From Rhodobacter capsulatus SB 1003 (GTDB lineage Bacteria > Pseudomonadota > Alphaproteobacteria > Rhodobacterales > Rhodobacteraceae), in the NCBI RefSeq assembly GCF_000021865.1, contig NC_014034.1:2010001-2042000 (forward strand): a stretch of DNA of 32,000 nt, read 5' to 3'. The translations under genes were made by a program, and so were the position numbers. Under the pieces are notes generated by a model. The model had not been told where the DNA came from. It worked only from the letters and a program-made list of their open reading frames with translations, and made no database searches. Position 1 is the stretch's first letter; each line of letters opens with the position of its first letter. Positions 1 to 32,000 of the stretch are shown piece after piece.

Positions 1-200
1 CTGTCGCCGCAAGCCTTGCCTTTGCTGCAATGCTTGCAGCAGCCTGCATAAACGGCCTCGGGCGGCGTGGGGGTCAGAAGCGCGACCGCAGCCCGCGTGT
101 CTTTCAAGGACCCGGTCTCGGCGCCCCGATCATCGGCCATAACCGGAGAGCACAGAAAGATGCCAAACAATACCGCGGCGACAACAGATTTCATGTTCAT
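1..200 (-). CDS. Small secreted Cys-rich protein, N-terminal part only (runs off the window start)
   Basis: Not in the ORF track because there is no stop inside the window. The reverse strand from ATG 200-198 (alternative ATG 194-192) reads MNMKSVVAAVLFGIFLCSPVMA/DDRGAETGSLKDTRAAVALLTPTPPEAVYAGCCKHCSKGKACGDS and stays open to base 1. This is a Sec-type signal peptide followed by a Cys-rich tail. No good SD. Confidence 0.35.
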   Translation of the reverse strand, partial: MNMKSVVAAVLFGIFLCSPVMADDRGAETGSLKDTRAAVALLTPTPPEAVYAGCCKHCSKGKACGD

Positions 201-313
201 GGCGAGAATATCCGATCAACAAGATTAACCAAGGTTAACGCGCTGAACCGAGACTGTCACGCCGGAACTTCTGCGCTCTTGCTTTCCGAAACAACCGCCC
301 CTATTCCGCATCC

Positions 314-1870
314 ATGACCCAGCATCAGCGCCTTCTCATCATCGACTTCGGCTCGCAGGTGACCCAACTCATCGCCCGGCGCCTGCGCGAGCTTTCCATC
401 TACTGCGAAATCCACCCCTATCAGAAGGTGACCGACGCCTTCCTGGCGGATTTCGCCCCCAAGGCCATCATCTTCTCGGGCGGCCCGGATTCGGTCACCC
501 GGGAGGGTTCCCCCCGCCCGCCGAAATCCGCCTTCGCCCTGGGCGTGCCGATCCTTGGCATCTGCTACGGCCAGCAGGTGATGATGCAGGAACTGGGCGG
601 TCTTGTGGAAACCGGCCACGGCACCGCCGAATTCGGCCGCGCCTTCGTGACCCCCACGGACGAACGCCTGCCGATCCTGGACGGCTGGTTCGATGCCGGT
701 CCCGAACAGGTCTGGATGAGCCACGGCGATCACGTCTCGCGCATCGCCCCGGGCTTTGCGGTCTATGGCACCTCGCCCGGTGCGCCCTTTGCGATCACCG
801 CCGATGTGGCGCGCAACTTCTACGCCGTGCAATTCCACCCCGAGGTGCACCACACGCCCAAAGGCGCGAAGCTTTACGAAAACTTCGTGCGGCTGGCGGG
901 CTTCACCGGCGACTGGACGATGGCGTCTTACAAAGACGACGCCATTGCGAAAATCCGCGCGCAGGTGGGCGACAAGCGGGTGATCTGCGGCCTTTCGGGC
1001 GGCGTCGACAGCTCGGTTGCGGCCGTGCTCATCCATGAAGCCATCGGCGATCAGCTGACCTGCGTCTTCGTCGATCACGGTCTGATGCGGCTCAACGAGG
1101 CCGACGAGGTCGTCTCGATGTTCCGCGACAATTACAACATCCCGCTGATCCACGCCGACGAGGCCGATCTCTTCATCGGCGCGCTCGAGGGCGTTTCGGA
1201 CCCCGAGGTCAAGCGCAAGACCATCGGCAAGCTTTTCATCGACGTCTTCCAGCGCGAGGCGAACAAGATCGAGGGCGCCGAATTCCTCGCCCAGGGCACG
1301 CTTTACCCCGACGTGATCGAATCGGTCTCGTTCAGTGGCGGGCCTTCGGTGACGATCAAATCGCACCACAATGTCGGCGGCCTGCCGGAAAAGATGGGGC
1401 TGAAGCTGGTCGAACCCCTGCGCGAGCTTTTCAAGGACGAAGTCCGCGCCCTTGGCCGCGAGCTTGGCCTGCCGGAGAAATTCATCGGCCGCCATCCCTT
1501 CCCGGGCCCGGGTCTCGCCATCCGCTGCCCCGGCGAAATCACCCGGGAAAAACTCGACATCCTGCGCAAGGCCGATGCCGTCTATATCGACCAGATCCGC
1601 AAGCACGGGCTTTATGACGAAATCTGGCAGGCTTTCGTCGCGATCCTGCCGGTGAAGACGGTGGGCGTGATGGGCGACGGGCGGACCTATGATTACGCCT
1701 GTGCTTTGCGCGCGGTGACCTCGGTCGATGGCATGACGGCGGATTATTACCCGTTCAGCCATGACTTCCTGGGCGAGACCGCGACGCGGATCATCAATGA
1801 AGTCAAGGGCATCAACCGGGTGACCTATGACATCACCTCAAAGCCCCCGGGCACGATCGAATGGGAGTGA
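314..1870 (+). CDS. guaA: GMP synthase (glutamine-hydrolysing)
   Basis: 518 aa. N-terminal class I amidotransferase ([14 protein letters not shown]), ATP-pyrophosphatase P-loop SGGVDSS, and the typical GMP synthase C-terminus KPPGTIEWE. Confidence 0.97.
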
Positions 1871-1891
1871 CCCGCAAGGGTCGCTTTTGCA

Positions 1892-1925
1892 AGGCCTGAC
1901 CGCCCGGCGCGGTCAGGCCTTTTTC
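1892..1925 (+). terminator. Intrinsic terminator after guaA (sits between convergent guaA and aroB)
   Basis: Perfect 12-bp stem AGGCCTGACCGC (1892-1903) / GCGGTCAGGCCT (1909-1920), 5-nt loop, then TTTTT. Confidence 0.7.
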
Positions 1926-1930
1926 ATGGC

Positions 1931-3037
1931 TTACCGCCGCGCCAGGGCCTCGGTCAGCAGGTCTTTCAGCACCTCACGCGGCACGTCCGAAGTGACAAAA
2001 GCCGCGCCGATCCCCCGCGCCAGAATGAAGCGCAGCTTGCCATCCAGCACTTTCTTGTCCTGGCCCATAAGCGCGATCAGCCCCTCGGCATCCGGCAATT
2101 CCCCCGGAATATCAGACAGTTCCACCTTCATCTTCATGTCGCGCAAATGCGCCCGCACACGGCTTGGCGCCTCTTGCGAACAAAGCCCCAGCCGTTGGCT
2201 CAGCTCAAACGCCAGCGCACAGCCGATCGCCACCCCCTCGCCATGCAGCAGCCGGTCGGAATAACCCGTCGCCGCCTCCAGCGCATGACAGAAGGTGTGA
2301 CCGAGATTCAGCAAAGCCCGGTCGCCCTCCTCGGTCTCGTCGCGCGCGACGATCTCGGCCTTCATCTCGACCGAGCGTTTCACCGCATATTGCCGCAAGG
2401 CCCGGTCGCCCGCCGCCATCGCCGGGCCGTTCGCCTCGAGCCAGTCGAAAAACGCCGCATCGCCCAGAAGCCCGTATTTCACCACCTCGCCATAACCGGC
2501 CAGAAAATCGCGCGGGGCGAGCGTATCGAGCAGCCCGATATCGGCCAGAACCAGCGAAGGCTGATGAAAGGCGCCGATCAGGTTCTTGCCCGCCGCGACA
2601 TTGATCCCGGTCTTGCCGCCGACCGAACTGTCGACCTGCGCCAGAAGCGTCGTCGGGATCTGCACGAAGCGCACGCCGCGCCGCAACACTGCCGCGGCAA
2701 AGCCCACCAGATCGCCGATCACGCCCCCGCCAAAGGCCACGACGATATCCTTGCGCTCGACCCTTTGCGCCAGAAGCCATTCGCAGACACGCTCGAAATG
2801 CGGCCAGCTTTTGGTTCCTTCGCCCGAGGGCAGCGTCATCGACACCATCTCGACATCGCCGAGGCCCGCCCGCAGCGCCTCCAGATGCAGCCCGGCCACG
2901 GTCGCGTCGGCCACCACCGCCACCTTGGGCTTGCGCAGCAAGGGCGCGATTTCCGCCCCGGCCCGCGCCAGAAGCCCGGCCCCGATCCGCACCTCATAGG
3001 CGCGCGCGCCCAGCTCCACCTTCACCACTTCGGTCAT
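1931..3037 (-). CDS. aroB: 3-dehydroquinate synthase
   Basis: 368 aa. Nucleotide-binding GGGVIGDLVGFAAA, metal-site context HGEGVAIG. Directly downstream of aroK. Confidence 0.95.
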   Translation of the reverse strand: MTEVVKVELGARAYEVRIGAGLLARAGAEIAPLLRKPKVAVVADATVAGLHLEALRAGLGDVEMVSMTLPSGEGTKSWPHFERVCEWLLAQRVERKDIVVAFGGGVIGDLVGFAAAVLRRGVRFVQIPTTLLAQVDSSVGGKTGINVAAGKNLIGAFHQPSLVLADIGLLDTLAPRDFLAGYGEVVKYGLLGDAAFFDWLEANGPAMAAGDRALRQYAVKRSVEMKAEIVARDETEEGDRALLNLGHTFCHALEAATGYSDRLLHGEGVAIGCALAFELSQRLGLCSQEAPSRVRAHLRDMKMKVELSDIPGELPDAEGLIALMGQDKKVLDGKLRFILARGIGAAFVTSDVPREVLKDLLTEALARR

Positions 3038-3601
3038 TCAATCCTCCGCGAACAGCCCCGGGTGGCCCCGAAGCGCTTCGATCACCTTTTGCGCCATCTG
3101 CTCGATCGACAGCCCCGGCTCGGCCTCCACCGCCAGCTGCGCCAGCGCATAGACGGGATAGCGCCGCTCGATCAGCTCGGCCAGCGTCGCCTTGGGATCG
3201 GCGGTGCGCAAAAGCGGCCGCGTCGTCTTGCCCTTGACCCGGGTCCAGAGCAGCTCCAGATCCGCCTGCAGCCAGACCGAGACCCCCAGCCGCGCGATCA
3301 TCGCCCGGTTCGCCTCTGACAAAAACGCCCCGCCGCCGGTCGAGACCACCCCGGGCGTGCCCGAGAGCAGCCGCTCGATCACCTCCGATTCGCGGGCGCG
3401 AAAGAACGGCTCGCCATCGCGTTCGAAGATCTCGGCAACCGAACGCTGCGCCGCCCTGACGATCTCCTCGTCGCTGTCGTGAAACGGCACCCGCAGCGCC
3501 CGCGCCAGCGCGGTGCCCACCGCGGTCTTGCCCGCGCCCATCATCCCCACCAGCACGATCGTCTTTTGCAGACGCGGGTGAACTTGGTCTTGCCCGGTCA
3601 C
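3038..3601 (-). CDS. aroK: Shikimate kinase
   Basis: 187 aa. Walker A GMMGAGKT. The stop abuts the aroB start (TGAATG on the coding strand). Confidence 0.95.
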   Translation of the reverse strand: MTGQDQVHPRLQKTIVLVGMMGAGKTAVGTALARALRVPFHDSDEEIVRAAQRSVAEIFERDGEPFFRARESEVIERLLSGTPGVVSTGGGAFLSEANRAMIARLGVSVWLQADLELLWTRVKGKTTRPLLRTADPKATLAELIERRYPVYALAQLAVEAEPGLSIEQMAQKVIEALRGHPGLFAED

Positions 3602-3792
3602 GCAGCCCTCCCCGGCCCGGCGCCCTGCGGCGCTTGCGCATTCGTGATCTTTGCGCCCTTCAATGGCGTGAACTTTGTCGAAATGCCATATATAATCTTG
3701 CCAGCGCGACGTTTCGGCGGCATCCCCGCAGCAAGTCAGGCCAAAGCCGGTGCAGACGGTCGCAAACGAGCATAAGACAAGAAAGCAAAATC

Positions 3793-5610
3793 ATGGGGCG
3801 CATGTTCAAGGCCATTCTCGTTCTTCTTCTGGCGGCGGTGCTGGGCACGCTCGGCTATGCCTATTTCGGCGAGATGACGGCCGATCCGGTCGAGATCCGC
3901 AGCCCCGTCGCCCTGCCCGATCTGGCCCCGGCCCCGGCTGTGACACCGGCTCCGGCCGCCCCTGCGGCCGCGTCCCCGGCCCCGCAGGCCCCCGCGCAAC
4001 CGGCCCCGGCGACCGAAGCTGCGGGGGCGGGCTTGACGATTGATCGCCGTCTGCTTCTGGCCCTGACGCTGGGTCTTTGGCCTGCCCCCCCGGCGCTGGC
4101 CGAGGCGCCGATGTCGGCGATCGACTGGCTTTCGACCTCGGTCAGCGGCGTGCCGCTGCGCCCGGGCGGCGGCTCGGTGGCGGTGCTGCCCCCCGTCGCG
4201 GGCGAGGCCCCGGTTTCGGGCGCGGGCATGGTGGAGCGCATCGGCGTCGCCTCGCTGGATTCGGCGCGCAATGCCGACAGTCTCGGGCTTTTGCCCGCCA
4301 GCCGTCTGGGCCTGCCGCGCGGGCTTTGGGGCGCGACGCCCGAGGTCGATCTGGCGGCGGCGCTGCGCAAGGAGCGGCTCGATACCCTGCCCGCGGTGCA
4401 GGGCTTCCTGCTTGAACTGATGCTCGCCGAGCTGGACCCGCCGATCACCCCGGCGCCCGAGGGGCAGAACGTGCTGTTTCTGGCCCGCATCGACCGGCTG
4501 CTGGATCTGGGCGCGCTGGATCAGGCGATGGCGCTTCTGGAACAGGCCGAGCCCTCGGATCCCGAGATCTTCCGGCGCCGCTTCGATGTTGCCCTGCTTC
4601 TGGGCGAGGAAGACCATGCCTGTGAAATCATGGAGAAAACCCCCGCCGTCGCGCCCTCTTATCCGGCGCGGATCTTCTGTCTGGCGCGGCGGTCGAAATG
4701 GGATGCGGCGATGCTGACGCTGGGCACCGGCCGGGCGCTTGGGCAGATCGACAGCGAGACCGCGCTGCTTCTGGAACGGTTTCTCGATGACGAGGGCGCC
4801 GATGGTGCCACCGATCTGCCGCCGCCCGCGCGGCCGACGCCGCTCAGCTTCCGGCTGATGGAGGCGATCGGCCAGCCGATGGCGACGACGACCCTGCCCG
4901 TCGCCTTTGCCCATTCCGACCTGCGCGCCAATGCCGGCTGGAAGACGCAGATCGAGGCGGCCGAGCGGCTTTCGCGCATGGGGGTGCTGGATCCAAACCA
5001 GCTGCTTGGGCTTTACACCCAGGACCGCGCTTCTGCCTCGGGCGGGGTGTGGGACCGGGTTTCCCTTGTTTCCCAACTGGATGCGGCCCTTTCTGCAAGT
5101 GATGTCGCGCGCGTCGAGCAGGTCCTGCCCGCCGCCTGGGATCTGATGCAGGCGCAGGAGCTGGAAACCGCTTTCGCCGCGATGTTCGCGCCGCGGCTGC
5201 TGGATCTGCCGCTGACCGGCGCGGCCAGACGGCTGGCGCTGCGGCTGGCGCTGCTGACGGGCGGCTTTGAAACCGTCGTGCAGACCCGGCCCGATGCCGC
5301 CGCCGAGGAGCCGCTTCTGAGCGCGCTGGCGCGTGGCGACACCGCGCCGGTCGAGGCGCAGGATCTTCTGGGCCTGACGGTGAAGCGGGTCTTCGACGCC
5401 CCGCCCGCCGCCGTGCCCGAAGCCTATGCGGGGCTCGTGCCCGACCGGCTGGGCGAGGCGCTGCTGGCGGCGGTCGATGACATTTCCGAAGGCGCCAAGG
5501 GCGATGCGCGGCGGCTTGAATCCGGTCTGACGCTGTTGCGCAAGGCCGGGTTCGAAAGTCTGGCGCGACGCACGGCCTTGCAGCTGATCATTCTGGAGCG
5601 GCGCGGATGA
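3793..5610 (+). CDS. Membrane-anchored protein with a Pro/Ala-rich linker and a large helical domain (function unknown)
   Basis: The track ORF begins at 3634. I place the start at ATG 3793 (MGRMFKAILVLLLAAVLGTLGYAYF, a TM anchor). Then comes a PAPAVTPAPAAPAAASPAPQAPAQPAPA linker and about 500 aa of Leu/Ala-rich sequence. The stop overlaps the xerD start (ATGA). Confidence 0.7.
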   Translation: MGRMFKAILVLLLAAVLGTLGYAYFGEMTADPVEIRSPVALPDLAPAPAVTPAPAAPAAASPAPQAPAQPAPATEAAGAGLTIDRRLLLALTLGLWPAPPALAEAPMSAIDWLSTSVSGVPLRPGGGSVAVLPPVAGEAPVSGAGMVERIGVASLDSARNADSLGLLPASRLGLPRGLWGATPEVDLAAALRKERLDTLPAVQGFLLELMLAELDPPITPAPEGQNVLFLARIDRLLDLGALDQAMALLEQAEPSDPEIFRRRFDVALLLGEEDHACEIMEKTPAVAPSYPARIFCLARRSKWDAAMLTLGTGRALGQIDSETALLLERFLDDEGADGATDLPPPARPTPLSFRLMEAIGQPMATTTLPVAFAHSDLRANAGWKTQIEAAERLSRMGVLDPNQLLGLYTQDRASASGGVWDRVSLVSQLDAALSASDVARVEQVLPAAWDLMQAQELETAFAAMFAPRLLDLPLTGAARRLALRLALLTGGFETVVQTRPDAAAEEPLLSALARGDTAPVEAQDLLGLTVKRVFDAPPAAVPEAYAGLVPDRLGEALLAAVDDISEGAKGDARRLESGLTLLRKAGFESLARRTALQLIILERRG

Positions 5611-6563
5611 TCCCGATGCTGCCGCGCGAAAGGATCGCCGTCTTCCTGGAGGCGCAGGCCGCCGAGGCCGGGGCGGCGCGCAACACCATTGCCGCCTATG
5701 GCCGCGATCTGAGCGATTTTCTGGACTTCACCACGGCGAAGGGCCTTGATCTGATCACGCTGGATCGCGCCGCGGTCGAGGACTGGCTGGTCCGGCTCGA
5801 GGCCGAGGGGCTGGCGAAAGCGACCCGGGCGCGCGCGGCTCTCGGCGGTGAAGCAATTCTACCCGCTTCGCCTATGACGAGGGCTGGCGGGCGGACAACC
5901 CCGACCCTGCAGATCTCGGGGCCGGGCAAGGCGCAGCGGCTGCCGAAAACGCTGAGCATCGAGGAGGTCGAGGCGCTTCTGGAGGCCGGGCGCGATCAGG
6001 GCCGCAGCCCGGCCGAGCAGATCCGCAACCGCTGCCTGATGGAGCTGCTTTACGCCACCGGCATGCGGGTGAGCGAGCTGGTCGGCCTGCCGGTGGCGGC
6101 GGCGCGCGGCAATCCGGCGATGCTGATGGTGCGCGGCAAGGGCGACAAGGAACGGATGGTGCCGCTCTCCGCCCCGGCGCGCGAGGCGCTGGCAGCCTGG
6201 CTCGCCACCCGTGACGCCGCCGAGGAGGCGGCGCGGATCGCCCGCCGTCTGCCGCCCTCGCGCTTTCTGTTCCCGTCCTCGGGCAAGGAGGGGCATCTGA
6301 CGCGGCAGGGATTTCATGCGCTTTTGAAGGATATCGCGCTGGCGGCGGGGCTCGACCCGGCGCGGGTGACGCCGCATGTGCTGCGCCATGCCTTTGCCAC
6401 GCATCTGCTGCAGGGCGGCGCCGATCTGCGGGTGATTCAGACGCTTCTGGGCCATGCCGATCTGTCCACCACCGAAATCTACACCCATGTGCTGGAGGAG
6501 CGGCTGAAGGATCTGGTGCTGGGCCATCACCCGCTGGCCCGCCGCGCCGATCCGCAAGCTTGA
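5607..6563 (+). CDS. xerD: Site-specific tyrosine recombinase XerD (with an internal scrambled segment, see findings)
   Basis: Catalytic domain motifs ATGMRVSELVGL, HVLRHAFATHLL, LLGHADLSTTEIYTHV. The N-terminal core-binding domain is present except for residues encoded by about 5835-5903. Confidence 0.9.
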   Translation: MIPMLPRERIAVFLEAQAAEAGAARNTIAAYGRDLSDFLDFTTAKGLDLITLDRAAVEDWLVRLEAEGLAKATRARAALGGEAILPASPMTRAGGRTTPTLQISGPGKAQRLPKTLSIEEVEALLEAGRDQGRSPAEQIRNRCLMELLYATGMRVSELVGLPVAAARGNPAMLMVRGKGDKERMVPLSAPAREALAAWLATRDAAEEAARIARRLPPSRFLFPSSGKEGHLTRQGFHALLKDIALAAGLDPARVTPHVLRHAFATHLLQGGADLRVIQTLLGHADLSTTEIYTHVLEERLKDLVLGHHPLARRADPQA

Positions 6564-6596
6564 TCCCGGCGCCGTAACGCGACATCATCCGCCATC

Positions 6597-7946
6597 ATGC
6601 CCGAAACCACCGTTCTTGCGACCCTTTCCGCCTTTGCCGACCGGCTTGACACCGGGTTCTGGCTCAATGCCGGGGCCATCGTCGTTCTGCTGATGCTCTC
6701 GGCTTTCTTTTCCGGCTCGGAGACCGCGCTGACGGCGGCCTCGCGCCCGAAGCTGCGCGCCCGCGCCGACCGGGGCGAAAAGGGCGCCGAAGCCGCGCTG
6801 AAGGTCACCGAGGACAGCGAGCGGCTGATCGGCGCGCTGCTTTTGGGCAACAATGTCGTCAACATCCTCTCGGCGGCGCTGGCGACGGCGCTTTTGACCC
6901 GGCTTTTCGGGCAATCCGGGGTGGCGGTCGCGACGCTGGTGATGACAGCTTTGGTGCTGATCTTTTCCGAGGTGCTGCCGAAGACCTGGGCGATCACCAA
7001 CCCCGAGACGGTGGCGGCGCGGGTGGCGCGGATCGTGCGGGTGCTGATCCGGCTGCTCAGCCCGATCGTGACGGTGGTGCGGATGATCGTGCGTGCGATC
7101 CTGTGGGTCTTCGGTCTGCGCACCGATGCGAACCAGAACATGTTCTCGATCCGCGAGGAAATCGCCGGGGCGCTGGCCATCGGCGCCTCCGAGGGGACGG
7201 TGGACAAGGCCGACCGCGACCGGCTTTTGGGGGCGCTCGATCTGGGCAATCGCACGGTGGCGGAAATCATGCGCCACCGCAGCCAGGTCGAGATGATCGA
7301 CGCCGAGGACGACCCGAACGAGGTTCTGGCGCAGGTTCTGGCCTCGCCGCACACCAGGTTGCCGCTTTACAAGGGCGAGCGGGAAAATGTGGTGGGCATC
7401 CTGCATGCCAAGGATCTGTTGCGCGCGGTCGAGCGGTTCTTGCGCAGCGGTGATGGCAAGCTCGATTCCGTCAGCGATCTTGACCTGATGAAAGTGGCGA
7501 TGAAGCCCTATTTCATCCCGGAAACGACGCCGCTGGATGAACAGATGCGGGAATTCCTGAAACGGCGCACCCATTTCGCGCTGGTCGTCGATGAATATGG
7601 CGATCTGAAGGGGCTTTTGACGCTGGAAGACATTCTGGAAGAGATCGTCGGCGAGATCACCGACGAATTCGACCCCCGCGCGGCGCGGCAGCTGAAACCG
7701 ACCGAGGCGGGCGATTATCTGGTCGATGGCGCGATGACGATCCGCGATCTGAACCGGGAAACCGACTGGGCGCTGCCCGACGACGAGGCGCATACGGTGG
7801 CGGGCCTCGTCATCCACGAGGCCCAGTCGATCCCCGAGGTCGGTCAGGTGTTTTCTTTTCACGGCTTCCGCTTCGAGGTCGCCGGGCGCAAGGACAACCG
7901 CATCAGCCAGCTGCGCATCCGCCCGCTCGAAGGTCTGCCGCGCTAG
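6597..7946 (+). CDS. CNNM/HlyC/CorC-family transporter-associated protein (DUF21 + CBS pair + CorC_HlyC)
   Basis: 449 aa. N-terminal multi-TM DUF21 region (FFSGSETALTAAS), central CBS pair, C-terminal CorC/HlyC domain (FRFEV...RISQLRI). Confidence 0.9.
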   Translation: MPETTVLATLSAFADRLDTGFWLNAGAIVVLLMLSAFFSGSETALTAASRPKLRARADRGEKGAEAALKVTEDSERLIGALLLGNNVVNILSAALATALLTRLFGQSGVAVATLVMTALVLIFSEVLPKTWAITNPETVAARVARIVRVLIRLLSPIVTVVRMIVRAILWVFGLRTDANQNMFSIREEIAGALAIGASEGTVDKADRDRLLGALDLGNRTVAEIMRHRSQVEMIDAEDDPNEVLAQVLASPHTRLPLYKGERENVVGILHAKDLLRAVERFLRSGDGKLDSVSDLDLMKVAMKPYFIPETTPLDEQMREFLKRRTHFALVVDEYGDLKGLLTLEDILEEIVGEITDEFDPRAARQLKPTEAGDYLVDGAMTIRDLNRETDWALPDDEAHTVAGLVIHEAQSIPEVGQVFSFHGFRFEVAGRKDNRISQLRIRPLEGLPR

Positions 7947-7949
7947 GCG

Positions 7950-8912
7950 TTACCGGCCCAGCTTCGCCAGCCGCGCCGCGCGCAGTTTCGCGAAATCATC
8001 GCCCGCGTGATAGCTCGACCGCGTCAGGGGCGTCGCCGAGACCATCAGGAAGCCCTTGCCATAGGCCGCCTTTTCGTAATCGGCGAATTCCTCGGGCGTG
8101 ACGAAGCGGGAAACGGCATGATGTTTCGGCGTCGGCTGCAGATACTGGCCGATGGTCAGGAAATCGATGTCGGCGGCGCGCATGTCATCCATCACCTGCA
8201 GCACGCCCTGCCGGTCCTCGCCCAGCCCGACCATGATGCCGGATTTGGTGAACATCGCCGGGTCAAGCTCCTTGACGCGTTGCAGCAGCCGCAAGGAATG
8301 GAAATAGCGCGCCCCGGGCCGCACGGTCGGGTAAAGGCCGGGCACGGTCTCGAGGTTGTGGTTGAACACGTCGGGCCGGGCTTCGACAACCTTTTCAAGC
8401 GCTTCCGGGCCACACTTGAGAAAGTCGGGGGTCAGCACCTCGATCGTCGTATCCGGCGCGCGGTGGCGCACGGCGCGGATCGTCTGGGCGAAATGCTCGG
8501 CCCCGCCATCGGTGAGATCGTCGCGATCGACCGAGGTGATGACCACATGTTTCAGACCGAGCGTCGCCACCGCATGCGCCACCCGGCCGGGCTCGAACGC
8601 ATCCAGCGCCTCGGGCTTGCCGGTGGCGACGTTGCAGAAGCTGCAGCCGCGGGTGCAGGTCTCGCCCATGATCATCATCGTGGCGTGGCCGTGGCTCCAG
8701 CATTCGCCGACATTGGGGCAGCCTGCTTCCTCGCAGACGGTGACAAGCTTGTTCGTCTTCAGCAGATCGCGGGTTTCCTTGTAGCCCTGCGAGGTCGGCG
8801 CCTTGACCTTGATCCAGCCCGGTTTCTTCGGCTGGGCATTGTCAGGGCGATGCGCCTTTTCCGGGTGGCGCAGAACGGGCGCCTTGTGGGCCGGGTCCTG
8901 GATGTCGGGCAT
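7950..8912 (-). CDS. lipA: Lipoyl synthase
   Basis: 320 aa. Auxiliary cluster motif [12 protein letters not shown] and radical-SAM [10 protein letters not shown]. Confidence 0.97.
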
Positions 8913-8986
8913 CGGGCTTCCTTTCGCAGCGGGATTGCCCCCAGATAGGCCGAAAACCCGCCCGATGCAAATTGCCTGTGCCCCGC

Positions 8987-10135
8987 CTAGCCGATCAGCG
9001 GCGCGGCCCCGCCATAGGTTTCGTCATAATGGCGCTTGAGCCGCATCAGCGCGATGCGCAGCACGATCTTGCCCGAACGCGCCGACCAGCCCATGCGCTT
9101 TTCCGCCGTCTCGAGCCCTTCCAGAAAACAGCAGCACCGCAGCACCATGTCGCCCAGGCCCGGCCCGAGGTCGCAAAGCGCCGCCGCCACCCGTTCCCGG
9201 GCGCGGTCAGAGCCGCCCGGACCGCCATGGCCCAGCTCGGGCCGATACTGCCCGCGGGCGCCGCCGGTCATGAAGCGTTCCCAGTTCTGCGCCACCCGCG
9301 GCCCCATCTGCGCCAGTTCGAAATCCTCGCGCAGCCGTTCCCCCGCCGCCACCAGATCGGGCGAGAGGAACGGCCGCCCGTCGCTGTCGCGCCGCCGCGC
9401 CAGCACCCCAAGCGGGCTTTCGGCCAGGTTCATCCGCATCCGCGTCACCCGGCCCTGCCCCTCGTTCACCGTGCGCTCGCCCCAGTCGCGGTGACGGTCG
9501 GCATGCGGGTTGTCCGCCGCCGTCGCGGGGTCGCGTCCCGCGGTCAAGGCCTCCGCTTCCAACAGCCGCTTCAACGCCGCCCGCCCGGTGGCGGACAGCT
9601 CGTAGCTGGTCACCCGCCCGCTGTGCTGCACCAAGATCCAGCCGTTCAGCGCAAAGCCCTGCGCCACCTCGCGCGCCACCACCGCCGTGCGCACCGTGCC
9701 CCGCAACACCACCGCCTTTTCCATGTCGGGCGCGATGATCAGCAGCGCCCCCGGCTCCGCCAGCCGCCGCAGCACCCGCCGCCCCTCGCGCGAAAGCGTC
9801 GCGATATCCGGGCTGTCGGGGTCTTCGGCGGCTTCGGGGCAGGCTTGCGGCGCAGTCGGGCGGATCGGAGCGGTCATCGCAGGGTCATCCTCTCTGGGCG
9901 GGGCGGCAGATGCGGCGGCGGCAAAGCGGCCAAGCCGGGTCAGGGCTTCGTCAACAAGCGGATCGTCGCGGCGCTGCTCGATCCGGCGCACCCGGCGCAG
10001 GATGGTCGAGGCGTGACAGCCCTCCGCCCGCGCCAGCTGCCGGATCGGCACGCCCTCCTCGACGTGACGCAGATAAAGCCGTGCATGGTCGGGCAACCAG
10101 TCCGGCAGGCTCTCCCGATCTTGCATGGTCTTCAT
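8987..10135 (-). CDS. HTH + DUF6456 regulator, GafA-like architecture
   Basis: The track ORF starts at TTG 10189. ATG 10135 has the SD GGGAGA 6 nt upstream (ATG 10126 is also possible). N-terminal HTH ([24 protein letters not shown]), a Pro/Ala/Asp-rich linker, and a C-terminal region [20 protein letters not shown]...CCCFLEGLE...[13 protein letters not shown] that I recognise as DUF6456-type. Confidence 0.7.
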
Positions 10136-10204
10136 CTCCGGTCTCCCATCGACAGGCTGGCAGTCAGATAGCGCAAACGGCATCTGCAACCGTGGGTTGC
10201 TTTG

Positions 10205-10220
10205 GTTACCCCTTGGTTAA
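10205..10220 (-). promoter_or_regulatory. Near-consensus CtrA-type box TTAA-N7-GTAAC
   Basis: The reverse strand reads TTAACCAAGGGGTAAC, against the CtrA consensus TTAA-N7-TTAAC (one mismatch). It lies 70-85 nt upstream of the ATG at 10135. On the plus strand it appears as TTGGTTA repeated at 11-bp spacing. Confidence 0.35.
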
Positions 10221-10293
10221 GAAATGGGGCGATCTCGAAAATTCTTTATAAACTCTAAAGATTTCCAAACGCAGCGTTCGGTTGAGCGAATAT

Positions 10294-10324
10294 TTGCGCA
10301 ACACCCGTTTTGGTTGCGCAACAC
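10294..10324. promoter_or_regulatory. Two copies of TTGCGCAACAC (palindromic core TTGCGCAA) spaced 20 bp apart; candidate operator
   Basis: Exact 11-mers at 10294-10304 and 10314-10324. TTGCGCAA is its own reverse complement. Located 28-58 nt upstream of the DUF6477 ATG. Confidence 0.3.
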
Positions 10325-10351
10325 TGATCCGGACCGAGTGAGGGGATCACG

Positions 10352-10660
10352 ATGACCGACCAGATCGACCAGATGGCGCGTCTGCGCCGTCCGAAACTGC
10401 TGATCCGGGCCGCACGCTTCGGGCAGCGCGATTACGACCGCAACCGCGATCTGCGCCGACTTTTGGCGACGCGCGAGCTGCCCGGCCCCGAAGCGGCGCT
10501 GCGCCTGCTGATGGCCGAGGAAGACGGGCTGGAAGCGGCGCGTCAGGCCGGAGAGGCCGGCTACAGTTTCCTGCGTCACATCGAGGTGCTGATCGCGATG
10601 ATGGCCGAGGCGCGGGGGCTGCCGCAAGCCCGGCAGCCCGCGCAGATCCGCGTCGCCTGA
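10352..10660 (+). CDS. DUF6477-family small protein
   Basis: 102 aa. SD GAGGGGA upstream. The sequence RLRRPKLLIRAARFGQRDYDRNRDLRRLL matches what I recall of the Rhodobacterales DUF6477 family. Divergent from the DUF6456 gene. Confidence 0.7.
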   Translation: MTDQIDQMARLRRPKLLIRAARFGQRDYDRNRDLRRLLATRELPGPEAALRLLMAEEDGLEAARQAGEAGYSFLRHIEVLIAMMAEARGLPQARQPAQIRVA

Positions 10661-10661
10661 T

Positions 10662-10689
10662 CCCCGATCAGCGCGCCCCGATCAGCGCG
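10662..10689. repeat. Perfect 14-bp tandem duplication CCCCGATCAGCGCG x2
   Basis: 10662-10675 is identical to 10676-10689. The second copy contains the stop codon (10682-10684) of the HerA-like gene. Confidence 0.9.
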
Positions 10690-12229
10690 CCTTGAACAGC
10701 GAGCCCAGCACCCCGCGCACGATCTGCTGACCGGCCTTGCTGCCCAGCTGCCGCGCCAGCGACTTGCCGAAGACCTCGGCGATGCTGTCGCTGCGCGAGG
10801 CCGACCCGGCCGGTCGGCGCGGGGCTGCGGGCTGGGGCTGCGGGGCCTCGAACCGGCGGGCGCGGTTGAACTCCAGCTTCGCCGCGGCGCCCCCCGCGGC
10901 GGCTTCGGCACCGGCCTTTTGCATCCGTGCCGTCAGGATCTCGAAGGCCGAGGGCCGGTCCACCGCCTGATCATATTTCGCGCCGAGGGGCGAGGCCGCG
11001 CGCAGCGCCGCGCGTTCCCCGGCCTCGAGCGGGCCAAGCCGGGACTGCGGCGGGCGCACCAGCGTGCGCTCGACCATGCCGGGCACGCCCTTCGGCTCCA
11101 GAAACGAGGTCACCGCCTCGCCGGTGCCGACCTCGCGGATCGCGGTTTCGGTGTCGAAGCGCGGATTGGGGCGATAGGTCTCGGCGGCGCGTTTCAGATC
11201 CTTCTGATCGCGCGCGGTAAAGGCGCGCAGCGCATGCTGCACCCGGTTGCCCAGCTGGCCCAGGATGTCCTCGGGCACATCGGCGGGGTTTTGCGTGATG
11301 AAATAGATGCCGACACCTTTCGAGCGGATCAGCCGCGCCACCTGTTCGACCTTGTCCACCAGCGCCTTGGGGGCATCGTCAAACAGCAGATGCGCCTCGT
11401 CGAAGAAAAACACGAACCGCGGCCGCTCGGGGTCGCCGACCTCGGGCAGATCCTCGAAAAGCTCCGACAAGAGCCAGAGCAGGAAAGTCGCGTAAAGCCG
11501 CGGGCTGCTCATCAGCCGGTCGGCGGCCAGAATGTTGACACGGCCGCGCCCGTCCGGCGCCAGCGTCATCATGTCGGCGAGATCAAGCGCCGGTTCGCCG
11601 AAAAACTGCGCCGCGCCCTGATTTTCGAGGATCAGCAGCTGGCGCTGGATCGCCCCCACCGACTCGGCCGAGATATTCCCGTAGCGCAGTTTCAGCTCGG
11701 CCGCGCGTTCGCCCACATGCACCAGCATCGCCCGCAGATCGGCCAGATCCAGCAGCGCCAGCCCCTCGGCATCGGCCAGATGAAAGGCGATGTTCAGCAC
11801 GCCTTCCTGCGCCTCGCTCAGATCAAGCAGCCGTGCCAGCAGCAAGGGCCCCATCTCGGTCACCGTCGTGCGTATCGGATGGCCCTGTTCCCCGAACAGA
11901 TCCCAGAACGTGACCGGACAGGCCCGGTAGGACAGATCATGGCCGATCGTGGCCGCACGTTTGCGAAACGCCTCGTGCAGCGGGCCGGTCTCGCTCCCCG
12001 CCGCGGCCAGGCCCGCAAGATCGCCCTTCACATCGGCCAGAAACACCGGAACCCCCGCGGCCGAGAAGCCCTCGGCCAGAACCTGCAGCGTCACCGTCTT
12101 GCCGGTGCCCGTCGCCCCCGCGATCAGCCCGTGCCGGTTGCCCGCCTTCAGCAGCAGCTCCTGCGGCTGGCGATATCCCTCGCCCCCGCCGCCGACGAAG
12201 ATCCCCGCCCCGGTCAGACCTGCGCTCAT
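10682..12229 (-). CDS. HerA-like ATPase, DUF853/YjgR family
   Basis: Start moved to ATG 12229 (MSAGLTGAGIFVGGG), preceded by GGGGGAA. Walker A GATGTGKT, Walker B-like FVFFFDEAHLLF. C-terminal Ala/Pro/Arg-rich tail. Confidence 0.88.
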   Translation of the reverse strand: MSAGLTGAGIFVGGGGEGYRQPQELLLKAGNRHGLIAGATGTGKTVTLQVLAEGFSAAGVPVFLADVKGDLAGLAAAGSETGPLHEAFRKRAATIGHDLSYRACPVTFWDLFGEQGHPIRTTVTEMGPLLLARLLDLSEAQEGVLNIAFHLADAEGLALLDLADLRAMLVHVGERAAELKLRYGNISAESVGAIQRQLLILENQGAAQFFGEPALDLADMMTLAPDGRGRVNILAADRLMSSPRLYATFLLWLLSELFEDLPEVGDPERPRFVFFFDEAHLLFDDAPKALVDKVEQVARLIRSKGVGIYFITQNPADVPEDILGQLGNRVQHALRAFTARDQKDLKRAAETYRPNPRFDTETAIREVGTGEAVTSFLEPKGVPGMVERTLVRPPQSRLGPLEAGERAALRAASPLGAKYDQAVDRPSAFEILTARMQKAGAEAAAGGAAAKLEFNRARRFEAPQPQPAAPRRPAGSASRSDSIAEVFGKSLARQLGSKAGQQIVRGVLGSLFKAR

Positions 12230-12317
12230 CCGTTCCCCCGTTGCTGCCCGGACCCGCTGTGGCCCGGCTCCCATGCGCCGCGAGAATACTTGTTTAACCC
12301 TTTTGTGCCAGTGTGGT

Positions 12318-12395
12318 TTCGTTCCGCTTCGGGCCCATTGGCCGCGGAACACTTCCTCCCTGTCAGACTGGCCGCGCCTTCGGGCGCGGTTTTTT
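12318..12395 (+). ncRNA. Candidate trans-acting sRNA with a CUUCCUCCCU (anti-SD-like) single-stranded stretch
   Basis: 5' hairpin GTTCCGC(12321-27)...GGCC-CATT-GGCC...GCGGAAC(12344-50). Then unpaired ACUUCCUCCCUGUCAGACU. Then an intrinsic terminator GCCGCGCC-TTCG-GGCGCGGT + T6 (12371-12395). No plus-strand gene lies upstream that it could terminate. The 5' end is not defined. Confidence 0.35.
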
Positions 12396-12451
12396 CGCTT
12401 TCGCGCGCAAGATCGGGACCAAAATCGCGCGCGGCCGATCATTTTTGCGTG

Positions 12452-12480
12452 TTGACCTGCGGGATATTCCGCACTAGCGT
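12452..12480 (+). promoter_or_regulatory. Sigma70-like promoter TTGACC-N17-TAGCGT
   Basis: TTGACC at 12452-12457, 17-nt spacer, TAGCGT at 12475-12480. Reads toward the IalB-family gene. Confidence 0.35.
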
Positions 12481-12511
12481 TTCCGCAATGACATAGTCGG
12501 CCAGTCCGGCA

Positions 12512-12559
12512 GGGGGAATACGGGGCTCCGGTCAACGGAGCCCTTCTTATTCGGCCCCC
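12512..12559 (+). terminator. Extended hairpin with U-tract (attenuator, or terminator of a short transcript)
   Basis: Inner stem GGGCTCCG(12523-30)/CGGAGCCC(12536-43), loop GTCAA, then TTCTTATT. An outer helix is possible: GGGGGAATA(12512-20) with TATT..CCCCC(12548-59). Lies about 30 nt downstream of the predicted promoter and 115 nt upstream of ATG 12675. Confidence 0.4.
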
Positions 12560-12674
12560 ATCCTCACGCAAGTTTCACCGCCCGCATCGGCCGCCGCGCC
12601 GGGACGGGCGCTTTTGCCCCTGACAGGCTTCGGGCGGCATGCTAAGGCGGCTCCATCCCCATGGAGGACATTTC

Positions 12675-13271
12675 ATGATCAAAAACACCGCTTCCCTTGC
12701 TCTTCTGCTGGCCGCCAGCCTTGCCGCGCCGATGGCCTTGGCCGAGGATGCCGCCGCCCCGGCACCGACCCCGGCGCCCGCGGCCGAAGCCTCCTCGCCC
12801 GCGGCTGAACCCGCCGCCGAGCCTGCCGCCGAACCCTATGTCAAGACCACGGAAGGCGACTGGAAAGTGCAGTGCATCCGCGTCGAAAGCGGTGACGAGC
12901 CCTGCGAGATGTTCCAGCTGCTGACCGACAAGGACGGCAACAAGGTCGCTTCGATCTCGGTTCTGGGGCTGCCGAAGGGCAAGGAAGCCGTGGCCGGGGC
13001 CACGATCGCGACGCCGCTCGAATCGGCGCTGACCGCCGGGGTGACGCTGCAGATCGACACGCAAAAGCCGATCACGCTGCCCTATTCCTTCTGCTCGCAG
13101 GTCGGCTGCTTCTCGAACGTGGTGCTGAAGGCGGCGGAACTTGACCTGTTCAAGAAGGGCAAGAAGATCGCCATGACCATCGTGCCGATGCGCGCCCCCG
13201 ATCAGAAGGTGGAGCTGGAAATCTCGCTCAAGGGCTTCAGCGCCGCCTGGGATGCGATGCAGCCGAAGTGA
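12675..13271 (+). CDS. Invasion-associated locus B (IalB) family periplasmic protein
   Basis: Start at ATG 12675, with SD GGAGGA at 12664-12669. Signal peptide MIKNTASLALLLAASLAAPMALA, Pro/Ala/Glu-rich spacer, and an IalB-type core (GDWKVQC...EPCEMFQ...SFCSQVGCF). Confidence 0.88.
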   Translation: MIKNTASLALLLAASLAAPMALAEDAAAPAPTPAPAAEASSPAAEPAAEPAAEPYVKTTEGDWKVQCIRVESGDEPCEMFQLLTDKDGNKVASISVLGLPKGKEAVAGATIATPLESALTAGVTLQIDTQKPITLPYSFCSQVGCFSNVVLKAAELDLFKKGKKIAMTIVPMRAPDQKVELEISLKGFSAAWDAMQPK

Positions 13272-13306
13272 TCCGAAACTAAGGATCGCCGCGCAAGATG
13301 TTGAAA

Positions 13307-13330
13307 GACGCCGCCTTTCGGGGCGGCGTC
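13307..13330. terminator. Hairpin between the convergent IalB gene and KAS gene
   Basis: GACGCCGCC (13307-15) / GGCGGCGTC (13322-30), 9-bp GC-rich stem. Flanking T content is modest on both strands. Confidence 0.5.
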
Positions 13331-14543
13331 ATGCTTTGGAAAGGATCAGCACCGCGTTCAGACCGCCAAAGGCAAAGGCATTGCTCATCACCGTGTCGAC
13401 CCGCGCCTGACGCGCCGTGCCGGGCACGACATCGAGCGGGCAGTCGGGATCGGCTGCGTCAAAGCCGAGCGTCGGCGCGATCACCCCGTCGTTCAACGCC
13501 ATCAGACAGGCCAGAAGCTCGATCGCCCCGGTGGCGCCGATGCAATGGCCGTGCATCGCCTTGGTGGAACTGACCGGAAGCCGCGGCAGATGCGCGCCGA
13601 AGATATCCGACAGCGCCGCCGCCTCGGTCTTGTCATTGGCCGCCGTGCCGGTGCCATGGGCGTTGACATATTCCACCGCCTCGGGCGGCAACCCGGCATC
13701 CGCAAGCGCCAGACGCATTGCCCGCGCCGCCCCCTCGCGCGAGGGCATGACGATGTCGCTTGCGTCCGAGGTCATGGCGAAGCCCTTGATCTCGGCCAGA
13801 ATCTCGGCGCCGCGGGCCTTGGCGCCTTCGAGCGTTTCAAGCACGAAGACGCCTGCGCCCTCGCCCTGCACCATGCCGTTGCGGCTGGCGCTGAACGGGC
13901 GGCAGCCGTCGGGCGACATCACCCGCAGCCCTTCCCAGGCCTTCAGCCCGCCGAAATTCAGCATCGATTCCGCCCCGCCCGCCAGCATGCCATCGGCGAG
14001 CCCCGCGCGGATCATCTGAAACGCCAGACCCAGCGCATGGTTCGAACTGGCGCAGGCCGTCGCCACCGCGAAACTGGGCCCCATCAGCCCGAATTCCATC
14101 GAAAGATGCGACGCCGCCGCATTGCCCATCAGCCGCGGCACGGTGAAAGGATGCACCCGGTTCTTGCCCTCGGCATAAACCGCGCGATAGGCCTCGTTCA
14201 CCGTCGCATTGCCGCCGCCCGCGGTGCCGATGATCGCACCCCAGCGGGTGTGATCACAGCTTTCCTGCGGCTGCCCCGCCTGCGCCATCGCCTGCCGCGC
14301 CGCGACCAGCGCGAATTGCGTGAAGCGGTCGTAAAGCGACAGCTTGCCCTTGTCGAAATGGCTTTCGGGGGCAAAGTCCCGCACCTGCGCGCCGATCCGG
14401 ATCGTCAGCCGCTCGACATCGGGAAAGTCGAGCGGCCCGATGCCGCACCGCCCCTCTGCCATCGCGGCGAAGGTGCCCTGCACATCCGGGGCCAGCGCAT
14501 TGACCGTTCCGGCCCCGGTGATGACGACACGTCTTTGGGTCAC
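13329..14543 (-). CDS. Beta-ketoacyl-ACP synthase (KAS I/II type, elongating)
   Basis: 404 aa. Cys-His-His triad contexts ATACASS, NAHGTGT, HGHCIGATG. The GTG start overlaps the ACP stop (GTGA). Confidence 0.93.
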   Translation of the reverse strand: MTQRRVVITGAGTVNALAPDVQGTFAAMAEGRCGIGPLDFPDVERLTIRIGAQVRDFAPESHFDKGKLSLYDRFTQFALVAARQAMAQAGQPQESCDHTRWGAIIGTAGGGNATVNEAYRAVYAEGKNRVHPFTVPRLMGNAAASHLSMEFGLMGPSFAVATACASSNHALGLAFQMIRAGLADGMLAGGAESMLNFGGLKAWEGLRVMSPDGCRPFSASRNGMVQGEGAGVFVLETLEGAKARGAEILAEIKGFAMTSDASDIVMPSREGAARAMRLALADAGLPPEAVEYVNAHGTGTAANDKTEAAALSDIFGAHLPRLPVSSTKAMHGHCIGATGAIELLACLMALNDGVIAPTLGFDAADPDCPLDVVPGTARQARVDTVMSNAFAFGGLNAVLILSKA

Positions 14544-14815
14544 GCCAGCGCCGCCTGCGGCCCCGAGATCAGCCGCTCGACCGCGCGCACGATCGCGCCG
14601 ACCGAGGAAATGTCGAACTCGCCTTGCGTCGGTTCGTTGGCGTTGAAGGGAACGGAAACCCCGAAGGTTTCCTCGATCGCGAAGATCATCTCGACAAGGC
14701 CGAGACTGTCGAGCCCCAACTCGTCAAGCGTCATGTCCGGGCGCACTTCCGCCGGTTCCATCGCAGCTTCGCGGGCGATGATCGAGAGAATCTTGTCCTG
14801 CACGTCGGGCCTCAT
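14540..14815 (-). CDS. Dedicated acyl carrier protein
   Basis: Start at ATG 14815 (MRPDVQDKILSII), 91 aa. Phosphopantetheine site DSL in LGLDSLGLVEM. Lies 7 nt after the LpxD-paralog stop. Confidence 0.88.
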   Translation of the reverse strand: MRPDVQDKILSIIAREAAMEPAEVRPDMTLDELGLDSLGLVEMIFAIEETFGVSVPFNANEPTQGEFDISSVGAIVRAVERLISGPQAALA

Positions 14816-14822
14816 CTGGCTG

Positions 14823-15923
14823 TTACTCCGTGCCCTTCTTCTGCGTGAGATTTGTAACAGTTTCCCGAAGTTCGGCCATTTGCGCAAAGAGTCGCGGCAG
14901 ACGGCGGATGTTCTTCCAGGCTTCGACATGGGTTTCCATCTTCACCGCCGGATAGCCGAGCAAAACCCGGCCCGCGGGGGCATTGGTGAAGATCTTGGTG
15001 GCGCCGCCCGCGATCACGTCATCGCCGATGAAGATATTGTCGTTCACCCCGCATTGGCCGCCCAGCACCACCCGGTCGCCGATGCGCGAGGAGCCCGCGA
15101 TGCCGACCTGACCGCAGAGCAGGCAGTCGCGGCCGATCTGCACATTGTGGCCGATGTGGACCAGGTTGTCGAGCTTGGTGCCCGAGCCGATCATCGTCGC
15201 CCGCACCGTGCCGCGGTCGATGCAGACATTGGCGCCCAGTTCCACATCATCGCCGATGACGACGGTGCCAAGGCTGTGAATCCGGGTCCAGCTTTGTTCG
15301 GTGATCGTGTCGCGCTGGCCCAATGTCTCGCGGATTTCCTCGACCCCGGATTTTTCCGGCGTGACGAAGGAAAACCCGTCGGCGCCGATCACCGCGCCGG
15401 GCTGGGCGATGAAACGATCGCCCACCACCACGCGGGCGCCGATCTTTACGCCTTGCAGAACAAGGGCTTCTTCGCCGATCTTCACATCCTCGGCAATGCA
15501 GGCATGGGCCGCGATCCGGGCCCGGTCGCCGATGCGGACGCCCCGCCCGATGACGACAAAGGGGCCGATGGCCGCCCCCGCGCCGATCTCGGCCGTGGGG
15601 TCGATGACGGCACTCGGATGGATGCCGGGCGCGATCTCGGGGCCGGGGTCGAAGGCCTTCGACAGCCCCGCCATGGCAAGCCGCGGCCGGGCGACAAAGA
15701 TCGCCGCCTTCAGCCCCAGCGCCTGCCAATCCGTGCCCTCGGGCAGGATCGCCGCCAGCGCCTGACCGGCGGCCAGCCCCGGGATGTATTTCGCGCTCAT
15801 CGCCAGCGCGATCTGCCGCGGCCCCGCCGATTGCGGCTCCGAAGCGCCCTCGATGGGCAGGGAAAGATCGCCTTCCGCACGCGCAGCAAGCGCCCGTGCA
15901 ATGGTTTCGACCGTCTGCGCCAT
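14823..15923 (-). CDS. LpxD-family UDP-3-O-acylglucosamine N-acyltransferase paralog
   Basis: 366 aa. LpxD-type N-terminal domain, hexapeptide-repeat left-handed beta-helix, catalytic His context HIGHNVQIG. There is an extra ~25-aa segment (PEKSGVEEIRETLGQRDTITEQSWTRIH) relative to the classical LpxD I know. It is not in the usual bamA-lpxD-fabZ-lpxA context. Confidence 0.85.
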   Translation of the reverse strand: MAQTVETIARALAARAEGDLSLPIEGASEPQSAGPRQIALAMSAKYIPGLAAGQALAAILPEGTDWQALGLKAAIFVARPRLAMAGLSKAFDPGPEIAPGIHPSAVIDPTAEIGAGAAIGPFVVIGRGVRIGDRARIAAHACIAEDVKIGEEALVLQGVKIGARVVVGDRFIAQPGAVIGADGFSFVTPEKSGVEEIRETLGQRDTITEQSWTRIHSLGTVVIGDDVELGANVCIDRGTVRATMIGSGTKLDNLVHIGHNVQIGRDCLLCGQVGIAGSSRIGDRVVLGGQCGVNDNIFIGDDVIAGGATKIFTNAPAGRVLLGYPAVKMETHVEAWKNIRRLPRLFAQMAELRETVTNLTQKKGTE

Positions 15924-15971
15924 GGATCTTGCCTCTCGTTGACCGGCGCCGTCCCGCGCCTCGTCCCCGAT

Positions 15972-17594
15972 TTAATTCGTCAGCGGCGCCAATGCCACCC
16001 CCGCCTTGTCCAAAGCGGCAAAGAGCGCGGCATCCCGCCCGTAGACATCGTCACGATATTCGATCCGGCCCTGGGCATTCGGGAAGGCGGTGAAATAGAC
16101 CAGATGCACCGGCACCGGATCGCGCAGCTTCACCGTCGTCTCGGCGCCGGTCTTCAGCACCGATTTGAAATAGCCCTCGGGGTCGGCTTCCTGCGCGGCC
16201 AGAAGCGCATAGGCCAGATCGAAGGGCCGACCGACCCGGATGCAGCCATGGCTGAAGGCGCGGACATCCTTTTGAAACAGGGATTTCGACGGCGTGTCAT
16301 GCAGATAGATGTTGTAGGGATTGGGGAAGAGGAACTTCACCAACCCCAGCGCATTGCCGTTCGAGGGCGGCTGACGCATCGCAAAGGGGAAGTTGCGCGC
16401 GTTATAGGCGGCGAAATTCACCGACTCGCGCGCCACCGCCCGGCCCCGGCTGTCGACCAGCTGGATATGCCCCGCCGCGCCCGGATTGCGCTGCATCATC
16501 GGCAGATATTCCTTGACCGTGATCGAGCGCGGCACCGACCAGCTCGGGTTGATCACCATCATCTCCATCACGTCGGAAAATTCCGGCGTGCGGCGGTCGC
16601 CCTGGTTCATGCCGACCACGGTCACCGTCTCGAAGCTCATCTTGCCGTCATCGACGATGCGGGCGGTGAAATCGGGCAGGTTCACCCAGATGTGCCGCTT
16701 GCCCAGATCGAGGCCGTTCATCCAGCGCAGCCGCTCCAGCGCCACAAGGATCGATTTCATCCGCTCCTCGGGGGTGCGGTTGATCCGCGCCAGCGTACCC
16801 TCGCCCGCGACGCCATCGGCCTTGATCCCCTGATCCAGCTGATAGGTCTGCACCGCCCGGTGCAGATCGCCGTCATAGGTCGCGCTGACCGAACGGCGCA
16901 GATAGCCCATGCGGATCAGCCGGTCGCGCAGCGCGATGACGCCCGGGCCGCTGTCGCCCGGGCCAAGCCGCTTCGCCGCGACTTCGGGGCCCCAGCCGCC
17001 CGTGGCGATCTCGGCCTGCAGATCAAGCCGCGCCTTGACCAGCGCCGCATAGCGCGGCGATTTCGGCGCCAGATCGCGCAGGAACCGTGCCGGCGCAGGG
17101 CTGGCAAGCAGCCCGTTCAAAAGCGCCTGCGGATCGGGGCGGCGGATCTCGCGCACGATCCCGGCATCAATCTTCTTCGGCTCGAGCGCGCCCGAGGAAA
17201 TGTCCCGCGCCCAAGCGAGATAGGCCAGCGACATCGCCGCATCCAGCTGACCGCGTTCGCGTTCGGTCTCGATCGCGGCGAACCGGGCGCGCAGCTCCTC
17301 GGCGCGATAGCGCGCCACCGGCAGGCCATTGGCATCGGCCTGATCCAGCGCGGCAAAGAAGGCCGCCCGCCGCGACGCGGCCTCGGCGGTGGTCCAGAGC
17401 GGCGCATGGCCACGCGCGGCATAAAAGGCGGCCAGCGCGGGCTCGGCCGCCGCCGTTTCCGCCACCGCCTGGGCAAAGCCCGAAAGCATCTGCGCCCGGG
17501 CCGGACCCGCCGCCACAAAGGGCGCCAGCGCCGCCCCGGCCATCATCATCGCAACAAGGGCAGCCCGGCCAACCCCAAGACAAGATGCAGTCAT
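15972..17594 (-). CDS. L,D-transpeptidase, YcbB/LdtD-like (PG-binding + YkuD domains)
   Basis: Start at ATG 17594 (MTASCLGVGRAALVAMMMAGAALAPFVAAGPARA, a signal peptide). PG-binding region (LRDRLIRMGYL...VQTYQLDQGIKADGVAG). YkuD catalytic SHGCIRV. Confidence 0.9.
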   Translation of the reverse strand: MTASCLGVGRAALVAMMMAGAALAPFVAAGPARAQMLSGFAQAVAETAAAEPALAAFYAARGHAPLWTTAEAASRRAAFFAALDQADANGLPVARYRAEELRARFAAIETERERGQLDAAMSLAYLAWARDISSGALEPKKIDAGIVREIRRPDPQALLNGLLASPAPARFLRDLAPKSPRYAALVKARLDLQAEIATGGWGPEVAAKRLGPGDSGPGVIALRDRLIRMGYLRRSVSATYDGDLHRAVQTYQLDQGIKADGVAGEGTLARINRTPEERMKSILVALERLRWMNGLDLGKRHIWVNLPDFTARIVDDGKMSFETVTVVGMNQGDRRTPEFSDVMEMMVINPSWSVPRSITVKEYLPMMQRNPGAAGHIQLVDSRGRAVARESVNFAAYNARNFPFAMRQPPSNGNALGLVKFLFPNPYNIYLHDTPSKSLFQKDVRAFSHGCIRVGRPFDLAYALLAAQEADPEGYFKSVLKTGAETTVKLRDPVPVHLVYFTAFPNAQGRIEYRDDVYGRDAALFAALDKAGVALAPLTN

Positions 17595-17783
17595 TCTGTC
17601 CCCGCCACAGAAAAGCAGCTTGCAACCTGTGGGAAAACCGGGGCCAAGTCCACCCCGCACAGGGTTTCGCCGGGGCTTTCCCCGCCTCTGCGGGCGCGAC
17701 AGATGCAAACCGGCCACAGCCCCCGGCTCTGGCAAGAAATTGCCGACAGGTCCGGTTTTCCCTACCCGCGGAAAAATGACAAT

Positions 17784-17813
17784 TTGAAACACGATTCGCT
17801 TCGTGCCATAAGA
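17784..17813 (+). promoter_or_regulatory. Sigma70-like promoter TTGAAA-N17-CATAAG upstream of the mepK-like gene
   Basis: TTGAAA at 17784-89 and CATAAG at 17807-12, within a locally AT-richer stretch. Confidence 0.3.
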
Positions 17814-17922
17814 TTGCCACGGAATCCGGGTAAGTCCGGATCAAGCCGCAAACTCAGACGGCACAGACCGAGGGACAGGCGAACCGATATGGGCACGATC
17901 ACGACTTCTCGTCGCGGGCTTC

Positions 17923-18450
17923 TTGCGGCCTTTTGCTGCCACGCTTGTGGTAGCAGCCCCGAAAGCCTCCAACGCCTTCAGCTTCCTGCGCGGCGCTGGC
18001 GATATCCGTCGGATCCACATGTATTCCGGCCGCACCGGCGAAAGCCTCGACACGATCTACTGGATCGAGGGCGAATATATCCCCGAGGCGCTGAAGGAAA
18101 TCACCCGCTTCATGCGCGACTGGCGCACCAATGACGTGAAGACGATCGATCCGCGCACCGTCGATATTGCCGCCGCCTCGCATCGTCTGCTCGACACCTC
18201 CGAACCCTATATGCTGCTGTCGGGCTACCGGTCGCCCGCGACCAATGCGATGCTGCGCTCGCGTTCGGGCGGGGTGGCGCGCAATTCGCTGCACATGCGC
18301 GGGATGGCGGCGGATCTGCGGCTGAAATCGCGCTCGGTCGGGCAGATCTATTCCGCCGCGCTGTCGTGCCATGCGGGCGGCGTCGGCAAATATGCGCGCT
18401 CGGATTTCGTGCACATGGATTGCGGCAACATCCGCAGCTGGCAGGGCTGA
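17923..18450 (+). CDS. DUF882 / peptidase M15A, YcbK(MepK)-like murein endopeptidase (the N-terminus looks frame-disrupted)
   Basis: Zinc-ligand contexts HMRGMAADL and FVHMD. The track ORF starts at TTG 17923. A twin-arginine leader [15 protein letters not shown] is encoded from ATG 17889 in the adjacent frame (see findings). Confidence 0.85.
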
Positions 18451-18486
18451 GCCCGCCTTTCCCCCTGAGGAAAACTTTCCGGAGAA

Positions 18487-18515
18487 AGCGTCGCCCTGCG
18501 GCGCTTTTCTGTTTT
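18487..18515 (+). terminator. Intrinsic terminator after the mepK-like gene
   Basis: 8-bp stem AGCGTCGC/GCGGCGCT (one G-U pair), loop CCT, then TTTCTGTTTT. Confidence 0.6.
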
Positions 18516-18608
18516 GCGCCAACCCGTTGAGCGGTTTTCACCGCAGGGGAAAACTCTGCGTAAAACTATATTCTGCGCATCTGTTTTGTGCGTGTTGTGG
18601 GAGAGTTT

Positions 18609-18685
18609 TGGCGCACCCGACAGGATTCGAACCTGTGACCCCTGCCTTCGGAGGGCAGTACTCTATCCAGCTGAGCTACGGGTGC
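18609..18685 (-). tRNA. tRNA-Arg (anticodon CCG)
   Basis: The reverse complement reads GCACCCGTAGCTCAGCTGGATAGAGTACTGCCCTCCGAAGGCAGGGGTCACAGGTTCGAATCCTGTCGGGTGCGCCA. Acceptor stem GCACCCG/CGGGTGC, anticodon loop CT-CCG-AA, T-loop GGTTCGAATCC, encoded CCA. Confidence 0.95.
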
Positions 18686-18696
18686 CGCGTGACGGG

Positions 18697-18725
18697 TTGA
18701 TACTCGAAAGCTTTTCCGGCTGCAA
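18697..18725 (-). promoter_or_regulatory. Promoter for tRNA-Arg: TTGCAG-N17-TATCAA
   Basis: On the minus strand, TTGCAG (18725-18720), 17-nt spacer, TATCAA (18702-18697). The -10 element ends 11 nt before the mature tRNA 5' end. Confidence 0.4.
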
Positions 18726-18758
18726 CCGCTTTGACCGGATTTTCTTGCCCGAGTTTGC

Positions 18759-19979
18759 TCAGGCCAGAAGCTCGTGGCAAAGCTCCAGCGCCGAGACCAG
18801 CGCATCGACCTCCTCGGTGGTGTTGTAAAGCCCGAACGAGGCCCGCGCCGTCGCCGTCAGCCCCAGATGCGCCATCAGCGGCATCGCGCAATGCGTCCCC
18901 GCCCGCACCGCCACGCCGCGCTTGTCGAGAATCGTCGAGATGTCATGCGCATGCGCCGGACCATCAAGGGTCATCGAAAAGATCGCCCCCTTGTCCCTGG
19001 CGTTGCCCTGAATATGCAGCCAGTTCAGGCCCTTGAACTTCGCTTCCGCATAGGCGCGCAAGGCGGCCTCATGCGCGGCGACATTCTGCATGCCCAGCCC
19101 CATCAGATAGTCGAGCGCCACCCCAAGGCCGACCTGCTGCACGATCCCGGGGGTGCCCGCCTCGAATTTCACCGGCGCGCTGTTGTAGGTGACGGCATCG
19201 CGACTGACCGTGGCGATCATGTCGCCGCCGCCGAGGAAGGGCCGCATCTCCTCCATCCGGTCGCGCCGGATGTAGATCGCGCCCGAGCCGCTCGGCCCGT
19301 AAAGCTTGTGCCCGGTGATGGCGTAGAAATCGCAGCCCAAATCGGCGACATCGACCGGCGCATGCACCGCGCCCTGCGAGCCGTCGACCAGCACCGGCAC
19401 GCCCCTTTCGCGCGCCCCCGCGCAGATCGTCTTCACGTCAACGGCGGTGCCCAGCACGTTCGACATCTGGGTGATCGCCACCAGCTTCGTGCGCGGCCCG
19501 ATCGCTTCCAGCACCTTTTCCGCGGGCAGGCTGCCGTCGGGCTCGATCTCGACCCATTTCAGCACCACCCCCTGCCGTTCGCGCAGGAAATGCCAGGGCA
19601 CGATATTGGCGTGATGCTCCATGATCGAGAGCACGATCTCGTCGCCCGGCTGCAGCCGCGGGGCGGCCCAGGCGTAAGACACCAGGTTGATCCCCTCGGT
19701 CGAGCCGGTGGTGAAGACGATCTCTTCCTCGGAAGGGGCGCCCAGAAACCGCGCGATGATGCCGCGCACGGCTTCGTAACGCTCGGTCGAGATATTCGAA
19801 AGGGTGTGCAAGCCCCTGTGCACGTTGGCATAATCCTGCGTGTACATCTGCGTCATCGCCTCGATCACGCAGGCGGGCTTTTGTGCCGAGGCGCCATTGT
19901 CCAGATAGACGAGCGGCCTGCCGTTCACCTGCCGCGACAGGATCGGAAAATCGGCGCGGATCCGTGCGACATCGTACAT
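18759..19979 (-). CDS. sufS: Cysteine desulfurase SufS (group II)
   Basis: Start at ATG 19979 (MYDVARIRADFPIL). PLP Lys in ITGHKLYGPSG, catalytic Cys in RAGTHCAMP. Confidence 0.95.
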   Translation of the reverse strand: MYDVARIRADFPILSRQVNGRPLVYLDNGASAQKPACVIEAMTQMYTQDYANVHRGLHTLSNISTERYEAVRGIIARFLGAPSEEEIVFTTGSTEGINLVSYAWAAPRLQPGDEIVLSIMEHHANIVPWHFLRERQGVVLKWVEIEPDGSLPAEKVLEAIGPRTKLVAITQMSNVLGTAVDVKTICAGARERGVPVLVDGSQGAVHAPVDVADLGCDFYAITGHKLYGPSGSGAIYIRRDRMEEMRPFLGGGDMIATVSRDAVTYNSAPVKFEAGTPGIVQQVGLGVALDYLMGLGMQNVAAHEAALRAYAEAKFKGLNWLHIQGNARDKGAIFSMTLDGPAHAHDISTILDKRGVAVRAGTHCAMPLMAHLGLTATARASFGLYNTTEEVDALVSALELCHELLA

Positions 19980-19987
19980 TCTGTTCC

Positions 19988-20578
19988 TCAGCTTTCCGTC
20001 AAAAGAGCGGGGCTGAGCCCCGTCGCAAGAAGGCCCGAGCCGATCAGCATCGCCGAGCCGAAGAAAACCACAAGCACCCCGGCCCCGGTCAGCATCAGGT
20101 TTTCGAACCCGTGCAGCGCCGCGGTGAACAAGGTGATCAGCCACAAAAGCACGCCGAAAAGCGCCAGCGTCATCAGCACGCCGATGATCGGAAACAGCAG
20201 CATCACCGCCGCCTGCACCAGCTGCGCGCCCAGCATGATCGCCTGAATCCAGACCATCAGCGCGAAGGCCTCGCCAAACCGGCCCTGCCCGCCGAACTGA
20301 CGTCCGAAAAAGGCCATGGCAAAGGCGGAATACAGCAGCAGGCCGCCCTGTATCGCCGCCATCAGAAAGGGCGAGGCCGCCGGTCCCAGATCGATGCCGG
20401 TGATCAGGGAAAACAGGATCTCGCTGAGCAGTCCCAGCGCCGCGCCCGCCGCGATCACCGCGCCGAAAGCCAGCCAGCGCGCCGAGGGACGGTCCAGCAG
20501 CCGCGTCACCCGAGCCGCCGCCGTCGCCGGATCGACAAAACTCAGGCGCACCAGCTGCAGATAAAGCGCAAGGGTCAT
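19988..20578 (-). CDS. Yip1-like polytopic membrane protein inside the suf operon
   Basis: Start at ATG 20578 (MTLALYLQLVRLSF), 196 aa with about 5 hydrophobic segments. Its ATG overlaps the upstream stop (ATGA). Its stop lies 8 nt before the sufS ATG, within GAGGAA. Confidence 0.8.
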   Translation of the reverse strand: MTLALYLQLVRLSFVDPATAAARVTRLLDRPSARWLAFGAVIAAGAALGLLSEILFSLITGIDLGPAASPFLMAAIQGGLLLYSAFAMAFFGRQFGGQGRFGEAFALMVWIQAIMLGAQLVQAAVMLLFPIIGVLMTLALFGVLLWLITLFTAALHGFENLMLTGAGVLVVFFGSAMLIGSGLLATGLSPALLTES

Positions 20579-21063
20579 GTGCGGCCCTCGAACTGGGTCA
20601 CCCGCAGACCGGCGCCCCAGATCACCGCGAAGACCGCAAAGACGACCGCCGCGACCGCATTCGCCTGCGGCCCCGGCCCGATCATGCCCTGGGTCAGCCC
20701 CTGCAGCAGCATCAGCGGCGAGACCGCGAAAAGCGCCCAAAAAAGCGCCAGCCTGCCGCCGTAACCATCGCCCCGGCCGCGGAAAAGCCGGGTGATCTGG
20801 GTGACCAGAAAGGCCAGCGCGTAAAAGAACGGCGTCGTCGCCGCCAAGGCCAGCGCCGTGCCCAGAAACAGGCCCGGCATCGGCACATCCGGCGTCTGGA
20901 AATGCTGCCGCGCCAGCGCGGGCCATTGCGCCACGAACATCAGCAGCAGCGCCGAGAACAGAAAGCTGAACAGCCGCGGTTCCGACCGCATCCGCGCCAG
21001 ATGGTCCCGGATCACGACGCGCGGGCGCCGGTAGCTGCGCAGGATGTCTTCGACCGCGGCCAT
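20575..21063 (-). CDS. Polytopic membrane protein (Yip1-like) inside the suf operon
   Basis: 162 aa with about 4 hydrophobic segments. SD GGAGAGAG lies between the sufD stop and ATG 21063. Confidence 0.75.
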   Translation of the reverse strand: MAAVEDILRSYRRPRVVIRDHLARMRSEPRLFSFLFSALLLMFVAQWPALARQHFQTPDVPMPGLFLGTALALAATTPFFYALAFLVTQITRLFRGRGDGYGGRLALFWALFAVSPLMLLQGLTQGMIGPGPQANAVAAVVFAVFAVIWGAGLRVTQFEGRT

Positions 21064-21073
21064 GTCTCTCTCC

Positions 21074-22345
21074 TCAGTCCCTGTGCCGCGACAGCCAGGT
21101 TTCCAGCCGCGCGACGATCTCTTCCTTCAGCCCCGCATCCTCGATCTCGTCGATGGCATCGGCAAGGAAGGACAGGACCAGCAAGCCCTTGGCCTCTTCC
21201 TCGGGAACGCCGCGCGAGCGCAGGTAGAAAAGCGCCGTCTCGTCGATCGCCCCGGTGGTCGAGCCATGCGAGCATTTCACGTCATCGGCATAGATCTCGA
21301 GCTCGGGCTTGGCAAGGAACTGACTGTCGTCATCGAGCAGAAGCGACTGGCTGATCTGATAGCCGTCGGTCTTCTGCGCGCCGGGTTTGACCAGGATCTT
21401 GCCCTGAAACGTGCCGATGGCGCCGTGTTTGAGCACTTTCTTGAACACCTGACGGCTTTCGCAGCGCAGCCCCGCATGGGTGACGAAGACGGTGTCGTCA
21501 TGCAGGAAGGCCCCGGTCGCCCCGTCGCCAAGCGCGGCCCCCGCAACATGGGCCACCGCGTCATTGCCGATAATCTCGATTACCGCTTCGTTACGGGTCA
21601 GCGCGCCGTTCACAGTGACGGTAAAGCTTTTGAACAGCGCCTTTTCGGCGACCCGGGCAAAGATGTGGGTGATGGCGCGGCGCTCGCTGTCGGGGCCCTG
21701 CGCGCGGATGTGATGAAAGCGCGCCCCCGCACCGACATCGACCTCCATCACCTTGTTGAACCGCGCCCCGGCCGGGCCGGTCTCCAGAAGCGTCAGCTCC
21801 GCCCCCGGATCCAGCTGCACCAGATGATGCAGGATCGGATCGGAAGCCTCTGATTTATGCACATAAATCAGATTGATCGGCTTTGCGGCCGCGGCCGTCA
21901 CCCGGATCAGGACGCCATCCGTCGCCCGCGACGTATTGAGCGCCGCGAAAGGCCGTTTCACCGGATCCTGCCCCGCGGCTTCCAGCGCGCCGTAAAGCGG
22001 TTCCGCCCAGCCCGGGATCTTGTCGGCAAGACGCGCGATTTCGACCCCGGACAGCGTCAGATCATCCGAGGCCGCCGCATCGAAAACGCCATCGACGAAG
22101 ACGATCTTCACTCGATCAAGCGCATCGAAGAGCGGGGCTTCCTCCTCCTCGGCCGCTTGCGCGGCTGCCGGAGTGACCGCATTCAGCGCCGCCGGGTCGG
22201 TCCAGCGCCAGTATTCGTCGCGCCGACCGGGCAGGCCCATCGCCTCAAGACGCGCCAGCGCCGCCGCCCGCGGCCCGGCCAGACCCGGCCCGGCAGCCAG
22301 GCCCGAAACCCGCGCCGCAACGATTTCCTCTTTCGTCGCCATCAC
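21074..22345 (-). CDS. sufD: Fe-S cluster assembly protein SufD
   Basis: 423 aa with a SufB/SufD-family beta-helix C-terminus. The GTG at 22345 or the ATG at 22342 overlaps the sufC stop. Confidence 0.93.
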   Translation of the reverse strand: MMATKEEIVAARVSGLAAGPGLAGPRAAALARLEAMGLPGRRDEYWRWTDPAALNAVTPAAAQAAEEEEAPLFDALDRVKIVFVDGVFDAAASDDLTLSGVEIARLADKIPGWAEPLYGALEAAGQDPVKRPFAALNTSRATDGVLIRVTAAAAKPINLIYVHKSEASDPILHHLVQLDPGAELTLLETGPAGARFNKVMEVDVGAGARFHHIRAQGPDSERRAITHIFARVAEKALFKSFTVTVNGALTRNEAVIEIIGNDAVAHVAGAALGDGATGAFLHDDTVFVTHAGLRCESRQVFKKVLKHGAIGTFQGKILVKPGAQKTDGYQISQSLLLDDDSQFLAKPELEIYADDVKCSHGSTTGAIDETALFYLRSRGVPEEEAKGLLVLSFLADAIDEIEDAGLKEEIVARLETWLSRHRD

Positions 22346-23109
22346 TTCGCCTCCGTCAGCCCATGCGCCGCGAGGATCTCGGCATAGCCGTTCTTCTCGA
22401 CTTCCAGCGCCAGATCGGGGCCGCCGGTCTGCAGGATGCGGCCATCGGCCATGATATGCACGACATCGGGCTGAATGTGATCCAGAAGCCGCTGATAGTG
22501 TGTGATCACAAGGAAGCTGCGCCCTTCCGACCGCAGCGCATTGACCCCCTCCGACACCAGCCGCATCGCATCGACATCAAGACCCGAGTCGGTCTCGTCC
22601 AGAATGCACATCTTCGGTTCCAGCATCGCCATCTGCAGGATCTCGTTGCGCTTTTTCTCCCCGCCCGAGAAACCGACATTGACCGGCCGCTTCAGCATCT
22701 CGGCGTCGATCTTCAGCGATTTCGCCTTGTCGCGCACGAGCTTCAGGAATTCGCCGGCCGAAAGTTCGTCAATCGCCCGCGCTTGCGTGCGATTGAGCGC
22801 GGTGCGCAGGAAGGTCATGTTGCCGACGCCGGGGATCTCGACCGGATATTGGAAAGCGAGGAACAGACCGGCCGCCGCCCGCGCCTCGGGCTCCATGTCC
22901 AGCAGCTCCTGCCCCTGCAGCTTCGCCGAGCCCGCAGTGACGGTATAGCCCGGACGGCCCGCCAGCACATAGCTCATCGTCGACTTGCCGGAGCCGTTCG
23001 GCCCCATGATCGCATGCACTTTGCCCGTCTCGACCGTCAGGTTCATCCCCTTCAGAATGACCTTTTCGCCTTCTTCAAGTTTGACGTGCAGATTGTTGAT
23101 TTCAAGCAT
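22342..23109 (-). CDS. sufC: Fe-S cluster assembly ATPase SufC
   Basis: 255 aa. Walker A GPNGSGKST, ABC signature FSGGEKKR, Walker B ILDETDSGLD. Confidence 0.97.
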   Translation of the reverse strand: MLEINNLHVKLEEGEKVILKGMNLTVETGKVHAIMGPNGSGKSTMSYVLAGRPGYTVTAGSAKLQGQELLDMEPEARAAAGLFLAFQYPVEIPGVGNMTFLRTALNRTQARAIDELSAGEFLKLVRDKAKSLKIDAEMLKRPVNVGFSGGEKKRNEILQMAMLEPKMCILDETDSGLDVDAMRLVSEGVNALRSEGRSFLVITHYQRLLDHIQPDVVHIMADGRILQTGGPDLALEVEKNGYAEILAAHGLTEAK

Positions 23110-23139
23110 TTTTTCGTCCTTGCGGTCAGCGGCGCCAGG

Positions 23140-23733
23140 TCAGTTCGGGCGCAGATAGGTGGAAAGGATGAGGCCAAGTTTCTCGGCCGGGATGGCGGTG
23201 GGGGTCAGATGGAATTCGGCCATGCGCCCGATCGTGCGGGTGGGCGGGCAGAAGCTTTCCATCAGGTGATAGCCGGGACGCAGCGTATAATCATCCCAAA
23301 GCACGGTTACCGGACGCGTGATCCGGAACAGCGTGGTCAGGAAACAGGCGGCACGGAAACGCCCGTCGATCAGCACAAGATCGGGGTGCAGGAAATCGGG
23401 CCGGTCCCAGACCCCGATCGGATAAGAGGGCCATTGCCGGAAGGCTTCCGTATCCTTCGGCGCCCCCCAGTCCTTGGTCGGCCCGACATCGCCGTGATGC
23501 AGCACCAGCCGCGCTTTCGGCGGGTTGGCATCGAACCAGCTGCGCATCATCGCCAGCCAGTCGGCATCGCTTTCGACCGAGAACACCACCTTGCCGGGCA
23601 TCTCGGCCGCCAGCGCCGTCGACCCGCCCGAGCCATATTCCAGGATCACCCCGGCCGCGGCACAGGCCGCCCCCAAAGCCTCGGCCTCGGCCTCGGGCAG
23701 GGTCAGTTTCGGCCGTTCGATCCGGGGGCGCAT
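23140..23733 (-). CDS. Class I SAM-methyltransferase-like protein embedded between sufB and sufC
   Basis: Start at ATG 23733, with GAGGTGG 6 nt upstream just after the sufB stop. Motif I-like VILEYGSGGST, followed by an acidic VESD. 197 aa. Confidence 0.7.
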   Translation of the reverse strand: MRPRIERPKLTLPEAEAEALGAACAAAGVILEYGSGGSTALAAEMPGKVVFSVESDADWLAMMRSWFDANPPKARLVLHHGDVGPTKDWGAPKDTEAFRQWPSYPIGVWDRPDFLHPDLVLIDGRFRAACFLTTLFRITRPVTVLWDDYTLRPGYHLMESFCPPTRTIGRMAEFHLTPTAIPAEKLGLILSTYLRPN

Positions 23734-23743
23734 CGCCGCCACC

Positions 23744-25258
<1,515 letters not shown>

Positions 25259-25277
25259 CGTCTTTTCCCCTTCCGCG

Positions 25278-26345
25278 TCAGCGCCTTGCGCGGTGCTTTT
25301 CATATGCGGCCCGCCATGTGTCGGCAAAGCGCAAGATCTCGTCCCGTCCGATCCCCGGCCCCAGCGACACCCGGATCGCGGATCCCGCCTGCTCGTCGGA
25401 CCAGCCCATCGCACGCAACACCTTGCTTGCGCGGACCTTGCCCGAGGAACAGGCCGAACCCGCCGATACCGCATGGCCCGCAAGGTCCATGCGCATCACC
25501 TGAGTCTCGCCTTTCCAGCCCGGAGCGATCACCGAAAGCGTGTTGGGCAGGACCTGTGGCCGCCCAGCCGTTTCCCCTTCCGGCGTCTCCCATCCCGGAA
25601 AATAGACTTCTTTCGTCGGGAATTCCAGTGCCTCTTTTAGAATATCTCTAACTTCCGCAACTTCCGCCCACACGCCCCGTGCCAAGTCGGCCGCCGCCGC
25701 CTCGGCCGCCGCGCCGAAACCGGCAATGCCGATGAGGTTTTCCGTGCCCGCGCGTCGCCCCATCTCCTGCCCGCCGCCTTTCAGCACCGACGCAATCTCC
25801 GTGCCACGGCGCAGCACCAGCGCCCCGATCCCCTTCGGTCCGCCCAGTTTATGGGCGGAAATGAAACCGCAAGTGACCTCCAACCAGTTGAAAGCCATGG
25901 GCAGCTTGCCGAAAGCCTGGGTCAGGTCGGCCGCCCAGAGGCCCGCAGGCATATCCTGAATCACCCCGGTTTCGGAATTGGCCAGCTGCAACGTCGCGCG
26001 GCCCGGATCAGCCACAGCCACCCGCCCGAAGCCATCGACCGGCAGCGTATCGGCACACCAGGCCGCCACCGCATCATGCTCGATGGCCGCACAGGCGCAG
26101 CCCCGACCGGCCAGCGCCAGCCCCGCCGCCTCGGTCGCGCCCGAGGTGAAGACGATATCCGCCCCCTCCGCCCCCAAAGCCGCCGCCACCTGCGCGCGGG
26201 CTTTTTCCATCAAGGGCTTGGGCGCGCGGCCCTCGGCATGGACCGAAGACGGATTGCCCACGACCTCCATCGCCGCAATCATCGCCGCCCTCGCCTCCGG
26301 GCGCAGCGGCGTCGTCGCGTTCCAGTCGAGATAAGCCCGCGTCAT
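25278..26345 (-). CDS. Cysteine desulfurase, group I (NifS/IscS-like)
   Basis: Start at ATG 26345 ([14 protein letters not shown]). PLP Lys in [10 protein letters not shown]. Catalytic loop SAGSACSSG. Confidence 0.9.
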
Positions 26346-26382
26346 CCAATCCCCGTCCTTGCGCCCGTCCTCCGAAGACAGA

Positions 26383-26436
26383 GGCGTATTTCGACCAAGA
26401 AGAAGCCCGTGCGTTTCTTCTTGGCTCAAATACGCC
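26383..26436 (-). promoter_or_regulatory. Long intercistronic stem-loop between iscR and the desulfurase gene
   Basis: GGCGTATTT/AAATACGCC (9 bp), a 3x3 internal loop, CCAAGAAGAA/TTCTTCTTGG (10 bp), and a 10-nt loop. No U-tract follows it on the coding strand. Confidence 0.6.
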
Positions 26437-26465
26437 CCTTTCCACGCCCGCCTCAGGGGCGACGG

Positions 26466-26924
26466 TCAGTCATCCACCACTGAAAACAGGCTTGGCACCG
26501 CAGGGCAAGGCTTCAGACCATTCTTCACCACGTCTTCCAGCGTCGTCTGATGCAAAAACACGAAGACCTGCGCCGAAAGGCTCTCCCAAAGCCGGTTCGC
26601 CAGCGATTGCGCCCGCGAGCCCGAAATCCCGCCCGAGGCCCCCGCCCCCACATGCAGCGCCGAGACCGTCTCGTCCACCGCCTCGAACACTTCGGAGATG
26701 CGGATTTCGGCCGGGGTCTTGGCCAGCTTGTAGCCGCCGCCCGGGCCGCGCACCGAAGCGACAAGCCCTGCCCGGCGCAGCCGCACGAACAGCTGCTCGA
26801 GATAGGGGAGCGAAATATCCTGCCGCTTCGAGATTTCCGCCAGCGAGGTCATCTGCCCCGGCCCGACGGTGGCCAGATCGACCAGCGCCACCATCGCATA
26901 GCGCCCCTTCGTCGAAAGTTTCAT
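26466..26924 (-). CDS. iscR: Rrf2-family regulator, IscR-like, with a single Cys
   Basis: Start at ATG 26924 (MKLSTKGRYAMVALVDLA), 152 aa. Rrf2 winged HTH (SLAEISKRQDISLPYLEQLF). First gene of the isc-suf operon. The track ORF 26466-27899 is an artefactual upstream extension. Confidence 0.88.
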   Translation of the reverse strand: MKLSTKGRYAMVALVDLATVGPGQMTSLAEISKRQDISLPYLEQLFVRLRRAGLVASVRGPGGGYKLAKTPAEIRISEVFEAVDETVSALHVGAGASGGISGSRAQSLANRLWESLSAQVFVFLHQTTLEDVVKNGLKPCPAVPSLFSVVDD

Positions 26925-27134
26925 GGTTTCCCCCCGCCAAAGCCAAGCGGTGCCTCGGAAACCCCGCCGAAACTGCGGGGAAGCATTGACGACGCGCCTT
27001 GGGCCGCTTAACTCGATTGCATCCGAAATCCCGGCATCGTGCCGGGACGTTTTCGTCCTAGGGTCTCGCGGCAAAAGCGTCAAGATTGCGCACCGCCGCA
27101 GATCCTCCGAGAACGTTGCAGCAGGCGAGAGAAC

Positions 27135-27794
27135 ATGCCCGAAGTGATCTTCCCCGGCCCCGAAGGCCGTCTCGAAGGCCGTTACCATCCGCAGCCCGCC
27201 CCCGATGCGCCCATTGCGATCATCCTGCACCCCGATCCGCAATATGGCGGCACGATGAACAACCGTGTTGTCTATAATCTGCATTATGCCTTCCACAAAC
27301 TCGGTTTCACCGTGCTGCGCTTCAACTTCCGCGGTGTGGGGCGCAGCCAGGGCGAATATGATCAGGGCATCGGGGAACTCTCCGACGCGGCCTCGGCGCT
27401 GGATTATCTGCAAGCGATGAACCCGAATTCGAAACATTGCTGGGTTGCGGGCTTTTCCTTTGGCGCCTGGATCGGCATGCAGCTCCTGATGCGGCGGCCG
27501 GAAATCACCGGCTTCGTCTCGGTGGCGCCGCCCGCCAACATCTACGATTTCTCCTTCCTTGCGCCCTGCCCGTCTTCGGGTCTGATCATCAACGGCAGCG
27601 CCGACCGCATCGCCCCGCCGAAGGACACGGCGACGCTGGTGGGCAAGCTGCGCGAGCAGAAGGGCATCACCATCACCCATCAGGAAGTCGAGGGCGCCGA
27701 CCACTTCTTCAAGGATGACGAGGCCCATATGAAACCGATGATCGAGTCGGTTCAGACCTATGTCCGCCGTCGCCTGACCGAGGGCTCGCGATAA
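27135..27794 (+). CDS. Alpha/beta hydrolase (COG2945-like)
   Basis: Start at ATG 27135 (MPEVIFPGPEGRLEGRY). Nucleophile elbow GFSFG. 219 aa. Confidence 0.85.
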   Translation: MPEVIFPGPEGRLEGRYHPQPAPDAPIAIILHPDPQYGGTMNNRVVYNLHYAFHKLGFTVLRFNFRGVGRSQGEYDQGIGELSDAASALDYLQAMNPNSKHCWVAGFSFGAWIGMQLLMRRPEITGFVSVAPPANIYDFSFLAPCPSSGLIINGSADRIAPPKDTATLVGKLREQKGITITHQEVEGADHFFKDDEAHMKPMIESVQTYVRRRLTEGSR

Positions 27795-27795
27795 G

Positions 27796-28023
27796 ATGGC
27801 GCTGACCGAGGATCTGGCCGAGGCGCTCGCCCGCGACGTGATCGCGGCGCAGCGCGAGCTGGGCGACAAGGCCGACCGGTTGTTCATGGAGGTGGGCAAT
27901 TACATCGGCACCTCCTCGCCCTCGATGCAGGAGGCCTTCATGACCGCCTGCCGCGCCTATATGGCCGCCGACCGCGGCCGCGACTTCTTCGAGACGCGGC
28001 TGAAGGCGCTCAAGGGCGCATGA
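27796..28023 (+). CDS. Small acidic helical protein (unknown function)
   Basis: 75 aa with very high third-position GC. The ATG lies 1 nt after the hydrolase stop, and the stop overlaps the HD gene start (ATGA). Confidence 0.7.
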   Translation: MALTEDLAEALARDVIAAQRELGDKADRLFMEVGNYIGTSSPSMQEAFMTACRAYMAADRGRDFFETRLKALKGA

Positions 28024-28631
28024 GCGAGACGGTCAAGGCGGGGCGCCGCGATCAGCTTTTCGCCTTCCTGCTCGAAGTCGAAAAGCTGAAATCGGTCACC
28101 CGGGCGACGCCGATCCATGACGGCTCGCGGCACGAAAACTCGGCCGAGCACAGCTGGACGCTGGCGCTTTATGCGCTGGTTCTGGCCGAGGAAGCGGCGC
28201 CCGGCGTCGATCCCCTGCGCGCGGTCAAGATGCTTTTGATCCACGACCTCGTGGAAATCGACGTGGGCGATGTGCCGATCCATTCCGCGGGCGGCACAGC
28301 CCATGGGTCGACCGCGATCCAAGGCGCCGAGGCCGCAGCCGCCAAGCGCATTTTTGGCCTTTTGCCCAAGGATTTGGGCGACGATCTTCAGGCGCTTTGG
28401 GAAGAATTCGAAGCCGCTGAAACCCCCACCGCGATCTATGCGAAATCGCTCGACCGGGTGCAGCCGGTGCTGCTGAACCAACTTTCGGGCGGCGGCTCGT
28501 GGCTCGATTATGACGTCACCTGGGACCAGCTTCAGACCCGCGTCGGCACCAAGGTCGCCCGCGGTCTGCCCGGCGTCTGGGACTGGGTGCAGGCGAAGAT
28601 CCGCCCCTGGTTCAGCGCCCGCGGCCTCTGA
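28020..28631 (+). CDS. HD-domain phosphohydrolase (YfbR-type 5'-nucleotidase-like)
   Basis: 203 aa. ENSAEHSW and [12 protein letters not shown] metal-site motifs. Confidence 0.85.
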
Positions 28632-28723
28632 GCCGAAATCGGTATGCAATCGCATACAAGGCTAGCCAAACCCGCGAAAACCCGCTAAAAAGCGGCAACG
28701 AGTCACCAAGGCATGAGGGCCCA

Positions 28724-29938
28724 ATGTCGAAGATCAAGGTAGCGAATCCCATCGTCGAGATGGACGGCGACGAGATGACCCGGATCATCTGGGATTTCAT
28801 CAAGAAAAAGCTGATCCTGCCCTATCTTGACGTCGACCTTCTCTATTACGATCTCGGCATCGAGGAACGCGACCGCACCAACGACCAGATCACCATCGAT
28901 TCCGCGCTGAAGACGAAAGAGGTCGGCGTGGCGGTGAAATGCGCCACGATCACCCCCGACGAGGCCCGGGTGGCCGAATTCAACCTCAAGCAGATGTGGA
29001 AATCGCCCAACGGCACGATCCGCAACATCCTCGGCGGCGTGATCTTCCGCGAGCCGATCATCTGCAAGAACGTGCCGCGCCTGGTGCCGGGCTGGACCCA
29101 GCCGATCGTGATCGGCCGTCACGCCTTTGGCGATCAATACCGCGCCACCGATTTCCACTTCCCCGGCAAGGGCACGCTGACGATGAAATTCGTCGGCGAG
29201 GATGGCACGGTGATCGAAAAGACCGTCTTTGACGCCCCCGCCGCCGGGGTGGCGATGGGGATGTACAACCTCGACCAGTCGATCATCGACTTCGCCCGCT
29301 CCTCGATGAACTATGGCCTGCTCAAGGGCTGGCCGGTCTATCTATCGACCAAGAACACCATCCTCAAGGCCTATGACGGCCGCTTCAAGGATCTGTTCCA
29401 GAAGGTCTACGAGGAAGAATTCGCCGACAAGTTCAAGGCCGCGGGCATCCATTACGAACACCGTCTGATCGACGACATGGTGGCTTCGGCGCTGAAATGG
29501 TCGGGCGGCTATGTCTGGGCCTGCAAGAACTACGATGGCGACGTGCAGTCGGACACCGTGGCACAGGGCTTCGGCTCGCTGGGCCTGATGACCTCGGTTC
29601 TGATGACGCCCGATGGCAAGATCGTCGAGGCCGAGGCCGCGCATGGCACCGTCACCCGTCACTATCGCCAGCATCAGGCCGGCAAGGAGACCTCGACGAA
29701 CTCGATCGCCTCGATCTTCGCCTGGACCGGCGGCCTCAAGCATCGCGCGAAGCTCGACGACAACGCGGCGCTGATGAACTTTGCCCAGACGCTGGAAAAG
29801 GTCTGCGTGCAGACCGTCGAAGACGGCTTCATGACCAAGGATCTGTCGCTTCTGGTCGGCCCCGATCAGAAATGGCTGACCACCATGGGCTATCTGGAAA
29901 AGGTCGACGAATATCTGAACAAGGCGCTGGCGGGCTGA
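28724..29938 (+). CDS. icd: NADP-dependent isocitrate dehydrogenase (homodimeric, eukaryote-like subfamily)
   Basis: 404 aa. [24 protein letters not shown]-terminus, [21 protein letters not shown]. Confidence 0.97.
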
Positions 29939-29962
29939 TCTGCCGGATCTTTTCAAAACTGC

Positions 29963-29990
29963 AAGGGCCGGGATTTCCCGGCCCTTTTTC
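29963..29990. terminator. Bidirectional intrinsic terminator between icd and the DUF1127 gene
   Basis: GGGCCGGG (29965-72) / CCCGGCCC (29977-84), loop ATTT. TTTTT follows on the plus strand and TTTT follows on the minus strand. Confidence 0.75.
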
Positions 29991-30015
29991 AATGCCTTGC
30001 GATGCGCTTTGCATG

Positions 30016-30252
30016 TCAGAAGCCGAAATGCGTCCAATGCGGCATCGGCGGCGCGGGCCCGCGCGGCGGCAGGCCGATGTCTTTCCGCATGTGGTCGTCC
30101 ATCTCGGAAAAGCGGGCGGCAAGGCCCCGGTTGCGCTGGTGGGTGACAAGCGCGGCAACAAGGCTCAGCAGCACCCGCCGCGGGCCATGCGCCGCCAGCA
30201 GCGTTTCAAGATCAAGTTTCAGCGACAGCGCGAAGTCATCGGTTCTGGTCAT
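30016..30252 (-). CDS. DUF1127 small protein
   Basis: Start at ATG 30252, with SD GGAAAGGA. 78 aa. C-terminal signature FSEMDDHMRKDIGL, typical of DUF1127. Confidence 0.75.
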   Translation of the reverse strand: MTRTDDFALSLKLDLETLLAAHGPRRVLLSLVAALVTHQRNRGLAARFSEMDDHMRKDIGLPPRGPAPPMPHWTHFGF

Positions 30253-30639
30253 GTCCTTTCCGGTGCGGATCGGCACCGGCCTCTGGGTTGGGATGGAAAA
30301 AGACCGGAACGGCCAGGGGCCAGACGCAGGCGTGGGGGGATCCGGTCGAAGGTCAGACGTTGTGCAAAAGCACCCGGGGCGGATGGCTTACGCGGTATGG
30401 CGCGTGCCAAAGACGGCGGCCGCAAAGGCGCGCCATAAGTGAGCCCACCCGGTTCGGAGGGTTGGATGCATAAATCGTCATGATCCGCCCTCCCTGTCTG
30501 AATTGCCGGATGCGGGCAAAATGCACGCGCCCCCGAGTCGCGCCAAGAAAAAAGCCGCACGCCGGGCTTGACACACCCGGGCCGTGTCCGCGCGGCCACA
30601 GCCCCTTGCCCGAGACCGCGGGGCATGAGAAAAGCCCGC

Positions 30640-31257
30640 ATGACCGAAATCATCGCCGAAAACCCCGTCGAACACACGCTGCTGGATGATGTCCAGGGCA
30701 TCGCCTATGGCACGACCATGGCCGCCTTCGGCATCGTGCTGCTCACCCATCTGGGTCTTGTCACCGGCCAGACCGCGGGGCTTGCGGTCCTGATCAGCTA
30801 TGCCACCGGCTGGGGCTTCGGGCCGGTCTTCTTCGCGATCAACATTCCCTTTTACTGGTTCGGCTACCGGCGCATGGGGCTGGGTTTCGTGATCAAGACC
30901 TTCCTTTCGGTCGCGGCGCTGTCGGCGCTGGCCGCCTTCCTGCCCGGCTACATCAATTTCGCCAATGTCAACCCGATCGTCGGCACGGTGATCTTCGGCT
31001 TTCTCTCCGGCTCTGCCTTGCTTGCGCTTTTCCGCCACGGTGCCAGCCTGGGCGGCGTCGGGATCATGGCGCTTTACCTGCAGGACCGCACCGGCTTTCG
31101 CGCCGGCTGGACGCAGCTGATCTTTGACGCCTGCGTCTTCGGCCTCGCCCTCACCCTGCGCGACTGGAAGACCGTCGCGATCTCGGCGCTCGGCGCGCTC
31201 GTCATCAACATCGTCATTGCAATGAACCACCGCCGCGACCGCTACATCGCCACCTGA
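30640..31257 (+). CDS. YitT-family membrane protein
   Basis: Start at ATG 30640 (MTEIIAENPVEH), 205 aa. LVTGQTAGLAVLISYATG and NHRRDRYI motifs shared with the next gene. Confidence 0.85.
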   Translation: MTEIIAENPVEHTLLDDVQGIAYGTTMAAFGIVLLTHLGLVTGQTAGLAVLISYATGWGFGPVFFAINIPFYWFGYRRMGLGFVIKTFLSVAALSALAAFLPGYINFANVNPIVGTVIFGFLSGSALLALFRHGASLGGVGIMALYLQDRTGFRAGWTQLIFDACVFGLALTLRDWKTVAISALGALVINIVIAMNHRRDRYIAT

Positions 31258-31296
31258 TCCGTTGACAGGACAGCCCTTCTGACGCATATTAACGTC

Positions 31297-31908
31297 ATGA
31301 GTGCTGACCCATCCCCCCGCCGCTACACGCTCTTCGAAGATGCCCAAGGGCTCGTCCTCGCCTCGGCACAGGCGGCGCTGGGCATTCACCTGTTGCGCGC
31401 GGCGGGGCTGGTGACGGGCGGCACCGCGGGCACGGCGCTGATCCTGTCCTACGCCACCGGGCTCAATTTCTCGGCGCTGTTCTTCGGGCTCAACATCCCC
31501 TTTTTCGCGCTGGCCTTCCGGGCGCGCGGCCCCGTCTTTTGCGCGAAATCACTGGTCACCGTCAGCTTCGTCTCGATCCTGGCCGAGGCGCTCAAACCCG
31601 TCCTTGTCCTGCAAACGATCCACCCCGCCGCTGCGGCGCTTTTGTTCGGCGTCTCGGCGGGGGTCGGGCTTTTGGGCCTGTTCCGTCATTCCGGCACCTT
31701 GGGCGGCGTCTCGATCGTCGCGCTGATCGTGCAGGACCGCTACGGCTGGCGCGCGGGCCATGTGCAGCTCGCCCATGACCTGATCCTCTTTGCCATCGCC
31801 AGCCTGATCCTGCCGCTCGACCGGATCGGCTGGTCATTGCTCGGCGCCGTCGTTCTGAACTTCGTCATCGCCTTCAACCACCGCCGCGACTGGTATATCG
31901 TGTCGTGA
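31297..31908 (+). CDS. YitT-family membrane protein (tandem paralog)
   Basis: 203 aa. LVTGGTAGTALILSYATG, FRHSGTLGGVSIVAL, NHRRDWYI. By eye about 40% identical to the preceding gene. Confidence 0.85.
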   Translation: MSADPSPRRYTLFEDAQGLVLASAQAALGIHLLRAAGLVTGGTAGTALILSYATGLNFSALFFGLNIPFFALAFRARGPVFCAKSLVTVSFVSILAEALKPVLVLQTIHPAAAALLFGVSAGVGLLGLFRHSGTLGGVSIVALIVQDRYGWRAGHVQLAHDLILFAIASLILPLDRIGWSLLGAVVLNFVIAFNHRRDWYIVS

Positions 31909-32000
31909 TGAAACCCTATCTTTACCTTCTCATCGCGGTGCTGTTCGAGACCTTCGGCTCCACCTGCCTGCAGGCCTCGAACCAGTTCACCCGGCTCTGG
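31908..32000 (+). CDS. SMR-family (EmrE/QacE-like) transporter, N-terminal fragment
   Basis: The ATG at 31908 overlaps the preceding TGA (TGATG). Reads MKPYLYLLIAVLFETFGSTCLQASNQFTRLW, with the conserved membrane Glu at position 14. Runs off the window end. Confidence 0.8.
   Translation, partial: MKPYLYLLIAVLFETFGSTCLQASNQFTRLW

What the first reader, a model, noticed from the sequence alone, without database searches (positions are those of the whole stretch)
8987..10660. Divergent HTH-DUF6456 (GafA-like) and DUF6477 genes with a motif-dense control region including a near-consensus CtrA box
The 382-aa protein has an N-terminal HTH, a low-complexity Pro/Ala/Asp linker, and a C-terminal DUF6456-type domain with a CCCF motif. 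This two-domain layout, together with a small divergent partner gene, matches what I remember of GafA (the direct activator of the Rhodobacter capsulatus gene transfer agent) and its neighbouring small gene. That attribution is from memory and is not verified here. The 216-bp intergenic region is the least GC-rich stretch of the window and contains the following elements:
- a hairpin GCAACC-GTG-GGTTGC (10186-10200);
- TTAACCAAGGGGTAAC on the regulator's strand (10205-10220), one mismatch from the CtrA consensus TTAA-N7-TTAAC;
- an inverted repeat TCTTTA-N7-TAAAGA (10243-10261);
- two exact TTGCGCAACAC boxes 20 bp apart (10294-10324), just upstream of the DUF6477 gene.
The role of DUF6477 and of the TTGCGCAA boxes is, as far as I know, undescribed.
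Basis: partly seen in the sequence, partly recalled or inferred. Interest (0 to 1): 0.65.

Follow-up and report, generated by a model that had tools for sequence, protein, structure and literature searches.

The report
Known gafA–rcc01866 GTA master-switch locus
This is the already well-studied gene pair and control region that switches on the gene transfer agent of Rhodobacter capsulatus, so the finding is correct but not new. One repeated box does belong to a deeply conserved, rigidly spaced DNA module that I did not find described in the papers I read.

Summary
All coordinates and motifs in the finding are correct. Published R. capsulatus SB1003 EMSA probes pGafA2, pGafA1 and pGafA3 match window 10129-10288 at 100%. 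The gafA qPCR primers also match, and the protein has the published length of 382 aa.

- **CtrA box:** TTAAC-N6-GTAAC (10205-10220) is the published CtrA site (Kd about 55 nM; half-site mutants lose most gene transfer).
- **Palindrome:** the TCTTTA-N7-TAAAGA palindrome lies in the 50-mer bound by the GafA C-terminal (DUF6456) domain.
- **Hairpin:** it lies in the published gafA 5'UTR.
- **DUF6477 gene:** this is rcc01866. Its knockout makes capsids but few functional particles and no release. Its molecular function is still unknown, and I found no structural, phage or PDB relative.

Alignment-free spacing across 56 Rhodobacterales gafA loci shows a rigid module of about 116 bp. It reads GTTGC-N17-CGnnCG-N54-TTAAC-N6-GTAAC-N13-GGTTG. 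GTTGC (the core of box 10294-10304) is invariant in all 67 aligned intergenic regions, more conserved than the CtrA box. The second box is lineage-specific, so the direct-repeat reading fails. The box lies outside every published EMSA probe.

Verdict: already known, with low interest and a modest unexplored cis-element.

The parts
8987..10135 (-). gafA (rcc01865), GTA activation factor A, 382 aa. It has an N-terminal HTH, a Pro/Ala/Asp linker and a C-terminal DUF6456 domain with the CCCF motif.
   Evidence: ORF. Pfam DUF6456 E 7e-63. Published gafA qPCR primers match at 9557-9574 and 9633-9650. Published constructs end at residue 382.
10352..10660 (+). rcc01866, DUF6477 protein of 102 aa, all-helical. 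It is the GTA maturation/release factor of unknown mechanism.
   Evidence: Pfam PF20083 E 3.5e-35. It lies divergent to gafA in 78 of 80 related loci. AF2 model has five helices, pLDDT 78. The phenotype is published.
10136..10351 (.). 216-bp divergent control region. This area holds the lowest-GC stretch of the window.
10205..10220 (-). CtrA binding site TTAAC-N6-GTAAC, 69 nt upstream of the gafA ATG.
   Evidence: Unique in the window. It is identical to the published EMSA-validated site. Each half-site position is 90-96% conserved, except the last C at 76%, in 67 taxa.
10186..10200 (-). Hairpin GCAACC-CAC-GGTTGC in the published gafA 5'UTR. The 3' arm GGTTG is conserved and lies exactly 29 nt after the start of TTAAC.
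   Evidence: Spacing of 29 nt in 46 of 50 taxa. Inner pairs are kept in 78-97% of taxa, with many C-to-T (G.U-compatible) changes. Outer pairs are often broken.
10243..10261 (.). AT-rich palindrome TCTTTA-N7-TAAAGA overlapping the gafA -35 region. It is the candidate site for the GafA C-terminal (DUF6456) domain.
   Evidence: It lies inside pGafA3 (10239-10288), the only gafA promoter 50-mer bound by GafA-C 221-382. TTTA and AATTnT are 85-100% conserved. The arm pair 10260/10244 covaries: G-C 27, C-G 6, A-T 4.
10275..10280 (-). CGAACG, the conserved CGnnCG island, fixed 17 nt downstream of GTTGC on the gafA-sense strand.
   Evidence: The four C/G positions are 97-100% conserved. The start-to-start spacing of 22 nt holds in 52 of 56 taxa. 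The 8-mer CGAACGCT is shared by pGafA3 and pGTA2, the two GafA-C-bound probes.
10294..10304 (.). Box 1, TTGCGCAACAC. Its core GTTGC (10302-10298 on the gafA-sense strand) is invariant.
   Evidence: GTTGC is present in 67 of 67 aligned intergenic regions. It is 82 nt start to start from TTAAC in 44 of 56 taxa. GTTGC-N17-CGNNCG occurs in 72 of 80 loci. It lies outside all published EMSA probes, which cover 10129-10288.
10314..10324 (.). Box 2, an exact copy of box 1 that is lineage-specific. Only its CAAC(C) part recurs, as the partner of an inverted repeat with GTTGC.
   Evidence: It already differs in R. capsulatus SP108. CAAC lies exactly 10 nt (12 taxa, including the window) or 5 nt (32 taxa) before GTTGC.
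10320..10325 (+). AACACT, a possible -10-like hexamer of an rcc01866 promoter, 17 nt after the invariant GCAAC. This is inferred.
   Evidence: The anchored profile on the rcc01866-sense strand shows GCAAC-N17-cAtnnT, with the A and T positions conserved. No TSS data were available, and the sigma-70 consensus scan found nothing.
7950..8912 (-). lipA (lipoyl synthase), the published synteny marker next to the gafA locus.
   Evidence: Pfam Radical_SAM plus LIAS_N. Hynes 2016 reports lipA adjacent in 16 of 21 genomes.

Best explanation
The finding is the gafA (rcc01865)-rcc01866 locus of Rhodobacter capsulatus, with an SB1003-type sequence. It is the master switch of the gene transfer agent RcGTA.

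**Shown in the literature for this exact sequence**
- CtrA binds the TTAAC-N6-GTAAC box at about the gafA transcription start and is required for gafA transcription.
- GafA autoactivates through its C-terminal DUF6456 domain, which binds the next 50-mer upstream. That 50-mer contains the AT-rich palindrome and the CGAACGCT element.
- GafA then activates the RcGTA structural cluster through RNA polymerase omega and, together with CtrA, the lysis genes.
- rcc01866 (DUF6477) is co-induced and is needed for particle maturation and lytic release.

**Shown here**
Its islands are GTTGC, CGnnCG, the AT-rich palindrome, the CtrA box and GGTTG.
- These islands keep exact spacing across Rhodobacterales.

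**Inferred**
- The module is a phased nucleoprotein platform serving both divergent promoters.
- The palindrome is the GafA-C site. This parallels the Caulobacter GafZ palindrome, which lies between -35 and -10.
- The invariant GTTGC/GCAAC box is either the unusual -35-like element or operator of the rcc01866 promoter, or a far-upstream activator site for gafA. I cannot tell which.
For: **Identity**
- Probes pGafA2, pGafA1 and pGafA3 and the gafA qPCR primers match at 100%.
- The protein is 382 aa.
- Pfam domains fit, and lipA synteny is as published.
- The nearest named homologues are R. capsulatus proteins at 86-91% identity.

**Published mechanism**
- CtrA binding, half-site mutagenesis and the transcription start.
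- GtaR binding and GafA autoregulation.
- GafA-C binding to fragment 3.
- rcc01866 phenotype and co-induction at log2FC 5.1.

**Module**
- Per-position conservation and alignment-free spacings of 22, 60 and 29 nt.
- GTTGC-N17-CGNNCG occurs in 72 of 80 loci.
- The palindrome arms covary.

**Analogy**
- The Caulobacter arrangement of a GafY element, an IHF element and a GafZ palindrome.
Against: - No protein is known to bind the GTTGC box, and it was never included in a published 50-mer probe.
- The published transcription start (about -87) is only an RNA-seq coverage estimate, and it places the CtrA box at an unusual position for an activator.
- No sigma-70-type promoter is detectable for either gene.
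- pGTA2 and pGafA3 share CGAACGCT, but with different spacing to the other elements. The shared 8-mer is only marginally beyond chance by my own estimate (about 0.06).
- The window could come from a strain other than SB1003 that carries an identical locus. The identical proteins occur on a 3.85-Mb contig.
Confidence: 0.9

Rival explanations
1. The boxes are the core promoter of rcc01866. The invariant GCAAC on the + strand (10298-10302) would be an atypical -35-like element, recognised with the help of an activator such as GafA or CtrA~P. AACACT (10320-10325) would be the -10. The transcript would start near 10332, leaving a 5'UTR of about 20 nt.
For: The anchored profile shows GCAAC-N17-cAtnnT, with the A and T of the hexamer conserved. 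GCAAC lies 47-53 nt from the rcc01866 ATG in most taxa. rcc01866 is co-induced with the GTA genes.
Against: GCAAC does not resemble TTGACA, and the consensus scan finds no promoter. GTTGC is spaced more rigidly to the gafA-side elements (sd about 0.3 nt to CGnnCG) than to the rcc01866 ATG (sd 7.4 nt). An alternative + strand -10, GAAAAT at 10237-10242 (consensus GATAAT), with the CtrA box over the -35, fits equally well.
Confidence: 0.35
2. The GTTGC box is a far-upstream activator element for gafA, at about -76 to -80 from the published start. It would be bound by the N-terminal DnaA-like HTH of GafA or by an unidentified factor. The AT-rich block would provide a bend. This would mirror the Caulobacter GafY element, IHF element and core promoter.
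For: The spacing to the CtrA box and core promoter is rigid. CGGGTG abuts GTTGC in the window and occurs in pGTA1 and pGTA3, the two probes bound specifically by GafA 1-86. The Caulobacter architecture is described.
Against: The GafA N-terminus is not required for autoregulation. CGGGTGTTGC occurs in only 13 of 73 intergenic regions, whereas GTTGC is invariant in the 67 aligned regions. No IHF consensus was recognised.
Confidence: 0.3
3. The CAAC...GTTG inverted repeat acts as an RNA hairpin in a long rcc01866 5'UTR, transcribed from a CtrA-dependent promoter with its -10 at 10237-10242. The hairpin would control translation or stability.
For: The two spacing classes differ by 5 nt (N5 and N10), which a loop tolerates better than a dimeric protein would. 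The window's 10249-10354 RNA folds with z = -2.4 and a 9-bp stem. In D. shibae the DUF6477 gene is induced earlier than gafA.
Against: Only 4 bp (CAAC/GTTG) are conserved. By my own tally of the sequences listed, the fifth pair is kept in only about a third of the N5 taxa. The arms are conserved in sequence without covariation. The long stem in the window comes from the lineage-specific box duplication. There is no Rfam match.
Confidence: 0.12

Closest known systems
R. capsulatus GafA (rcc01865) / rcc01866 locus (Hynes 2016; Fogg 2019; Sherlock and Fogg 2022)
   Same: The promoter probes and primers are identical in sequence. Protein length, domains, the CtrA site, the divergent small gene and lipA synteny all match. 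This is that locus.
   Different: Nothing differs in the genes. The conserved GTTGC and CGnnCG islands and the rigid spacing are not mentioned in the papers read. Fogg 2019 describes the sequences flanking the CtrA site as divergent.
Caulobacter crescentus GafYZ / IHF / RogA control of CcGTA (Gozzi 2022; Tran and Le 2024)
   Same: GafY corresponds to the N-terminal HTH part of GafA and GafZ to the DUF6456 part. Both systems autoactivate. In Caulobacter a palindrome between -35 and -10 is the GafZ element. The promoter has several elements and a degenerate -35.
   Different: In Caulobacter the activator is split into two genes in one operon. The published locus description mentions no DUF6477 partner gene. 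Control is through the RogA repressor and IHF rather than a CtrA box at the activator promoter. GafZ acts as an anti-terminator there. None of this was tested for this locus.
Dinoroseobacter shibae Dshi_1584 (gafA) / Dshi_1585 (rcc01866 homologue)
   Same: The same divergent pair, predicted CtrA sites and induction by quorum sensing.
   Different: The timing is known only there: Dshi_1585 rises at 40 min and gafA at about 2 h.
Canonical CtrA box TTAA-N7-TTAAC of Caulobacter cell-cycle promoters
   Same: Same half-site geometry, with one mismatch.
   Different: Here the box sits at about the gafA transcription start rather than over a -35. It binds unphosphorylated CtrA with high affinity (published).

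Membership tests
GafA (GTA activation factor A) | C-terminal DUF6456 domain | tested here: met
   PF20057 E 7.4e-63, residues 233-372, full profile.
GafA (GTA activation factor A) | N-terminal DnaA-like / HTH DNA-binding domain | tested here: inconclusive
   HTH_23 E 2.5e-4 (21 bits, below the 24.6 cut-off) and other weak HTH hits at residues 22-60. There is a weak NCBIfam PRK06030 hit. The region is strongly conserved in 16 orthologues.
GafA (GTA activation factor A) | Sequence identity with published R. capsulatus gafA and its promoter | tested here: met
   160 contiguous nt (10129-10288) equal pGafA2, pGafA1 and pGafA3. The gafA qPCR primers and a cloning primer tail match inside the CDS. 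The length is 382 aa.
GafA (GTA activation factor A) | CtrA site TTAAC-N6-GTAAC 65-71 nt upstream of the start codon | tested here: met
   Exact motif at 10220-10205, 69 nt from the ATG.
GafA (GTA activation factor A) | Binds and activates the GTA structural-cluster promoter, interacts with RNAP omega, and a GTA cluster is present in the genome | not testable with these tools
   The RcGTA cluster (rcc01682-01698) lies outside the 32-kb window. This is published for this sequence.
DUF6477 / Rcc01866 | Full-length PF20083 match | tested here: met
   E 3.5e-35, profile positions 1-96 of 97.
DUF6477 / Rcc01866 | Divergently adjacent to gafA | tested here: met
   True in the window and in 78 of 80 Rhodobacterales loci. 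The intergenic length is mostly 212-236 bp.
DUF6477 / Rcc01866 | Required for GTA maturation and release | not testable with these tools
   Published knockout phenotype.
CtrA binding site | TTAA-N7-TTAAC-type sequence conserved in orthologous promoters | tested here: met
   One mismatch to the consensus. Half-site positions are 90-96% conserved in 67 taxa, except the last C at 76%.
CtrA binding site | Bound by CtrA | not testable with these tools
   Published EMSA on the identical 50-mer, Kd about 55 nM, plus half-site mutagenesis.
GafZ-type (DUF6456) binding palindrome between -35 and -10 (Caulobacter ZBE) | A palindrome in the core promoter bound by the DUF6456 domain | tested here: inconclusive
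   The palindrome at 10243-10261 lies in the GafA-C-bound probe, and its arms covary. The probe also contains CGAACGCT, and no footprint exists.

The most novel reading that the evidence does not exclude
The indel-free module of about 116 bp is an undescribed regulatory platform of the GTA on/off switch. Its GTTGC and CGnnCG islands are invariant or nearly so, and more conserved than the validated CtrA box. The GTTGC box, never probed experimentally, would be the binding site of a missing factor. That factor could be the GafA N-terminal domain, Rcc01866-assisted CtrA~P, or an unknown protein. It would couple gafA and rcc01866 expression and help explain why fewer than 1% of cells switch on.
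Probability: 0.35. Interest if true: 0.45.

Novelty: already known. Interest (0 to 1): 0.2.

Why it matters
GafA is the direct activator of the archetypal gene transfer agent, so this locus decides whether a cell lyses to donate DNA. The genes, the CtrA site and the autoregulation are already published, so the finding as written adds nothing new.

The small added value is a map of which intergenic positions are under the strongest constraint. The invariant GTTGC box and the CGnnCG island lie outside or unassigned within the tested probes. They give GTA researchers specific bases to mutate when asking how rcc01866 is transcribed, and what besides CtrA, GtaR and GafA acts at the switch.

Tried and rejected
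- **Rfam:** an E-value scan of 9900-10700 found no family.
- **Promoter scan:** the sigma-70 consensus scan found no promoter on either strand. The hairpin registers as terminator-like on the + strand, but no + strand gene lies upstream of it.
- **Sigma-54 reading of TGGCAC...TTGC:** rejected by inspection. The GG of the -24 element is absent in most taxa and the spacing is wrong (sequences).
- **Other known sites:** LexA (GAAC-N7-GAAC), PpsR/CrtJ (TGT-N12-ACA) and IHF consensus readings were checked by eye on the alignment. None fits.
- **Direct-repeat reading of the two boxes:** rejected, because the second copy is not conserved even in R. capsulatus SP108.
- **DUF6477 function:**
  - the AF2 model gave no Foldseek PDB hit with E below 1;
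  - the PDB profile search gave only a centrin hit at E 0.08;
  - NCBIfam found nothing;
  - tblastn against 50,697 phage records found nothing, even at E 10;
  - IMG/VR found nothing.
  - The published RDJLphi1 homologue could therefore not be confirmed with these tools.
- **GafA:** the PDB profile search gave no relative. The only phage-collection hit is a freshwater metagenomic contig matching the DUF6456 part alone.
- **Shared GafA motif:** comparing pGTA2 with pGafA3 yields only CGAACGCT and TAGAG at inconsistent spacing, which I judge inconclusive.
Full report
**Observation.**
- The 382-aa ORF is 8987-10135(-) and the 102-aa ORF is 10352-10660(+). They are divergent and separated by 216 bp.
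- Pfam assigns DUF6456 (E 7e-63) plus weak N-terminal HTH hits to the first ORF, and DUF6477 (E 3.5e-35) to the second.
- The hairpin (10186-10200), the CtrA-like box (10205-10220), the AT-rich palindrome (10243-10261) and the two exact TTGCGCAACAC copies (10294-10304 and 10314-10324) are all confirmed.
- The CtrA-like box is the only one in 32 kb, with 0.1 expected by chance.
- This area holds the lowest-GC 216-nt stretch of the window, at 49% against 65% overall.

**Identity.**
The literature shows that R. capsulatus GafA (rcc01865) is 382 aa long, is transcribed divergently from rcc01866, and has a CtrA site TTAAC-N6-GTAAC 65-71 nt upstream of its start codon.
- The oligonucleotide table of Sherlock and Fogg 2022 gives the EMSA probes pGafA1, pGafA2 and pGafA3.
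- These probes match window 10189-10238, 10129-10188 and 10239-10288 without a mismatch. The gafA qPCR primers match inside the ORF.
- lipA lies next to the locus, as published.
- The closest named database relatives are R. capsulatus and R. viridis proteins.
- The window is therefore the gafA-rcc01866 locus of R. capsulatus itself, with an SB1003-type sequence. It is not merely a GafA-like pair.

**What is already known about the motifs.**
- *pGafA1.* This probe carries the CtrA box and most of the hairpin. It is bound by CtrA (Kd about 55 nM) and by GtaR. Mutating either half-site cuts gene transfer to 10-22% of wild type. The transcription start was estimated from RNA-seq coverage at about -87, at the CtrA box.
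- *pGafA3.* This probe carries the TCTTTA-N7-TAAAGA palindrome. It is the only gafA promoter fragment bound by the GafA C-terminal domain (residues 221-382, the DUF6456 part), which suffices for autoregulation.
- *rcc01866.* The knockout accumulates capsid protein, makes few functional particles and does not release them, much like a cckA mutant. The gene is induced 2^5.1-fold in the DE442 overproducer, alongside gafA at 2^5.67. Its molecular function is explicitly stated to be unknown.
- *Literature coverage.* A search for rcc01866 and DUF6477 found no later characterisation.

**New analysis of the residual unknowns: the boxes.**
I fetched 80 gafA loci from Rhodobacterales genomes, with 55-91% GafA identity.
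- 78 of the 80 carry the divergent DUF6477 gene. The intergenic length is nearly constant.
- A MAFFT alignment of 67 intergenic regions shows conserved islands in otherwise scrambled sequence. On the gafA-sense strand they are:
  - GYGTTGCG. Its GTTGC (window 10302-10298, inside box 1) is present in 67 of 67 regions.
  - CGnnCG (10280-10275), 97-100% conserved.
  - TTTA...AATTnT, the AT-rich palindrome, 85-100% conserved.
  - The CtrA box: TTAAC 90-96%, GTAA 94-96%, last C 76%.
  - GGTTG, the 3' arm of the hairpin, 84-99% conserved.
- An alignment-free measurement confirms the result and shows rigid spacing:
  - GTTGC to CGnnCG is 22 nt in 52 of 56 taxa.
  - CGnnCG to TTAAC is 60 nt in 45 of 56.
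  - TTAAC to GGTTG is 29 nt in 46 of 50.
  - The distances to the two start codons vary, with sd of 7-8 nt.
- GTTGC-N17-CGNNCG occurs upstream of gafA in 72 of 80 loci.
The exact second copy is already lost in R. capsulatus SP108.
- What recurs instead is CAAC, exactly 5 nt (32 taxa) or 10 nt (12 taxa, including this one) before GTTGC. This makes an inverted repeat, not a direct repeat.
- Box 1 starts six bases beyond the end of pGafA3, so no published 50-mer probe has tested it.

**Hairpin and palindrome.**
- *Hairpin.* The 3' arm is conserved in sequence. The 5' arm drifts, often through C-to-T changes that keep G.U pairing on the gafA-sense RNA, and the outer pairs are often broken. The window's 5'UTR as a whole is not unusually stable (z = +0.65). 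The evidence fits a short RNA hairpin or a GGTTG DNA site and does not separate the two.
- *Palindrome.* The arms covary, TCTTT/AAAGA against TGTTT/AAACA, as expected for a site bound by a dimer. GafA-C is dimeric, according to the published gel filtration.
- *Caulobacter parallel.* There the GafZ (DUF6456) element is a palindrome between -35 and -10, and a GafY element lies far upstream with an IHF site in between. By analogy, the AT-rich palindrome is the best candidate for the GafA-C site. The GTTGC box could be an upstream activator element. Both assignments are inference.

**Function of the GTTGC box.**
Three readings remain open.
- *(a) It belongs to the rcc01866 core promoter.* On that strand the profile reads GCAAC-N17-cAtnnT. 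The window has AACACT at 10320-10325.
- *(b) It is an upstream element of the gafA promoter.* Its spacing to the gafA-side islands is tighter than its spacing to the rcc01866 ATG. CGGGTG, which abuts it, also occurs in the two RcGTA promoter probes bound specifically by GafA 1-86.
- *(c) It forms an RNA hairpin in a long rcc01866 leader.* The window's leader folds with z = -2.4, but only four base pairs are conserved.

No canonical sigma-70 promoter is detectable, so mapping the transcription starts is the decisive missing datum.

**DUF6477.**
- An AlphaFold2 model built from 45 homologues gives a five-helix protein (pLDDT 78, pTM 0.70).
- Foldseek against the PDB gives nothing with E below 1.
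- Sequence searches of the PDB, NCBIfam, phage genomes and IMG/VR are also empty.
- This reproduces the published statement that no function can be predicted.
- The working hypothesis rests on the cckA-like phenotype. On this view Rcc01866 is needed for the CtrA~P-dependent late stage (maturation and lysis genes), perhaps as a cofactor of GafA or CtrA. I could not test this.

**Verdict.**
The only element of novelty is the rigid, deeply conserved module and the invariant GTTGC and CGnnCG islands. These are not mentioned in the papers I read. Interest is low.

Noticed in passing
L021, L035, L036, L048, L061, L062, L068, L069, L070 (gafA-DUF6477 intergenic regions): Perfect 9-bp DnaA boxes (TTATCCACA or its complement) occur in 9 of 73 orthologous intergenic regions. 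About 0.1 would be expected by chance, by my own estimate. Most sit at two recurring positions: about 21 nt upstream of the CtrA box, and between GTTGC and CGnnCG. The window itself has none. This is intriguing because the GafA N-terminus is described as DnaA-like, and because GTA induction is linked to replication control in D. shibae.
   Followed up: partly
window 10281-10302: A 22-bp near-palindrome, GTTGAGCGAATATTTGCGCAAC, is centred on AATATT. It joins the CGAACG island to box 1. Together with the hairpin arms and box 2 it makes GTTG/CAAC tetramers about 4-fold enriched in the intergenic region.
   Followed up: partly
window 10304-10309 (- strand) and published probes pGTA1, pGTA3: The hexamer CGGGTG directly abuts the invariant GTTGC. 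It is also present in both RcGTA promoter fragments reported to bind GafA 1-86 specifically. The 10-mer CGGGTGTTGC is found in 13 of 73 intergenic regions.
   Followed up: partly
L081 (MW462191.1, 'Bacteriophage sp.' freshwater contig), locus 3237-4495: This is the only phage-collection hit to GafA, and it covers the DUF6456 part alone (43% identity). The hit gene directly follows a separate 'DNA-binding protein' gene, an arrangement like the split GafY/GafZ operon. The neighbouring genes (protease II, EvgS-like kinase) look cellular, so the contig may not be a phage.
   Followed up: no
window 10682-12571 (-): A HerA-like ATPase (HerA_C, E 3e-217) lies immediately downstream of rcc01866, convergent with it. 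The listed 629-aa TTG ORF probably starts later, because the domain begins at residue 134.
   Followed up: no
window 13545-18134 (+): A 1529-aa ORF has no Pfam match and overlaps three long ORFs on the opposite strand. It is probably a spurious high-GC ORF.
   Followed up: no
window 5607-6563 (+) and 18609-18685 (-): A XerC/D-type tyrosine recombinase gene and a tRNA-Arg(CCG) gene. Neither has an evident link to the finding.
   Followed up: no

Follow-up and report, generated by a model that had tools for sequence, protein, structure and literature searches.

In the NodF/NodE system, a dedicated acyl carrier protein (ACP) and a FabF-like β-ketoacyl-ACP synthase (KAS) make the polyunsaturated chains of Nod factors, and the special chain, transferred by NodA, becomes amide-linked to a glucosamine nitrogen. 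The AcpXL module of Rhizobia is dispensable and has no ketoreductase of its own, two traits that recur in the Rhodobacter cassette described here, and both NodF/NodE and AcpXL/FabF-XL borrow the housekeeping FabG. The LuxI-type acyl-homoserine-lactone synthases move a 3-oxoacyl group from acyl-ACP to an amine before its reduction by FabG, and N-acyl transfer from a 3-oxoacyl-ACP is in their case chemically ordinary. In this very-long-chain module of Rhizobia, the specialised carrier AcpXL and the dedicated synthases FabF1XL-FabF2XL feed a late lipid A acyltransferase, LpxXL (for AcpXL and LpxXL, PMC4402001), and the cluster adds a dehydratase, FabZ-XL, and an alcohol dehydrogenase. In Francisella, two LpxD variants, LpxD1 and LpxD2, decide the N-acyl chain that is incorporated into lipid A (PMC4402001); they differ in their chain-length rulers, and a dedicated ACP or KAS is not part of that system. 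For the canonical LpxD of E. coli (3EH0, 4IHF), the roles of individual residues have been reviewed: Phe41 stacks on the uracil, His276 contacts the α-phosphate, Asp232 and Gln236 take part in recognition of the β-hydroxyl of the donor, from which Asp232 accepts a hydrogen bond, and the backbone of F183 touches the bound hydroxymyristates (PMC6286764).

The 3-oxo-14:0 amide is a structural hallmark of Rhodobacter lipid A. In lipid A of both R. sphaeroides and R. capsulatus, it is the N-acyl chain without a secondary acyl group that bears the keto function. Amide-linked 3-oxo acyl chains are known from these two species and 3-oxo-14:0 is also present in Ectothiorhodospiraceae (Spiribacter, Halorhodospira), where the lipid A of Spiribacter has its keto group on the N-acyl chain without a secondary acyl chain (PMC5923411). 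Rhodobacter lipid A is a natural TLR4 antagonist and was the model for E5531 and eritoran (PMC5923411, PMC4402001). A gene assignment for 3-oxo lipid A was not found in the searchable literature, in line with the initial annotation of this locus, which was aware of none. The pairing of lpxD with a dedicated ACP and KAS, reported here for R. capsulatus, is uncharacterised and might explain the Rhodobacter keto-fatty acids. It places two candidate genes, non-essential in R. sphaeroides, behind an essential LpxD; because these two genes are non-essential in that species, the origin of the keto chain is directly testable.

The cassette lies in a 32,000-nt window of the R. capsulatus SB 1003 genome (NC_014034.1:2010001-2042000) and consists of three minus-strand genes: lpxD (14823-15923), the gene of a divergent ACP (14540-14815) and the gene of an elongating KAS (13329-14543). 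Direct reading of the sequence showed that the TAA stop of lpxD is separated from the ATG start of the ACP gene by the 7-nt spacer CAGCCAG (14816-14822, minus strand), that a GGAG is located within the 3′ end of lpxD ahead of the ACP gene, and that the stop of the ACP gene and the GTG start of the KAS gene share a GTGA overlap at 14540-14543. The close packing proposed from the sequence at the outset is thus borne out by both coordinates and junctions. A YcbB-type L,D-transpeptidase gene (ldt; 15972-17594, minus strand; PF20142, PF01471 and PF03734) lies 48 nt upstream of lpxD on the same strand and may open the operon. The start adopted for it is the Met used in the R. capsulatus gene call, for a protein of 540 aa. 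Divergent from the ldt-lpxD unit is the gene of a MepK-type peptidoglycan L,D-endopeptidase (17923-18450, plus strand; NF053624, 208 bits against a cut-off of 185). At the other end, the gene of an IalB-family protein (12639-13271, plus strand; PF06776), the counterpart of RSP_2778, converges with the KAS gene and delimits the unit on its 3′ side. Scans for promoters and terminators gave nothing beyond the shuffled background.

This arrangement is conserved throughout the order. The lpxD-acp-kas trio was found with the same tight spacing in 78/78 Rhodobacterales loci with enough contig, including streamlined pelagic genomes, and this recurrence indicates that the packing is not due to chance. 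The wider order mepK / ldt-lpxD-acp-kas / ialB is also retained in these 78 loci, with mepK in place, ldt ahead of lpxD wherever the locus extends that far upstream and ialB in its position in most of them, and the catalytic residues of LpxD, ACP and KAS are invariant across their orthologues (80, 69 and 74 sequences, respectively). Order-wide and always directly behind lpxD, the cassette is tied to lipid A N-acylation, a link stronger than the initial annotation, made from one sequence, could know. The absence of a reductase and a dehydratase, also noted initially, extends beyond R. capsulatus: FabG and FabZ were not found near the cassette, whose flanks encode MepK, the L,D-transpeptidase, IalB and a HerA-like protein, and when about 90 fetched loci, of which 80 were LpxD loci of Rhodobacterales, were searched by tblastn with the E. 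coli proteins FabZ and FabG, no adjacent match was found. Compared with the AcpXL module, the Rhodobacter cassette has an early and essential partner, LpxD, and comprises an ACP and a single KAS; a dehydratase, a dehydrogenase and an LpxL-family gene were not found in its neighbourhood. It shares with NodF/NodE the dedicated ACP, the FabF-like KAS and the glucosamine nitrogen as the site of the special chain, but nod genes and any symbiosis context are missing from the locus. Resemblance to the LuxI-type synthases is confined to the working principle, since these have an unrelated fold, another acceptor and a donor drawn from the housekeeping ACP pool.

The product of the first gene is a UDP-3-O-acyl-glucosamine N-acyltransferase of 366 aa. 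In profile searches, it scored 283.1 bits against the LpxD equivalog TIGR01853 (cut-off 242.5; residues 8-347) and matched both PF04613 and Hexapep domains, and the predicted protein aligned over its full length with the LpxD structures 2IU8, 3PMO and 3EH0. The N-terminal uridine-binding domain, the left-handed β-helix and the C-terminal helix are all present, as judged by Pfam, the alignment with 2IU8 and an AF2 model. The catalytic His259 (E. coli His239) and the Asp that binds the β-hydroxyl (E. coli Asp232) are invariant in 80/80 Rhodobacterales orthologues, and the oxyanion Gly277 corresponds to E. coli Gly257. By these matches, the gene encodes a complete LpxD with a catalytic apparatus predicted to be intact. 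Compared with the E. coli enzyme, the UDP contacts differ, Phe41 being replaced by Leu40 and His276 by Asn296; the latter is invariant in the 80 Rhodobacterales orthologues, whereas a related trio from Xanthobacteraceae keeps His. Further lineage-specific changes are located near the acyl and ACP sites, where R293 is Thr/Ser, M290/M292 are Lys/Phe and Q236 (E. coli numbering) is His in R. capsulatus and in 65 of the 80 orthologues, the others having Gln (11) or Met (4). Pseudomonas LpxD also has Met at this position, although its donor is a 3-hydroxyacyl chain. Alignment with the E. coli, P. aeruginosa and C. trachomatis enzymes defined an insert of about 19 aa (K191-E209; 15297-15353, minus strand), shorter than the roughly 25 aa estimated initially, which comes after the GADGF184SF motif, that is, after the equivalent of E. 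coli F183. The AF2 model has a pLDDT of 73.8, with values below 50 for the insert region (183-218), so a structural reading of the insert is impossible.

The initial annotation had regarded this gene as an LpxD paralog that adds keto chains only, beside a canonical copy in an lpxD-fabZ-lpxA context. The gene does lie outside that context and does carry an insert, and the Xanthobacteraceae trio might represent such a second copy, but the protein clears the LpxD equivalog cut-off and the R. sphaeroides data point the other way. In the accessible part of the supplementary tables of a Tn-seq study of R. sphaeroides, the syntenic LpxD gene, RSP_2775, has 0 insertions in 1092 bp and is the only LpxD annotated among the genes listed, and the envelope cluster runs RSP_2711 bamA - RSP_6204 - RSP_2712 fabZ - RSP_2714 lpxA - RSP_2715 - RSP_2716 lpxB, without lpxD (PMC5513736). 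From that part of the tables, the composition of the cluster can be read as bamA-skp-fabZ-lpxA-lpxI-lpxB. The sizes and order of RSP_2775-2777 agree with the Cereibacter sphaeroides locus (L036) of our set, and tblastn of E. coli LpxA and FabZ against all fetched loci matched only the lpxD genes themselves. In Rhodobacterales, lpxD has been relocated out of the bamA-skp-fabZ-lpxA cluster. The scan of a genome collection with the LpxD query yields close relatives only, more distant paralogs being outside its reach, and the claim of a sole copy draws on the Tn-seq gene tables, as far as these list R. sphaeroides genes, carried to R. capsulatus by orthology. On that basis, R. capsulatus LpxD is most likely the sole and essential lipid A N-acyltransferase, essentiality being assigned to it by orthology only. 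The two-copy situation of Francisella does not apply to R. sphaeroides, where RSP_2775 stands alone among the genes listed, nor, by orthology, to R. capsulatus. An additional paralog next to a canonical copy is accordingly very improbable: the R. sphaeroides result, of a kind that the initial annotation had itself named as refuting, in our view sinks the paralog framing and leaves the proposed chemistry standing. The other suggestion made at that time, the synthesis of another N-acyl aminolipid, was rejected as unlikely because the acyltransferase is, by orthology, the essential LpxD.

The two genes behind lpxD encode proteins that differ from their housekeeping counterparts. The ACP (91 aa; PF00550, 48 bits) has its phosphopantetheine serine, Ser37, in a DSL motif, and the Asp-Ser pair is invariant in 69/69 orthologues. 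All housekeeping AcpP models scored it below their cut-offs (at best 39.2 bits against 71), and its PDB matches include NodF and a 'specialized ACP'; judged by its sequence, it is probably a specialised carrier distinct from AcpP. The KAS (404 aa; PF00109 and PF02801) is of the FabF/NodE-like, decarboxylating type. It exceeds the cut-off of the PRK07314 subfamily model (416 bits against 387), falls under that of the fabF equivalog TIGR03150 (431.6 against 493.75) and has FabF 1J3N as its best structure match (9e-97); its relatives are labelled 'nodulation protein E' by JGI. The elongating Cys-His-His synthase named in the initial annotation was recovered with both ketoacyl-synthase domains, the triad Cys164/His296/His333 and the equivalents of Lys335 and the gating Phe400; Cys164, His296, Lys328, His333 and Phe392 are invariant in 74/74 orthologues. 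In R. sphaeroides, the orthologues of both genes tolerate transposon insertions (9 for the ACP gene RSP_2776 and 36.5 for the KAS gene RSP_2777), and the accessible part of the same tables lists a separate AcpP (RSP_2463) and a separate, essential FabF (RSP_2464) (PMC5513736 supplements). The RpoH(I) regulon has been reported to include the ACP on its own (PMC3441632), and beyond this one regulon list nothing was found in the literature on RSP_2775-2777.

These observations led us to consider the ACP and KAS as a candidate accessory module that provides LpxD with an acyl donor. In this scheme, the KAS would join a primer of about C12 with malonate on the dedicated ACP, giving 3-oxo-C14-ACP, and this carrier would be handled poorly by housekeeping FabG and FabZ. 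LpxD would then acylate UDP-3-O-acyl-GlcN at its 2-amino group with the 3-oxo-C14 chain, which gives amide-linked 3-oxo-14:0. The 3-OH-14:0 would come from 3-hydroxyacyl chains on housekeeping AcpP or from a reduction that is partial or takes place later, and the 3-OH-14:0 route would serve as the fallback once the ACP-KAS module is lost. That the module supplies 3-oxo-C14 to the sole LpxD for lipid A N-acylation is the best explanation at hand, put forward tentatively and with somewhat less than even confidence. The initial proposal of a 3-oxo route survives in part, as the cassette is intact, linked to lpxD and provided with dispensable accessory genes, and fails in the role it gave to a separate paralog. 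Dispensability of ACP and KAS together with an essential LpxD is in keeping with the predicted return to 3-OH-14:0. Amide-linked 3-oxo-14:0 is a known trait of the very clade in which the cassette occurs, which fits the donor model. The substitutions and the insert that set this LpxD lineage apart around the acyl and ACP sites may be counted in its favour, as may the LuxI precedent for N-acyl transfer from a 3-oxoacyl-ACP. The absence of a reductase from the cassette agrees with the model but is weak evidence for a ketone, given that NodF/NodE and AcpXL/FabF-XL use the housekeeping FabG. A single LpxD would need to take both the dedicated donor and the housekeeping 3-hydroxyacyl-ACP.

The invariance of Asp232 and the mixed residues at the Q236 position may be counted against transfer of a 3-oxo chain, and the active site does not appear to be decisive on the donor. 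The same Asp favours a different route, in which the C14 chain built on the dedicated ACP is reduced by housekeeping FabG, (R)-3-OH-C14 is passed to LpxD and the free 3-hydroxyl of the N-linked chain is later oxidised to the ketone. Here, the carrier would shield the N-acyl supply from competition by FabZ and FabA. The position of the keto group, on the N-acyl chain without a secondary acyl group in Spiribacter as in Rhodobacter, is explained at least as simply by a modification after transfer, be it oxidation or reduction; the reliance of NodFE and AcpXL on the housekeeping reductase provides a precedent, and the dispensability of ACP and KAS agrees with it as well. However, a candidate lipid A dehydrogenase is neither known nor seen near the cassette, and the coincidence of the cassette clade with the keto-chain clade is left unexplained. 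We consider this route rather unlikely.

A more extended form of the 3-oxo donor model takes the ACP-KAS pair as the origin of the Rhodobacter keto-acyl chains, with unreduced 3-oxo-C14 going to the only LpxD; the hydroxy chain at the acyloxyacyl position would come from the housekeeping donor or be formed by a later reduction. By extension, LpxD of the cassette type may represent an ancient second lineage in Alphaproteobacteria, located near suf, that replaced the canonical copy in Rhodobacterales. This extended form is speculative and we regard it as doubtful. If the donor model is true, LpxD would be the first early acyltransferase of the Raetz pathway to have a carrier protein and a condensing enzyme of its own. 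Should the keto part fail, the move of lpxD throughout the order and its linkage with a dedicated ACP-KAS pair still constitute an undescribed envelope feature of a major marine and model clade.

The relatives of the cassette outside Rhodobacterales bear on these readings in different ways. In an uncultured Xanthobacteraceae lineage, a related LpxD-ACP-KAS trio adjoins suf genes, and its presence in a lineage without known keto lipid A counts against the donor model. The KAS search among representatives had a list top dominated by giant multi-KS polyketide synthases, and its single-domain matches were judged by name and context. Relatives of the ACP-KAS pair (46-52% identity) are found in contexts that lack LpxD: beside a PAP2 phosphatase and glycosyltransferases, beside a polyketide synthase accompanied by an SDR, and close to a Kdo hydroxylase. 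Such contexts, like the appearance of the ACP alone in the RpoH(I) regulon, would suit an ACP-KAS pair that merely shares the lpxD operon and serves another envelope lipid, either an unsaturated secondary chain for a late acyltransferase, as in AcpXL-LpxXL, or a lipid other than lipid A. Against this, C12:1 and C14:1 chains are ordinary FabA/FabB intermediates, the lpxD-acp-kas adjacency is invariant across the order with overlapping or near-abutting frames, and service to another lipid seems fairly improbable. What recurs in Xanthobacteraceae is, moreover, the whole trio and not merely the ACP-KAS pair.

The three minus-strand genes encode LpxD (14823-15923), a 91-aa ACP (14540-14815, inside a longer mechanical ORF) and a FabF-like ketosynthase, KAS (13329-14543); ORFs and family models agree on this packed arrangement, as the initial annotation had described it. 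The LpxD equivalog model was matched with 283 bits against a curated cut-off of 242.5, with an N-terminal LpxD domain and hexapeptide repeats, and the protein aligned over its full length with LpxD structures already solved; LpxD itself is a routine annotation. The ACP, a PP-binding protein, fell under all housekeeping AcpP cut-offs (best 39 bits versus 71) and has NodF and 'specialised' ACPs among its structural relatives, and it is not AcpP. The KAS is alike FabF, yet it is not the housekeeping enzyme: it cleared a subfamily model only and missed the fabF equivalog (431 versus 493.75). Direct reading of the sequence confirmed the 7-nt gap (lpxD TAA, then CAGCCAG, then the ACP ATG) and the GTGA in which the stop of the ACP overlaps the GTG start of the KAS. 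The extra LpxD insert, first put at about 25 aa, shrank to about 19 residues (K191-E209) when aligned with E. coli, Pseudomonas and Chlamydia LpxD. Flanking genes code for a YcbB-type L,D-transpeptidase and a MepK endopeptidase on one side and for an IalB protein and a HerA-like ATPase on the other; no reductase or dehydratase was found among them. Gene order across the entire neighbourhood matches that of R. capsulatus chromosomes, whose LpxD proteins are 96-97% identical; the closest locus is that of strain DSM 1710 (LpxD 97%, ACP 99%, KAS 96%). A 1529-aa open frame (13545-18134, plus strand) runs antisense over the KAS, ACP, LpxD and transpeptidase genes; its translation is low-complexity and rich in Arg, Gly, Pro and His, and it looks like an artefact of 65% G+C and not a gene.

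The initial annotation took this LpxD for a paralog, with a canonical lpxD elsewhere. The best evidence on this question came from the supplements of a Tn-seq study of R. sphaeroides (PMC5513736), where RSP_2774 (1611 bp), RSP_2775 (1092 bp, 'UDP-3-O-(3-hydroxymyristoyl) glucosamine N-acyltransferase'), RSP_2776 (267 bp, ACP), RSP_2777 (1209 bp, 3-oxoacyl-ACP synthase) and RSP_2778 (invasion protein B) follow in an order that matches both the window and a Cereibacter sphaeroides locus (L036). RSP_2775 received zero transposon insertions in every condition, while its neighbours carried 9 (ACP), 36.5 (KAS) and 57, and no second gene so annotated was present among the R. sphaeroides table entries listed (PMC5513736). 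The classical cluster of this species comprises RSP_2711 (bamA), RSP_6204 (outer-membrane protein), RSP_2712 (fabZ), RSP_2714 (lpxA), RSP_2715 and RSP_2716 (lpxB), with no lpxD between skp and fabZ, and separate essential genes, RSP_2464 and RSP_2463, are the FabF and AcpP counterparts (PMC5513736). Because of the insertion counts, the sole annotation and the cluster devoid of lpxD, the cassette lpxD of the window is predicted, by orthology, to be the housekeeping, essential gene, and the ACP and KAS to be dispensable accessories. The trio is thus not of the Francisella two-LpxD type, and the two-LpxD model initially put forward has become very improbable. The position of RSP_2776 in a table listing the RpoH(I) regulon (PMC3441632) suggests that it belongs to the heat-shock RpoHI set, a hint that a stress-responsive promoter may lie internally, within or behind lpxD.

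The trio was then followed across Rhodobacterales with one genome per species. The scan returned 80 loci (LpxD identity 59% to 97%) from Rhodobacter, Cereibacter, Rhodovulum, Dinoroseobacter, Litoreibacter, Haematobacter, Lentibacter and streamlined pelagic isolates. The order lpxD, ACP, KAS was found in all 78 loci with a long enough contig, with ACP and KAS overlapping or abutting and an lpxD-ACP gap of less than about 90 nt. MepK and an L,D-transpeptidase lie upstream of lpxD and usually IalB downstream. Residues invariant across orthologues include KAS Cys164, His296, Lys328, His333 and Phe392, the ACP Asp-Ser and LpxD His259. Conservation of order, spacing and catalytic residues is far above chance and argues for functional coupling. 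Also kept in many of these loci, downstream of the cassette, are genes for a HerA-C-type ATPase (window 10682-12571, minus strand), whose start is uncertain since the mechanical ORF exceeds the R. capsulatus gene call by about 100 aa, and for a DUF6456 protein with an HTH domain (8987-10189, minus strand).

An ACP-KAS pair that is intact, conserved, dispensable and operon-linked to one essential LpxD, with no neighbouring reductase, has been shown, and amide-linked 3-oxo-14:0 has been reported for the lipid A of both R. sphaeroides and R. capsulatus. The best-supported reading, held tentatively, is that the pair serves LpxD as an accessory donor module. On the dedicated ACP the KAS would build 3-oxo-C14, which LpxD would then move unreduced, giving amide-linked 3-oxo-14:0, with housekeeping 3-OH-C14-AcpP as second donor and fallback. 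The direct KAS product has exactly the required chemistry, and such a role would explain why cells can do without the module but not without LpxD, and why it is found in a clade known for the trait. The missing reductase lends this reading less force, because NodFE and AcpXL modules also have none of their own and borrow FabG. In Spiribacter, the keto group lies on whichever N-acyl chain has no secondary acyl group, as it does in Rhodobacter lipid A, a placement accounted for at least as well by oxidation or reduction once the chain has been transferred. A private pool of 3-hydroxyacyl chains, oxidised later, is an unlikely source of the trait. The trio itself is a solid observation, whereas the predicted 3-oxo chemistry has credible rivals.

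Residue roles were transferred by alignment from a structural review (PMC6286764; E. coli numbering). The window acyltransferase is an LpxD-family member that departs from the family at two of the residues tested, both UDP contacts: Phe41 is replaced by Leu, Val or Ile in Rhodobacterales and His276 by an invariant Asn. The catalytic His239 and oxyanion Gly257 are retained. Asp232, which takes a hydrogen bond from the acyl β-hydroxyl (PMC6286764), is invariant in the 80 Rhodobacterales proteins, which argues that 3-hydroxyacyl donors would still be accepted. The second β-hydroxyl ligand, Gln236 (PMC6286764), is kept in 11 of the 80 orthologues; 65 have His there and 4 have Met, which occurs in Pseudomonas too. 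Arg293, which pairs with ACP Glu41 (PMC6286764), has become Thr or Ser, and among the ruler residues Lys stands in place of Met290 (Arg/Asn in two genomes) and Phe in place of Met292 (Met/Val in two genomes). The 19-aa insert, a loop unresolved in the AlphaFold model, starts a few residues past the equivalent of Phe183, whose backbone contacts bound hydroxymyristates (PMC6286764). As judged from sequence, such differences would fit a changed preference for donor or carrier but do not prove it.

Outside Rhodobacterales, the nearest single-domain KAS relatives (46-60% identity) are ACP-KAS pairs labelled 'nodulation protein E' by JGI. Some are remote versions of this cassette (L084), and others occur in unrelated lipid or glycan contexts. 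One pair without LpxD (52% identical; L082, 5607-10320) has a Kdo hydroxylase (PF11004) gene about 2.4 kb away and may represent another LPS-related use of the module; another stands beside a PAP2 phosphatase and glycosyltransferases, and further pairs stand alone. In one metagenomic organism (L086, 4403-7985, and L087), a 50% identical pair is directly followed by a short-chain dehydrogenase, so a module version carrying its own reductase exists; ahead of this pair lies a gene for a 427-aa protein in which an acetyltransferase signal is no more than faint, and a PKS of >2500 aa lies alongside. That the window pair serves another lipid and is merely co-transcribed with lpxD is, given the conserved coupling, also improbable, roughly on a par with a later-oxidised pool.

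The complete trio recurs in one other lineage, Xanthobacteraceae metagenomic genomes, as a 354-aa LpxD, an 86-aa ACP and a 407-aa KAS. This LpxD scores 291 bits, over the equivalog cut-off, is 40% identical to the window protein and retains the His276 that is Asn in Rhodobacterales. This trio is not known to accompany keto lipid A, which counts against the 3-oxo donor reading. In one 7.2-Mb genome (L090, 11608-17065) it lies between tyrS-anmK and suf genes, and in the window the suf region (18759-25483) starts about 2.8 kb from lpxD. This common proximity suggests an early presence of the trio in Alphaproteobacteria, at an old chromosomal position that both lineages share.

The nearest functional precedents are AcpXL/FabF-XL/LpxXL and NodF/NodE. 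The trio falls outside both, as their other defining genes are absent and its partner is the early essential LpxD. No description of the order-wide lpxD relocation, of its dedicated ACP-KAS coupling or of any 3-oxo lipid A gene was found in the literature searched, and the trio bears on an old structural puzzle in a lipid A of pharmacological importance.

Elsewhere in the window, a 658-aa ORF (3634-5610, plus strand) without a Pfam match occupies the most G+C-rich part (0.70-0.71) and is overlapped by 4 nt by the start of a tyrosine recombinase gene with XerC/XerD-like domains (5607-6563, plus strand). Within the suf region, an AT-skew spike of 0.44 at 20001-21000, versus <0.17 elsewhere on that side, coincides with small hydrophobic proteins encoded between sufS and sufD, where R. 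capsulatus has a weak Yip1-domain gene.
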